A stretch of DNA of 60,291 nucleotides, filler included, from Asterionella formosa (lineage: Eukaryota), in the NCBI GenBank assembly GCA_002256025.1. It is 13 parts of 13 records of this genome, joined end to end, with 100 filler letters (N's around TTAATTAATTAA, not from the genome) between each part and the next. Parts side by side here need not be neighbours in the genome. Positions count along the whole stretch, not along the records: positions 1 to 4,555 come from NKIB01013458.1; 12 more parts are not named here. The stretch is one strand, 5' to 3'. A model generated the notes under the pieces. That model did no database searches and was not told where the DNA came from. It saw nothing but the letters and a program-made list of their open reading frames with translations. Position 1 is the first letter of the stretch, and the number at the start of each line of letters is the position of its first letter. A program made the position numbers and the translations under genes. Positions 1 to 60,291 of the stretch are shown one piece after another.

Positions 1-1193
1 CCAGCCCCACAAGCGTACATTCAAGAACTGCGACGATTACGATGAAAAAAGATTGACAATGTACAACTTGAGTTTTGTGGGGCGGCGAGCGGGCGAGAAT
101 AAATGACATGGTACCTGGTAAACATACAGGTACTTTGCGGGACTCCTTGCTGCTGAAGGAAAGGAATTTTCAATATTAGGCTGCACATATGATGATGATG
201 TATTGAAAATGTCACATGTACCAGGTAGACTACTGAGGATATGTGAACATGATGTAGAGAAAACTGGTAAATACCTTTGGGCAGTTGAAGGTTGATGAAG
301 TGGAAAAATTCGTCTCGTACATATGATGTGTTCTTTCATATTCACATATATGTGAACAGGTTGAATAAACAAATTATATAGATGGGCGTGGTACCTGTCG
401 TACCTTGATCCATTCTACTACGGGTAGCTAAGTGCTCCTTTTTCAGGTATGCTTCTACGGTGCACAACATTTCTGATTCTTGTAGACTCAATGATATACT
501 GCATTTTAACTGTAGTAGCTTGCCAGAGGCATAGTGGAAACCAAGTTCAACATGTAATTCACGCGGTGCAGCCTCGTGGTGTCGACTGTAATGTAGTAGT
601 ACCAGGACCAGTTATAGATGGCTTCAAGCCCAGTTATTGCATCGTTTTCCGACTAATTCTAGATTTATGCTAAAATCCCCACTTTCGCCCTTTGGCACGA
701 AATTAGTTAGTTCATTTAGTTAGCTACATGAGAATTAGATCATTTTTTACTTTAACATATAATAATTGAGATCTATCCATTTTAAAAGTGACAAGACTGG
801 TCAAAGTGGCTCAAAGCCATTGATTAAAATTTTTAACATACATGTAGTTAAATTTAAAGGTGACAGTTGGAAAATTCGATGTTTTTTGCAAGTGTTCTCG
901 CAGTAGTAGTAGTTGCATCGTTCTTAGACTGGTGGTGTTCCCATTTTCTCTTGTCAGTTCCATTGGCCAAAGATTCCTCGCAGTTTTTTCGCAGTTGTCT
1001 TTGCATCATTCTTAGACTGGTGGTCCTTGTTTTGAGATGCACATCATAGCTACAATTCAAACGAGATGACAATGCTGACAAGGACAACAACGACGATGAT
1101 TCAGGTGATGTGTGACCATGGAATATTTATGGTGCATGATCTTGCATCGTTCCCTGTGCATACGTACCAGCTAAGTAGTAGCTTTACCATGTT

Positions 1194-1428
1194 GGGGAAT
1201 GGCTTAGTGGTTAGCACACCCACCGTGGTGGCAGGTTCCATTCCTGCATTCTCCACCTGTCTTTTTCATGTAGTCCCTAGGGTTCTGGGGGGTGCGGCTG
1301 AAGAAAAGACAGGTCCCGTTATACTGTACAGACAAATAAAAAGGATACTAATTGTGTCCATCTATTTGGTGGGCCCGAGTGCAATTATTGGATAGCTTTA
1401 ATGTCCTAAAAAATTTCATTGACATTTT
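1194..1428 (+). mobile_element. tRNA-derived SINE, full-length copy 1
   Basis: Head 1194-1255 folds as an acceptor stem GGGGAAT/ATTCTCC-A, with an A-box-like TGGCTTAGTGG and a T-arm GCAGG-TTCCATT-CCTGC (B box). Flanked by a perfect 18-bp direct repeat TAGTAGCTTTACCATGTT at 1176-1193 and 1429-1446. Homologous copies at 21794-21891 and 45943-46176. Confidence 0.88.
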
Positions 1429-2575
1429 TAGTAGCTTTACCATGTTAATCTCAGAGGGAGGAATATTCTATGAAGGTTTCTTCATACAAACACATGACTG
1501 ATAAATCTCCAAAATTTTGAAATCGCCACGATCTATGATTTTCAATTTCTTCAAGAACTCTTGCTGAATCCTAGCAGCATCCCAGACTTAAGCTTTCTTC
1601 AACTTTTGTCTGGAATGCTGCCAAGATTTGCTAAACACTGCAATATCGTCACTGTGAACTTGCAACAAAGGGAATCGATTATTCTTTGGGTTGCGAAAGT
1701 TTTTCTACCATTTTGTTGCTCTGAGTGGGAAGAAGGGGAATCAGATATTCAGGTCTGTACTGCTGTGATAGAGCATGTCAAGGGACAAAGTGGTAACAAC
1801 ACAAAGGATGAGGCATTTCTTTAAGCTGGTCAAATGATTCAAAACACAGCCACCAATGTGCCCTTGATGTTGACACAACTTTCTGCAATGCAATAAATGA
1901 TTTAAAATAGTAGTAGACAAAAACAAAAACAACAACAACAAATACTACCCAATAACTCATTTGCAAAACCCATTTGAGTATGAGGATAATAATTTTAAGA
2001 TTAATAGCGAACTAATATCAATAATACTATTTTCTTTTACCAAGAATGTATATATTTATTGTAGTATTTTAATAAGAAACGAAACATACAGCAATGTAGA
2101 TTTTCTGAAAATGTTTGAATCATCTGTTGGAAAATGAGCCCAAGCATTGCCGTCATCGCCATTCACCAATCCTTTGTTACCATCAGTCAATGTGATTTGG
2201 AGCGCTCTGAAAGATATTGACTGTGAAACACTTCAATGACAGAAGCAAGTTCGCGGTTGAGAAAAATCATGCTCACGCGAACAATACAACAACAAAACCT
2301 TCACCAATTTGGACTGCTACTTTCATCATTTCGCATGAAACAAGCAGAGCTGACTGTTTACTTTCCAATACTCAACAATTCACTGATCCGTCAATAGTAA
2401 AGCATATCAAAAGGAAAGTTTACGCAATAACGAAAAACATTGTGGCTTCAAGAAATTGCGCCTTAGAAGGATGGATTATGTTTAAGGTAATGAAGCCGTC
2501 ATGTGGTACATGGATGACAATCATTGGGAGGACAACAAAAAAGATAAAGTAGACGCACATTTCCTTTCTTCTCAG

Positions 2576-2878
2576 TTGATTCAATAGCTCGTTTCGCTTG
2601 TTGGGAGCACTAGTGTTAACAAAAAAAATTGGTAACTGCTCTGGTCGTTGGACTTACTCACTTCTGTTGGAACATAACTGACGGGCACGTTTACCTTCTT
2701 TCAAAGTAAAGCTGACGAAGATGAGTTGATTCAATAGCTCATTTCGCTTGTTAGGGAGCACCAATGTGAAACAAAACAAAATTGGTAAAGTGCTCTTGTC
2801 GTTGGACCTATTCACTACTGCTGGAACATAAATGACGGACATGTTTACCTTCTTTCAAACTTAAGCTATCGAAAATGA
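2576..2878. repeat. Tandem duplication of a ~150-bp unit (2 diverged copies)
   Basis: GTTGATTCAATAGCTC..TTTCGCTTGTT..GTCGTTGGAC..GGAACATAA..GTTTACCTTCTTTCAAA occurs at ~2576 and again at ~2725. Confidence 0.85.
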
Positions 2879-3739
2879 ATCGCTAAGTTTTATTTGACAA
2901 AATTGGATACCTGAAATATACTTTTTCAATAACTGACTGACAATTTACTATTACAGACATATGCATCAGTTGCTTGGATTTGTGGTAAGAGAAGCAAGAG
3001 GATATGATGGAATCGCGTGATGTTGTGTCAGTGTAACATGACAAGCTAACAAGTCATATCTTCTCATTGTTACTGTAACTGCATAGCTAGGACAATAAAA
3101 CCAATCAAACAACGGAATAGTCGGCGAGTTCAGATTGACACTAACAGCAGGGAAAGAGATGCAACATAAGTAGGTACTGCCTGACAAATGATTCAGAATA
3201 GAAGAATAAATGAGCGAGACAGGAACATTATATATTGAGATGAGTGGAGAGAGAAATGTCTGGTAGCTGTAGAACCATGGATAACATTGCTAAATTTGAT
3301 AGTTAAATTACAATCCATATCAATCTATTTTGAACAATTTTTGTGATTAGAAGAATTATGATCATGTTTAAGATAGATATACTATGAAACAATTGACATG
3401 ATAGCATAGAGTTAAGCTTATTGTAGGATGCGTTGTAGTAATAATTTACATTTGGCGATCACAAGAAAATAAAATAAAATGAGAAGGTTTATGATGTTGA
3501 TAAGAAATGTTGTGGATCAGTTGATATACATTTTGTGATTATAATGATCTTATTGTCATTATATTCAAGTTTGGTAAAATATTAATGAATCATCATAGTT
3601 ACAGGATACCTTGATTGTAGTTTGATCCAAAAATTATCATGTATTACGAAAATCCTGTGCCACTTAGCATACAATACCCTTGATCCTATTTGCATGATAC
3701 TTTTTATTTGCAGATGGCCGCTTCTGGTCGAAATACTTC

Positions 3740-4125
3740 CAAGGTGAAGAAGTCAAGGCACACTTCGGAAGCCTTGAGTGTGGCTTTGCAGATGACTGGC
3801 CAGGAAAACTGGGTGACAACAAAACAATGGTGGACGCCAAATAGATTGTTTGAAGTCCTCTCGTCAGCAGTCACAGAAGTAAATGCTATGCTGGTATATA
3901 AACACTTCCGCAAAGATGAGGTTGATGGCATGCTCGGTTTTAAGAAGATGAAGAATCGCCTTGAAGGTCGACGAGATTGACAAAAAATGCTAAGCACAGA
4001 GTTTTCCAGCTACCTAAAGGCAAGAAAATTATTGGTAGAGATATATCAGCCTGTCGAGCCGGAAAGATTCCGTACTTTATATACCTGCACGGGTACCGGA
4101 ATGTCGATATGCCCGCTATATATAA
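3740..4125 (+). pseudogene. Degenerate piggyBac-like (DDE_Tnp_1_7-type) transposase C-terminal remnant
   Basis: Frame-broken peptides TKQWWTPNRLF..AVTEVNAMLVYKHF and RTLYTCTGTGMSICP resemble the W..R.F..L....VNA.L.Y motif and Cys-rich tail of piggyBac transposases. Confidence 0.4.
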
Positions 4126-4555
4126 CCAAGGATATTTATGACTGTACAAAGGGTATAAATATTACTTTGCCGGTATTTATGCAGCTTTCTATTGAAAAGG
4201 AGGCACTGCCCATCACTGATCGATAAAAACTTCTGAACATCACTCTTGCAATGCAGTCCACAGTCTGCAGCGCAAATTCGTAAAATCATAATACCATGAT
4301 AAGACCAACGGTGGACGATTCGCAAAACTCAGGATTAGTGGATGATTATTCCGACAATGACTGTTCAGACAATGGCATTGGGACAGTTCCCCAGAACCAT
4401 CGAATACCTGCGCTTCCCGTTCCCTCTATTCGATCGAGTTGTCAAAAAAGCTCAGAGGGATTGTCCAAAGGATCTTTACAAAGTGGTTTCAGAGGAATCT
4501 TCTCGGGCTTTAGCAAGAAGAGTAAGGAAGCGAGGAGTAACGAAGGGTCGCGTAT

Positions 4556-4655
4556 NNNNNNNNNNNNNNNNNNNNNNNNNNNNNNNNNNNNNNNNNNNNT
4601 TAATTAATTAANNNNNNNNNNNNNNNNNNNNNNNNNNNNNNNNNNNNNNNNNNNN
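4556..4655. other. Artificial 100-bp contig spacer (N-run, TTAATTAATTAA six-frame stop linker, N-run). The same spacer recurs at 9209-9308, 13862-13961, 18510-18609, 23158-23257, 27813-27912, 32456-32555, 37098-37197, 41738-41837, 46378-46477, 51017-51116 and 55655-55754
   Basis: Twelve identical spacers. The intervening contigs are 4537-4555 bp in nearly descending order, and genes are cut abruptly at the junctions. Confidence 0.99.
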
Positions 4656-5049
4656 CATGAAATGAATTGAAACAAGTGGAGCGAGGACCACCGGACAGAT
4701 GAGAACTTGATATGTGAGGTCCGAAAGAATACTTGACGAATATGCTACCAGTAGTACTACTGTTATGATCGGCACTTAAAACGTTAGTTGGTACCGCTAA
4801 TTATAGGATCAACAAAAGTAATAGAAAATTGTGGATATTTGTATCTGTATTATTTATTAGTCCGTAGTCATGCATTTCTGCTATATATTGGTACTATATA
4901 GTTGGATCAGTTTATAAAAAATGATACCGCGTATCCGGTGCATATTTTGTTTCGCTTGCATCATACAAATAATGATGGCTTTTTGCCTTCACCTTTTTTG
5001 CGTGTTTGCGAACACAAGCAGCATGCAACTTGCGTTGTGATGCTTTTTG

Positions 5050-5670
5050 TTGTCGGTTGATTGTTGTAGGTGCGATAGTTCGCATTCGTACTCAACCATA
5101 CGAATAGATCAACTCGTCTGTTGTTTATACACAGCACACATCAGATCATAGTCGTTTTTGGTCATTGATTTGTGTATGAATGTCTCGTCTGTTTGATCGT
5201 TCTTGTCATTGCCTTAGAAAAGGTCTCATTAACGGGTCGACAGTATGATGACATTTGTGTTTTGGTGGATTGTTGTAGATGAACATGCGAATGTTCGCAT
5301 TCATGCACAATCACACCAAAATAGCACAACCTGTTCAGTATCATCTGTCTTTGAAAGACATCAGAGTAGAATCAATGTTGGCCCTTGAGTTTGTTGTATT
5401 GTAGTCTTGTCATTGTAGCCATTGCTGTAGCAGTGAACTCGTTGATAGACACATATTGTTTGCAATTCGGCAGATTTGGTTGATTGTTGTATTTGTATTT
5501 GCGATTGTTCGCTTTCATGCACAATCATACTAATGTAGCTAATCTTGTTCTCTCATCTGTCTTTATAGGACATCAGATTAGAATCAATATTGGCCAATAA
5601 ATTTATTGTTATGTTGTCTAATCATTGTAGTCATTGCCATAGCAGTGGACTAGTTGACAGACATACATCA
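5050..5670. repeat. Degenerate tandem repeat, ~210-bp unit, 3 copies
   Basis: GATTGTTGTA..GTTCGC(A/T)TTC..CATCAGA..GTCATTG..GACA block recurs at ~5056, ~5267 and ~5478. Confidence 0.7.
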
Positions 5671-7738
5671 TTTTGCCATTGGCAAAGGTTTTCACCTTTT
5701 GCTCGAATGTGCCACAGGTATCATCATTTAAAGCTCACTTCATTTGGAGGCTATTAATGGATAGCAGCAGGTGTTAATTTTGCTACTGTAGCCTAGTCTT
5801 TTTGTTGCCTTCTTTGCAATATCCTAGGAAGAGGCCATGGTTTGTCATCGTCATCACTGCTACTACTACTTTACAAATTAAGGAAGAAGTCAGGGTCTTC
5901 TTCATATCCTTCTGCTATGCTGGAAGAAAAGTGCTACAGAGCCAAGCAAGTATCAATACTTCTTGGACCAAGGAAGATGAAAGGTAAGTATACAGATTGT
6001 TTATGTCTGCAAAAACCAATCATATTCCTATGATGCATCACAGGATTATGATCACCTGATCATATTTTTTTGTTATATAATTAAATAATTTTGATAAATG
6101 CCCTTGTAATTGAATTGGTAACCCTTTTGACTATGGATATTTAATTACAATATGTATTGTTTCTATTAGGATCCTTTACTTAAATTTCTTGATAGGATAA
6201 TGAACCAGCTTAAGTAATGTGGTTTGGTTCATCATCCTCTCCAGTCCTCATTCCAATTATTGCAAAACCGATAAAACAGCCATGTCGAGAGGAACAAGTG
6301 TTTGTGATAAAATCTTCATTTCTTGTTCAAGTCATCATATGTCTTTGATGAATCATCATCTACAGTGCACAGTATGTTTGTACGCAATCTGTTAAGATCT
6401 TGAAAAGAAATCCAATGAAAAAAAAGGCTCATCAAATCGCTCATCACACAACACAAATATTTCCGGTCTGTCACTGGAGCATCGATCAGTGTTACAACCT
6501 CAATCATAGCTAAACAACATTCATTATAGAACAGGACAATCTTCTTATAGTATCCCACCTGATTATGGTGTCTCCTATTCTTATGGCAAATATGCAACAG
6601 CAAAAGAGTATGTGCCATGTTATATCGCATAATCCTAGCTACTGTGCCTGCACTAATAAATCATTTTTTGGTGGTGACTTGTTAGAAGGATTATTTGGTG
6701 CAACTCCATTTGAGGTTCTTTATCAATAATATTTAAGTACATTTTGGAATCATTGTACAATTATCGGACTATCCCTGATGGTTTTTAAACAAAGAAAATC
6801 ACCAGATATTCCAGAGAACACGATGTCTACCGACATTTCACATAGGTATTATACAAACTGTTAGGGATAAAAAAAGAACGACCCTAAAAGCCATGCAGGA
6901 TACATAAGTACCGGTACTACTGTACGGAGTCTAAACTTGGTCGAGTTCGCGGAGTCATACAATGATTTTTTGATCACAGTTGTGATACCGATTTGTCAAT
7001 GGGTGACACACTACCTGGCTTGTACCGATATATCTTTAGTGCACTCACTGTATGAGGTTTTCCATGTACCATGTGGTAATTTCCAACTGCAAGTGCCGGT
7101 AGTTAATTGTCGTGCGCCATCGTCAACACCTCGCTGCATCCCTGATAGGACCGTACCAGGTTTTTAGTACCTGGTACCTGGTACCTGGTGTTTGAAATGT
7201 ATGTGTGGCGCTTCCTCCAGCTGGCTCCAGTCCTGCGCTGGAAAGAGGGGTCCAGACCTTGCTCATGCCGCTGCATCGTTTGCTTACCTATTACCGGTAT
7301 TCTAATTCAAATAATGTCTATTTCCGTATAGACATTCCACAGACTAGATCTAGTCCATGGACAGAAGTCGACATCAACAACAGCCCAACAGACACATTCT
7401 GACAACGTGCCCCTGGTACCAGTTTTGAGCATGAATGGAGGACTTTTTGCAAATCATGATGCCGTAATGTGAAACATCCTAGTTTAACACGCGCTGATAC
7501 GACATCATAGGTTTACATGAAAAATCAGACTGCATGTCAGAATAGCTATTTATTATGAATAGCCAAAGGCAGGAAAAGCAGTTTCCGCTAGAGTAAAAGT
7601 GATGACAAAATATGACGTACTCTAAATTTATATGATTTTTAAGACTCAGCAATGCAAAATACAACGGACAAGCGCAAAGCAAAGCTTGATATATTGGCAG
7701 GATTTATCATCGTCACAGCCGTCAAATCAATAAAATAA

Positions 7739-9208
7739 ATGATGAGTATAATAAATATCTTTTCGAAAAAAGGATTGCGCAACAATATTAACTCGATATT
7801 CGATCGGTGCGAGTCCATGAAGATATTGCAAAACCACTTTCCGACAAGGCTATGTAGAACTACAAGGCCTCCGAATGGTGCAAGTCACATCAGTAGCATC
7901 AATCGGAAACAAAACCATGATGAAAAACTATCAGGACCTCTTGCAAATAAGACAGAGGACACAGCCCTTCATGTGGCTATTTTGACCTGGTACTTGCTCT
8001 TCGGGGCGTTGCATGAGGTCTCCCATGTCCTCGCTGCTGCGGCCATTGGAATCGGAAACGAAGTCTCTGTCAAAGATATCCTTCTCGCTGTCCTTGGACG
8101 AGGAGTCATCATTCCTGGACTCTACAATGCTGATCCTGTCTCGGTGATGATCATTCGTCATAGCGGATGGATATCAAGTATCCTGTTGGGTCTCGTTGTC
8201 CATTTGATCCATTCAAGGACACACAGTGCAACCAATAATTGGATCAACTCAGCTCGCTCTGCTGCTTGGATTACAGCAGTCGAGGCGATAAGTACCGATC
8301 TTCTTGGCTTTGGCCTGTACGGCACCTTGAGCTCGTCCACTTTCCTTTGTGGCAACTTTGGAATTATCCTCATCAACCCACTCTGGACTGAAAGCTCCCA
8401 AAGTAGTAAACAGGTCCTTGATTTACTTGCCAAGATGATTAGTGTCACCATGATGCGAGGTGCACAGACTGGTGGAGTGATTGCTTGGGCAAAGAATGAC
8501 AACAATGAGATCTATGGGATTCGAAGTAGAGTTGTCAACGGCAAGCGGACAGATTTATCTAAAGGCGTCAAAGACAAAGTTAAGCGAGACACATTTACCC
8601 ACGGCAAGATTAAGGGAGGTATCCAAGGCTTCTATGGTCACACTCGCTTTGCTACTTCTTCAAAGGCTACTTTTGACGGGACACACCCTCATCAATGGAC
8701 ACCTCCAACAGTCAGACGAGTGTATCTCAGGAATGCCATGAATTCCAACAGTTGTCCAAAACCAAGCAGCTTGAAGGTAGAGAATTACATCTGTCACAAT
8801 GGTGACTTTGATTTCTTTCGTGTTAACGGTATTTACTATGATCTCAACAGCATCCAAGATTGGTTGGTCAAGGCGACCGGTGCTCCTATGCCGACTTCGG
8901 TTGACAGCTGCGCCATTGCTGGCATGATTGACATGATACGTACTTCGGGATGCTTCGCTTTGAGTGCTCGTTTTGCGTTGCTTCTAGGCATGTCAGGAAG
9001 TACCATTTCTGCAAATGATGATATTCCGTCATGGCCAGCTTTTGAGGAAGTTGGTACAGCTTTCGAGGTTGCACTTGAAGTATTCTGTGCGAAACACCTC
9101 ATTTCACCTGCAATGATAGGAGACAGTGAGGATCTCCGCCAAGGTCTCACCCTTGAAGCATCTCGAACCATCGAACCAGCATGGTACTACTCACATGAAG
9201 CCTTCACG
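7739..9208 (+). CDS. Class II (Ntn) glutamine amidotransferase-domain protein (GlmS/GFAT-like) with a hydrophobic HExxH-containing N-terminal extension; 3'-truncated by the contig end, start codon uncertain
   Basis: GAT-II motifs CGNFG, RG(AQ)TGG, GHTRFATS, THPH and HNGDF in the correct order. Upstream LHEVSH lies in a hydrophobic helix. Confidence 0.75.
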
Positions 9209-9308
9209 NNNNNNNNNNNNNNNNNNNNNNNNNNNNNNNNNNNNNNNNNNNNTTAATTAATTAANNNNNNNNNNNNNNNNNNNNNNNNNNNNNNNNNNNN
9301 NNNNNNNN

Positions 9309-9602
9309 CTTCTGGCACCATTTACATATCCAAACGGTCCACTCTGACATGCCATAATCAAACTTGCATAGGCAACCGTATTATTTCGTTTCGCACGCTT
9401 CTCATCGTTGTCGCTCGGGACAATCTTCACTCCAGCTGAATCTCTCTCACCTGGTGATACTTCATCTCCATTTAGTATTCCTTCAAAACCTTTGTAGCAG
9501 GCATAGGCCACAAATTTCGCTTTCCAAACATGCCACTTGGCTGGCATCGGTACCATCAAATGTTGGCAACCGCACTCCTGACGATTCGTCATCAATTCCC
9601 AT
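9309..9602 (-). pseudogene. Ty1/Copia gag N-terminus (element B), frameshifted and cut by the contig end
   Basis: ATG at 9602 gives MGIDDESSGVRLPTFDGTDAS; after a 1-nt shift it reads KWHVWKAKFVAYA..GFEGILNG..AYASLIMAC, a typical Copia gag start (F.G...W..W). Confidence 0.75.
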
Positions 9603-9782
9603 CTTGAGTACCCTTTCAAACCTATCCGCTTTAAAGCGTGTTGAAATGGTCCGTACTCCTTCCCGTGGGCTGGGTCTCTCTTCACGTAGACTCTTACGTG
9701 CTCGTAGTACTACCTAGTACCACTTACTTTCTCTCTTGTCTCTGCTTCTAGCCTTCCTGATAGATAGACTAATTGACCTTCC

Positions 9783-10044
9783 TGTCAATTAACACACTGT
9801 TTCCTCGGTTGATAATCTAAAACTCAAATTAAATTATAAGCTAAACTAAATGTTTCCTTTCCATGCATCTTTGCTTCCCGCAAAGTCGTTCTAAGACTCT
9901 CTTCGAGTTTCCACTTAACATTTCCATAGAAATCTTCAATCTTTGATCTTGTTAGACAGCTGATTGACGTGGCAATGCAATATTCGACTCGTTCGATTAC
10001 AATAGAGTCCACAATCCTTGTGACTCGGGCTAATATTCTTGACA
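9783..10044 (-). mobile_element. Probable 5' LTR of Copia element B
   Basis: 262-bp segment bounded by TGTCAA...TTGACA inverted termini, ~180 bp upstream of the gag ATG. Only one copy is visible. Confidence 0.55.
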
Positions 10045-10117
10045 GTAGGTACCAAACAGCAGTCAGTCAGTCAGTCAGATTAATTATATAACCGTACATA
10101 AATGTCTTGTATGTATC

Positions 10118-10543
10118 TGTTAAAGTATTACCTTTTTGATATATATAGATCTATATCGTTAGACAAAGAAGACTATAGATAGAGCCGTTCGTTTCTCTTT
10201 CCGTTTCTATATTCTTATTGTGAGTTTACTAATCTAGTTTAGGTTGTTCTGTTTGAACAAACAAACGAACTATTCTCCAAATGCTGTTTGCATTTCTAGA
10301 AACATACAATCATAGATAGACCCATGTCTATCTCACACTTACTGACCATAGGTTTTTAACCATGATCATTCATTTCAAACTATCGGTCTTCCGAAATAGC
10401 TTACATTGTCCGGCTCATTATAGTCGGAGTAACAAGGTATAATGTGTGGTTGATGAGAGCTTGGTACATCAAAGTGGACTCAATCGAATCATTTGACTCG
10501 TTTGACTCCGAGTCCTAACTACGTAGATGAGCTCACTTTAACA
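10118..10543 (-). mobile_element. 3' LTR of Copia element A (426 bp)
   Basis: TGTTAAAGT...ACTTTAACA 9-bp inverted termini, immediately preceded on the minus strand by the polypurine tract GGAACAAGGAGAG (10544-10556). Partial copies at 21915 and 50163. Confidence 0.92.
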
Positions 10544-13500
10544 CTCTCCTTGTTCCAACAATCCATCATCCCGTTTTGGATCGCGTATCCGTGCATGTTC
10601 ATAATCTTGTCCGTGACGTTTTTAGTTAGGACATCTGCAGGATTCTTTTCCGCATTGACATAGTCAACCTTAATCGTTCCGTTTTCGACTTGTTCTCGTA
10701 CATAGTGGTATCTTACGTCGATGTCTTTTGTGCGTGCCCCAACCTGATGATTTTTCGTTAAATAAATCGCACCGGTATTGTCCTCACCCATTAGACTAGG
10801 CATCGCGATAGTTGTTATTTCGCCCAGTAGATTCGTTGCGAAGACAGTTTCCTTTGAGCCGTTACTGAGTGCGACATATTCACACTCGGAGCTTGATTGC
10901 GTTACAATATCCTGTCCTTTTGATATCCAGTGAATTAGGGCGCACCCTCCGATCGTGCCTAAATAACCGCTGACACTCTTTCGTGTATCAGGATTAGAGG
11001 CGAAGGCGCTATCCACGACATCTTGAATATGTAGCTCGTTGGGCGCACGCAGTTTCATTCTGCATGCAATGTCCCCATCTAGACACAAATACCCGAGTAG
11101 GCATTCCAATGCTTGCCAGTGCGTTTCGCCGGGGTTGTCGAGGTGCTCTGACAATTCACGACATGCGTTGGCGCATACTGGCGATATTTTCTTCACGAAG
11201 TAAAGTATCTTTCCAACGAGGGAGCGATATTCCTTATTCTTGATCGTCTCTCCTCGGTTCTTACTTAGGACCGTTCCCGGGAATCCCGGCGTTGAGGCTT
11301 TCTTTGGTTCCTTTCCAAATATAGTCGTGTAGTCATTAATCATATCTTTGACAAAATCCTCCATTTCGGACTGTAGATAGCGTCCGTTCTCGTCTTCACC
11401 CCATTCGTACCATACTACTCCTAGATGCTTGCGTAGCTGGCCAAGCTCTTTAACGTTGAAGTATTGTTTCAATGCCAACTTGAACTTCTTGACGTCGGCT
11501 TGGGTGCCGGTTACTGCGAGGTCATCTACGTAGGTGCATAGCAGTAGGGTAAGGATGCCTTCTCGTTTTTCGTAGAACACACAGGGGTCGACACGGCTTT
11601 GCTTGAGTCCCATATCGAGTAGTCAGTCTCGGAGTTTCTTGAACCATTGCCATGCAGCTTGTACCGTACCGTAAATTGCCTTATCCAGTCGGATGCAGTT
11701 GTCAGTCAAAGTCGTTTCATTTTCGTAGTGGAAGTCAGCGATTCCATCTGGCCATTCTATGTAGATTTCTTCGTCGAGGTCGGCTTCGAGGAATGCCGCT
11801 TCGATGTCCACAATTTCACAAACAAAATCTTTTCTGTGTAGGGTGAGCGCAAACACAATACGTAGGCCTGTATCCGTAACAACAGGTGCGAATGAGTCTG
11901 TGAAGTCGACACCTGGTATCTGCACGTAGCCTTTTACCACGATGCGGCCCTTGTAGCGCGTAGTGTTGTCGTGCTCATTCTTTTTTTTAAATACCCATTT
12001 TGCTCCAAGTGGCTTTCGTCCATTTAGATTCTTACGAGGATGTAGTTTCCACACTTTGCGGGACTAGAAGTTTTCAATCTCTGCTTTGATTGCCTTGGTC
12101 CATTCGTCTTTTTCGTTACTTAGTAGTGCCTGCTTGTAGCTCTTGGTTCCAGTGGGTCAGAAGCTAGGCTCGTTGAATGTGCTTCCTCGTTAGGTTCGTG
12201 CTCTTCGAGGTTTTCATTCGTGTCGTCATCCAAAATAAGCGTGCGTGCTGCGGATGATTGCTGACGTGTACCTGCTGCACGAGTAGGTGTAGGCGAGGTC
12301 ACAAGGCCTGTTGATAGCCTATTCATTTCTCGATCTAGCTTTGTAGATTTCGTAGCATAATTCGTACGATGCTCGTTCGTACTCATACCACCTGCGACGG
12401 AATCTGCAAAGCTCACTCCCTTGGGAGTACTGGGATCGTCTTGTTTCGTTGGTAGTAGTGTAGTAGCCCCTTGCTCGTCAGGAGGCATTGCGTTGGTAGG
12501 TTTAGTAGGAGTGTCGAATTCCTCGTCTATACCGGATCCATCTGTGGTGAATTCGTCCATGTCCGCTGTGGGTTTGGCATTTCCATGCCAGTCGGCCCAT
12601 TTAAGGTCTCTTGTGTTGAAGACCTTTTTCGTTGTAACGTTGTACATGCGGTAGGTATCACCGGCGTGGTCATGGCTGTATCCAAGCATGACACATTTGA
12701 CACTTTTTGGGGTTAGTTTCTGCCTTGGCGTCCGAATCGTGACCCACCCCACCCTGCCAAACTGAATCAGGTGAGGATAAATCTTAGGCTGAAAGCCATA
12801 GAAAAGCCAATCGGGGCATTTTCCCGTATTCGAGTTAGCGACAGAGTTCGTTAGTCGCGTGTGCATGTGGACACTCTCTGCCCACAGTAGCCCCTGGTAT
12901 TCGTCTGACAATTTTGCGCTGAACATGGAGGCACATGCTCGGTCTCGTATCGTCACAAATTTTCGTTCCACGACTCCGTTCTGTTGAGGTGTATGGGGGG
13001 CAGTATACTCAATCTGAATACCCTGCGTGGTGCAGACGATACTTAGACTGGTCATGTTTTCACCGGCGTTGTCACAGCGTAGGAAGCGTACTACATAGCC
13101 CGCTGACTTGAGTGTAGTCAGTAGGGCATCCGCGATGCTCGCCAAAAGACTCTTCTTGTTAACAAAATAACTCCATGCCTTGCCTGTGTACTGATCCACA
13201 AATAGAATCCAGTAGTTGCTTCCAATTAGAGATTTCTTGTAGGGACCTGAAATGTCCACGTACAATCGTTCAGCAGGAGTAGAGGCCTTGAGGGTCGTGA
13301 CTTTAGGTACCGCTTTGGCCTTTGCCTAAGCTAGTGCGCAGCCTTCACACGACTGAATCTTGCCCGTAGGTTCAATACCGAGGGACTTAAGCGTTTCGCG
13401 AAGGGATGCCTTGCTGATGTGGCCATATTTGTCGTGGGTCTCGTTGATGTCAATTTGCGTTGGTTTCTTGGTAGATTTTGCCGTAGGAAGTTGCGTCACT

Positions 13501-13861
13501 GACTTGGTATTCGTTGGAGTAGGATCAGGTGTATGGTTTGTTGTCGAGTCGTGGATAGACAAGACCGTTTCGGATTGTAGGGTACGTTTTCCCTTGAAGT
13601 AGTAAAGGACGCCTTGATCCTCACAAGAAAAGGTTAGTTCGTTGTCGTACCCTTCCTTATGTAGACTCAACTCAGAACCCTTCATGCGTGCCTCGCACCC
13701 TCCGTTCTTGAAAAATTGCCCGATGCTGACGATGTTCTTGTGGAAGTGTGGAGTGTAGAGTACCTTGCGTAGTAACATGGAGCACGTCTTGTTGGTAATC
13801 AGAATATCACCTCGTTTCGTGCATACCACCTCTTTACCGTCACCGACAATGACCGAGACGT
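10519..13861 (-). pseudogene. Ty1/Copia pol of element A (protease, GAG-pre-integrase, integrase, RT, RNase H), disrupted
   Basis: VIVGDG/LRKVLYTP..NIVS, H...GH...CEGC, YVDISGP..CDNAGEN..NGVVERK, LGAKWVFK..YKGRIVVKGY, YVDDL, SECEYVA..EDNTGA..NPADVLTK in Copia order. Stops at 13326 and 11623 and a frameshift near 12120. Confidence 0.96.
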
Positions 13862-13961
13862 NNNNNNNNNNNNNNNNNNNNNNNNNNNNNNNNNNNNNNN
13901 NNNNNTTAATTAATTAANNNNNNNNNNNNNNNNNNNNNNNNNNNNNNNNNNNNNNNNNNNN

Positions 13962-14237
13962 ATACTTACTGACTGATCCATCCCTATTCCTTCACTGGCA
14001 ACATGGCTCCTCTGTTTTTCTTTTCTTTCCTGCCCTGTACTGTACTCTGATCCACTCACCGTCTGTATCTTGTACTTTGGCTTCCATATTTCCTAGCACA
14101 TTCCTGTGATCCCGCAAGCTAACAGTTGCTAGATCTACATTAATACCAATAATCTCGTTTCTAAATTTCTGAAAAAGAGCACTCTGAAGTGGGTTTGTAA
14201 ATTTACCTGCAACCATCTCTTGTGTTGGGCAGTGCAT
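13962..14237 (-). mobile_element. Copia remnant (element C): RNase H C-terminus, PPT-like stretch and probable LTR start
   Basis: HCPTQEMVAGKFTNPLQSALFQKFRNEIIGI matches the Copia CPT..M.AD.FTKPL....F..FR..I end motif, followed by CACAGGAATGTG. Confidence 0.75.
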
Positions 14238-14789
14238 ATTATTGCCAGGTACTCCACCTTGTACGGGTACCTGGTACCCTCAAAGTATTTGTGTAAATAT
14301 GTACAACTACTGTAGTAGCTAGATTAATCGCCAAGGAGATAAAAAGGAAATACCGTTATATAGGCACGTATATCAGCACTTTCTCTGAACATATATTCTG
14401 GTATTTATGTATGATGAAAAAGATTAAATTTTTATTTATTCTGGTACTCCAATACGGAAATAGTTTTCAGTACGGTATTTCACACCACGCACACTAAATA
14501 CATACTAACTAGCTGGTACCAGGGTACCGGTCCCTAGTACCAGGTACCAAGTACTATGATTCTTGCTTGTGCTATGTTGGTTTGACCGCTCAGGGGGCCA
14601 GGCAGTGGTCGCATCATCACGTAAATGTTGACCACGACGGTCGATGGGACGAGAAACTGACTCGCTCATCGTCGTAATCCTCCTCTTGCTCCATTACCGG
14701 TACTTAATGCCGACCAGCATCGACCATTAAATTCGTTGCATCTTCTTTATCTTTTCCTTGTAGCTCTATCCATATACTCTCATTGTACC

Positions 14790-15368
14790 ATGAAGATAGC
14801 TGCTCTATCACTTTGCTTTGCACCAATGGCGCTGGGATTTTCCATTCTTCCTGCCACCATCTCTTGCTCACAACGACACCAGCAAAAACAAAACAGTTCT
14901 CCGTCCAAGTTGCAAATGGAAATTGATCGTACGTATATAGTTTCCGAAAATGTTGTATGGCATCAATGTCGGTATTGGAACATAATTTTGACAGCACCAC
15001 CAGGTAAACATGCAATCCATTCTCACCACCCCATTTCCTTCCATTTTTATCCTTGTCCAGAAAATGTGATTCAGGGTGCTGCCATTGCCATGGCTGGATT
15101 GGGTGTGGGGCTTGGTATGGTGTACTTCACGGAAGCCCAGGGCGAACGTGCCAAGGAACGTGGATCGGGTGTCTCGGAAGCCATGGCCACTCGTATTGCT
15201 GGACAACTGTTGGAAGATGTGGAAGTGAGTTCAGTGGCTGATTTGGGATCCTTGACCAGTCAACTGGAAGCAGCCTTAAAGCAGTCTGGTGGAGCCAGTG
15301 CACAAGACTTGACCATGTCGGAAGAAGATAAGAAGCGCATTAAAGAAGAAGCGGATGATGGCTGGTAA
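14790..15368 (+). CDS. Small plastid-targeted single-TM protein of unknown function; exons 14790-14928 and 15061-15368
   Basis: Signal peptide with ALG-F cleavage and transit peptide. GTACGT...CCAG intron at 14929-15060. Hydrophobic AAIAMAGLGVGLGMVYF helix. Confidence 0.8.
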   Translation: MKIAALSLCFAPMALGFSILPATISCSQRHQQKQNSSPSKLQMEIDRTYIVSENVVWHQCRYWNIILTAPPGKHAIHSHHPISFHFYPCPENVIQGAAIAMAGLGVGLGMVYFTEAQGERAKERGSGVSEAMATRIAGQLLEDVEVSSVADLGSLTSQLEAALKQSGGASAQDLTMSEEDKKRIKEEADDGW

Positions 15369-15521
15369 ATTATTTCTCAGAATGTAGGACAATACAAGTG
15401 AATTGGTAAAATGAACCTGAACCAGAGGACAACTCAACAACGAAAAACACGAGGTTAAAAAAAAACGCTAAAGCAACAATAGTAAAATTATATACATATA
15501 CAACACTTGACACTTGTAGTC

Positions 15522-16359
15522 CTAGAAACTGCCTGAAATATCCATTGGATCTCTCTCCACAAGTCGCTCCCCCACACCATTTGGACCCTTAATTTTGGCC
15601 AAGGATCTGGGAATGCAAGCGTTAGCTGTTTCCGAATATACTTGTGCAAAGAAAAGTGCTTGTCGATAGGCGTCGAGGGCCTTGTCCAAATGGCCTTTCT
15701 TCATGGAGTCTGCGATCTTGTCGAGTTCATCATTGGTCTTGAGTGCGGCCAATTGGAGCTCCCGCGTCGATTGGCTCAAAACGGAATCTGAAAATGCTGT
15801 AGCAAATATCTTTTCATGATTTTTTATATCATAGGAAATGTGTCAGACCTCAGTGAACACAGTGTGTTGTGGCATCACATGTCAAAAAAATAATTTAATC
15901 TGTGAGTCGAACAATTGAGTCGCTCACCTTCATCGTTCCCTTCATGGCACTGAGGGTGGTACCTTTGTCGGCTGTGATTTCTGCCACAATTGCATTGCTG
16001 TCTCCATTTTCAATCATTTCTTTGAGATCCTTGGCTAGAAATGCAAATCCAGCTTCCATTCGAGGGACATAACGTTTGTAGGACTCAGTTACTGTTCCCA
16101 AGCTTCGTTCTGCAAATGCTGGACCAGGAACGCTTGTCCCGACGAACAACGTCGCCACCGAAATATGCATGGATTGGTGCAATATTTCCCTTCGAGTTGA
16201 AGTTGCATGTAGTTCGACAGGAGTGTTGCGGCTTGTCGTTGTGGGACAATTCTTCACATTGGATGCCAACTTTGCTGATGAGGAGCGAAATGACACAAAG
16301 GATTCCACGATAGATAAACACAATCCAAGGACAAGAAGGAAATGGAAGATTAAACTCAT
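15522..16359 (-). CDS. Thylakoid-lumen (TAT) protein, possibly PsbQ-like helical; exons 16359-15928 and 15809-15522
   Basis: Tripartite presequence: signal ending VES-F, transit peptide, twin-arginine TRREIL, hydrophobic core and AFA cleavage. GTGAG...AAAG intron at 15927-15810 joins GTMK-IFATAFSD in frame. Confidence 0.78.
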
Positions 16360-17002
16360 CTCGTAATCCTTATCCGTGTTGGATTCCTGAACACAGAAGG
16401 AAGATTCCCTTATTTGAAGAGATAGTTGATGGCGCTAATGCTGAGTCAAAGGATTATAAAAAGTGTCGGTGAAATGCGAAGGCGAACATGCAACAACAGG
16501 CAAAGGATTAATCATAATCTGAAATCTGAAGATTTTCCATCCCGCGGTGTGACGATTTATCCAGATACATTTAACTGGGATCCGTCATCACATCCACATG
16601 ATCCTCTTTTCTCTGATCTGTCAAAGGAGTATTGTTATTGGTACATCAACTCGTTCCCGCTACTACCAGTTACCCTGCCTGGTACCACTACCAGGTATAC
16701 CAGGTATACCAAGTAATAAATAGTCTATTATCATGAATTGTTAAAAGTTATTATTTTTTCACTCGACAGGTCAAGAATTGGACAGTATAATGAGTGGCTT
16801 TGAATATCTGGATTCTTTGACTGGAATCAATGGAACATTTGGTGTAAGTGCTCTTGATGTCAATGTCGAGTACGGTACGGGAAAGTAGAGTGCGCAATTC
16901 ATTAGTGGACTGGACCGCTGCCGTTTGGACTGACAAGGCTCCAGGCTCAGCTCGTCGTCCACTGGCATTTGATGGAACAATCGCTCACACAAAATTTGCT
17001 TT

Positions 17003-17845
17003 GTGCCAACAAAAAAGTATCTCGTTATTGTACTTCTAGCCATGGTAGGACATGCATGGTCCAATCATGTTCCTGTCTCGGAACCAACAACCAAATTGAC
17101 ATCCGCCAACCAGCAAAATGACGACGACGAAGACGATGAAAGAGATCCACCTCGTAATTTTACCTCCAAACAATTGGCACACTTTGATGGGACCAAGGAC
17201 AGCAACGATGAAGACAAACCCGTATATCTATCGTTGAATGGCATTGTATTTGATGTTTCAAGAGGAAGAAACTATTATGGTCCGGGCGGTCCGTACGCTC
17301 TATTTGCTGGTCACGAAGCCGGTGTTGCTCTTGCCAAAATGTCATTTGATACTGAATTCTTAGATACCAGCTGTGATACGCTGAACCATGGAGAACGGAT
17401 GGAATTAGAAAACTGGATTGAAAAATTTACGCATTATCGTTGTTATCCAATCCTAGGAAGATGGATCCCAGACAATATCATGCCCAACAGTGACCAAATT
17501 CTAACCAAGGAAGATCTTGCTGCGCATGATGGCCTCCAAGAATGCCCAAAGGGATATGCTACTGCTCCTATTTATATTGGTGCTGGTGATAAAGTATTTG
17601 ATGTATCCTTTGGTGGTGTGACATTTTATGGACCAGGATGCTCGTATCATCGATTTGCAGGGAGGGATGCCTCTCGTGCCTTGGCAAAAATGAGTTTTGA
17701 ACCGGAAGATACAGAAAACACAAGGATTAGTGATTTGACAGAAAAACAGAGAAAGGTCATGGCAGATTGGATCAAAACTTTTGAAGGAAGAAAGAATTAT
17801 CCCATTGTTGGTCGTTTAGGCAAAGACAAAGATGAGAGTACTTGA
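17003..17845 (+). CDS. Membrane-associated progesterone receptor-like (MAPR/PGRMC) protein with two cytochrome b5-like heme/steroid-binding domains; true start uncertain
   Basis: FTSKQLAHFDG..VFDVSRG..YYGPGGPYALFAG and a second LTKEDLAAHDG..VFDVSFG..FYGPGCSYHRFAGRDASRALAKMS..YPIVGRL. Confidence 0.92.
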   Translation: MPTKKYLVIVLLAMVGHAWSNHVPVSEPTTKLTSANQQNDDDEDDERDPPRNFTSKQLAHFDGTKDSNDEDKPVYLSLNGIVFDVSRGRNYYGPGGPYALFAGHEAGVALAKMSFDTEFLDTSCDTLNHGERMELENWIEKFTHYRCYPILGRWIPDNIMPNSDQILTKEDLAAHDGLQECPKGYATAPIYIGAGDKVFDVSFGGVTFYGPGCSYHRFAGRDASRALAKMSFEPEDTENTRISDLTEKQRKVMADWIKTFEGRKNYPIVGRLGKDKDEST

Positions 17846-20800
17846 TCCTGCAACTGTATGTAGAGGCAGAATAATAAGTAGTGCACAGCATTGAGAGAAA
17901 ATTATGCACCCTTTACTCCCTATAGATATGTCATCAATCATGTTGTCTAAACTACAAAACGTTGTTCCTGTAAATAGACCGAAGCATTGTCGTTTAAACT
18001 TGAAGTTGTGTAAGCAAGACATGCAGACAAACACATTTAAACTAGTATTCCTAAACGTAGATTGAGCCCACAATATACCATGGGGAATATAGATCAAGAA
18101 ATTAAATAGTTTATCACAATCTTTTGAATATATGGCTTTTGATCATAATCACAAAGATAGAGGCTTTTTTGAGAAACAATAGGAATCTCCCTATATTGTA
18201 AATATGGATTATATATAAATATATATTAATGCAATAGTCCCTACTCCAATGAGTAATATATAAACAGGGATACCTACCCTATCAACATCAATTTCATCGC
18301 CAGATCCCATTCTTTTCCCACTATCCATGATCCACAAAGAGGATCAACAAGTTCATAATAACTTCACAGAGGGATACTAAGTATCCACAAGGACCCGATT
18401 TATTGTTGAGTTTGCCTCTTTTGAGGACTTTCCACCGAAAAATGGGTATAACTCCTCAGCTACAAAAATCATTGAGGCAGATTGAGCAACGAAATGACAA
18501 GCTTGAACANNNNNNNNNNNNNNNNNNNNNNNNNNNNNNNNNNNNNNNNNNNNTTAATTAATTAANNNNNNNNNNNNNNNNNNNNNNNNNNNNNNNNNNN
18601 NNNNNNNNNGATGCGGTTGATTGTTGGATTGCTTGTCTTCTCGAGGTATTCATGTAGTCGCATCGTCCATATTTCGTCGGACGCACGATGATATCGATAC
18701 ATCTGATGTTGGTAGCAAGTTTTTGTTCCGGTCATGTAAGTAATGATGCTTAACGGATATTCTACCAGTACCGGCAGTCATCTAGTCTACATACGTACGT
18801 GGTACTAAAAACAACCATGCATGGTTTAAGCTATGCTTTAACGCTTACTTTGAACACGTTATAATATTATCTCTGTAGACTCGGTATTATTTTTACGAGA
18901 CCTGAAATGTTGAATTGTATCGTTCACATATTCATTGATTTTACGTACCGTATGCCCGATTTCGTCCTCACAAATATAGTTCTCACTCTATCTTGCCTGC
19001 CTTTGCTCTATTCGGGCTTGCAATAGGCAACGTTCGTCTTTCTTTGATTCCATCGTCTGCTGCTTGTTATGCTAGTTGAAGCGGATCGGTGAGTACAACA
19101 GTGAAATACTGAATATGGATTGTAGATCGTATTTATCGACTTTCCGATTTGATTGCTTCCGTGGTTTGTTTTGATCGCTTCCATCGTTGTTTGTCGTTAC
19201 GCACTGTCGTTTTGTTTCGATTGTACATATATACATGAGAACCAATGCATTTATCAATGACTACTCATTGAAGATGTGGTATTGCGCCCCTACAAGCAGC
19301 TTGTGCCGCCTTCCTACTAGGCGGTCGGAGGTTCCCCTTCACGCTGAGGCTGAGACGATCGGTAGCACAATGAAATAATTGCCTTGAAAGAGGGGAGTAC
19401 GAATAGGCTATAAAACTTATTGACCTTTTTACATATATGTAAATACATATTTTGCATGGTAGAAAGAGCATCAAAACACACGAAAATGATTGTAACATAC
19501 AATATCAATAAAAATTGACATTTTATTTGGAGGAACCAAAGTATGATATGCAAAGTAAAAAGTAGCATCATGTGAGAAATAAATAAAATTATTTTGGGCT
19601 GGAAATGAAGTAAAAAGTATTAGTTTCCATGTAGATGTGTGAATTTGCTAGTACTTATACAGGCAGGGCAGCATTGACTTTCCATCAGACAATTGAAGGA
19701 CGAAATAGCACAAAAAAGAAATAGAAACCCTGAAACCAATTGAGATCTGTATTGTACTAGAGAGTACTAGATGATTTGGTAGTTGGAACCATTCACATAG
19801 CTGTATTGCTAGTAGAATCCAAGCAGCAGTCGTCCATCTGCTGCCCAAACCAACAAATAATCCTGATCAAATGATTCTGTGCTTGATAGCCAGGCCACTC
19901 CTGTATCAGCTCCTCCCCAAATTGAATCAGCCATTATTATTTAATATCATTGAACGTAGCTTGTGATACGAACTCTGAGTAAAAAATTAGCAAACCGAGT
20001 TACAAGAACAAGAAAAGCATTTGTTTGGCGGCAATATTGACATACTGCCTATACAAATCAACAAATAAGAACAACGATAATACATCTGCAAAGATTAGGC
20101 ATTGATCAATACATTTTCCCTTGTTTAGATAGATACAATCGAGCCAGAAATACAGTACGGAATGACGAAAAACGACGGAAGCGAACAGAAAAGAGAATAA
20201 AAGCAATCAAATCGCAAATCAGAAAAATAGCATGATCTTCATGCCACATTCTGTGTTTCACTGTTATACTCACCGAGCCGCTCTAACTAGCATAACAAAC
20301 AGCAGATATTGGGTTCAATTGAAAGTCAAAAGGTTCCTGTGGTTGCAAGCCCGAATTGAGCAACTACATGCAGGATTGAGTGAGCATTATAATTTTGATT
20401 ATGAAATGGGGCATACATAAATCGATGAATATATGAGAAATCTAATTTAATATCCTGGTTTGATAAAGATATAAAAATGATTTGTATAGCGCATTCTTGT
20501 ATTCTATTTCTAGAGTTGCCGTCTTTGCGCTCCATGGACCAGCATTTAAGGTGGGGCTGTCGAAAGGTATGGGTTGTAGTCAATTCCTCATGTGGAAGTA
20601 GTTTAAAAAATTGTGGTAGCTTCATTCTTGGGTCATTTTCTTATGACTGCACTTCTCGTGTCAGCCGGAGAATTGAATGATGAGTGTGTATTGGTTTAAA
20701 GATTTCCATTTTGACCAAACTTCTGATAGTGGATCTATTTGAGGTATCCATAACAAATGATGATTCCAGGGATTCCAACTCATTGTTTTTGTCTTTATCT

Positions 20801-21204
20801 TCATTGTCTTGGTCATCATAAATATAATAATGTGGCTTTGGCGCAATTTCTTCATCAGTGACTTCTTTATTTCTCTGTCTTCTTATTCACTCTTGTCAAT
20901 GTTTAGTAGATTACCATTCTTTTATTCCTCTTCTTGCACTGTAATAGCGCTCACTGTCTTGAAAATAGGGGGTAAAATTTTTCCTTTTCTTTTTCGTTTC
21001 TCTGTTATCTTTTCTTTGCAAGGTTCTTCTTCTGTTCTCGTTGTGTTGATACCATTGCCATGAATTCCCCAATTGTGCTAGTATTTGTGTGTCAAACGCC
21101 CCCCCCCCATCAATATCCATACAATTGCCTTTGCTTGGTGCTGCCTTTCCATCTCCTCCTTTTTCTGCATTCTTTTTCTATTGGATTTCATTACTATCTT
21201 AGTT

Positions 21205-21502
21205 ATCCTCAATGACATTTTTCTCGACGCCTTGATTCCAGGCGTGAGTTTTCTTCCCCCCCCCCTCCTGAGGGACTGGCTTCGTCCATAATCTTCCCTC
21301 ACTTCCACATTCAGGTCTATTAAATGAGGTGTAGATTCTTGCACTTTCTCTAAATATTGATAAAACCTGTTCACGTAGTGCCCAATTTTCGTTTTCCCTT
21401 TTCTCACCCCTTGTAACACTTTACCGTTGCGCAACCCAGAATGTTTCAAACAACTCACCAACCTACCAAACCAGTCCCCAGGCCGTAAACCGGTGGCAAT
21501 AA
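21205..21502 (-). pseudogene. Tyrosine-recombinase C-terminal remnant of a DIRS/YR-type element
   Basis: TGLRPGDWFGRL..VQESTPHLIDLNVEVREDYGRSQSLRRG, then a frameshift in a G-run, then THAWNQGVEKNVI. Resembles the YG..RS.RRG..T.A.N.GV box of stramenopile YR elements. Confidence 0.55.
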
Positions 21503-21793
21503 TTGAGTAGCTGCCTCGGCTCGGAGCAAGCTCTAGCTAGTTTTTCCACATCGATCCTCGTGTATCCTTCTCATCTTCCTCCTTTAGATGAACGACAATA
21601 AAATCTGAGTTCATTGCCAACATTGGGTTCTCTGATGGCCGAAAAAACATATGACCATTCATGTGGCGTCAATTCCGACCCAAGAACTGATGTTAATTTG
21701 TCTTCTGACATCCGTGCTTCTTCGATATTCAAATAGGGCCCAACATAGTATGCTGATTTGTGGTAGCCATCACGTAAACAAACACCATGTCCT

Positions 21794-21891
21794 AAAAAAT
21801 TGTCAATTAATTTTTATTGTAGATTGAAGCTATCCAATAATTGCATTCGGGCCCATCAAATAGATGGACACAATTAGTACCGGTTTTATTT
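21794..21891 (-). mobile_element. tRNA-derived SINE, 5'-truncated copy 2
   Basis: Reverse complement AATAAAACCGGTACTAATTGTGTCCATCTATTTGATGGGCCCGAATGCAATTATTGGATAGCTT..ATTGACAATTTTT matches 1335-1428. No clear TSD. Confidence 0.85.
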
Positions 21892-21914
21892 TTCGTCCCT
21901 GGCATGGGTACCCA

Positions 21915-22215
21915 TATTAAAGTATTACCTTTTGATAGATCTATATCGTTAGACAAAGAAGACTATAGATAGAGACAGTCGTTTCTCTTTCAGTTTCTAT
22001 ATTCTTATTGTGAGTTTACTAATCTGGTTTTAGGTTGTTCTGTTTAAACAAACAAACGAACTATTCTCCAAATGCTGTTTGCATTTCTAGAAACACAAAA
22101 TCATAGATAGACCCATGTCTATCTCACACTTGCTGATCATAGGTATTTAACCATGATCATTCATTTTCAAAACTATGGGTCTTCCGAAATAGCTTATATC
22201 GTCCGGCTCATTATA
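21915..22215 (-). mobile_element. Partial copy of the Copia A LTR
   Basis: Closely similar to 10118 to ~10421; the terminal TG reads TA. Confidence 0.92.
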
Positions 22216-23257
22216 CATCTCCAACGCCGATTACTGGTACAGCCGCCACAAAAAAAACGCTAGTCAAATATGATCACCCAAATTAATTATTTGGGTGGCC
22301 CAATATGACGAATTTAGCTACGTACATAATTTAAGGGTATGACATCACAAAAAAATATGATGCATCATACAATATATATGGACGGAGTGAACTTAAATAG
22401 TTTCGACAACTTCCATAATTATTTTAGAAACCCACATAATTTTTGGGGCCAACTGACAATATTTTCTGGCAACACGAAGAAAAATTTGTTAAGTAATAAT
22501 CTCTATAATACGGTACTTTTCTCGACAATTCGCAACATTTCCGTTCACAAATATTCTTCACTCTGACTACCATTAATTCTGTTAGTTTGCTCCCATTTTA
22601 TCTTTACTTTGATCACATTAATACCTCAAGGTTAAACAAATATATATGCTAGTCAAACAAATAATTATGTGTAACCAATTCACTTTTTCAATTTCATTCT
22701 ACAATCGCAAAATCAATCAAATTAATCGCTTCGCTATATAGTAGTTTATATTGATACTTTCTATAGAACGTGATTCTCAAACCAATACGACAAGCAATGG
22801 ATGTTCATTCTTGCAGCTGGATGCTGTAACGACTCACAAGATTGCCTGGTTACTCATACTTGCAGGAGTCCCTGTTGCTAGTATCGGTAGATCAATTCAT
22901 AGCAAATGAGCCGGCTGCTCATTCTCATTGCTCAGATTGATTGTCTGCTGTAGAAACAAGAGGGCAACAGCATTTGCAGAGTGAGTTGATGAGATAGCAA
23001 AAGTTGCGAAGCCATGATTTCGGTTCTGTGTGCTCCTTACCATGTTCCCCAATGTCCAACCCAGCCCTCATCAAATTGATTGTCTGCAATCAGTGAACAA
23101 CGGTCGCAGAGTGAGTTCATGGACGAACAATTTTGACAAAGGCATCGTTCTTGTTGTNNNNNNNNNNNNNNNNNNNNNNNNNNNNNNNNNNNNNNNNNNN
23201 NTTAATTAATTAANNNNNNNNNNNNNNNNNNNNNNNNNNNNNNNNNNNNNNNNNNNN

Positions 23258-25042
23258 GTATTTCCTCTCGCCCTTTGCTGCAACCTCCTCGAAATTTTTA
23301 ATGTAGCTCTTGTCATTCATCATCCCTTCTTTAATTTCATCTCCAAAAAGGTCTGGGGGTGCAATGTTCTGATCAATACAAGCCTTATAAATTTCACTCT
23401 TTTTCTTCATCCGAAGCTCCACATACATCTTTTTCTTCATCTCTTGGAAGTACCAATCTGTGGCATGACCCTTGACTTGGTCTGGGGGAAAGTGAATAAT
23501 CACGTTCAAACTCTTTGTACTCATCTTTGAACTCTTTGCACTCTTAGTACTACCAGTTGTTATCCTTGAAGTTCTTCCTGAAATAACTTGTGGAGTCAAT
23601 CCACTGATGGAAGATGCCGGAGTTGTGCTTACTGGAAGAGAAATGGCCAATAGATCATTACGAACTCTAATGGCAGGCACACTGTTGTTCCCTGGCGTAA
23701 CTTCAAACTTCAATGAAAATGTCCATCAGTTAGTCAATATTTTCCATGAACATCAGTTCAACAATTCCACTTTGTTCAATTTCCCGAAGTGACTAACCTT
23801 GTGGAACTCCAGCCAAAAAAAGAAGATTGGCCTTAAAGCTGATCTCCAACTGCCTGCTCATGGCAGTTGTCCTTTGATGAACAACTATGTAATACAGGCT
23901 GTTGAACCTGGCATATCCCTTTGCGTCCCAGCCCCCATATCTCTTTCCCTGTCCTCCAGTACCGGTATAAACGTATTTTGGTGCAGGAGTATCATCTTCA
24001 TGACCTTTCATCATTGCCTTATGCAACCAGACATCCCAACAATTCTCCAAGACCAACAATGAAAAAACCTCGTCAGAAACACTTACAATGTCACTGACAT
24101 GCTTCTTAGCACACTGTCATTTCCAAGACAGCTTTCGCCCAACCCTGGAATAAAAGTACTCAACTAGAAGGAAGAAAGGATGATTCTTGGCTCCTTCTCC
24201 ATCACCTGGCTGTCTCCTGAATAGAAACAGAACGGCTGTTGGAGATGGTATGTTTATTCAGATGAATGTGCATACCATCACAAAAAAGTCCTGAAGTTTT
24301 GTAGATTGGAATGGGATGATTTGTAAGTAGTAAACAATGAGTATGTTAACCAAGTCAAGAACAAATCAGGCATACCACCAAGTCAAGTTGTTTACTTACT
24401 AGCAAAGGCATGTTTGAGAGTGGTAACAATGGCATTTCTTTTCTCAGACATCACTTTATTAATATCATTCTTATATGTCTGCCAAATTGACTCGAAGTCC
24501 TTATCGGTTCCCATGAATAGACTTGGGAAGTGAGCACGAAATAAGAGTGCCAGACTAGTTGGTCCCCTTTCATCAAGTTCAATATCACCTGTGATAAACT
24601 TGACTTTTGGGAAAATTTCAAGTTGGACCCATTGACCAACATTTCGGGTCCAATGCTTGTCTCTTCCAATGCCATGGCCACCATAAAGTTGAAGTCTTTG
24701 CTTCTCCGTTACTTCCCAAAGCTCTTCAATCTCTTTTCTAATTTTCTTCAACTCAGATTGAAGAAACTCTAAGGAAAGGTTTGTTTCAATTCCCTTGTGA
24801 TCAGAAATAGTCGAAATGTTTTTCTTACCGTCAGTTGATAAAATGAGACTTTCATCCTCATCACTGAAGAAATCGCTGTTCTCTGCTCCAGGAATAGAGA
24901 TTCCATTGTCGCTTTCACTGTCAGATGCAGAGGAAGCCTCAGCCTGAGACAGCTCCTGAATATGTTTTGACATGATATCCGAAATAGCTTGCCAGAGATT
25001 TATAGGAATTGGATCTCGAACAATCACTGATTGATCACGCAT
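23258..25042 (-). pseudogene. Multi-exon uncharacterised protein of a repetitive diatom family (probable transposon accessory ORF), with an in-frame stop
   Basis: IFPKVKFI in the first ORF. SVSDEVFSLLVLENCW..KY....YGGWDAKGYARFNSLY..V..QR in the second segment. TGA at ~24117 interrupts the frame. Confidence 0.5.
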
Positions 25043-25539
25043 TTATTCGCAAAAGTGGACATTTTCCCTTTGCAAATGGCCATTGTTGCTGGTGTACCGG
25101 TCTACCGGTCTACCGGTAGTCTGCTACACTAATAATAATCAAGCATCATCACCTTCAAAATTCAACAGTTACTGAATGGCGCGACAGTAAAAGTACTTGC
25201 TACTAGTAGCTACTAGCAGCGATTCAGGGAAATTATACGCGCAAACAAGGACCAGGTATTGTATATAGTACATCCGAGTATTCGTGCGTCTTGTACTATT
25301 TATCTACTAGTAGGTACTAGATGCAGGTGCTAGGATTTGGACACAAAAATATGGCAACTAGCTACTACTGGCTTCCTGCCTGTTTTCCGGAACAGAAAAA
25401 CTGCCAGCCATCCTCACGTGGCTGACTCTATATTTCTCTAATAATTGCAATTTTTTCGCAACAATTGCGTTACTCTCCTCTTCTCTCTTTCCTTTCTCCC
25501 TTCGAGACTTCTTTCTCGCTCAAGAACAGACCAGCCAAG

Positions 25540-27812
25540 ATGTGCGATGGTTTCTGTCCTTTTGAGGATCACAGGGCTCAGTACTATGGTGATGATGATA
25601 CTATGTATCCTCATTACCACATCAAGACGAATTTCAGTGTTCCTTTCACTACTGACCAGTTTAAGAGTACTTGCGACAGTATGGACAAGCTACTTGAGAT
25701 TGGCATGTTATGTTCAAGGATTTCCAGAGAGATCCTGAATTGTCCATGAAGAAACTCTATCTTCGATTGATCAACGCGTATAAGAATGAGTCCTTTCTCC
25801 CTCAACGCTATTGGTTGGTCCCCTTCAGTCCTGAGTCTATGAGTCTGATCCGCAAGGGATACAGGACTCATGTGGATTATCCACTGCTCTATTTTCTTGC
25901 TTTTTTCACTCATGTGAGCAAAAGTCTTGAGGCTCTAGGAAGATTGTACATTGGTCGCATCAATGTACGTGACCCTAATCCTGATGATAGGCAGTACAAG
26001 TGGAAAGTTAGGATCACCCAAATTCCCCTTGACACCTTCGCCACCTCTAAAATCCCTTTGGAGATCAATGAGATTATGACTTTCTTGTCCAAATCTTTTG
26101 GTAACGATTGGAGTTCCGTTGTTAGTACCAACCAAGCTCTATACGCAAATCAGCTCCAGAAGAAGCTTCATGGCAACTTCGTCATTACCACTGAAGAGAG
26201 GGAGAACTTGGAGAAGAAGTTCAAGCCCGTAGCTATGGTTGTTGTGGAGCAAAAAGAGTTTCCAACTCCTATTGCTTGTATTCACTACTATCTGGTGACA
26301 AGTAACCATAACTCAACCCATGATTTGCACAAGTACAAAGAACGTGGAATGGGTCAATTGCTGATCCAATCTGCTACTCGTCTTTGTATCGATGAGGAGG
26401 CCTGGAACTGTGCATACCCAGGATGTCCTTCCCAACATCAACCAGTTTTTGCGCAGGTGCTGCTGGGCAATGCGGTTTAGTGGTATAAATCCATGGAATT
26501 TGTTTACTGCAATCCTATTCCTTGAATGTACAGGATCAATCATCCTCTTAAAAACCTTCTTCATGATGGAGGAACAAGAACAATGCCGATGTTGATTCAT
26601 ACAATTATGGAACTGATATGCCAGAACCAGCAAATTTCGAGACCTTTCCTATCGTGCGTTTGCGAACAAATATAGCTGGGAGTCTTCTTTCAGCCACTCA
26701 TTATGATCTTCTTGATCATTAATTGGAAGAGCAAGCCTATGTGTACTCGATCTTTCTTACAAAAGGGGGTTTCATCTACAAGCAACCAAAAGGTATCTTT
26801 GTTTACTATATATGCTGTATTCATATTCATTTATTCATTCACACATTTCTTTTTTTGCATTCATCGCCTGACAGAGGTGATGAATGCGAAGGAAGCTATC
26901 AGGTCAGAGTATGCCTGCTTGGAAGCGCCTTCTTATGCGCTCGGAAAGCGTGCTAAGAGAGGCACTTTGCAAAAGGCTGCTTCTATAGTTACAGCAGGAT
27001 CAACACAGGCCCAATCCCAAGTGTTGCAGAAGAGTGTTCCAAAGAAAGCTGCAAAGACGAGGATGAAGGCTCCTCCAAGAACTGTTGCTGCAAAAGCTGT
27101 TGCACTCAAGCCTTCTGCCAAGGCTACTCCCAAGCATGATGCTACCAAAGCCATCACATCCAAGGCAGGTGCTTACAACGCTACAAAGTCAACAGCCAGG
27201 AGCCGAGATGTTGCATCAATGCCTGTAACTAATCCTTACGAAGAATCTGAATCGGACTGCAAACCAGCCGCGATTCCCAGCAAAAAAGTATCGAAACCAG
27301 ACTCTAAACCAGCTGCCATAAACAGGAAAAAATTATCCAAACCGGATTCCAAATCAGCTGCCACCTCCAACAAAATGGTCTCCAAACCGGAGTCCCAACA
27401 AGTTGCTGTGCCAATAATCAAGAAACGATCGAAGGCTACCTGGCCCCCTTCTAGTTCTATTTCCAAGAAATCACGAGTTTCTTCCAAGGACAATGATGTG
27501 ATTAGTCTAACAGATGATGATAGTAGTGAGTCAAAGGCAACTGCCTCAAAGAATGACCTCCTCCATTGTGTCAATCCTGAACTACCTTCTGTTGTCAATT
27601 TCGACAAAAGTAACCAGAATGTGATCAAGCTGGAACTCATCCTGTCCCACCATGGGATAAGGTCGAAACAATTTGACCTAGCAGGAACTCTTGCTTCACG
27701 CCGAGCAATCATCACTCAAAGGTTCAGCTCTCAAGGCAGTTTCAAGGGTGTCACTAACACAGCAAATATTCCAAGCTTGCTCTATCAGGCTGATGCAGCC
27801 TACCACCAATTT
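25540..27812 (+). pseudogene. Fragmented large hypothetical protein with a possible GNAT acetyltransferase-like motif and a Lys/Ser/Ala-rich repeat region
   Basis: Consecutive ORFs offset by frameshift (~25705) or introns. CIHYYLV..YKERGMGQLLIQ resembles GNAT motif A. SKPDSKPAA repeats. Runs into the contig end. Confidence 0.4.
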
Positions 27813-27912
27813 NNNNNNNNNNNNNNNNNNNNNNNNNNNNNNNNNNNNNNNNNNNNTTAATTAATTAANNNNNNNNNNNNNNNNNNNNNNNNNNNNNNNN
27901 NNNNNNNNNNNN

Positions 27913-28531
27913 GCATTTTGATAATCTCTGACGACTCGTTACTCACGATAGTGCTCAGTTTTTTGTCCCACAAGATGGGGACGGTATACTTCCCACCCGT
28001 GTCCCCGACCTTTTCATACAAGTCTCGAACACTAAAGGAGTTAAACACTGGGTCAGGGTCATTTCCAGAGTAGGAAGGAGGAAACGGACCTCCCAGTCCT
28101 ATAGTGTTGACAAATGGCTCACCAATAGGATTTCCGAAGACCCAGCCCGTGTGCTTGTCGGCTACATCATCAGGCTTCGTCTTTCGCCAAGTGGGATGAA
28201 CAACAGTAACAGAAATGGTATCTTCGAGGCCCTTCAGGGCTCGCGTCATGAGTGTTCTATGAGCCCATGGACAGGCATACGCTACAAACCTGTGAGAGCC
28301 ACAAATATTGAGCATATCAGGAGTGGGGATTATGCATGGAACGTAGGTTGAATTTCACACGAAGCTCCTAAACAACTGGAATCAATGGAAGGTGACTTAC
28401 AAGTGATAGCGATCCTTGTCTGGTCCAAACTTCGCGCCATCCTCGCGGCTGATCCAGTTTCGCCACACTGCATCTTTGCGCTTGAACTCGCCTTCCCTGG
28501 AGACCTCCTCCAGAGCTGTTCTGCTCACCAT
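27913..28531 (-). CDS. Glutathionyl-hydroquinone reductase (ECM4/YqjG, GST omega/xi-like), 5' part; exons 28531-28401 and 28289-27913
   Basis: GEFKRKDAVWRNWI..RYHL|FVAYACPWAHRTL..KGLE..YTVPILWDKK..IVSNESSEIIKM. GTAAG...CACAG intron at 28400-28290. Confidence 0.95.
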
Positions 28532-30637
28532 ATTGTTGTTTTTGACTTTGCGGACGAGAAAAAGAAAAAGGATCTGTGTGCCTGCATGTAGACTTGTAGA
28601 AAAGTTTTTATATGCGTAAACCGGTATATATTATATTATGTACCGGTAGATGTTTTAACTGTGCCAAGAAATTCCTGTGGTACCTGGTACCCGGAACCAT
28701 TGTTTTACCACATCTATGAAATTGCTGTAGGACTGTATAAAATTTGCTGGCATTACCTTTGTTGTTCTTGACACATGTCTTGTTCATGAGTTACATATGA
28801 ACAACTATCCCTATCAGTATTGGTAGGTCTAGACCATCATCATGCATTTCTTTCCATATGTAGCTATGAGAATGCATTGCTGAGTGCAACAATGCATAAG
28901 ACAAGCCTAGTCATACTAGTGTATAGTGGACAAAATACACATACTATGACATTACTATGAACATCCAATCATTGCAAAAGGCACAGGGCCTGCATATTGG
29001 ATGAAACATTGGATTTCATTGATATAAATGTGATGCATTGAAATATCTCTTGATATATCTGCTGAAGCGCTGAATATTTTAAAAAGCTGTTGAACTGCTG
29101 AGCAGCAGACTCTAATAAAGTGATTTTAAGGAAATGGTGAAAAATTGCAAATGCTGAAGTGGTGAAAGGACTTCAATGCAGCATCAAGCAAAATAATTTC
29201 TAATTTTAAGTTTGGGCATTGAAATCATAATACCCTGTCGGGAAAGATATATGTAGTTTTCAAGTGATCCTAATCGTACCAGCTAGCCAGCCAGCCAGCC
29301 AGCCAGCCAGAGAACACATAAATCACTCTGCCGTCACCCCAATCTGCTACTAGCAGCATCCTCATCCTCGTCAGCTCATCCTTCATAATACGAATTGAAT
29401 TTTTTCTCATTGTTTTCACAATAACTGCTAGGCTACGGTCACAAATTCGGCGCAGCACTTTGGTTTTGTTAGCATCGGTGTGGCAAACAGCATCAAGGTC
29501 CGGTCTCGCTCGAACCAGATAAAGTTCAGCTTCTTCATTTCTCGTTACTTAGTGCTATGCTCATACATGAGCTGATTGTGCACAAGCCCTGCATAGGAGT
29601 TACACCGATGCCCCCCCCCCCAATTTCACCATCTTGCGGTGATCACTTAGTAGGATGATTTCTACCCCAGCAGAGCAATTTAGTAACTCCATTAGTACAC
29701 ATATCTTTGTATTCTACTGGGAAATTTCATACAGTGAAGAAATGAACATTTTATAAAGTCGTACAAATGTGAAGCGTAATGGAATTTTGTCCTGGAATGT
29801 CGGATAGTAGACAAAAGGACGCCACACAATGAAGCACAATCCAGTAGGAACTGCGCGAGCCGCACATTCTGAACTAAATTTTAATCAAAGCCAATTCATT
29901 TGGGGAAGATCGACTTCAAAACAGAGTCGGAAATGATGAAAATAAAACGAAGAGGCAATTAGTATTTTCCTGATAAACAGATCCACTCCCCAAGAAAAAG
30001 AAGTAAAATGGAAATGTTGATTCTGGTATGAATAAAGGCACAAATGATCAATGATGCTGCAAAAACCAGCAGATGAAAGCAACAAATCATTTCAAATCAA
30101 AGGTGTACTAGAATCCAAGGAATGACCATGACCATGACCATCATGAGAGTCATGAAAACAATGAGCATGGTTCTTTCCAAGTTGATTACTAGTTTCGATT
30201 TGTTCTCTGTGGGAATCCAGTAGCATTGGCAGTACAGACAACTCTGTACTTTCCTCGAGGCTTGCTGCTTCTTCGGGTAAGTTTAAAAGATCTGAAAAGA
30301 CGAAAATAAGGTATTTTTTTTAATCGGTCTTCGTATAAAAGGATGCATCTAAGTATGTATTGGACAGCACCATAATGAGCGCGCTCCTCTGATAATAAAA
30401 AATTATTATATCATGTGTGTATTATAACACAAATTATTCTGGTGATCTGCTACATAATATCGTCCTTGCGCTCTGATAATAGAGATATTTTAGATTACTT
30501 CTCTGACATTATATATATTTTTAACTTTAATTTTCAACAGTTAAATTTTCATATCGATGCATCCTCTTGTATGCTATGCCGCCTCTTGTTCATTATATGC
30601 ATGAGTTCTATATATTCATCATTGTTGGTCACTGACC

Positions 30638-30931
30638 ATGTCGACTTTCATCCCATCTCCTGATGATGATGACATTATGATCACATTGCTACTGTTAGCA
30701 ATGTGCTATCCACCAGGAAATAGGATGCCATCGTTCAGGGAAAGTTTGACTGTTGATGAGGTCAGAAGAAGAAGTGGCAAAATCCGTCGCCACGCACTAC
30801 AGCATCCATTATCGAGTCCATTCTGGACTTTGTTAAACAGCAAGCACGGCTGATGATTCTCTGATTACCTTGTGTGGGTTTGACCATGCTTCTTTCGAGC
30901 TCCTACACCAGCTGTTCAAACCTTGTTTTTA
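30638..30931 (+). pseudogene. Harbinger transposase N-terminal fragment
   Basis: RRRSGKIRRHALQHPLSSPFWTLLNS (frameshift) DDSLITLCGFDHASFELLHQLFKP, typical of the start of stramenopile Harbinger transposases. The DDE core is missing. Confidence 0.65.
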
Positions 30932-31449
30932 AACTTTCGGCGAAGTGAAGGTCCTGTCCGTTCTTTGTCTGGGAAATTCTCGTTGTGCTGTGATGCAACA
31001 ACTTCCCATTCATGGGACCCAATTGGCAGGTGAGTAGAAATGGTTTCCAGCAATGAGAGAATCTCATTGATCCTGAACTGTTGACCCCGACTCTGCATGC
31101 TTCGGCAAGCTCTTGGAAACGTTGGTGCTTGCCTGGCAGTTGGTGTTCTTGAAACTGAACTAGTAGGAGCACGTGAAAAATCGTTGTTGTTCCTTGATGG
31201 GGACTGAGCAACCCCAGAAACACCAATCTGAGAAATACCTGGGACACCCATCCTACTGTCCTCATCGTCACTGGCAAACTCATCAGCACCAGTGTCATCT
31301 TCATTCTCGTCGTCGTCGTCCTCCTCTTCTTCTGGTTGAGTCTGTTCTTGTTGTTCTTGTTGCTGGTGACGGCGACGTTCAAGCAGCCTTGGAGAGGAAG
31401 GGAAGCCCTCCCTGGCTGCTCTCCTTTGACCAGAAGAAGATGAAGACAT
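30916..31449 (-). pseudogene. Myb/SANT-like (DUF6818-type) Harbinger partner protein, C-terminally truncated
   Basis: RGQQFRINEILSLLETISTHLPIGSHEWEVVASQHN..RTGPSLRRKF after an acidic low-complexity N-terminus. Confidence 0.7.
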
Positions 31450-32722
31450 GGCCGAAATCTAAAAGCGATGACAATCGATTTATTGAGGAGGTTGATTGAT
31501 ATGTAACGATATGCATATGTATATGCATACCTATTTTGGCAAGAGCAAGCCATTTTGAGTATGAGCAAGCAAGTCTTGAAATATTCCGGGAAATTCTTTA
31601 TAGTCATTCATGTCTAAACATCTTTTTATATAATGCACTGTTATTTATAACTGTAAAAAATTTGTGTTTGTGTTGACCAAATTTTGGGGTTATGGGTACA
31701 ACGATTTGTGTTATAATTCACATGATATTATAATTTTTTTTTATCAGAGCGCGCCCATTATTGTCATGGTGCGAACAATCATGCATGGTATTAAATTTGG
31801 ATCATGGCCCACACAATCACGCCTAAGGGTAAGCAAATGATAGTCGGAGTCAGCCAGCACATGAGAATGTGTCCTGACGTACTGGGTTCTGCATGCATGC
31901 ATGCACGCACGCATCATCACACATCCATTCATGCATACGGTATCATAAGTTTTTCATACCGGTACATCATGAATGAATAGTACCAGGTAGATATAATGTA
32001 TACACCGGTAAGTAGAAATTCTAAAAGTACCGGTAATTATTCTCATCATCAACCAGCGACTATGAAAGCACATTACCCTGGCGGTACCTGGTACCAGGTA
32101 CCTGGTACCTGGTAGTCTACCCCTGGTACCATGGTACCTGGTACCAGTGTGGCACCTGGTACTTGATATTACGGACAAGGACGGACGCGATGGAGTTAGT
32201 ATATCAGGCGAGCACCGGATGATACAAACCACGCGACGCGAATCGAAGGAGTCGAAGCTGAGAATTCAATATAGCGACAACGCGACTATTAAGTTCTAGC
32301 TTTTAGAGTTGAATCGAACAACCAAGAGTCGGCAGCTAAGACAAGGGAAGACAAGAGCAACCACGCGAGGTTGAACAAGTGAATTAGTGCAAGGGTGAAG
32401 CACACAATTCTTTGAATAACGATTCAGAGAAGCAGTCTAAAGCATCGCCAAGCCTNNNNNNNNNNNNNNNNNNNNNNNNNNNNNNNNNNNNNNNNNNNNT
32501 TAATTAATTAANNNNNNNNNNNNNNNNNNNNNNNNNNNNNNNNNNNNNNNNNNNNACCAGGTAGCGACTGTATTTCGTTTCCAAGGAGTCCTGGTACTGG
32601 TACCCTTGTACCAGGGTCCCTGGTGTTCGGTAAAATGAAACGTTTCGCTCAGCGCTCCTCATCCATAAAGGTTTATCCATAAACAATCGATTGTAGATAA
32701 CGCTCTTGAAGTCCCAACTGCC

Positions 32723-33431
32723 ATGTTTCGCTCTCTCGCCATCGTTGCTGCCATTTCCCTGTTGGCCACAGCCAGCGCTTATGTTGGATCCAACGTTTCC
32801 GGATTTGGGGGAAAGGTGCTCGTGTCAGGTGCTGCGAATTCTGCGGGCTTGGAAATGAAGAAGGGGAAGCTCAACATGCCTCCCCAAATGAGATCGCAAT
32901 ATGCGAAACAGAAGGAGATGGCTTCCATGAGAGAGGAGATGATTGCTGCGACTAAACCTGGACCTGATGGCTTTCCAGTGTTCAACCTTTATGTCAGAAC
33001 ACCACGAGCGAATGTACGTCGACCTGCCAACACTGATCAACACAATGCTTCTCGTTGCACGGAATTATTGTACTCATCATGACTGCTCTCAATTTCGTTC
33101 TCACGAATGACAGATGTGGTACCCTTGCGGCTCATTTAAGGGAGACGATAGGTCCAAAGCGTTGTGCACCAGCTATGCCGACGGAGGCATTTTTGCCGGC
33201 ATGGCCAAGAAGCAGCTAGACGAGGGTATTGGTGGTTCCCTTGCCCAAGATTCTGATAAGTTACTTGGCACCATTGTACGGGGATACCCTCAGTTGAAGA
33301 AATCCAAGAATGAACTTGAGTTTGGGTACAAAATTGCCTTCAAGGGCCTGAGCGATGACCTCCCGATTACCCTTGTAGAAATAAAGGCGCAAAAGGGCTT
33401 CTTTGACAACATCAAGAGCATGTTCAGCTAA
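32723..33431 (+). CDS. Plastid-targeted HHL1-like protein (photosystem II repair factor homologue); exons 32723-33013 and 33114-33431
   Basis: ASA-Y bipartite presequence. DGFPVFNLYVRT..MWYP..G..KAL..YPQLK..EFGYKI follows the HHL1-family pattern. 100-bp GTACG...ACAG intron. Confidence 0.75.
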
Positions 33432-33690
33432 GCGTGTACGTTGTCGTCGGAACTTCGCTCTCAAAATTGACTTTTACATAGTTATCTTTTCTAACTTTTC
33501 ACTCTCGTTTTACTTGCTTAGTTTAGATATCTGCAATTACAAGTGTTGATGTCATCTCATTTTCATATGTTCTCTGCTTTGTGTGAGTTTCCACGTCGCA
33601 GGAGGGTCTCATATTCCCACACAGTGTTCCAGTACAACACCGCTTTACCGCAACAATTTAGTCCACCCATCGCAGTTGCGTTTTCAACAG

Positions 33691-35277
33691 TCACACCTGT
33701 TCGAGAGAGAAATTATACATGAGGTCCCCATGCTCTTCAGTGTCGGGAATGCGAAATTCGATTGCTGTGCTCGCCAAATCAAAACGACCATGCGTGCTAT
33801 ATGACTGCGCGTCTTCCTCAGGTTTGCTCTCATCTTCGCCTTGTGACCAGGCAAAATCGTGATGTTGAACGGCCATCGACTTCAACGCTGTGGGTTCGTC
33901 CACTTGCTTGTTGATGTGCGACCACCTATTAGTGAAGAATGCAAGGGGTTCAAATGTATCATCATCGAAAAGTGGCAGCATACCACCACCGTCTAGGTCG
34001 CTGTTATGCATTGAATGATTTGCGAGGTTGGAAGCCAACTCCATCTTCGCTTCTTCCGCAAACTCTTCACCGATTGACAGTGTCATACATGGAAAAGCCG
34101 GTTGTGGCACAGATCGCGAAGCCTGGAACACAACGTTGGAGTACACCTTTTCAGGTGCTGGAGTTACAAGGGCAAAGCTACCTTGTCTGTAATTCTGTGT
34201 TATGTTTGAACGAAGATTGCCACCAGGTTTTGACTGCGCTGGGAGCACAATGCTAGGGGCAAAGTCTGGGATGACGCCTGCACAAACAGTACTGTGGTTC
34301 CCTTGGATTACACCTGAGTAGGGACTGCCGCCACTAATTTTACATGTCGGGCGTCCGGACTTCTCGGACGATCCGTTTCTAAACTCTTTGTCTCTATGCT
34401 CAGCAAGGAAACGAAAATCAAGATAATCAGTGGGTTTCTTGCTCTGGTCAGCCATTGCTTTTACTTTCCGTTTACGAACATTGGTCGCCCAGTTATTCAC
34501 CTGATCGACGAGAAGGCCAGACCCCATTGCTAAAAACTCAATTTCCTCGGTGTTTGGGTATGGATGATGGGCGTTGTCATCCATCCATTCATACAAGTAA
34601 TCAGTTCGGTCCTTTGTATACTTGTTAGCAATAGACTTTGAGGCTGCTTTGCGCTTTCGAGTGCTCGTAACATCACCTGAAAAGTTTTCTTCGTTCCGGT
34701 GGAACTCCTCTTCAAGATATCGGTAATGAATGATGAGGGAATTCGTCATCTTATCCAGGAGCTCATCGATATTTGGATGAACGCCTCTGCGAATGATTTT
34801 GCTTTCTTCAACACGGTGCGGCGACTGGGCATTTATCATGCGATCAATCAGTTGGTGAGCTTCTAAGTGATCGAGAGACTCGGCAAGCTCAGTTGGTGTA
34901 GCTGTTGATCCACGGTTCATCGCATCTTGGAAATTCTTGACTTGCATGGCAAGGAATATGAAGCGCTTAAACTCTTCGTGACAGACAAGTCTCGTCGTGT
35001 CGTCGGTCGCACAGTATTCATCATTTCCCATGTAAACGAACCTTCCAGGATCAAGGGTTGATTGGGCCTTCATTGGATCGAAAAGAACTTTGTTTGTGGG
35101 ATGAATTAGAAAGCTCTCCTTCCCAGAAGCAGATTTGACGGCGAACTTTTCATCATCATCGATACGAACATCGATGGACTGGTTTTTCTCGCCAAGTTGT
35201 TTCAGTAGTGCTTCAACTGCGATGGGTTGAAGCTCGCGATGATGATTTCCTCCGACTATGTTTTGAGAATGTTTCAT
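33691..35277 (-). CDS. TALE-class homeobox transcription factor
   Basis: LYEWMDDNAHHPYPNTEE...LAMGSGLLVDQVNNWATNVRKR contains the PYP loop extension and helix 3 W..N.R.R; intact 528-aa ORF. Confidence 0.9.
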   Translation of the reverse strand: MKHSQNIVGGNHHRELQPIAVEALLKQLGEKNQSIDVRIDDDEKFAVKSASGKESFLIHPTNKVLFDPMKAQSTLDPGRFVYMGNDEYCATDDTTRLVCHEEFKRFIFLAMQVKNFQDAMNRGSTATPTELAESLDHLEAHQLIDRMINAQSPHRVEESKIIRRGVHPNIDELLDKMTNSLIIHYRYLEEEFHRNEENFSGDVTSTRKRKAASKSIANKYTKDRTDYLYEWMDDNAHHPYPNTEEIEFLAMGSGLLVDQVNNWATNVRKRKVKAMADQSKKPTDYLDFRFLAEHRDKEFRNGSSEKSGRPTCKISGGSPYSGVIQGNHSTVCAGVIPDFAPSIVLPAQSKPGGNLRSNITQNYRQGSFALVTPAPEKVYSNVVFQASRSVPQPAFPCMTLSIGEEFAEEAKMELASNLANHSMHNSDLDGGGMLPLFDDDTFEPLAFFTNRWSHINKQVDEPTALKSMAVQHHDFAWSQGEDESKPEEDAQSYSTHGRFDLASTAIEFRIPDTEEHGDLMYNFSLEQV

Positions 35278-36297
35278 TGCTCTGTATTCATAGTTGCGTG
35301 ATAGGGAAATGAATGATGGTTAGAAATCAAAGGGAAGCGAGGAAACAGTGGAAACTGTCATGTTCACTCAAAATTTCAATTCAACAAAGAAGAAATTGGT
35401 ATCGAGAATCATGGCAAGGAGATCGTTGAAAGGCTCGTTGTTTTACAAGTTTTTGTTGTTAATACAGTAAAATGAGTTTGTAATAATTTGTCGCCGATTT
35501 GATCTACATGATGCGATACTGTGTTTACTTTTTCCACGAAAGCCTATTTCAAGTGTTGTATCAATTCTCAAGGTTGACAGTAAAGTATTTCTCGTTCACA
35601 ATAAAAACACATCTTTCTCGGATACTCAATATATAATCAACGGGACGACAAGATGGGATTTTTCCTTACGTTTAAATGTTGATGAGTTATAAAATGTGAG
35701 ACGTCGCTCACATTTTCAGTTTGAAACTCAACTTCGCTCACATGTTAATGCACAGCATAATTGAATGTGTTGCACATGGTACATCAAGGTCACTCTCCTT
35801 GATCACCGGCCGTTTCTTTTGTTTCAAACAACTCTCGCTCACCTTAGAGTTAATTAAGTCTGATTGGTCTAATTATATACCGGTTGGATAATTTGCACCC
35901 TAGGCGGAGATAGGTGGTACTCCTTGGTAGTCTCGTACTAGTACTCTTACCGGGTACACCCCGTAACCTAGGGACTGACGATGATGAATAACAGATATTG
36001 CTACGATAGCTAGCTATGCATCACTTCTCGACTATCTACAAATACACAAACTTGATAATGTGATCTGGGCGGTGCTGAGATGTTTTACTCGGCTTCAAAA
36101 TAAAAATTGTATTCCGTACAAGTTCTTTGCGAATGTAAAAATGAAGCGAGCGAGACCATGATTCCAGCGGAGTCTGCCCATAAGGATGTCTCTAAGCTTT
36201 AACACTAAACACTCGTCGCAAAAGAGTAGATCAATCGAAAAAATGATACGAAATTTGGCAGACTACTACAGTATTACCCTTCACCCATACCCGTAGA

Positions 36298-37086
36298 TTA
36301 CTCTTCCATGCCTTCTTCCTCCTCTTCATCGTCTTCATCTTCTTCCAGTTGTTCCTTCGCCCATGCAACGGAGGCAGCGATCTGATCCTTAGGTACTCCC
36401 TGGTGCTTCCAGCCAGTTTTCTCCGAGATTTGCGAAAGTTCTAACACAAATGCCTTGTCCTTGGCTTCATCGTGGAGCATGTAAATGATGCGACAAATCT
36501 GTTTGATTGCATCCTCGCAATTAATTGGAGTTTTGTGCAAGTCGAGCTTTTCCAGTTCCGTCTTAGCCGGTTGGCGCCCCTTTCCAGCCGCACATGCGTA
36601 GTATCCGTACGCAACTCCATTTGGCTCGATCATGTACAAACTAGGCGTCTTTGTCTCGGTATCATATCCAGCCAGGAGTGTTGATGCTCCAAATGGCCGG
36701 AGCGATCCATGCAAGGTGCAGTAGTGCACGAAGCTCGCCATTCGGTCAGCAAGCATGGAAGGGGAAATTGGCGCTCCATAATTCTCCACAAAACTTGCTG
36801 ATTCCTCGCGTGCTCGATTGACGATTTGTCGTCCATCTGGAACAAAGCCAGTCATAGCGACTCCAGCATTTCCAGAAACTGTATGGATACGCTGCGAGAA
36901 GGACTCCACGAGGAGCTTGTGTAAGAGAGGCTTTTGGACGCCAAGTACAACTCCGTCCTCGCAGAGAATGCCAATTGCTGTTCCGGCGTGCTCCACTGCT
37001 TTCGAAGCGTATTCTACTTGAAAGATTCGTCCATCAGGAGAAAATGTGGAAGAGGATAGATCGTAACCAGAGCCTGAGGATGCCAT
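36298..37086 (-). CDS. PSMA3: 20S proteasome subunit alpha type-3 (alpha7/Pre10)
   Basis: GSGYDLSSSTFSPDGRIFQVEYASKAVE, RPFG, AAGKGRQPAKTELEKL, HDEAKDKAFVLELS and an acidic tail. Confidence 0.97.
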   Translation of the reverse strand: MASSGSGYDLSSSTFSPDGRIFQVEYASKAVEHAGTAIGILCEDGVVLGVQKPLLHKLLVESFSQRIHTVSGNAGVAMTGFVPDGRQIVNRAREESASFVENYGAPISPSMLADRMASFVHYCTLHGSLRPFGASTLLAGYDTETKTPSLYMIEPNGVAYGYYACAAGKGRQPAKTELEKLDLHKTPINCEDAIKQICRIIYMLHDEAKDKAFVLELSQISEKTGWKHQGVPKDQIAASVAWAKEQLEEDEDDEEEEEGMEE

Positions 37087-37197
37087 GATGAATTCAGNNN
37101 NNNNNNNNNNNNNNNNNNNNNNNNNNNNNNNNNNNNNNNNNTTAATTAATTAANNNNNNNNNNNNNNNNNNNNNNNNNNNNNNNNNNNNNNNNNNNN

Positions 37198-37388
37198 GCG
37201 CCCCGACCACCCGTCTTGGCCACGTGAACGCCGTTGTAGTTGGGTGTCGTGCCCATGTGGAGGACTTTTAGGGAAGCAATTCTTTTAGTGGCGAGTGCAG
37301 CTGAAGAGCGTTGGAGCCAACCAGTTGGCACAAAGGCAGTGGAAGCCGTTGCCAAGAGCGCCAGCGAAAAGGCTTGGATTTTCATCAT
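37198..37388 (-). CDS. 5' end of a plastid-targeted protein (truncated by the contig end)
   Basis: MMKIQAFSLALLATASTA-FVP is a signal peptide with an ASAFAP-type motif, followed by a basic/Ser/Ala transit peptide. Confidence 0.75.
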
Positions 37389-39125
37389 TGGATTGCCTTG
37401 TCTTCGATCAGTTTGTTGGCAAGGCGCTCCACTGTAATCCCTGCTGTGCAATGCTGTGTTTGGTGTGTCTGTGGTTGTAGAGGAACGCAAATACGATGTC
37501 TCGAATGAAAAAGAAACAATCTACAAGCTCATGCGAGGAGGAGGATGGTGATGGTGATGTATTCAGGTTATCAACCACACACGGAACATACAGATACCGG
37601 CATACTATGATATTGTACCACTTGGTTGCCCTCCTCAACAGTACTGGTAGTGGTACCGGTACCAGGTAATACTGGTATCTCAACTGATGTATCCCTTCAT
37701 TCATACCGGTATAAGATCCTTCAATATACTTCATGCGCTCTATCACTACTGTACCAGGTACCGGTTTTTATTTACACATATATATTGTATAATTGATAAT
37801 CACACCGCATGCATAACATACTTACCGGTACTTAGCAAAATGCCTTCGTTCGTGCGCATATCATATGTACGATGAAATAAGGACCTGTCTGGCGACACAA
37901 TGTCCGTTTCAGGGAAAATGACCGCAACCGGAAGGTACCTTCCTTAGTATTTTTGTAGGGGGTTCTTTCCATTTTGCTTTGCTTGTTGGGTATCACTTCT
38001 TTTGAAAAGGTATCAAGCAATGGCTATACTCAATGGGAGTACAAATTGAAAAATTGCTAAATTTTCAAAATAATATCATAACGATTGTATCACTGACAGA
38101 GGTGAGTCCACAAATTGCAAGAATCTAGACCTACTGAGATGCTAAAAATGTGCAAATGAACTGGTAGTCTGGTCACTGAGTTATTATTTTGTCTGATATG
38201 TATACCAGTATATGGCTAGATGTAGGGTCTAATGGAGTCCTCCATATTCCTGGCATATATTAGGTTTCTCATGTCACCAAATATTGCCTGTGGTAGTATG
38301 ATGCAAGACTATGTCTGGCACAACTACCATCACCCCTGTAATTCTGACAATAAATCAAGTAAAAACACCTATAGGCTAACTATCTTCATAAACAGAGCCC
38401 TCTGGAGTCTTCTGGTAGGTAGTTTAGTATCCTCATACTCCACTTGGAAGAGGTTGATGGATGTAATTTCACAAGAAGATCATTAATAGGGGAAAGATGT
38501 GTCACTGTTCTGCATTATCCCTACATCCCTGATTGATCTAGTTATTTCATGTAGAGTTAGCTAGAAAGTGTTAGTGGAACTAGAATAGCACTAAGTAAAT
38601 GCAGTCTGGTCATGTGCAATAGGAAAGCGGCAACATGAAAGCATGGGCCAACGATTGCTAATCTTCTCCGTGTAGTTTGTGCCTTGATTCCAGGCAGACG
38701 TTACAAGTCATAGTCACAGGTGCTGATTAAAGGAAATGTTGAGAGCGACTGGTTGGATGTATAACTCCTTACTGCGCTCATTCTGAACTAAGCAATATAG
38801 GTAACATGAACTCCCATAGGACAATCTGGCTGACAAAAGGTTTTCTCTGCCAAAACATCAGAAGTGTACTCAAGTTTCAAATGCTGACCGATGCCTTCAT
38901 TCACAAAGCCACATGAGGTTCCATCTCTCCCCAAGTGGTCAATGTCCTGAAATATGACCACCTTGGAACAATGACCGAATTCGATACATGGATTTAACTC
39001 AACCATGTTATTGTTGTGGAGCATCCACATGATCTCCTTGACAATGTCCTTGAAGAATGATAAAATGTGGATTCACTGCTACAGAAGTATCATTGCCTTG
39101 CCCAGCCTTTGGTGGATTTTCAGCA

Positions 39126-40628
39126 TTAAGCCATGGCATCAAGCTCACCTTCATTGTCGTCACGTTCAGATGCCACAGGCTCTTGCAAATTTATGGCAGT
39201 GGTTTTGTTTCCGTCATACTGTTTAGCTGCTGGTTTTCTGTTGTCTTCCTCTTCTGTAGTGTGTGTTGAAAGACTCAAGGCCATTGCCATGGCGATTGCT
39301 TCCCTTTCACTCTGAGGAATATCTCCCAAGGAACGACGACGCTGCATCCCGTGGTGATGGTCACAAGAGTGGTTGGAGCCCTCCCTATTGCGGAGAAGCA
39401 AAGATCCACCTTTGTGAGTATGCTTCATTGATCGATAATACTCTTTCTCATCTGACTGTTCAATCTTGGTAGGAGGCAAGGCTGCGAATCCGGCAGTAGC
39501 TTCATATTCGTCTGGTGTGACTCTGGATGCTCCTGGAGTCGGCTCCTTTAATCGACTCCGGGGCTTTATTGATTCAGCTAGACTCAGCACCAATGCTTTT
39601 TCCAAATCTGAATCTACATGTTGTCGACCATGTGCGCTCCGTTCCACCACATGTTGAGGCGGGCTCTTTCTTTGGTCACGTCCATGTGCACTTAGTTCGG
39701 TCGCATAATTATGTGGGCTCCTGCTTCGCTCCCTCCCATGAGCGCTTCGATCTGCCGCGCGATGTGGTGGACTCTTACTTTTGTCTCGTCCGTGTGCGCT
39801 TCGTTCTGCTGCAAGATGAGGTGGGCTCTTGCTTTCGGCTCTTCCGTGTGCACTTCGTTCTGTTTCATGAGAAGGTGGGATCCTGCTATCGTGTCTTCTG
39901 TGCGCGCTCCGTTCCAGTGGTTGACCCAGCGAAAGGGATAAAGCCATGGCAAGTTCCAACTCATCATCGGAATGACTCTTTTGAAGATTACCACTGTGAA
40001 AGTGAACTCTGCAATTAGAATATTCTTCATCGAATCCTTCCGCTGATTTCCGTAAGTGCCCACTTGACTGTGCGATCGACTCCGCCAGCGCTTCCTGCAT
40101 GGCTGGATCCAAATTGCTGTTATACTTTGGCTTTTTCTTGGCCTCCGCTATGAACGAATTCGCCTTGTATTGTATGCGAGAGTGTCCCTTAATTCCATCC
40201 CTGGCGCTTTTGTTCTCGCTATCTTCAGATTGCGTGGTTATTTTGCTCCCTCGCCTGAACAATCCTCCGAGTAAACCTTTCTTCTTGGCTTCGGTAGAAT
40301 CGTTCACTTCGCCAGTTACAATTTGCAATTCATTCAGCTGCACCTTGGCCATTTTCCTCATTTCTTCGCTGGCTTCCTTGATCGTTCCTGCACCACTTGG
40401 CGGTTCGCCCCATACCCTTTCATTCGTTCGAATATTAGTGAAGTACGAACGAATACTAAGCTTGTTGTTCACTTCGCAAACGGCCAAGGTTTCCTGCCAG
40501 GTATCTCCATCGGATTGGTTGAATTTGGCACCAGATACATGATTGGAGCGCCGGGCAACAAATCCATCGGAGATATCCTCGGGATCATTTGACCTTGACG
40601 TTCCGGGTGGCTGTTTCTTTGAAGTCAT
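39126..40628 (-). CDS. WW-like domain plus multiple ubiquitin-interacting motif (UIM) protein with 18-aa tandem repeats
   Basis: SYFTNIRTNERVWGEPP (WW-like). AMQEALAESI, ELELAMALSL, DLEKALVLSL and AIAMAMALSL (UIM-like). ERSAHGR..KSPP repeated. Confidence 0.75.
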   Translation of the reverse strand: MTSKKQPPGTSRSNDPEDISDGFVARRSNHVSGAKFNQSDGDTWQETLAVCEVNNKLSIRSYFTNIRTNERVWGEPPSGAGTIKEASEEMRKMAKVQLNELQIVTGEVNDSTEAKKKGLLGGLFRRGSKITTQSEDSENKSARDGIKGHSRIQYKANSFIAEAKKKPKYNSNLDPAMQEALAESIAQSSGHLRKSAEGFDEEYSNCRVHFHSGNLQKSHSDDELELAMALSLSLGQPLERSAHRRHDSRIPPSHETERSAHGRAESKSPPHLAAERSAHGRDKSKSPPHRAADRSAHGRERSRSPHNYATELSAHGRDQRKSPPQHVVERSAHGRQHVDSDLEKALVLSLAESIKPRSRLKEPTPGASRVTPDEYEATAGFAALPPTKIEQSDEKEYYRSMKHTHKGGSLLLRNREGSNHSCDHHHGMQRRRSLGDIPQSEREAIAMAMALSLSTHTTEEEDNRKPAAKQYDGNKTTAINLQEPVASERDDNEGELDAMA

Positions 40629-42429
40629 CGTGATACTTATTTGTTAACGGCGAAATGATGCACTGATGCCAAAAAAATAAACGCGGAGGAAGGAGTACAT
40701 GCTAATTAACTAAGAATGGTGAATGCCTGAGCGAGTTTCAAATTGGTCCAACGAGGATGATGCTTCTTCCCTTTCAAACGGTACAAGTAAAAACTGGTTT
40801 AGCTACATAAGCTACCTGGTACTGGTACCAGGTATCTGGTACAAAGTACCCTGGTACCAGATCTTGTTGTCGTGCTTAGTAACTTACCTGGTACCTGGTA
40901 CCGTAAATGCAAGCGCTGGTACTAGTACCAGATACAATCATAGACGCTGACGGTGCCATTGTGGTATACCGCGGCTGTAGCCGCTTTGCCTTGGACTTCC
41001 GTTTACTACACAACTCTCATGTCGTGGGCTAAGTAGACACCTAGTGTAGGTGGTAACGCTGTTTGATGGTGGTAATGGCGGGTTTATGCTGTGTTCCACT
41101 TGATGAGATAAACGAGTCCGAAAACGATGAGTGAGAAACATCGGAAGAAAATCAAATTACACTTGTTGAGGCAACTAGGCTGACATTTTATGATCTTCAT
41201 ATTCAATATTGATTAAAATGTTATACTCTAAATAAATATAGCTTGCTTTCACCCTTTTCTGCAGTTGAACTCTTGTTTCAGTGCAATTCTGTACACAATC
41301 CTAATTTAAATGCTGTATGAATGATAGACTAGTTTGCACCGTAGCGATGAAGCGATTTTGAACTGACTATTACAATATGCATCGTCCTCTAATGCTCTGG
41401 AGACAACCATCACAACTATGCTGGTCAATTGTTTTCCAATGCAAGCTTGCAGTGATGAGTGTCAAGTCCACTTCTGCCACAACAACCACAGCAAACAAAT
41501 TAAATAGTTGTCTTGACAAATTGTTGCAGGAATTCATCAGTCCTTCAAAGCCACATGCAACCTTCACAATAGTCAAATGTCTGCATTTTCCAGGTTGGTA
41601 GTATAGCCTTGCTAAAACTTCATCACCAAGTTTCACAAAAAATTTAGTTGAGCCTCTCAACAAATGCCTATAGTACTTTATGTTACTCCTTTCTTAATTT
41701 GGAAAATCAGTCATTGAGATACCCCTCGAGCACAATANNNNNNNNNNNNNNNNNNNNNNNNNNNNNNNNNNNNNNNNNNNNTTAATTAATTAANNNNNNN
41801 NNNNNNNNNNNNNNNNNNNNNNNNNNNNNNNNNNNNNACTGGATAAAGTATATTTTGCTGGATTAGGATGCATTCACAGGATTGGAGACCCTGGTCCTGA
41901 TTAAACAGCTGTGTGAAAGAGCAAGAATCCTTCGCCGTGCGGATCCCGATGGATTCTGCTGTCGTTTATTTTGATATTCTTCCGATGTGCAAAGCGCAAT
42001 AGAAGCCAAATGTCTGCAGGTCTCAGCTAATAATGCATATGAGCAGATTTTTTTTCTGTCTGTGATGATGATGTTGTTGCTTGTCGCTTATGATATCTTC
42101 TCAGTACACCAACAATGAGATGCGGTACCAGTACCCTGGAACCATCATCAGATGCCGCTATATCACATACCAGTAGATGCATTATGTTGAAATTTATGGC
42201 GCTTTATCCTAGCGCGCTCCAGTAGTACTTCTGCTGAAGGCAAGACATGCCCGAGGTGGTCTCTTGCCTGCGAGCATGGTACCTGGTACCACGTACCTGG
42301 TTGACCTGGTATGTTGAAATTTATGGCTCCTCCTCTAGCGCGCTCCAGTCCTGCCCTGGAATGGACCGGTTAAGATCTTTCTCGCACTGCTAGTTTGCAT
42401 ATTATTCTGCTACCTATATAAATACATTA

Positions 42430-42526
42430 CAGTGAAACCTCCCTATAAGATACACCCTGTTTGCTCCTGCATTTATGGCCTTTTCGAATCCTATAGGGAG
42501 GTGTTCTTATAAGGAGGTTCAGCATG
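42430..42526. mobile_element. Pogo/Tigger-type MITE or element end (~97 bp)
   Basis: TA|CAGTGAAACCTCCCTATAAGATACACC at the left and an imperfect inverse GGTGTTCTTATAAGGAGGTTCAGCATG at the right, plus an extra internal CCTATAGGGAGG. Confidence 0.55.
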
Positions 42527-42629
42527 TTTACGCTGTTCTGTACTCCATACATACTACAGTACCAGGGTACCGGTACATAATATGTACAATATGCATAGAC
42601 CAAGGCAGGGTTGTTTAAACCAATCATTT

Positions 42630-43132
42630 GCAGTGTTGAAAATAATGTCAGCTGGGGTACATCCATCACACAAACTAGCCAAGAAAGCTTTCCATTCTTC
42701 AGCCTTATCAATGTCTACATTCCCAGACTCTCCACAAATAGCATAGGATTTGACATTGTGTCTTTTCTTCCATTTTTCAAGCCAGCCATAAGATGCCTTA
42801 CAATTATGATCTGCATCGAATGCTTTGGCAATCAATAAAGCCTTGCTTTGCAGGATGGGTCCACTAATTGGATATCCAGTTGCGCAAGCAGTGCAAAACC
42901 ATCTCCACAATACTGTGTTGATTTCTGTACCACTATTAAGGTGAGCCATTTTCATTGATCGCATCGATTTTCCTTCCGTCAGTAAGTCCTCCTGCTTTTT
43001 CTTTGCTTTTTGAACAGTTCCAATGCTTATGCCAAGTTTAAAAGCAACTTCTCTAACACTATCCCCTTCACCAAGAAGCTTTATTGCCGCTAACTTTGCA
43101 TCAATGGAAACACTTTTACGCTTTAACTTCAT
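42630..43132 (-). pseudogene. Pogo/Tigger transposase N-terminal half (CENP-B-type HTH domains); DDE domain missing
   Basis: KRKSVSIDAKL..SVREVAFKLGISIGTV, LWRWF..GYPISGPILQSKA, ASYGWLEKWKKRH..GESGNVD; ends at DIIFN, just before the expected DET motif. Confidence 0.88.
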
Positions 43133-43550
43133 TTCCGATATGCTCTTCACAACTCCTTCAGTTCCCAATGGCGATGATGTCTGAGTCTTGGAGATTGTAA
43201 GACGAAGTGAAAGAATTGAATCAAATGTACAAGTAACGGTCAACCTTCCTTTCAGTAAAGTATAACTAAAAATTATTATAAAAGGTTCATGAACAGGTAC
43301 TAATGTCACGAGTGGTGATACTATGTACCAGGTACCACTATATCATTGCTAAGCAAGATGATGTGGTAGGTATACTGCTGACGCTTCTATGACTGTGCTT
43401 GCATAAGCATGTATTTTTGTTATGCATAAACATGTAAAATGATGCTCCCAGTAGTACTGAAGATTTTCAGTCCACAGCAGTGATTTGAGATGATCAAAAC
43501 ATGCAAAACAAGGAAAAAACTACTGGCTCAAACTGAGTGCAGACTGTCCG

Positions 43551-44741
43551 GTGCTCGTTTTTATCTTATACAAAGGTCAGAATGACCAATTTTCAGCAAA
43601 AGTGTATCCAAGTCAATTATGTCAACTCATGTCTCCCATTCGAACCTTCATGTACGTGAACATTCCCAAAACGAAGCCACAATTCAAGCGATGGGAAGAA
43701 CTTTATTCTCGAACTCCCCAAGAAGTCTGTACTTATGCTGCAAAGACTTATAACTTGTTACATTTCAAAAAAGAAATTGAGGAGTTTAAATCTCTTGCAT
43801 ATTGGGATTTTCAAACAATTCAAAATCTCATTCAATTCATAACTCATGAACTCCATCCATCCAATGTGAGTGTTATTGTTGATGTTGATGACAATCCACA
43901 AATGGATTGTGGTGGAGACACTTATAGTGGCAATTGTCACCCGTTGTATATTGAGTGTACCTATGTGATTATAGTGTACTGCAAGAGATCATCTGGTGGA
44001 AATAATCATTTTGTTCATTACATATTTGATCTCAAGGAAGGGATATTTCAAATCCGCAATCCAGCAGAAGCAGCCACAGTCCAAGAACATCTCGATCAAG
44101 TGTTTCACCTTGCCCGTAAATATTGCATCATCCCTGGATGTAAAAGGGAAAAAGAAATAGCATCATGGGATGCCTACCTTCCGATCCATGCTTATAAGCC
44201 ATAACAGGTCATTCAGAGTGAGAGTTTCTATCATTTTACAAAAGCTCCATTGCAAGTTTTTATGGCAACTTCTCATGACTCACTAATATATCAGCCAGAA
44301 GGTGATACTGGATGGTCCTGTGGACCATTCACTGTTGTGAAATTTTTAGAAAGTCTACTTCAATTGGAAAGAAATGGTGAAACCAAATTTTTTGGATGTC
44401 GGGCTCAATTTCGTCTAGAGAACTGCAATTGGAAGCAGTTGGACGGCATGGTAGTATCATCAGATCATGTTGGCTTTCCGTCGAAAGTACCTCATGTCAA
44501 GAATATGGATAATTTTTTTGGCCTTGGAACCGTTTGGTCTAAAAAATCATTGAAGGTTCTTACCAAGAAGGAGAAGGTGCAAATGAAAAAAGCTGTAGTT
44601 GCCTTCTGCATAAAGAAAGTTGTGCAGAATTGTTTTATGGACTTGAAAATGTTGAATGAAACATTTGGAAAAACCCCTTGCAATTTCTTGAATGAAGAGG
44701 AAGTTGACGCCTACCGTCACCGTGGTGATCAACACAATTGA
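43551..44741 (+). pseudogene. Degenerate Ulp1/C48-like cysteine protease-domain ORF, probable transposon cargo
   Basis: NHFVHYIFD followed by YQPEGDTGWSCGPF gives the H, D, Q, C order of Ulp1-like proteases; broken by a stop or intron. Confidence 0.35.
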
Positions 44742-45942
44742 AATTTCCCCTTTCAATTGGGAGTCAGTATCATCTGGACTCTCAAGTGATGTTGCTATAA
44801 ATGAGAAATTTGCTCTCTTTGTCAATGCATTTGACAACGCATTGCAGATTAGAGAAAAGCTAAAATTTTAAAGGTTAGTGTTGCATAATAAGGTTGCAGT
44901 GCTTTGTACTATGTACTGCATGACACATTATTGAATATACACGTATATACCGGTATTCAGTATTTATTGACGAAAAAGCGATACTTGGACATTTCGTTTC
45001 ATTCATTTCTATTCATACCGCTGCTCACAAATCGATCCCTCTTCTCTATTTTGATTTTGCCTTTTTGCCCAAACAATGGCATTACGAACCTTTAACTGGT
45101 GCTCGGTATGCAACTATAAATTTCTGGAAGAACAAATCTCCCTCTGACTTTCACAATCGAAACTGCAACAATCGACAATTTTATGATTTTGGTTTGTGCC
45201 ATCACTGCTTGGAAGAACACCGCATTTCTGGAATTTGCAATCAAACTATGTATTGTGGTGGTAAACTATCAAGTGATTTAAATGAAACAGGAATGTAAGG
45301 TGTCTCTTCCTCATTTCCCAACGTTCTTATTTTTGATAGTTTGCATACGGCAGAGTCTCTTTCACAATTAGATGACCAGAATTTGTTATTTCCATTCTAT
45401 GACGAAAGTATCTCATTGACTTCAAATACATCAAGGCAAGGTGGAGAGGAAACAGAATTATCAGAAATTATTGGGTTGGATAATGATACTATGCATTATC
45501 CTGAGTACCAAGATCGAAGTGGGTTCATTCCCAAGGAATCCTCGACCTCTTCAATTTCAATTTCCCAAAAACATCTACTATACATGCATCCAATCGAATT
45601 AGAACTCATGTTATTCCTGAACGAGAACCATCTACCACCAATGTACTTCGATCATCTTATGATATGGTTATTGTATAACCCACAGATGAACTATATTGAA
45701 TGAAAAATATCCCACAGCAAAGGTGGGTTTGACCTTTCAATGGAATACAACTCTACATTGTGTTTCCTTGGCTATAGCATAGTATGTCTCATACAAGAAG
45801 TGGTTGACAGTCAAATTGTTATTCACAAAAATCGTTTCTAATTGTAAGATGAATATCATGATATTAACAATTGATAAAGAGCATCTTTGCTATCATATGT
45901 TGTGTCACCCTCATGACAGGTTATTGTGCACAATGCAATGAT

Positions 45943-46176
45943 GAAATGAAATTAAAAATCTTACAGTATGGCAAAGCTATCCAATAATTGTGCTCGTGCC
46001 CACATTTTGAATGGAAACAATTAATACCGGTTTTATTCATGCATTTGTACGGTACAATGGGACTTGTCTTTTGTCAGCCACACCCCCAGAACTCTAGGGA
46101 CTACATGGAAAAGACAGGTGGAGAATGCAGGAAGTGAACCCGCCAACACAGAAAGTGTGCTAATGACCCATTCCCC
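45943..46176 (-). mobile_element. tRNA-derived SINE, full-length copy 3
   Basis: Minus strand starts GGGGAATGG..GCGGGTTCACTTCCTGCATTCTCCACCTGTCTTTTCCATGTAGTCCCTAG and is colinear with copy 1. Perfect 18-bp TSD TGTGCACAATGCAATGAT at 45925-45942 and 46177-46194. Confidence 0.88.
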
Positions 46177-47424
46177 TGTGCACAATGCAATGATATATAT
46201 TGCAAAAGGTGGGGAATGGCTTAAAATTTAAGTATGTTCCCTTTGAGGGTATGTTGTGGGGTTTGATTCCCAAATTTTTCGATTCCCTTCTGACCAGCAT
46301 CCTGCATGGTCTTGTCCGGTGGGAAGGAGAACATAGGGTGCCCCCCTACAAGGAGCGTGTGCTGCTGCAAGCAGCCANNNNNNNNNNNNNNNNNNNNNNN
46401 NNNNNNNNNNNNNNNNNNNNNTTAATTAATTAANNNNNNNNNNNNNNNNNNNNNNNNNNNNNNNNNNNNNNNNNNNNTCGTGGAAAAAAATTTTAGCGTA
46501 TGGTCTAAATACTGATCCTCAACAATAGGGGTTACACCTTTTGCAATGTGAAACACTCAATTAAACATTTTTGTACTTTGCATTTTGTTTAGCCTTCTTA
46601 CCAAATAGGTTCAGATATTTTGAAAGTCCAATCCTCCCAAGTCTATTTTTTCTAGGTCCCTCCTTCGCCAGTTCTACATCACCCACATGCACTAGATAAT
46701 TTGTCTCTGTTGACAGGTCAAAGTATATCTTGAATGTATGTGTTGCATTCAAGAGTTCACCAATATGTGACATTGACATTGCTTCTTACCCCCTACAAGC
46801 ACCAGCTTGTGCTGGCTCCTCTAAGAACACTGTGGCTAAGATGATCAATTTTTAAGAAAGGTGGTTGGGGAATCACCTAAGCACAGGCCTTGTCTCAAGG
46901 TAGCACAATGAATATACTTGCCTTGAAAAAGGGGAGTAGGAATGGGCTGTAAAACAAATTATCATTTCATTCTACTTCTCTGATGCAAATGTTGCAGCTA
47001 ACATGCAATCACTTACTTCTGTACACTTAAGTTGCGCAGCATACAAACAATGGTAGCAGGATGGACGAGGGGAGCTATCTTAAAATGCAACAACAGTGCT
47101 CAGAAATAAATTTCTCCCAGAAAAACTAAATGTTCTTGTTAGCTTATTGACTGTGACGTAGGACCTCAAAAATATAAAGAAAAATGCAAAATATTTTTAA
47201 TAGACTAGACTACCGGCACTATTTTTACAAATACAATAGTATGATTCCTACATGGGAATTAATTAGTTTTTATAGCGATTGTGGACTCAATTAAAATGTA
47301 CCCTATGGTGTGGTGACTTGGTGGTGGAAACAACAATATGACGATGACAATCAAATGGTGATCCAACTATTCTAAACAGATAAATAGTGAATCATAAATC
47401 AATTTTGTTTTGGGCCTGATCTCT

Positions 47425-48533
47425 CTCCCTCCGGGTCATCGGGCGACTTTACTTCTACTCAACCAGACATGGATAATGAGTCATCTACCCACAGCCATCA
47501 AAGAAGCGTTATATAGAACTGATCTAGAAGAATATATTATGAAATGCGCTGGTTGGGATTCTTCAAAATTATTTGATATGGTGGACTGGGAAGCTAGGGC
47601 TCGCGCGGGAAAGACGATCAAGGGTGAACAACGGACAACAATTTTCAAACTTGAATTTGACTTATTTGCAACAATGAAGGATGGCAGATGCCCACGGTGT
47701 GGAAAATTTAACGAAGATTTCGACCACACTGTCAGATGCCCACACAATAATCAAGAAAGAATCAAGATTTGGACAAAATTGATGGCTCCACTTCGAGGAG
47801 TCTCTACGTGCCCCTACGTGATCAACACCTTCGACAAAGGACTTCAAAAATGGTTAGCAACGGGGACCGTACAGTGGGAAGGTAAAATTCCGAACAGAGA
47901 TGATGAAATTGGACAGGTCACAATTCAAGCCTTCTTGAATCAACAAGCAATTGGTTGGAATCAAGCGATCCGGGGAAGGATTATTCGTCTATGAGGAATC
48001 GCGAACTCGCTGTACTGTAAAAGGAGAGGGTTAGCAGAGGAGGGGTCTTGGGCGGAACAGTGGACAACAAACCTGGTGACTATATTGTGAAAATACCGGC
48101 TTGAGTGCTGGAGGGTAAGAAATCAGTATTTGTATGGCGACACAGTAGAAGAGCAAGAAAAACTTTTACACCTGGACCTGGATACTTTGATTACTTATCT
48201 ATATGATATGAAAGAGATGATTAATCCAAGTGATTCGGCATTGTTTCTACTCCCAAGATTGGTTCGACAGAAACATCATAACATGGGACAAAAACTACTA
48301 TGGGTGAAAACAGTGAATATCTCAATTCAGAGTTGGCAGAAAGAAGGTGGTATTACTCTGGGAGACAGAGCTCGGCTCCGCCTCGCCCATCAGGTCGAAA
48401 GGTTGGAGGGACGTCGGCCAAGGGTTCGTTTACAGCACGAGCTTGCGTAATACTAGCATCTGTGTGTATCCATGGCCCAAGTGCGATTATAAGTTTAGAT
48501 ATAACGTACTATAAAATTTTATTTATCTATATT
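47425..48533 (+). mobile_element. 5'-truncated non-LTR retrotransposon (LINE, possibly Ambal-like): C-terminal zinc-knuckle region plus 3' UTR
   Basis: FDMVDWEA, CPRC....EDFDHTVRC (CCHC), QQAIGWNQAIRGRI, W..RN..LYG, with two in-frame TGA. Perfect 17-bp TSD TTTTGGGCCTGATCTCT at 47408-47424 and 48534-48550. Confidence 0.85.
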
Positions 48534-49837
48534 TTTTGGGCCTGATCTCTTGTAGACAAAAGAGCATTGTAGAATGGCGCATAGTATATACGAATAAGAT
48601 GTGTTTCAATGCGATGACAAGGCATCAATGAGATATCGTTCTTTGTTATTAAGCCCAATTGGGGGTTTCCGATTTTACTGTTTCTGCTATATCTAAACGT
48701 ATTTAGTAGCTATAATTGAGATCATTTACAATACGCTAGCGACTATTCGATTCTATCTCTTTGACTAGCATACAATTATAAATGAGGGAAAGATGACATG
48801 ATAACTGTCGTCAAATCATCAGCGATTTGTTGTAGTTGTTGCGGACATAATCATGATGAACGATGACTTATTCCGGTACCAATATAACTTTACTGTCTCA
48901 AAAATCAGTCATGTCCAGGGTATATACCGGTATTATATTAATACATATACACAGTATATACTGACTTGACGATGAGCAGAATAGTTGGGTTTGTGCTTGC
49001 TACATTCTAAGTAGTCAACACGGAATCCTATGTCATGTAGGAACCTTTGGAACAAAGCTACTCCATGGTAATGAGCTTAGGTAAAAGTTATTGGGATGCA
49101 TATAGGCATGGAATCTCCTAGCAGTAATAAAATCAACGTGTTTGCATTGTTATTTTCCCTCCTGTTAGCATTGCATTTTAGGGTTACAGAAACCGAAACA
49201 TTGTTTGGGTTGGCGTTTTTGTCCATGGTTAGCAGTGGCCTTAAGTACCAAATGCTTACCTATTTACTTTCAACTTAAGGACCAAATGCTTATAGACTTT
49301 TAACTTAAGGTTGTGGCCCTCGGCTTAACCCTAGTTTGGAGAAAACGTCGCTAGGGTTGTAAAAACGGCATGGAACAGGGAGTTTGCTGCTATGAGTTCC
49401 CATGATTCGAGTGTCCATTTGAATATTTGAATTAAATAGGAGTCGGCGCCAGATAGACAGAAATCCATTTTAAACAAACAAAAATGATATTTAAACGATT
49501 GTGGTAGTATGTCTACGTTGCTGTATGTAGACATAATTTTGCTCAACGCCTAAACACATATTTAAATCAGGAGTATGCCTAAATGAATTCTCATGATATT
49601 GTTTATCCGTTTATATTGAATCTTTGTTGCGGTATGTAGATTTGATATTACTCTACCCCCAAAAGGCATCTACACACTCAAAGGCACATACCGGTATATA
49701 AACCAATACCGGAGCAACGGTGTACCAGGGTACCTGGTACCAGTAGTACCGGTACATAATCTTGGTTAATGACGATAAATGATGAAACTACCGGTAGCAC
49801 TTATTTTACCTACCAGGTACCGGTACATGGCATCTAA

Positions 49838-50850
49838 TACATGTGATTCAAGTATGGCTGGCGAAGTTTTACAAGACCTGGATACTCCAGCCGATCTGGA
49901 GCAGGTGAGTAAATTTAATACAACCAATCAGAATATGTGTAGTGATGCGGGAACTCACCATGGAGTCGTTTCGGACAGAGAATTATTCAGCAAAACATAC
50001 CTACGCAGACTCTAAGTCTACGAGAACGTTTTTGCACGTACTAATTCCGATTCCAATATTTTGGCGACTGTTGAAAAAGCCGATCGGGTCGACTTTTTGG
50101 AAGAGATTGCTCTACATCTACGGGGTTTCATGACGATTAAAATAGATAGCCGTGTACCCTATTGTTAAAGTATTACCTTTTTGATACTAGATCTGTATCG
50201 TTAGACAAAGAAGACTATAGATAGAGACGTTCGTTTCTCTTTCCGTTTCTATATTCTTATTGTGAGTTCACTAATCTAGTTTAGGTTGTTCTGTTTGAAC
50301 AAACAAACGAACTATTCTCCAAATGCTGTTTGCATTTCTAGAAACATACAAAAACGTTACTGGTAAGGTGCACTACCAGGTACCTCGTACTATGACCAAT
50401 GATGATCAGCTACCTGGTACCGGTAGGTCTACCCGGTACTCGGTATTCCTACTCCGTACGGATATGGTTTTCGGATAGGTCTACCCGGTACTCGGTATTC
50501 CTACTCTGTACGGATACCGGTATACGGGTAGGATCGGCCAACACCCAAGAAAATGCTTCATGTGTATCCAGTGTGGCCGGCGTGGGATTGCAAGACCTCG
50601 CAAACCGTGCCAATCGAACGGATATAAGGATAACCAATCAGAATATGATTAATACAGCGGGCAATTACGTTGGAACTTTTTGTACACGAGATTTTACGAC
50701 TACAAATTTTAGCACAAGACTACCATTCCGATGATGACGTTTCGGCGATTACTGATTCTGATTCCGACGTTTGGGTGACCGTTGAAAAGGCCGATATTGT
50801 CGAATTTTTGGACGACGATAGCTCAACGTTGGCAGGGTTTGAAGAAGAGT
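49838..50850. repeat. Two diverged copies of a ~300-bp repeat (~49838-50135 and ~50558-50850)
   Basis: Colinear blocks CATGTG..CAAGACCT..AACCAATCAGAATATG..GATTCC..GTTGAAAA.GCCGAT..TTTTTGGA occur in both. Confidence 0.6.
50163..50351 (-). mobile_element. Partial copy of the Copia A LTR
   Basis: Starts at TGTTAAAGTATTACC and matches 10118 to ~10309. Confidence 0.92.
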
Positions 50851-50895
50851 TAAGTACATACGTAATCTTCATATAGCCCTAGAAGTTAACTTTCG

Positions 50896-51016
50896 GCGAG
50901 AAACTGCAGAAAGGAAATTCGGTTTTTTTACCAGGCCAAATGAACAAGTTAGCCCGGTAAAATCCACTATTTTCAGTATAGTTAAAAAACCGAAGTTCCT
51001 TTCTGCAGTTTCTCGC
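50896..51016. repeat. Inverted repeat/foldback (~33-bp arms, 1 mismatch) at the contig end; possible MITE
   Basis: GCGAGAAACTGCAGAAAGGAAATTCGGTTTTTT ... AAAAAACCGAAGTTCCTTTCTGCAGTTTCTCGC. Confidence 0.85.
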
Positions 51017-51116
51017 NNNNNNNNNNNNNNNNNNNNNNNNNNNNNNNNNNNNNNNNNNNNTTAATTAATTAANNNNNNNNNNNNNNNNNNNNNNNNNNNN
51101 NNNNNNNNNNNNNNNN

Positions 51117-53966
51117 ATAGAGACTTGTCAAGATTCCAATCTCTGTGGGAATTGTTCCAGTGAATTTATTGTTTTACAAAGATAGATAATTGAGACTTGT
51201 CAAGAGTCCAATCTCTGTGGGAAGTGTGCCATTGAAAGTATTGTCAGACAAACCATAGAAAGTATTGTCAGACAAATCTAGATAATTGAGACTTGTCAAG
51301 AGTCCAATCTCTGTGGGAAGTGTGCCAGTGAATATATTGTTGGACAAAGATAGATCAGTGAGACTTGTCAAGAGTCCAATCTCTGTGGGAATTGTTCCAG
51401 TGAATTTATTGTTGGACAAAGATAGAGAAAAGAGACTTGTCAAGAGTCCAATCTCTGTGGGAAGTTTGCCAGTAAAAGAATTGAAGGACAATCTTCTGGA
51501 AAAATCTGACAAATCTAGATAATTGAGACTTGTCAAAAGTCCAATCTCTGTGGGAAGTGAGCCAACGAAAAAATTGAAGGACAAATCTAGATAATTGAGA
51601 CTTGTCAAGAGTCCAATCTCTGTGGGAAGTGAGCTAGTGAAAGAATTGAAGCCAGTGAATATATTGTTGGACAAAGATAGAGAAAAGAGACTTGTCAAGA
51701 GTCCAATCTCTGTAGGAAGTGTGCCAGTAAAAGAATTGAAGGACAAATCTAGATAATTGAGACTTGTCAAGAGTCCAATCTCTGTTGGAATTGTTCCAGT
51801 GATATAATTGTTGGACAAAGATAGAGAAAAGAGATTTGTCATCAGACCAAACTCAGTGGGTAGTTTACCATCCAACCGATTAGGACCCAATGATAAGAAT
51901 GTTAAGCTTGACAAGAGTCCTAGCTCAGTTGGAATTTTTCCAGTCAGATCATTTCCATTTCGAATTAAGTGATCTCCATGTCCAAAGTTCAAATGTCCTG
52001 TATTCATAAAAAGCGTACAAAATATGACATGTCAATATTTTTTTTGCCACAATAAATGCCCTTCAAAGTATTTAATTACTTACTTAGTTTTGTCAACTGA
52101 GGCCAATTTGAACTGATATTTCCAGACATTAAAACATTGTCGCCAAAGTCCATAACAACTGTTTTACAACAAAAAATTTTTACATTTCATGTTGTTAGTT
52201 TTTACTCACTCTTTTCTATCATACTTGTTGTAGCCTGTACTTACAAAGATTGGTCATATTTCCAAAAATGGATGGTAATTCTTCAATGAAGTTAGCTGAG
52301 CAGTTTAAGTACTCTTTTGTAATAAATGGAAAAATGAGAAGTTGTATCAGAAATTAAAAATCATCAAAAACTTTATTTTCTGATATTTTTTGTCTCACCT
52401 ATGTTTGAAAGATGACTGAAGCTCAAAGGTAAGTCAAAAATTGTATTGTTGCTCAAGTCAATGTGATCTGTTTTAGATGACCGAAGCAATATCAAAAAGT
52501 TAGTTTGCATGGTTTTTTAAGCAAAACATGTTTATCACAATGCTCTTACTCAATCTTTCACTTAGAACTGCTACTTCTGGAGGAATGGATCCAACAAGAC
52601 CTTCACCACTGAGTTGCAGTGATGTTATAAATGTTCCATTGCAACCAATTCCTTTCCAATCACAAAAGTTGTAGTAGCCATATTCATTTGGTTCTAGCCA
52701 TTTTTCATAAGTATCTGATTGAGACAAAGTACTTAGCCACGTTTTTCCAAATGCTTCAAAATAGAATACCACCAAAACATAGAATTGAAGCAAGTCGAAA
52801 TCATTTTCAAAACTTTGGTTAGGCAACAGAGCCGTTTCCAACCATGACATTGCCCTTTCCTGAGATGTGCCAGGTATTTCAAGTGCTGCACCATTATCAA
52901 ATGTATTAACAGCCAAGAAACCAAACAAGTTTGAAGAAGGGCTTTGTGATGGAATTTCTGTTGGAGTCATTGTTGGAATATGGCTTGTTGTTGGAGAACC
53001 TGTTGGTGCTAATGTGGGGTTAGGGGTTTGTTTAGGTTTTGTGAGCTGAATGGGAGTTGCAATGATGGTGACTAACAAGCCAATTACCAAGAGTAGCACC
53101 GAAGCAGTCCGCACTTGACGTTTACATTGGGCTCGTTCCTCAGCTTCAAAGTCAACAATAGAGGCACTGGCAAGTTCTGGATCAACCACTAGCTCAGCAT
53201 TGAATAGTGTTGCATGTTCCAGCTGGCCATCGTTGGTGTCAATTGCAACATTACCATTCACATAAGAATTGTTCTGTGAAGATGCCACTAATCCCTGTAC
53301 TGGAAATGCACCAGGAAGTGTCTGTTGTGGTGTTGATGGTGTTGCCACAACTTCTTGAGCCGGAACTATTGATGAGATTTCTGTGACAAAGAAACCAGAA
53401 GTCTGGTTGTCTTCGTGAGGCACCACAGGTATCTCGTGCAAGGTATTGGCTTCTTGGTCTTGTTGTTCAACCTCTGCTGCCTTTGGAAAATTGGTTTCAT
53501 TGCTGTAGTCAACAGACTTCTTGGAAACTTTAGGCACTGCTGCCAAATATTCCAATAAAGTAGCCTCTTCCAACTCATCCTCCTTTGCTTCTTCTGCAAA
53601 AGGGTGAGCATAATATTGGCCAGCGGTAGCAGGAGTAGCAGCAACTGCATATGAACTTTTGTCCATACTGTTTTGCAAGTCTTGGAGAGTTAGGATATCT
53701 GAATCAGACATATTGGCAGAGATTGCATATCTGCTGGAATCTTGATCCTCCTTTTCTGAAGATGTGGGTGCCAACTTCTTTTCCATTTGCATTGTTGCAC
53801 GACTTCTCCCAGCAATAAGGCGCTTCTCTACGGGGAACGAAGATACTTCTTCGTCACAATGAGTCGACAAAGCAGGGGGCTTCTTCACATCCAGGGTGTC
53901 AGTGGGTTCCTTCTTCTTGCTTTCACCTTCATCATTCTTCTTCTTGTTATTGTTGCTTGACGACAT
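51117..53966 (-). CDS. Type II membrane LRR receptor-like protein; exons 53966-52550, 52467-52399, 52313-52245, 52158-52084 and 51997-51174; LRR sequence continues past an in-frame TAA
   Basis: PGAF motif, TM helix, PT-rich stalk, LRR cap (C.W.GI.C) and plant-type LxLSxNxFTGTLPTEIGLLTSL repeats. GT-AG introns restore the frame. Confidence 0.9.
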
Positions 53967-54261
53967 GGTTTGCCTTGTTTGTTGTTAACGGTCTCGAAGG
54001 CGAAGAGAGGACGAAATTAATGGACGATGATGAATTATGACTCAAAATATAATATATTCGTACCGGTTCCAATCTTAGGGGTACGCAAGGCTTATCGCTC
54101 AATATGGATGCATAAAATAATCACTCCCAAAGTCATCGTCAAACCAGCACACGCATGAGAGTATTCCAAGAATATACTGTTGCCCGATTATAAAGCACTC
54201 CAAATAGCATGCTTAGAAGCAAAGAAGATTGTGCAAATGGTACGACGAAAAATCCATGGGA

Positions 54262-54660
54262 ACGACTTGCCTGGCGCAAGTCATGATTAGTTGCACATGC
54301 CGGTGAATTTTTAGTGGACACTTGAATATTAATAATTCTGTTGGAATTTTATGTGAATAATGCTTCCACCGAAAAATTCCATTGGAATGATTTGAAAAAA
54401 ATGAACAACTTGCCTGGCGCAAGTCATGATTAGTTGCACCTAGATTTTTAACGGACACTTGAATATTAATAATTCTGTTGGAATTATGTGAAAACAAAGA
54501 CTACCGGTAACCTGCCTTGCTCAAGTGAATATTAATAATTCTTTTCGAATTATGTGAAAAAACAATGATTAACCTGCCTTGCGCAAGTAATGAAGAGTTG
54601 AACATGTCATTCAAATTATTTGAAAAATTGAATGGCCTGCCTCGCGCAAGTCATGGGAAG
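54262..54660. repeat. Degenerate tandem repeat carrying 5 copies of a TGCCT(G/T/C)GC(G/T)CAAGT motif
   Basis: ACTTGCCTGGCGCAAGTCATGATTAGTTGCAC twice plus three variants, interleaved with GAATATTAATAATTCT. Confidence 0.75.
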
Positions 54661-55520
54661 ATGCACAACAACTTTCTTCACACGTGTTTGATAAGATTGG
54701 TAAAATTCCGTTGGAAATAATTTGAAAAACATGAATGAACTGCCCTTGGATAACGGTACATAATAATAATACCGATTATTCCTTTGGAACTCTTTGAAAA
54801 AGAATGAAAGTACCTGTAAGTGGGGTCTAAACATATATTTATATCTGTTTACACATATACCGTTTGTATGGTCAAAAAGTAGCAGAGTGAAACCAAATGA
54901 CAAAGATCTGAATCCACCAGCACCTGCTAATAATAACAGCTGCTCGTAGTCTACAAGGAGTACATAATAGCAACAGTACACCACTACCGGTAGTTCCATC
55001 ATTTTATTTTTTCATCGTCATATGACGGTATTCATATCTTACAGAAATATCGGTACGTGTACCGGGAGTTCCGGGAAAATCCAAATATTGCGAATATTTG
55101 TCCGTAAACCTTAGGGCCGTTCTTATCATTCTGTTATTTGTTGTCATTGGTGTATCATCGCCGAAATATGATACAAAAATGGCGGTTTGGTTTTTTTTTG
55201 TGTATCACCAACGGTTTTTTTGGTCTGATCACCGGTGTATCATGGGTGTATCACTGATACAGTTTTTGGACCCCTGACCAATGCTGTATCACTGATCAAG
55301 CCGTTGATCACTGTGTATCACGTCCGTTGCCACTGATAAAATAACTGTAAATACGCAAGCACAACACTATTAAATATTGCGCCAACTATTTTTTGTTATA
55401 TATATACTACGGTACTCTGTATACATTACCTTTCAGCTTCGTGAGTCATACAAGAATCAGTAGTCCGCTCATCTCTATACCAATCTTCCAACATCGACTA
55501 TATCTCGATTAATTGGCGCA

Positions 55521-55654
55521 ATGAGCAGCAAAGTAGTGGGTACGGCTGAAACTTCTGATGCTGCCTCTATTCGCATTGATTCGGAAGAGAAGCAATGCGT
55601 TGTAGCTGATGAGGACGTCGAAGATATTGTTGAGTTGTCTACTGCTGATCCAAC
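55521..55654 (+). CDS. Possible 5' end of a hypothetical protein (truncated)
   Basis: ATG in a good context (GCAATGA) and open frame to the contig end; no diagnostic motif. Confidence 0.35.
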
Positions 55655-55898
55655 NNNNNNNNNNNNNNNNNNNNNNNNNNNNNNNNNNNNNNNNNNNNTT
55701 AATTAATTAANNNNNNNNNNNNNNNNNNNNNNNNNNNNNNNNNNNNNNNNNNNNATCAAATATTTAACGTGATGTATTCAGATAATATATAGATATATTC
55801 AACTACGTATTTTGATGTATTCAACTAATTCATGTGATGCATTCAAAATCAACTAGGCTTATTTATGTGATGGTCACTTCACGTAATACGCGGCTTAG

Positions 55899-56309
55899 AT
55901 GTACTACGGAAACCCTATTCCCCTTATGGAGATGGAGATCTACTGTGCTGATATCACTGCTGATGGTTATGAGATTAATGATGATTCGACACATATCACC
56001 AAAAACGACCAAGTCATTATCTCTGATGGGGCTGGAACTATTGTTTTCAACAAAGATGACATGATGTAGAGAAATGTGAAAATTCTTGTCACCTTTGTAA
56101 TTTAAGATCCTGTTACTAAGAATATCATAACCATTGCTGGAAACAATATCACCATCATAAATCTGATGGTAAAATTGGGCAAGGAATCCATTAGGATGCT
56201 GCTGGTAGATAACCAGAACAGTACTCACACTGCCACTCTCATTACCAAGGGAGCTTCTGGAAACCTTCATCACATCGGGGAAACCCAGATATTTAATGTG
56301 GAACAGTGA
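55899..56309 (+). pseudogene. Decayed reading frame of unknown family
   Basis: Protein-like frame MYYGNPIPLMEMEIYCAD..GAGTIVF..HIGETQIF interrupted by isolated TAG and TAA. Confidence 0.3.
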
Positions 56310-57048
56310 TGTCGAGTGGTATGAGCCGTGCCAATCATGGCCGCTACTCCATAAACTCGACAGAAAAGATAGGTGTCCGTGACATGGGCCACATTATCGT
56401 CTATAGAAATCAGCCAAAGGAGTTGCGCATGGAGGATCCTCAGTGCATGTGAATTGCAGCAACTCATCAAATTTAGATTTTCGGTTCTTGGAGGCTTGAA
56501 TCCGTTAAGAACTAAGAACAGTGCATATTCGCATTCATGTGTTTGTCAAAAATGAAACGGTAATTTTGCTGAAATGGACAACGTGATGCAGGACAGGCGC
56601 TCAGAACGGCTAAATAGAGGACGTTATCAACTCTCTCTTTGAATCAACAGCATCATGACTTGTAAGTGATGTAAATAATTATTTCTTCTCACCACGGAAA
56701 CGTCAAAACGAGGCAAATGGCTGAAAAAAAATGACAATGACTGGAGCAGAGGGACGGCCCGAAGCAAAAGTAAGAAAGCCTTGCTTACGTTGCTTTATTC
56801 TCTCCAAACTCAAAATTGTTCTCCTTTTCCCGCCAAAAAGATGAAAACAACCAATAATTTTGGGTTCTATGCATGTCACCAATTAGGATTTGAAGTATTT
56901 GCATGCCAGCGTCATCATATGTAACAATCAGCGGTACCCGATATAACAATTATACCATACCACCATACGATAATATATTTGGAATCCAATGAGTCAAGAA
57001 TCAATATTCTTAGTAGTGATTAGAAACCAAAACCCAAAACATGCGACA

Positions 57049-57170
57049 TTTATTGACAAATGACTGGAGATGTTTACTTATTGACAAGTGAATCAGATGC
57101 TCACTTATTGTCGAATGAATAAGAGATGCTCACTTATTGTCAAATGAATATGCTTTCTTATTGTCAAAGT
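57049..57170. repeat. Short minisatellite (~25-29 bp) built on TTATTG(A/T)C
   Basis: AGATGCTCACTTATTGTC.AATGAAT twice plus three degenerate units. Confidence 0.65.
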
Positions 57171-58677
57171 AAGCAAGATCATTTTGACGGGATCAAGGAA
57201 AGTGTGAGAAGTCTTGTTCGGGATAACATGATTAATCAGGCAAGAACAACAAGACTAGATAGACTATTAACAGAAAGCTTACAATATTACAAAGTGTAAA
57301 GAAGTGAAAATACGTTTTCAGCTTTAGTGATCTTAAAATTAAGATGTGTGATATTTCAACTAGACAATTTAACAACCATATACATGCTGGTGTCTGGACT
57401 CGTGCTGCACAGGGTACCCAAGGTAGCTAGCACTCGTAAGCGCTTGCTTGTATATAATTATTTAGATTAGATTATTTGATCCTTTTCTATTTATTATACA
57501 TTTACCTGTATACTATGGAGTAACTATGCACCGGAAATAAACTAGTCATTGAAAGCGGCTGGATTATGCATGGTGCATCATGTTGTCTCAACCTTGACCA
57601 AGACGAAATCAACAAATATCTCTATGAAAATGAGAATGACACTTTGCTACTAGTACATGTTTGAAGAAAAATATTAAAAAAAACATTCGTAAGCAAAAGA
57701 ATAGTTGTAATAACAGTAATATTGATAACGAAAATTCAAATAGCCGAAAGCTTATCTTTTTATATAACTAACATTTTTTTATTATGGCAGAGGAGCGTTT
57801 CGGCTTTTCGCCGTCAGGACATTCACTCGCTGACCAATAAAATATAATATCACAAAATGTTTACATGACAGCATGACAGGATGCATGCCAGTACAATGGT
57901 ATATGTATCGCGGTATCGATACACTCTGCTGGCAGGTGATGAATTAGCTAAGAGAGGACATGGTAAACTACCAGGTACCGGAACCCTGGCACCTGTGTCA
58001 GAGTGTGTCTGTTAGGCTGTTGATGTCGACAGGGGTTCGAAGACTACCGGTACCGGTAGGTAAAAAAATAGGCTGAGGAATGTCTAAACGGAAATGAACA
58101 GTATTTATATAGCAGAATAATCTGCAGACGAGCGGCGCGAGAAAGAATATCTTGACTGGCCATTCCAGGGCAGTACTGAAGCGCGCCAGAGTAGGCGCCA
58201 TGTATTTTAACATGCCTGATGGGTGTACCTTTTGTATGCCTCAAATTATGATCACACGCCGGAATGTGCAAAAAAATGATCAACATACAGAAATTCATAC
58301 CGGAATATGAAATTAAACATTACTCTTGAGGATATTATGCGCGAACAAAATGCATGAAAAAAGGTGGTACGACCGGTATGTCCACATCGACACTATTCCT
58401 ATTTCTGTACAGTATTTCACATGTACAATACAGGGATTTGAATTCCAGTATATATGATTTATTTCACATCATTCAGGAGATTTATGGGGGGAAACTAAAT
58501 CATATACTGTATTACTCTGTACATCAAAAATATACCGGTAAGAAAAAGTAAAATGACTAAAATGGATGATACAATTCCTCACACCAATAATATGCATAGA
58601 ATGAGAAATAGTATTCACAAAAGCCAGAAGTACCACAGCAACATTACCACAAAAGCAGCAGCTGCTACAGCGCTTCC

Positions 58678-60291
58678 ATGTCGACGGCACACAGATCCAA
58701 GCGTCGAACGAGAAATGGTTGGAAAGCAGATCGATTTAGCAAGGCAAGTAAAAGTGAAGATGATGGTTTCGTCAGTCAGCTTACATTTCACTCGTCGGCC
58801 CGAACCGAGTCGACAAGAAACCAACGGCGACCCTCGTTTTTGTTTATCAAATTCGTATTGATGCTGATGGCAGTTGGAGTACTTGCAGTATGGATGATGC
58901 ATTCCTACTCTGCGATACCATCTCAGGAGTTGCAGCAGCAGCAGCAGCAGCATTTGGCTTTGACAGGCCAATCCGCAACTATCCCCTTGAAGGAATCCAG
59001 GGCGATAAGAGGTACTGACACAAGTATCAAGCTGACAATAAGTGGTAAAACAGCCGGGCAAAATTACTTCATTCCCAAGACGAGTATTATCCCGAATAGA
59101 ATTCCAGAAGCAACAACAACTTATAGTAAAAATAAGAACAGAAAAGGAAATTTGGTGGGAATAGCGCTCGGGGTGGATGTTACAACTCCGTTTCAGATTA
59201 AACAGTCAAAACAAGAATCATCACGTAAAAATCTTTCACAGAAACTCCAGGAATGCAATACGATACTGAAAAATCCCACTTCAATGAATGAAATGATATA
59301 TTGGGATAATCATAATCCTATGGACTATCAGTTCATTGGGGCCAATCCTCAAGGCAACGACAAGTATCTTACCTTTGAGCCCGATACCGGGGGTTGGAAT
59401 TCTCAGCACATGGTACTTGAATCTATGGTAGTTTTGGCGTTGAGCTTGGGACGAACACTTGTGCTGCCACCAAAACAAGGAACATCCTACGGCACTTCGC
59501 TCTCCTATGAGGATTTCATTGATTTGAAATCCATTGCGAAGAAATACGAGGGCTTCAAATTTGTTACAACAGAAGTGTTTCTAACGTTAGTGGCAGGAGA
59601 AGGTCACCTACTCAAAGAAGGAAAGGCAGATAAACCGCCTAATAATCAAGTCAACTGGGATAATACGCCAAATATTGGGAAATTGTTCCAGTATCTCCGC
59701 GACGTTGGTCAAGTACCATTTGATTGGGACCCACAAACTTGCATATTAGGGATTCCTTTCCCTGATGGCCGTGGGACGGCCAATATCGAAACGACTCTTG
59801 AGAGAATATGGAAGAGGAAGGATGGACGGCAAGCTCCCTTTCATCTCGATTTTCAAGGCAAGCCAACCCCTGTCAATGCACCACTTGTGGAAAGATTGAG
59901 AGAATTTACAGCCGAACGCAAAAAGTTATGTACCTATGATGGGCCACTAGAAAAGAGTACGGTGCTACACATTCCAACAACGTCAGAAGCCAAATCCTTG
60001 ATTTTTGCCCCGTTTTATGCATTTGTTTTTTTCGAAGATTACAAACAGGACCTGTTGATGAAACGAATGGTGCGAAATGAGATGCGATACAACGATGATG
60101 TGGTATGTGCGGCAGGTCGGATTGTGGAGTCGCTACGAGCATTAAGCACAGGCGGAACATTTTGCGCCTTTCACATTCGGGGTGCTGCCTTTGAGAATGC
60201 TCACCATGACGTCCATGAAGATGCGTTATGGATATTGAACGAAATTCGAAACTTGATTCCGACAAATTCCACTGTCTTTGTCTCATCTGAC
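58678..60291 (+). CDS. GDP-fucose O-fucosyltransferase-like type II membrane glycosyltransferase, running off the window end (absent from the ORF track)
   Basis: My translation is open from ATG 58678 to the end. It has a TM segment FLFIKFVLMLMAVGVLAVW, polyQ, KYLTFEPDTGGWN..M..E...LA..LGRTLVLPP and RYNDDVVCAAGRIV..FHIR. Confidence 0.85.
   Translation, partial: MSTAHRSKRRTRNGWKADRFSKASKSEDDGFVSQLTFHSSARTESTRNQRRPSFLFIKFVLMLMAVGVLAVWMMHSYSAIPSQELQQQQQQHLALTGQSATIPLKESRAIRGTDTSIKLTISGKTAGQNYFIPKTSIIPNRIPEATTTYSKNKNRKGNLVGIALGVDVTTPFQIKQSKQESSRKNLSQKLQECNTILKNPTSMNEMIYWDNHNPMDYQFIGANPQGNDKYLTFEPDTGGWNSQHMVLESMVVLALSLGRTLVLPPKQGTSYGTSLSYEDFIDLKSIAKKYEGFKFVTTEVFLTLVAGEGHLLKEGKADKPPNNQVNWDNTPNIGKLFQYLRDVGQVPFDWDPQTCILGIPFPDGRGTANIETTLERIWKRKDGRQAPFHLDFQGKPTPVNAPLVERLREFTAERKKLCTYDGPLEKSTVLHIPTTSEAKSLIFAPFYAFVFFEDYKQDLLMKRMVRNEMRYNDDVVCAAGRIVESLRALSTGGTFCAFHIRGAAFENAHHDVHEDALWILNEIRNLIPTNSTVFVSSD

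Follow-up and report, generated by a model that had tools for sequence, protein, structure and literature searches.

The element described here very probably belongs to a family of tRNA-derived SINEs in a freshwater diatom, with a tail similar to the 3' UTR of a divergent LINE that is probably of the endonuclease type. It has a tRNA-like head, a body with a long hairpin and a LINE-like tail, its ends are sharp and its copy number high, full-length copies lie between target-site duplications (TSDs), and copies of a repeat that lack it were seen. The window, that is, the whole stretch of 60,291 nt that was analysed, consists of 13 unrelated pieces of ~4.6 kb, separated by spacers of the form N44-TTAATTAATTAA-N44, and in its 59 kb of sequence three copies were present, each on a different piece. 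The sequence comes from a freshwater diatom; a diatom genome had been proposed in the first-pass annotation, and among homologues of one window ORF, all seven that carried organism names were from diatoms.

Anatomy of the element and its tRNA-like head

A profile was built from five copies of the element and used to search the window. The E values of the three window copies exclude chance as their source. The first-pass annotation had placed an element of ~235 bp on three contigs, which held, except that the ends of copy 3 moved from 21794-21891 to 21796-21894. The copies, and the parts of copy 1, are as follows:

1194-1428, plus strand: SINE copy 1, full length, 235 nt (profile match, E 6.6e-80)
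45943-46176, minus strand: SINE copy 2, full length, D-loop partly deleted (profile match, E 1.5e-68)
21796-21894, minus strand: SINE copy 3, 3' ~99 nt only, profile positions 138-234 (profile match, E 5.8e-26)
1194-1255, plus strand: tRNA-like head (Rfam RF00005, 24.8 bits, E 0.0043, model positions 1-71)
1200-1210, plus strand: A-box-like motif TGGCTTAGTGG (read from the sequence)
1234-1244, plus strand: B-box-like motif GGTTCCATTCC (read from the sequence), which is GGTTCGATTCC in metagenome copy L022
1255-1314, plus strand: body hairpin with perfect 11-nt arms ACCTGTCTTTT/AAAAGACAGGT (repeat finder, consensus fold)
1351-1428, plus strand: 3' tail like a LINE 3' UTR, with a T5 end (profile positions 158-229 match 48459-48525)

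The layout is a head of ~62 nt, a body of ~95 nt with a conserved long hairpin, and an AT-rich tail of ~75 nt that ends in a T run. Identity between copies 2 and 1 is 79.5%. ORFs of at least 80 aa that overlap the element had no Pfam match, and it is short, non-coding, dispersed and present in many copies.

The head of copy 1 matched RF00005 from end to end, with an E value that refers to a search of 321 nt and a score that lies below the gathering score of 29 bits. That of metagenome copy L022 passed this threshold with 30.0 bits, and it folds into a miniature cloverleaf at minimum energy. No tRNA match was returned by Rfam for the head of copy 2, ARAGORN found no tRNA in the window and called none of the heads, and Rfam at its gathering thresholds had no match in the whole window. 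Rfam matches to Plastid-ycf2, snoRNAs and mascRNA inside the element were discounted, since all of them fell far short of the gathering thresholds.

The recognizable parts of the head are an acceptor stem (GGGGAAT/ATTCTCC) with a G3:U70 pair, a T arm (GCAGG-TTCCATT-CCTGC), and a discriminator A. The consensus fold gives the acceptor stem, the T arm and a mini-hairpin; all three full-length copies that were aligned have both the T arm and the acceptor stem with its G3:U70 pair. The retention of these parts and of the two boxes within 62 nt had been proposed beforehand and agrees with the match of RF00005 to 1194-1255, while the collapse of the anticodon arm, also noted earlier, is apparent in the same alignment, where 7 nt stand at the model's 15 anticodon-arm positions. 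The arm is down to about 14 nt, a hairpin of 4-5 bp with a loop of 4-6 nt, and no anticodon is left. The A and B boxes, for which the consensus sequences are TRGCNNAGTGG and GGTTCGANNCC, respectively, form a putative promoter as read from the sequence, and the distance between them is ~10 nt below that of a tRNA.

A G3:U70 pair is the identity rule of tRNA-Ala. Pair 3-70 is G-U in 3/3 full-length copies, where an A follows the acceptor stem; position 3 of the diverged unit L038a is a T. The G3:U70 pair, A73 and the GGGG start, which form the whole basis for naming a source gene, are consistent with an origin of the head from tRNA-Ala.

A T5 run in the 5' arm of the body hairpin (1262-1266) could act as a Pol III stop, and a run of 4-6 T is found ~10 nt 3' of the head in all four copies that cover this region, so that a Pol III stop would be expected before the body and tail. 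This T run, the shortened A-to-B distance and the retained cloverleaf-like fold would suit a variant in which the retroposon is the same, but its template came from read-through or neighbouring Pol II RNA, with the 5' end made by RNase P and the boxes surviving as relics. Such a route is improbable, as a 5' end that always falls on the first G, and a T run at the 3' terminus, agree with a Pol III unit, RNase P processing is without direct evidence, and many SINEs tolerate internal T runs. Under the favoured reading, that of a tRNA-derived SINE with a Pol III promoter, transcription would start at the head's first G.

A candidate partner LINE

Apart from the three copies, the profile had a single further match in the window, 48459-48525 (E 3e-4), on the same strand as the remnant of a LINE ORF and directly behind its natural stop. 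The features of this LINE fragment are:

47425-48537, plus strand: 5'-truncated LINE copy, C-terminal ~320 codons in two frames plus 3' UTR (relatives of P0042 and P0043)
48451-48537, plus strand: LINE 3' UTR, 87 nt, T6 end, like the SINE tail (profile match, shuffle test)
47412-47424, plus strand: 5' copy of the LINE fragment's TSD, GGGCCTGATCTCT, up to 17 nt with the preceding TTTT (two window matches)
48538-48550, plus strand: 3' copy of the LINE fragment's TSD (direct repeat search)

The UTR was identical to positions 179-227 of copy 1 at 38/50 sites and to the tail of L038b at 36/45, and in neither case was any of 1000 shuffles as good. Its likeness to copy 3 was weak (12/1000 shuffles), and in a comparison with copy 2 alone it was not significant (163/1000 shuffles). 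The tail likeness was assessed against one LINE 3' end. The fragment itself is 5'-truncated, flanked by a TSD and has no LTR: GGGCCTGATCTCT has two matches in the window, against 0.01 expected by chance, and one of them lies exactly where the protein homology begins and the other just past the terminal T run.

An exhaustive search with P0042 (47398-47994) found 289 relatives at E<=1e-3, including proteins of 1560-2034 aa, while a word-indexed search returned no longer relatives. P0043 (48091-48447) continues the relatives of P0042 up to their C-terminus, as seen in comparisons with closer relatives; by BLASTP, it was not significantly similar to P0102, a sequence to which the N-terminal region of P0192 is linked at E 3e-7. 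In five long relatives, Exo_endo_phos was above its cut-off in one (30.7 bits) and RVT_1 below its cut-off in two (22.6 and 17.3 bits). An F/YVDD motif was present in 5/7 relatives and a CX2CX8-9HX3C knuckle in 5/7, together with RNase-H-like motifs, giving a domain order of endonuclease, RT (F/YVDD), RNase-H-like region and CX2CX8HX3C. Pfam at E<=0.001 had no match in 10 of 12 relatives, and three long relatives had no match among PDB sequences, the best profile result being an R2 protein at non-significant E values of 0.04 and 0.08. The assignment to LINEs leans on these relatives, because the window fragment itself has neither RT nor endonuclease. Taken from the sequence comparisons, the LINE at 47425-48537 is likely to be the partner of the SINE.

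The element might alternatively be a non-autonomous derivative of the LINE, with a front end that is like a tRNA by chance, given that the head of copy 1 is below the gathering score, that of copy 2 is unmatched, ARAGORN was negative and there is no anticodon. Little credence can be given to this, however. The head aligns with the tRNA model over its whole length, and the score of L022 exceeds the gathering threshold; the acceptor stem has seven pairs, the T stem 5 bp and the T loop 7 nt (TTCGATT/TTCCATT), with the boxes in the correct order, and the available LINE sequence matches only the last ~70 nt of the element. In the case of a tRNA-derived SINE with a partner LINE, the LINE protein would recognize the tail common to both, its endonuclease would nick the target, target-primed reverse transcription would copy the RNA at the site, and a staggered second nick would leave the TSD of 13-18 nt. 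Target-primed reverse transcription had been suggested in the first-pass annotation, and gains weight from the finding, in the same window, of a LINE fragment with the element's 3' tail and a TSD of its own.

Ends, target sites and copy number

The TSDs of the two full-length window copies are:

1176-1193, plus strand: copy 1 TSD, 5' copy, 18 nt, TAGTAGCTTTACCATGTT (perfect direct repeat with 1429-1446)
1429-1446, plus strand: copy 1 TSD, 3' copy, 18 nt (repeat finder)
45925-45942, minus strand: copy 2 TSD, 3' copy, ATCATTGCATTGTGCACA on the minus strand (repeat finder)
46177-46194, minus strand: copy 2 TSD, 5' copy (repeat finder)

Both full-length copies thus carry perfect 18-nt TSDs, and the repeat finder returned the two pairs that had been reported previously, each copy lying between its own 18-bp repeats. 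No target duplication was detectable at copy 3, so that two of the three window copies have their own TSD; contig ends truncate L022 and L038, which lie outside this count. A fixed TSD length of 18 nt is not shown by these two copies, and the TSD of the LINE fragment is 13-17 nt. Since copies 1 and 2 are 20% apart and each has a flawless TSD, more than one source lineage seems to have given rise to them. The family may be active at present.

An LTR-like repeat lies 22 nt away from the 5' end of copy 3. Lacking a TSD and being so near to another repeat, this copy is not a clean case of 5' truncation. Interruption of copy 3 by the LTR-like repeat was also considered, and the far side of the repeat carries no SINE head.

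Copy 1 sits within a repeat, and contigs of the runs described below include diverged copies of that repeat without the element, in which the 18-mer is present once. The joints of these element-less copies run from 1166 to 1431 in 4/4 runs, from 1162 to 1435 in 2/4 and from 1144 to 1432 in 3/4, with 11-30 unlike letters between the joined sides. The sites are paralogous, with just 27-35 nt on each side of the joint, and no orthologous empty allele was seen.

Contigs of four public runs from four studies were placed on the window at 80% likeness, numbering 5526, 621, 685 and 573; runs with small word shares were left out and carry no weight on habitat. Summed depth over the element (1190-1421) ranged from 713 to 1,478,325, and that of unique flank contigs in the same run from 4.2 to 958; the element's depth is therefore about 100 to 3000 times that of unique flank, a ratio that is not a copy number. 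A high-copy family, as had been predicted from the window, was borne out in all four runs, with copies that number hundreds or more. In each run, 28-33 contigs passed over to dissimilar sequence before 1194, at an agreement of 0.39-0.42, and 14-38 did so behind 1429, and divergence into unrelated flanks occurred exactly at 1194 and 1428/1429 in 4/4 runs. Inclusion of the unit in a longer element, which the first-pass annotation had named as a finding that would count against it, was accordingly not seen.

A MITE, a solo LTR or part of some larger element would also be short, non-coding and abundant, with direct repeats on both sides, but such an identity is extremely improbable, as terminal inverted repeats were sought at copies 1 and 2 with the repeat finder and none were present, the ends are GGGG.../...TTTTT and not TG...CA, the TSD is 18 nt when those of cut-and-paste and LTR integrases are far shorter (4-6 nt for a solo LTR), the sequence on either side is unrelated in every run, and one copy consists of the 3' part only.

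When metagenomes were scanned with a 17-mer of the tail, 78 loci were returned, two of which (L022 and L038) are real copies of the SINE; at the remaining 76, the match was limited to 19-35 nt around the seed. With a 19-mer from the junction of head and body, three chance matches were found in prokaryote genomes and none in viral contigs. An 8-nt microhomology, TAGCTTTA, was observed between target sites and tail, and was judged to be possibly due to chance.

Relation to known SINEs and LINEs

Okada and colleagues reportedly described 'stringent' pairs of SINEs and LINEs, and tRNA-derived SINEs with a LINE-matching tail are said to form class SINE2 of Repbase. The accessible text of PMC7245038 gives a general description of tRNA-derived SINEs with such a 3' tail. 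Like SINE2 pairs, the diatom element combines a body with a tRNA head that carries A and B boxes and with a LINE-like tail, has TSDs of variable length and a high copy number, and includes copies of the 3' part only. It is unlike them in its anticodon arm, a hairpin of 4-5 bp, in the T run that directly follows the head, in a tail that terminates in T and not in A or simple repeats, and in its diatom host. Plant SINEs such as Au and p-SINE1 are tRNA-related, about 100-350 nt long, with a T-rich 3' end and a TSD of roughly 10-20 nt. By this description the element resembles them, although the host lineage is unrelated. The SINEs of the oomycete Phytophthora infestans are tRNA-related as well. 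They are short retroposons of another lineage of stramenopiles (PMC3429519, accessible text), and are likened to the element by description only.

SINEs have been reported from automated annotation in Phaeodactylum tricornutum (PMC5859163), Cyclotella cryptica (PMC7466962), and Skeletonema costatum (cited in PMC8147415). Within the accessible text of these sources, the annotated SINEs of three or four diatoms appear as counts or genome fractions, with no description of head, tail, partner or TSD, so they could be compared by description only; the role of SINEs in diatoms is called poorly understood (PMC7466962 and PMC8147415, accessible text). What is new here is a likely LINE partner for a diatom SINE, the kind of element being already known. 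It is possible, though doubtful, that the two constitute the first structurally defined SINE/LINE pair of a diatom, recently active and tRNA-Ala-derived, with several diverged source lineages, at least hundreds of copies, and a LINE of a possibly undescribed clade. Were this true, the conserved T run behind the head would point to an unusual route to a full-length template RNA. Since the mechanism is a textbook one, the value of the pair is descriptive and not conceptual. Diatom genome sizes vary widely, mostly through repeats, a large share of which are 'unclassified' (PMC12044402, accessible text), and a defined family would move part of these into a known class; its presence or absence at given sites could also mark strains of a diatom common in fresh water.

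LINEs of the I, Tad and plant-L1-like types have an endonuclease, RT, RNase H and a C-terminal CCHC knuckle. The relatives of the window LINE are similar to these in domain order, and the fragment in its 5' truncation and TSD of 13-17 nt, but they differ in an RT so divergent that RVT_1 stays below its cut-off and no PDB match is found. RTE-like LINEs are not known to have RNase H or the knuckle. LINEs of this type have been reported in Thalassiosira (PMC2806351, accessible text), and the window LINE is unlike them, as its relatives carry RNase-H-like motifs and the knuckle. Once defined, the pair would point to a very divergent group of LINEs that is nearly missed by standard domain models.

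Copies, target duplications and the tRNA-like head

The element is built like a composite SINE, with a tRNA head, a body and a LINE-derived tail. A profile built from five of its copies recovered three in the window, on three pieces, as the first-pass annotation had described:

1194-1428 (+), copy 1, full length, profile E 7e-80
45943-46176 (-), copy 2, full length, 79.5% identity to copy 1, profile E 1.5e-68
21796-21894 (-), copy 3, 3' 99 nt only, 85.9% identity to copy 1, profile E 6e-26

The perfect 18-nt direct repeats reported around both full-length copies were recovered by a repeat finder and border the units directly; the sole inverted repeat that it found within the unit was an internal hairpin. 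For copy 3, no target duplication was recognisable. An LTR-like repeat with three occurrences in the window lies 22 nt away from the 5' end of this copy, which therefore does not illustrate 5' truncation cleanly. Copies 1 and 2 are 20% apart, yet 36 unmutated nt of duplication flank each, a combination that points to several diverged source lineages and not to great age.

The 8-mer TAGCTTTA is common to the target duplication of copy 1 and its own tail (1179-1186, 1393-1400 and 1432-1439), and the target of copy 2 likewise resembles a nearby stretch of the copy 2 tail; either chance or microhomology at the target site could explain this. The SINE head starts with GGGGAATGGCTTA, and these 13 nt are found again at 46211-46223 (+), in the opposite orientation to copy 2 and 34 nt upstream of it; the match (14 nt, E 0.16) may be a remnant or due to chance.

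The head had been described as keeping an acceptor stem with a G3:U70 pair and a T arm, with a reduced anticodon arm, and both the Rfam tRNA model and a consensus fold agreed. Positions 1194-1255 aligned with the model end to end at 24.8 bits (E 0.0043 in a 321-nt search; gathering score 29), with the acceptor stem, most of the D arm and the T arm kept, and 7 nt in the anticodon-arm region against 15 model positions. The head of a metagenome copy, L022, passed the gathering score (30.0 bits), and at minimum energy it folds into a small cloverleaf, with a hairpin (4 bp, 4-nt loop) at the anticodon position. Copy 2, whose D loop is partly missing, gave no Rfam tRNA match for its head, and ARAGORN called a tRNA in none of the heads. 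The consensus fold of three full-length copies retains the acceptor stem in full (seven pairs, G3:U70 among them) and the five T-stem pairs. The sequence TGGCTTAGTGG at 1200-1210 agrees with the A-box consensus, and GGTTCCATTCC at 1234-1244 agrees with the B box apart from one mismatch, its counterpart in L022 being GGTTCGATTCC. The G3:U70 pair, A73 and GGGG start would fit a tRNA-Ala source. Behind the head, the body contains a conserved hairpin with 11-bp arms (1255-1265/1304-1314).

Copy number, boundaries and sites without the element

Four runs, each from a different study (X1, X4, X6 and X8), supplied Logan contigs, which were aligned on 900-1750 at 80% likeness; their summed depth rose at 1190 and dropped at 1422.

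Contig depth of the element and of unique-flank contigs (those matching the flank with 0-4 differences)
Run; element summed depth; unique-flank contigs
X1; 307,506-1,478,325; 426-958
X4; 2,159-13,550; 20.6
X6; 936-4,916; 5.5
X8; 713-3,669; 4.2

Across the four runs the element was ~100 to 3000 times as deep as the unique flank, a ratio of summed depths that is not a copy number and is read only as 'hundreds or more' copies, which upholds the earlier claim of a high-copy family. Membership in a longer element had been named as a possible objection. Per run, 28-33 contigs depart from the reference just before 1194 and 14-38 just behind 1429, and beyond these points the contigs show only ~0.4 agreement with each other, that is, unrelated flanks. 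With unrelated flanks at both ends, the unit ends at 1194 and 1428 and stands alone, with no longer repeat around it.

Copy 1 lies in DNA that is also moderately repeated. Around it, 900-1160 and 1567-1682 have summed contig depths ~10-100 times those of unique contigs, with several diverged paralogues, and their ORFs gave no Pfam match. Diverged contigs of this flanking repeat carry joints from 1166 to 1431 (4/4 runs), 1162 to 1435 (2/4) and 1144 to 1432 (3/4), with 11-30 unlike letters at the joint and short sides (27-35 nt); at the 1166/1431 joint, 11 letters stand for exactly 11 reference letters. The joined copies are colinear, have the 18-mer once and lack the element; as uninserted sites they are paralogous, and do not amount to orthologous empty alleles.

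Outside the window, scanning metagenomes with a 17-mer returned 78 loci, and just two of these are true copies. L022 is full length, starting 2 nt from its contig end, and in L038 a copy whose head has an internal deletion sits beside a more diverged unit, of which the first 89 nt are present. The latter (202-294, -), directly upstream of the SINE copy, has 76% identity to copy 1 and starts GGTGAAT, with T instead of G3; either a second subfamily or a nested insertion could account for it. In prokaryote and viral collections, the only matches to the element, if any, were chance ones.

A truncated LINE and the SINE tail

The sole further profile match in the window, to the last ~70 model positions, was at 48459-48525 (+; E 3e-4), in an 87-nt stretch from an ORF stop to a T6 run. 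The features concerned are:

47398-47994 (+), LINE ORF in one frame (P0042), 289 relatives at E<=1e-3 in a representative library
48091-48447 (+), LINE ORF in the other frame (P0043), matching 17 of the 150 listed relatives at E<0.01
48451-48537 (+), 3' UTR

P0042 matches its long relatives (1560-2034 aa) close to their C-terminus, and these proteins have an RT-like block with an F/YVDD end (5/7), a CX2CX8-9HX3C knuckle (5/7) and an RNase-H-like block. Pfam placed Exo_endo_phos above cut-off in one and RVT_1 below cut-off in two, with zf-RVT and RVT_3 weak, and nothing was found at E<=0.001 in 10 of the 12 relatives scanned. The family (including P0102, P0115, P0153 and P0192) is large, at 289 representatives, but Pfam RVT_1 and searches of PDB sequences hardly detect it; the family may represent a non-LTR lineage that has been little catalogued.

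Because P0043 carries the match to these relatives on to their C-terminus, with identical final residues in one, 48448-48450 is the natural stop and 48451-48537 the 3' UTR. The 13-mer GGGCCTGATCTCT lies on both sides of the unit from ~47425 (start of protein homology) to 48537 (T run); it occurs exactly twice in the window, at the two junctions (0.01 matches expected by chance), and the duplication reaches up to 17 nt if the preceding T's belong to it. Thus, a single LINE insertion, 5'-truncated and flanked by a target duplication of its own, occupies 47425-48537. The SINE-like stretch is the 3' end of this LINE, which is the likely partner of the SINE.

SINE tails compared with the LINE 3' UTR (1000 shuffles per copy)
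Copy; identical positions; shuffles as good
L038b (the L038 SINE copy); 36/45; 0 of 1000
Copy 1; 38/50; 0 of 1000
L022; 18/20; 1 of 1000
Copy 3; 35/50; 12 of 1000
Copy 2; 16/20; 163 of 1000

Judging from this anatomy, Pol III would start at the first G of the head and the RNA would end at the terminal T run, the shared tail would be bound by the LINE protein, and target-primed reverse transcription would leave duplications of 13-18 nt. A run of 4-6 T's follows ~10 nt behind the head in 4/4 copies, and should be an obstacle to full-length Pol III transcription.

Host, known SINEs and other repeats

The 60,291-nt window consists of 13 unrelated pieces (~4.6 kb each; spacers N44-TTAATTAATTAA-N44) with a G+C of 41%. 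For the ORF at 58612-60291, 41 homologues were found at E<=1e-10, and all seven with an organism name are from diatoms (Fragilaria crotonensis, Ditylum, three Thalassiosira, Seminavis and Cylindrotheca), Fragilaria crotonensis being the closest of these (47% identity), so the 'probable diatom' of the first-pass annotation stands. Of 24 runs listed by a search with 900-1750, 20, from 15 studies, contained part of the stretch, and the window may derive from one of these. Some of the 20 have no label and the rest are given as algae, freshwater, lake or riverine metagenome; the host is apparently a freshwater species.

Known tRNA-derived SINEs with LINE-matching tails are of the same class, and it is well supported that the element is a further member of that class, in a diatom. 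The passages concerned in PMC5859163 and PMC7466962 have SINEs of P. tricornutum and C. cryptica, respectively, from automated annotation only; those of S. costatum, cited in a passage of PMC8147415, also come from automated annotation, with roles given as not well understood. Full-text searches covering open-access papers and preprints yielded no account of the structure of a diatom SINE or of a SINE/LINE pair.

Other repeats in the window include a Copia-type LTR retrotransposon at 10120-13861 (-), with RVT_2 and integrase ORFs, whose LTR-like end (10120-10422) is repeated at 21917-22215 (91.5% identical) and 50163-50351 (96%). DNA transposons are represented by an ORF at 42554-43342 (-) that encodes DNA-binding domains of Tc5/pogo-type transposases (HTH_Tnp_Tc5, E 8e-15). 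An inverted pair of ~355 nt (18924-19277 and 20082-20436; 73.5% identical) has ~800 nt between its members, another pair lies at 42308-42425 and 58101-58216, and a tandem array of diverged units (72-83% identical) at 51117-51953 encodes leucine-rich repeats.
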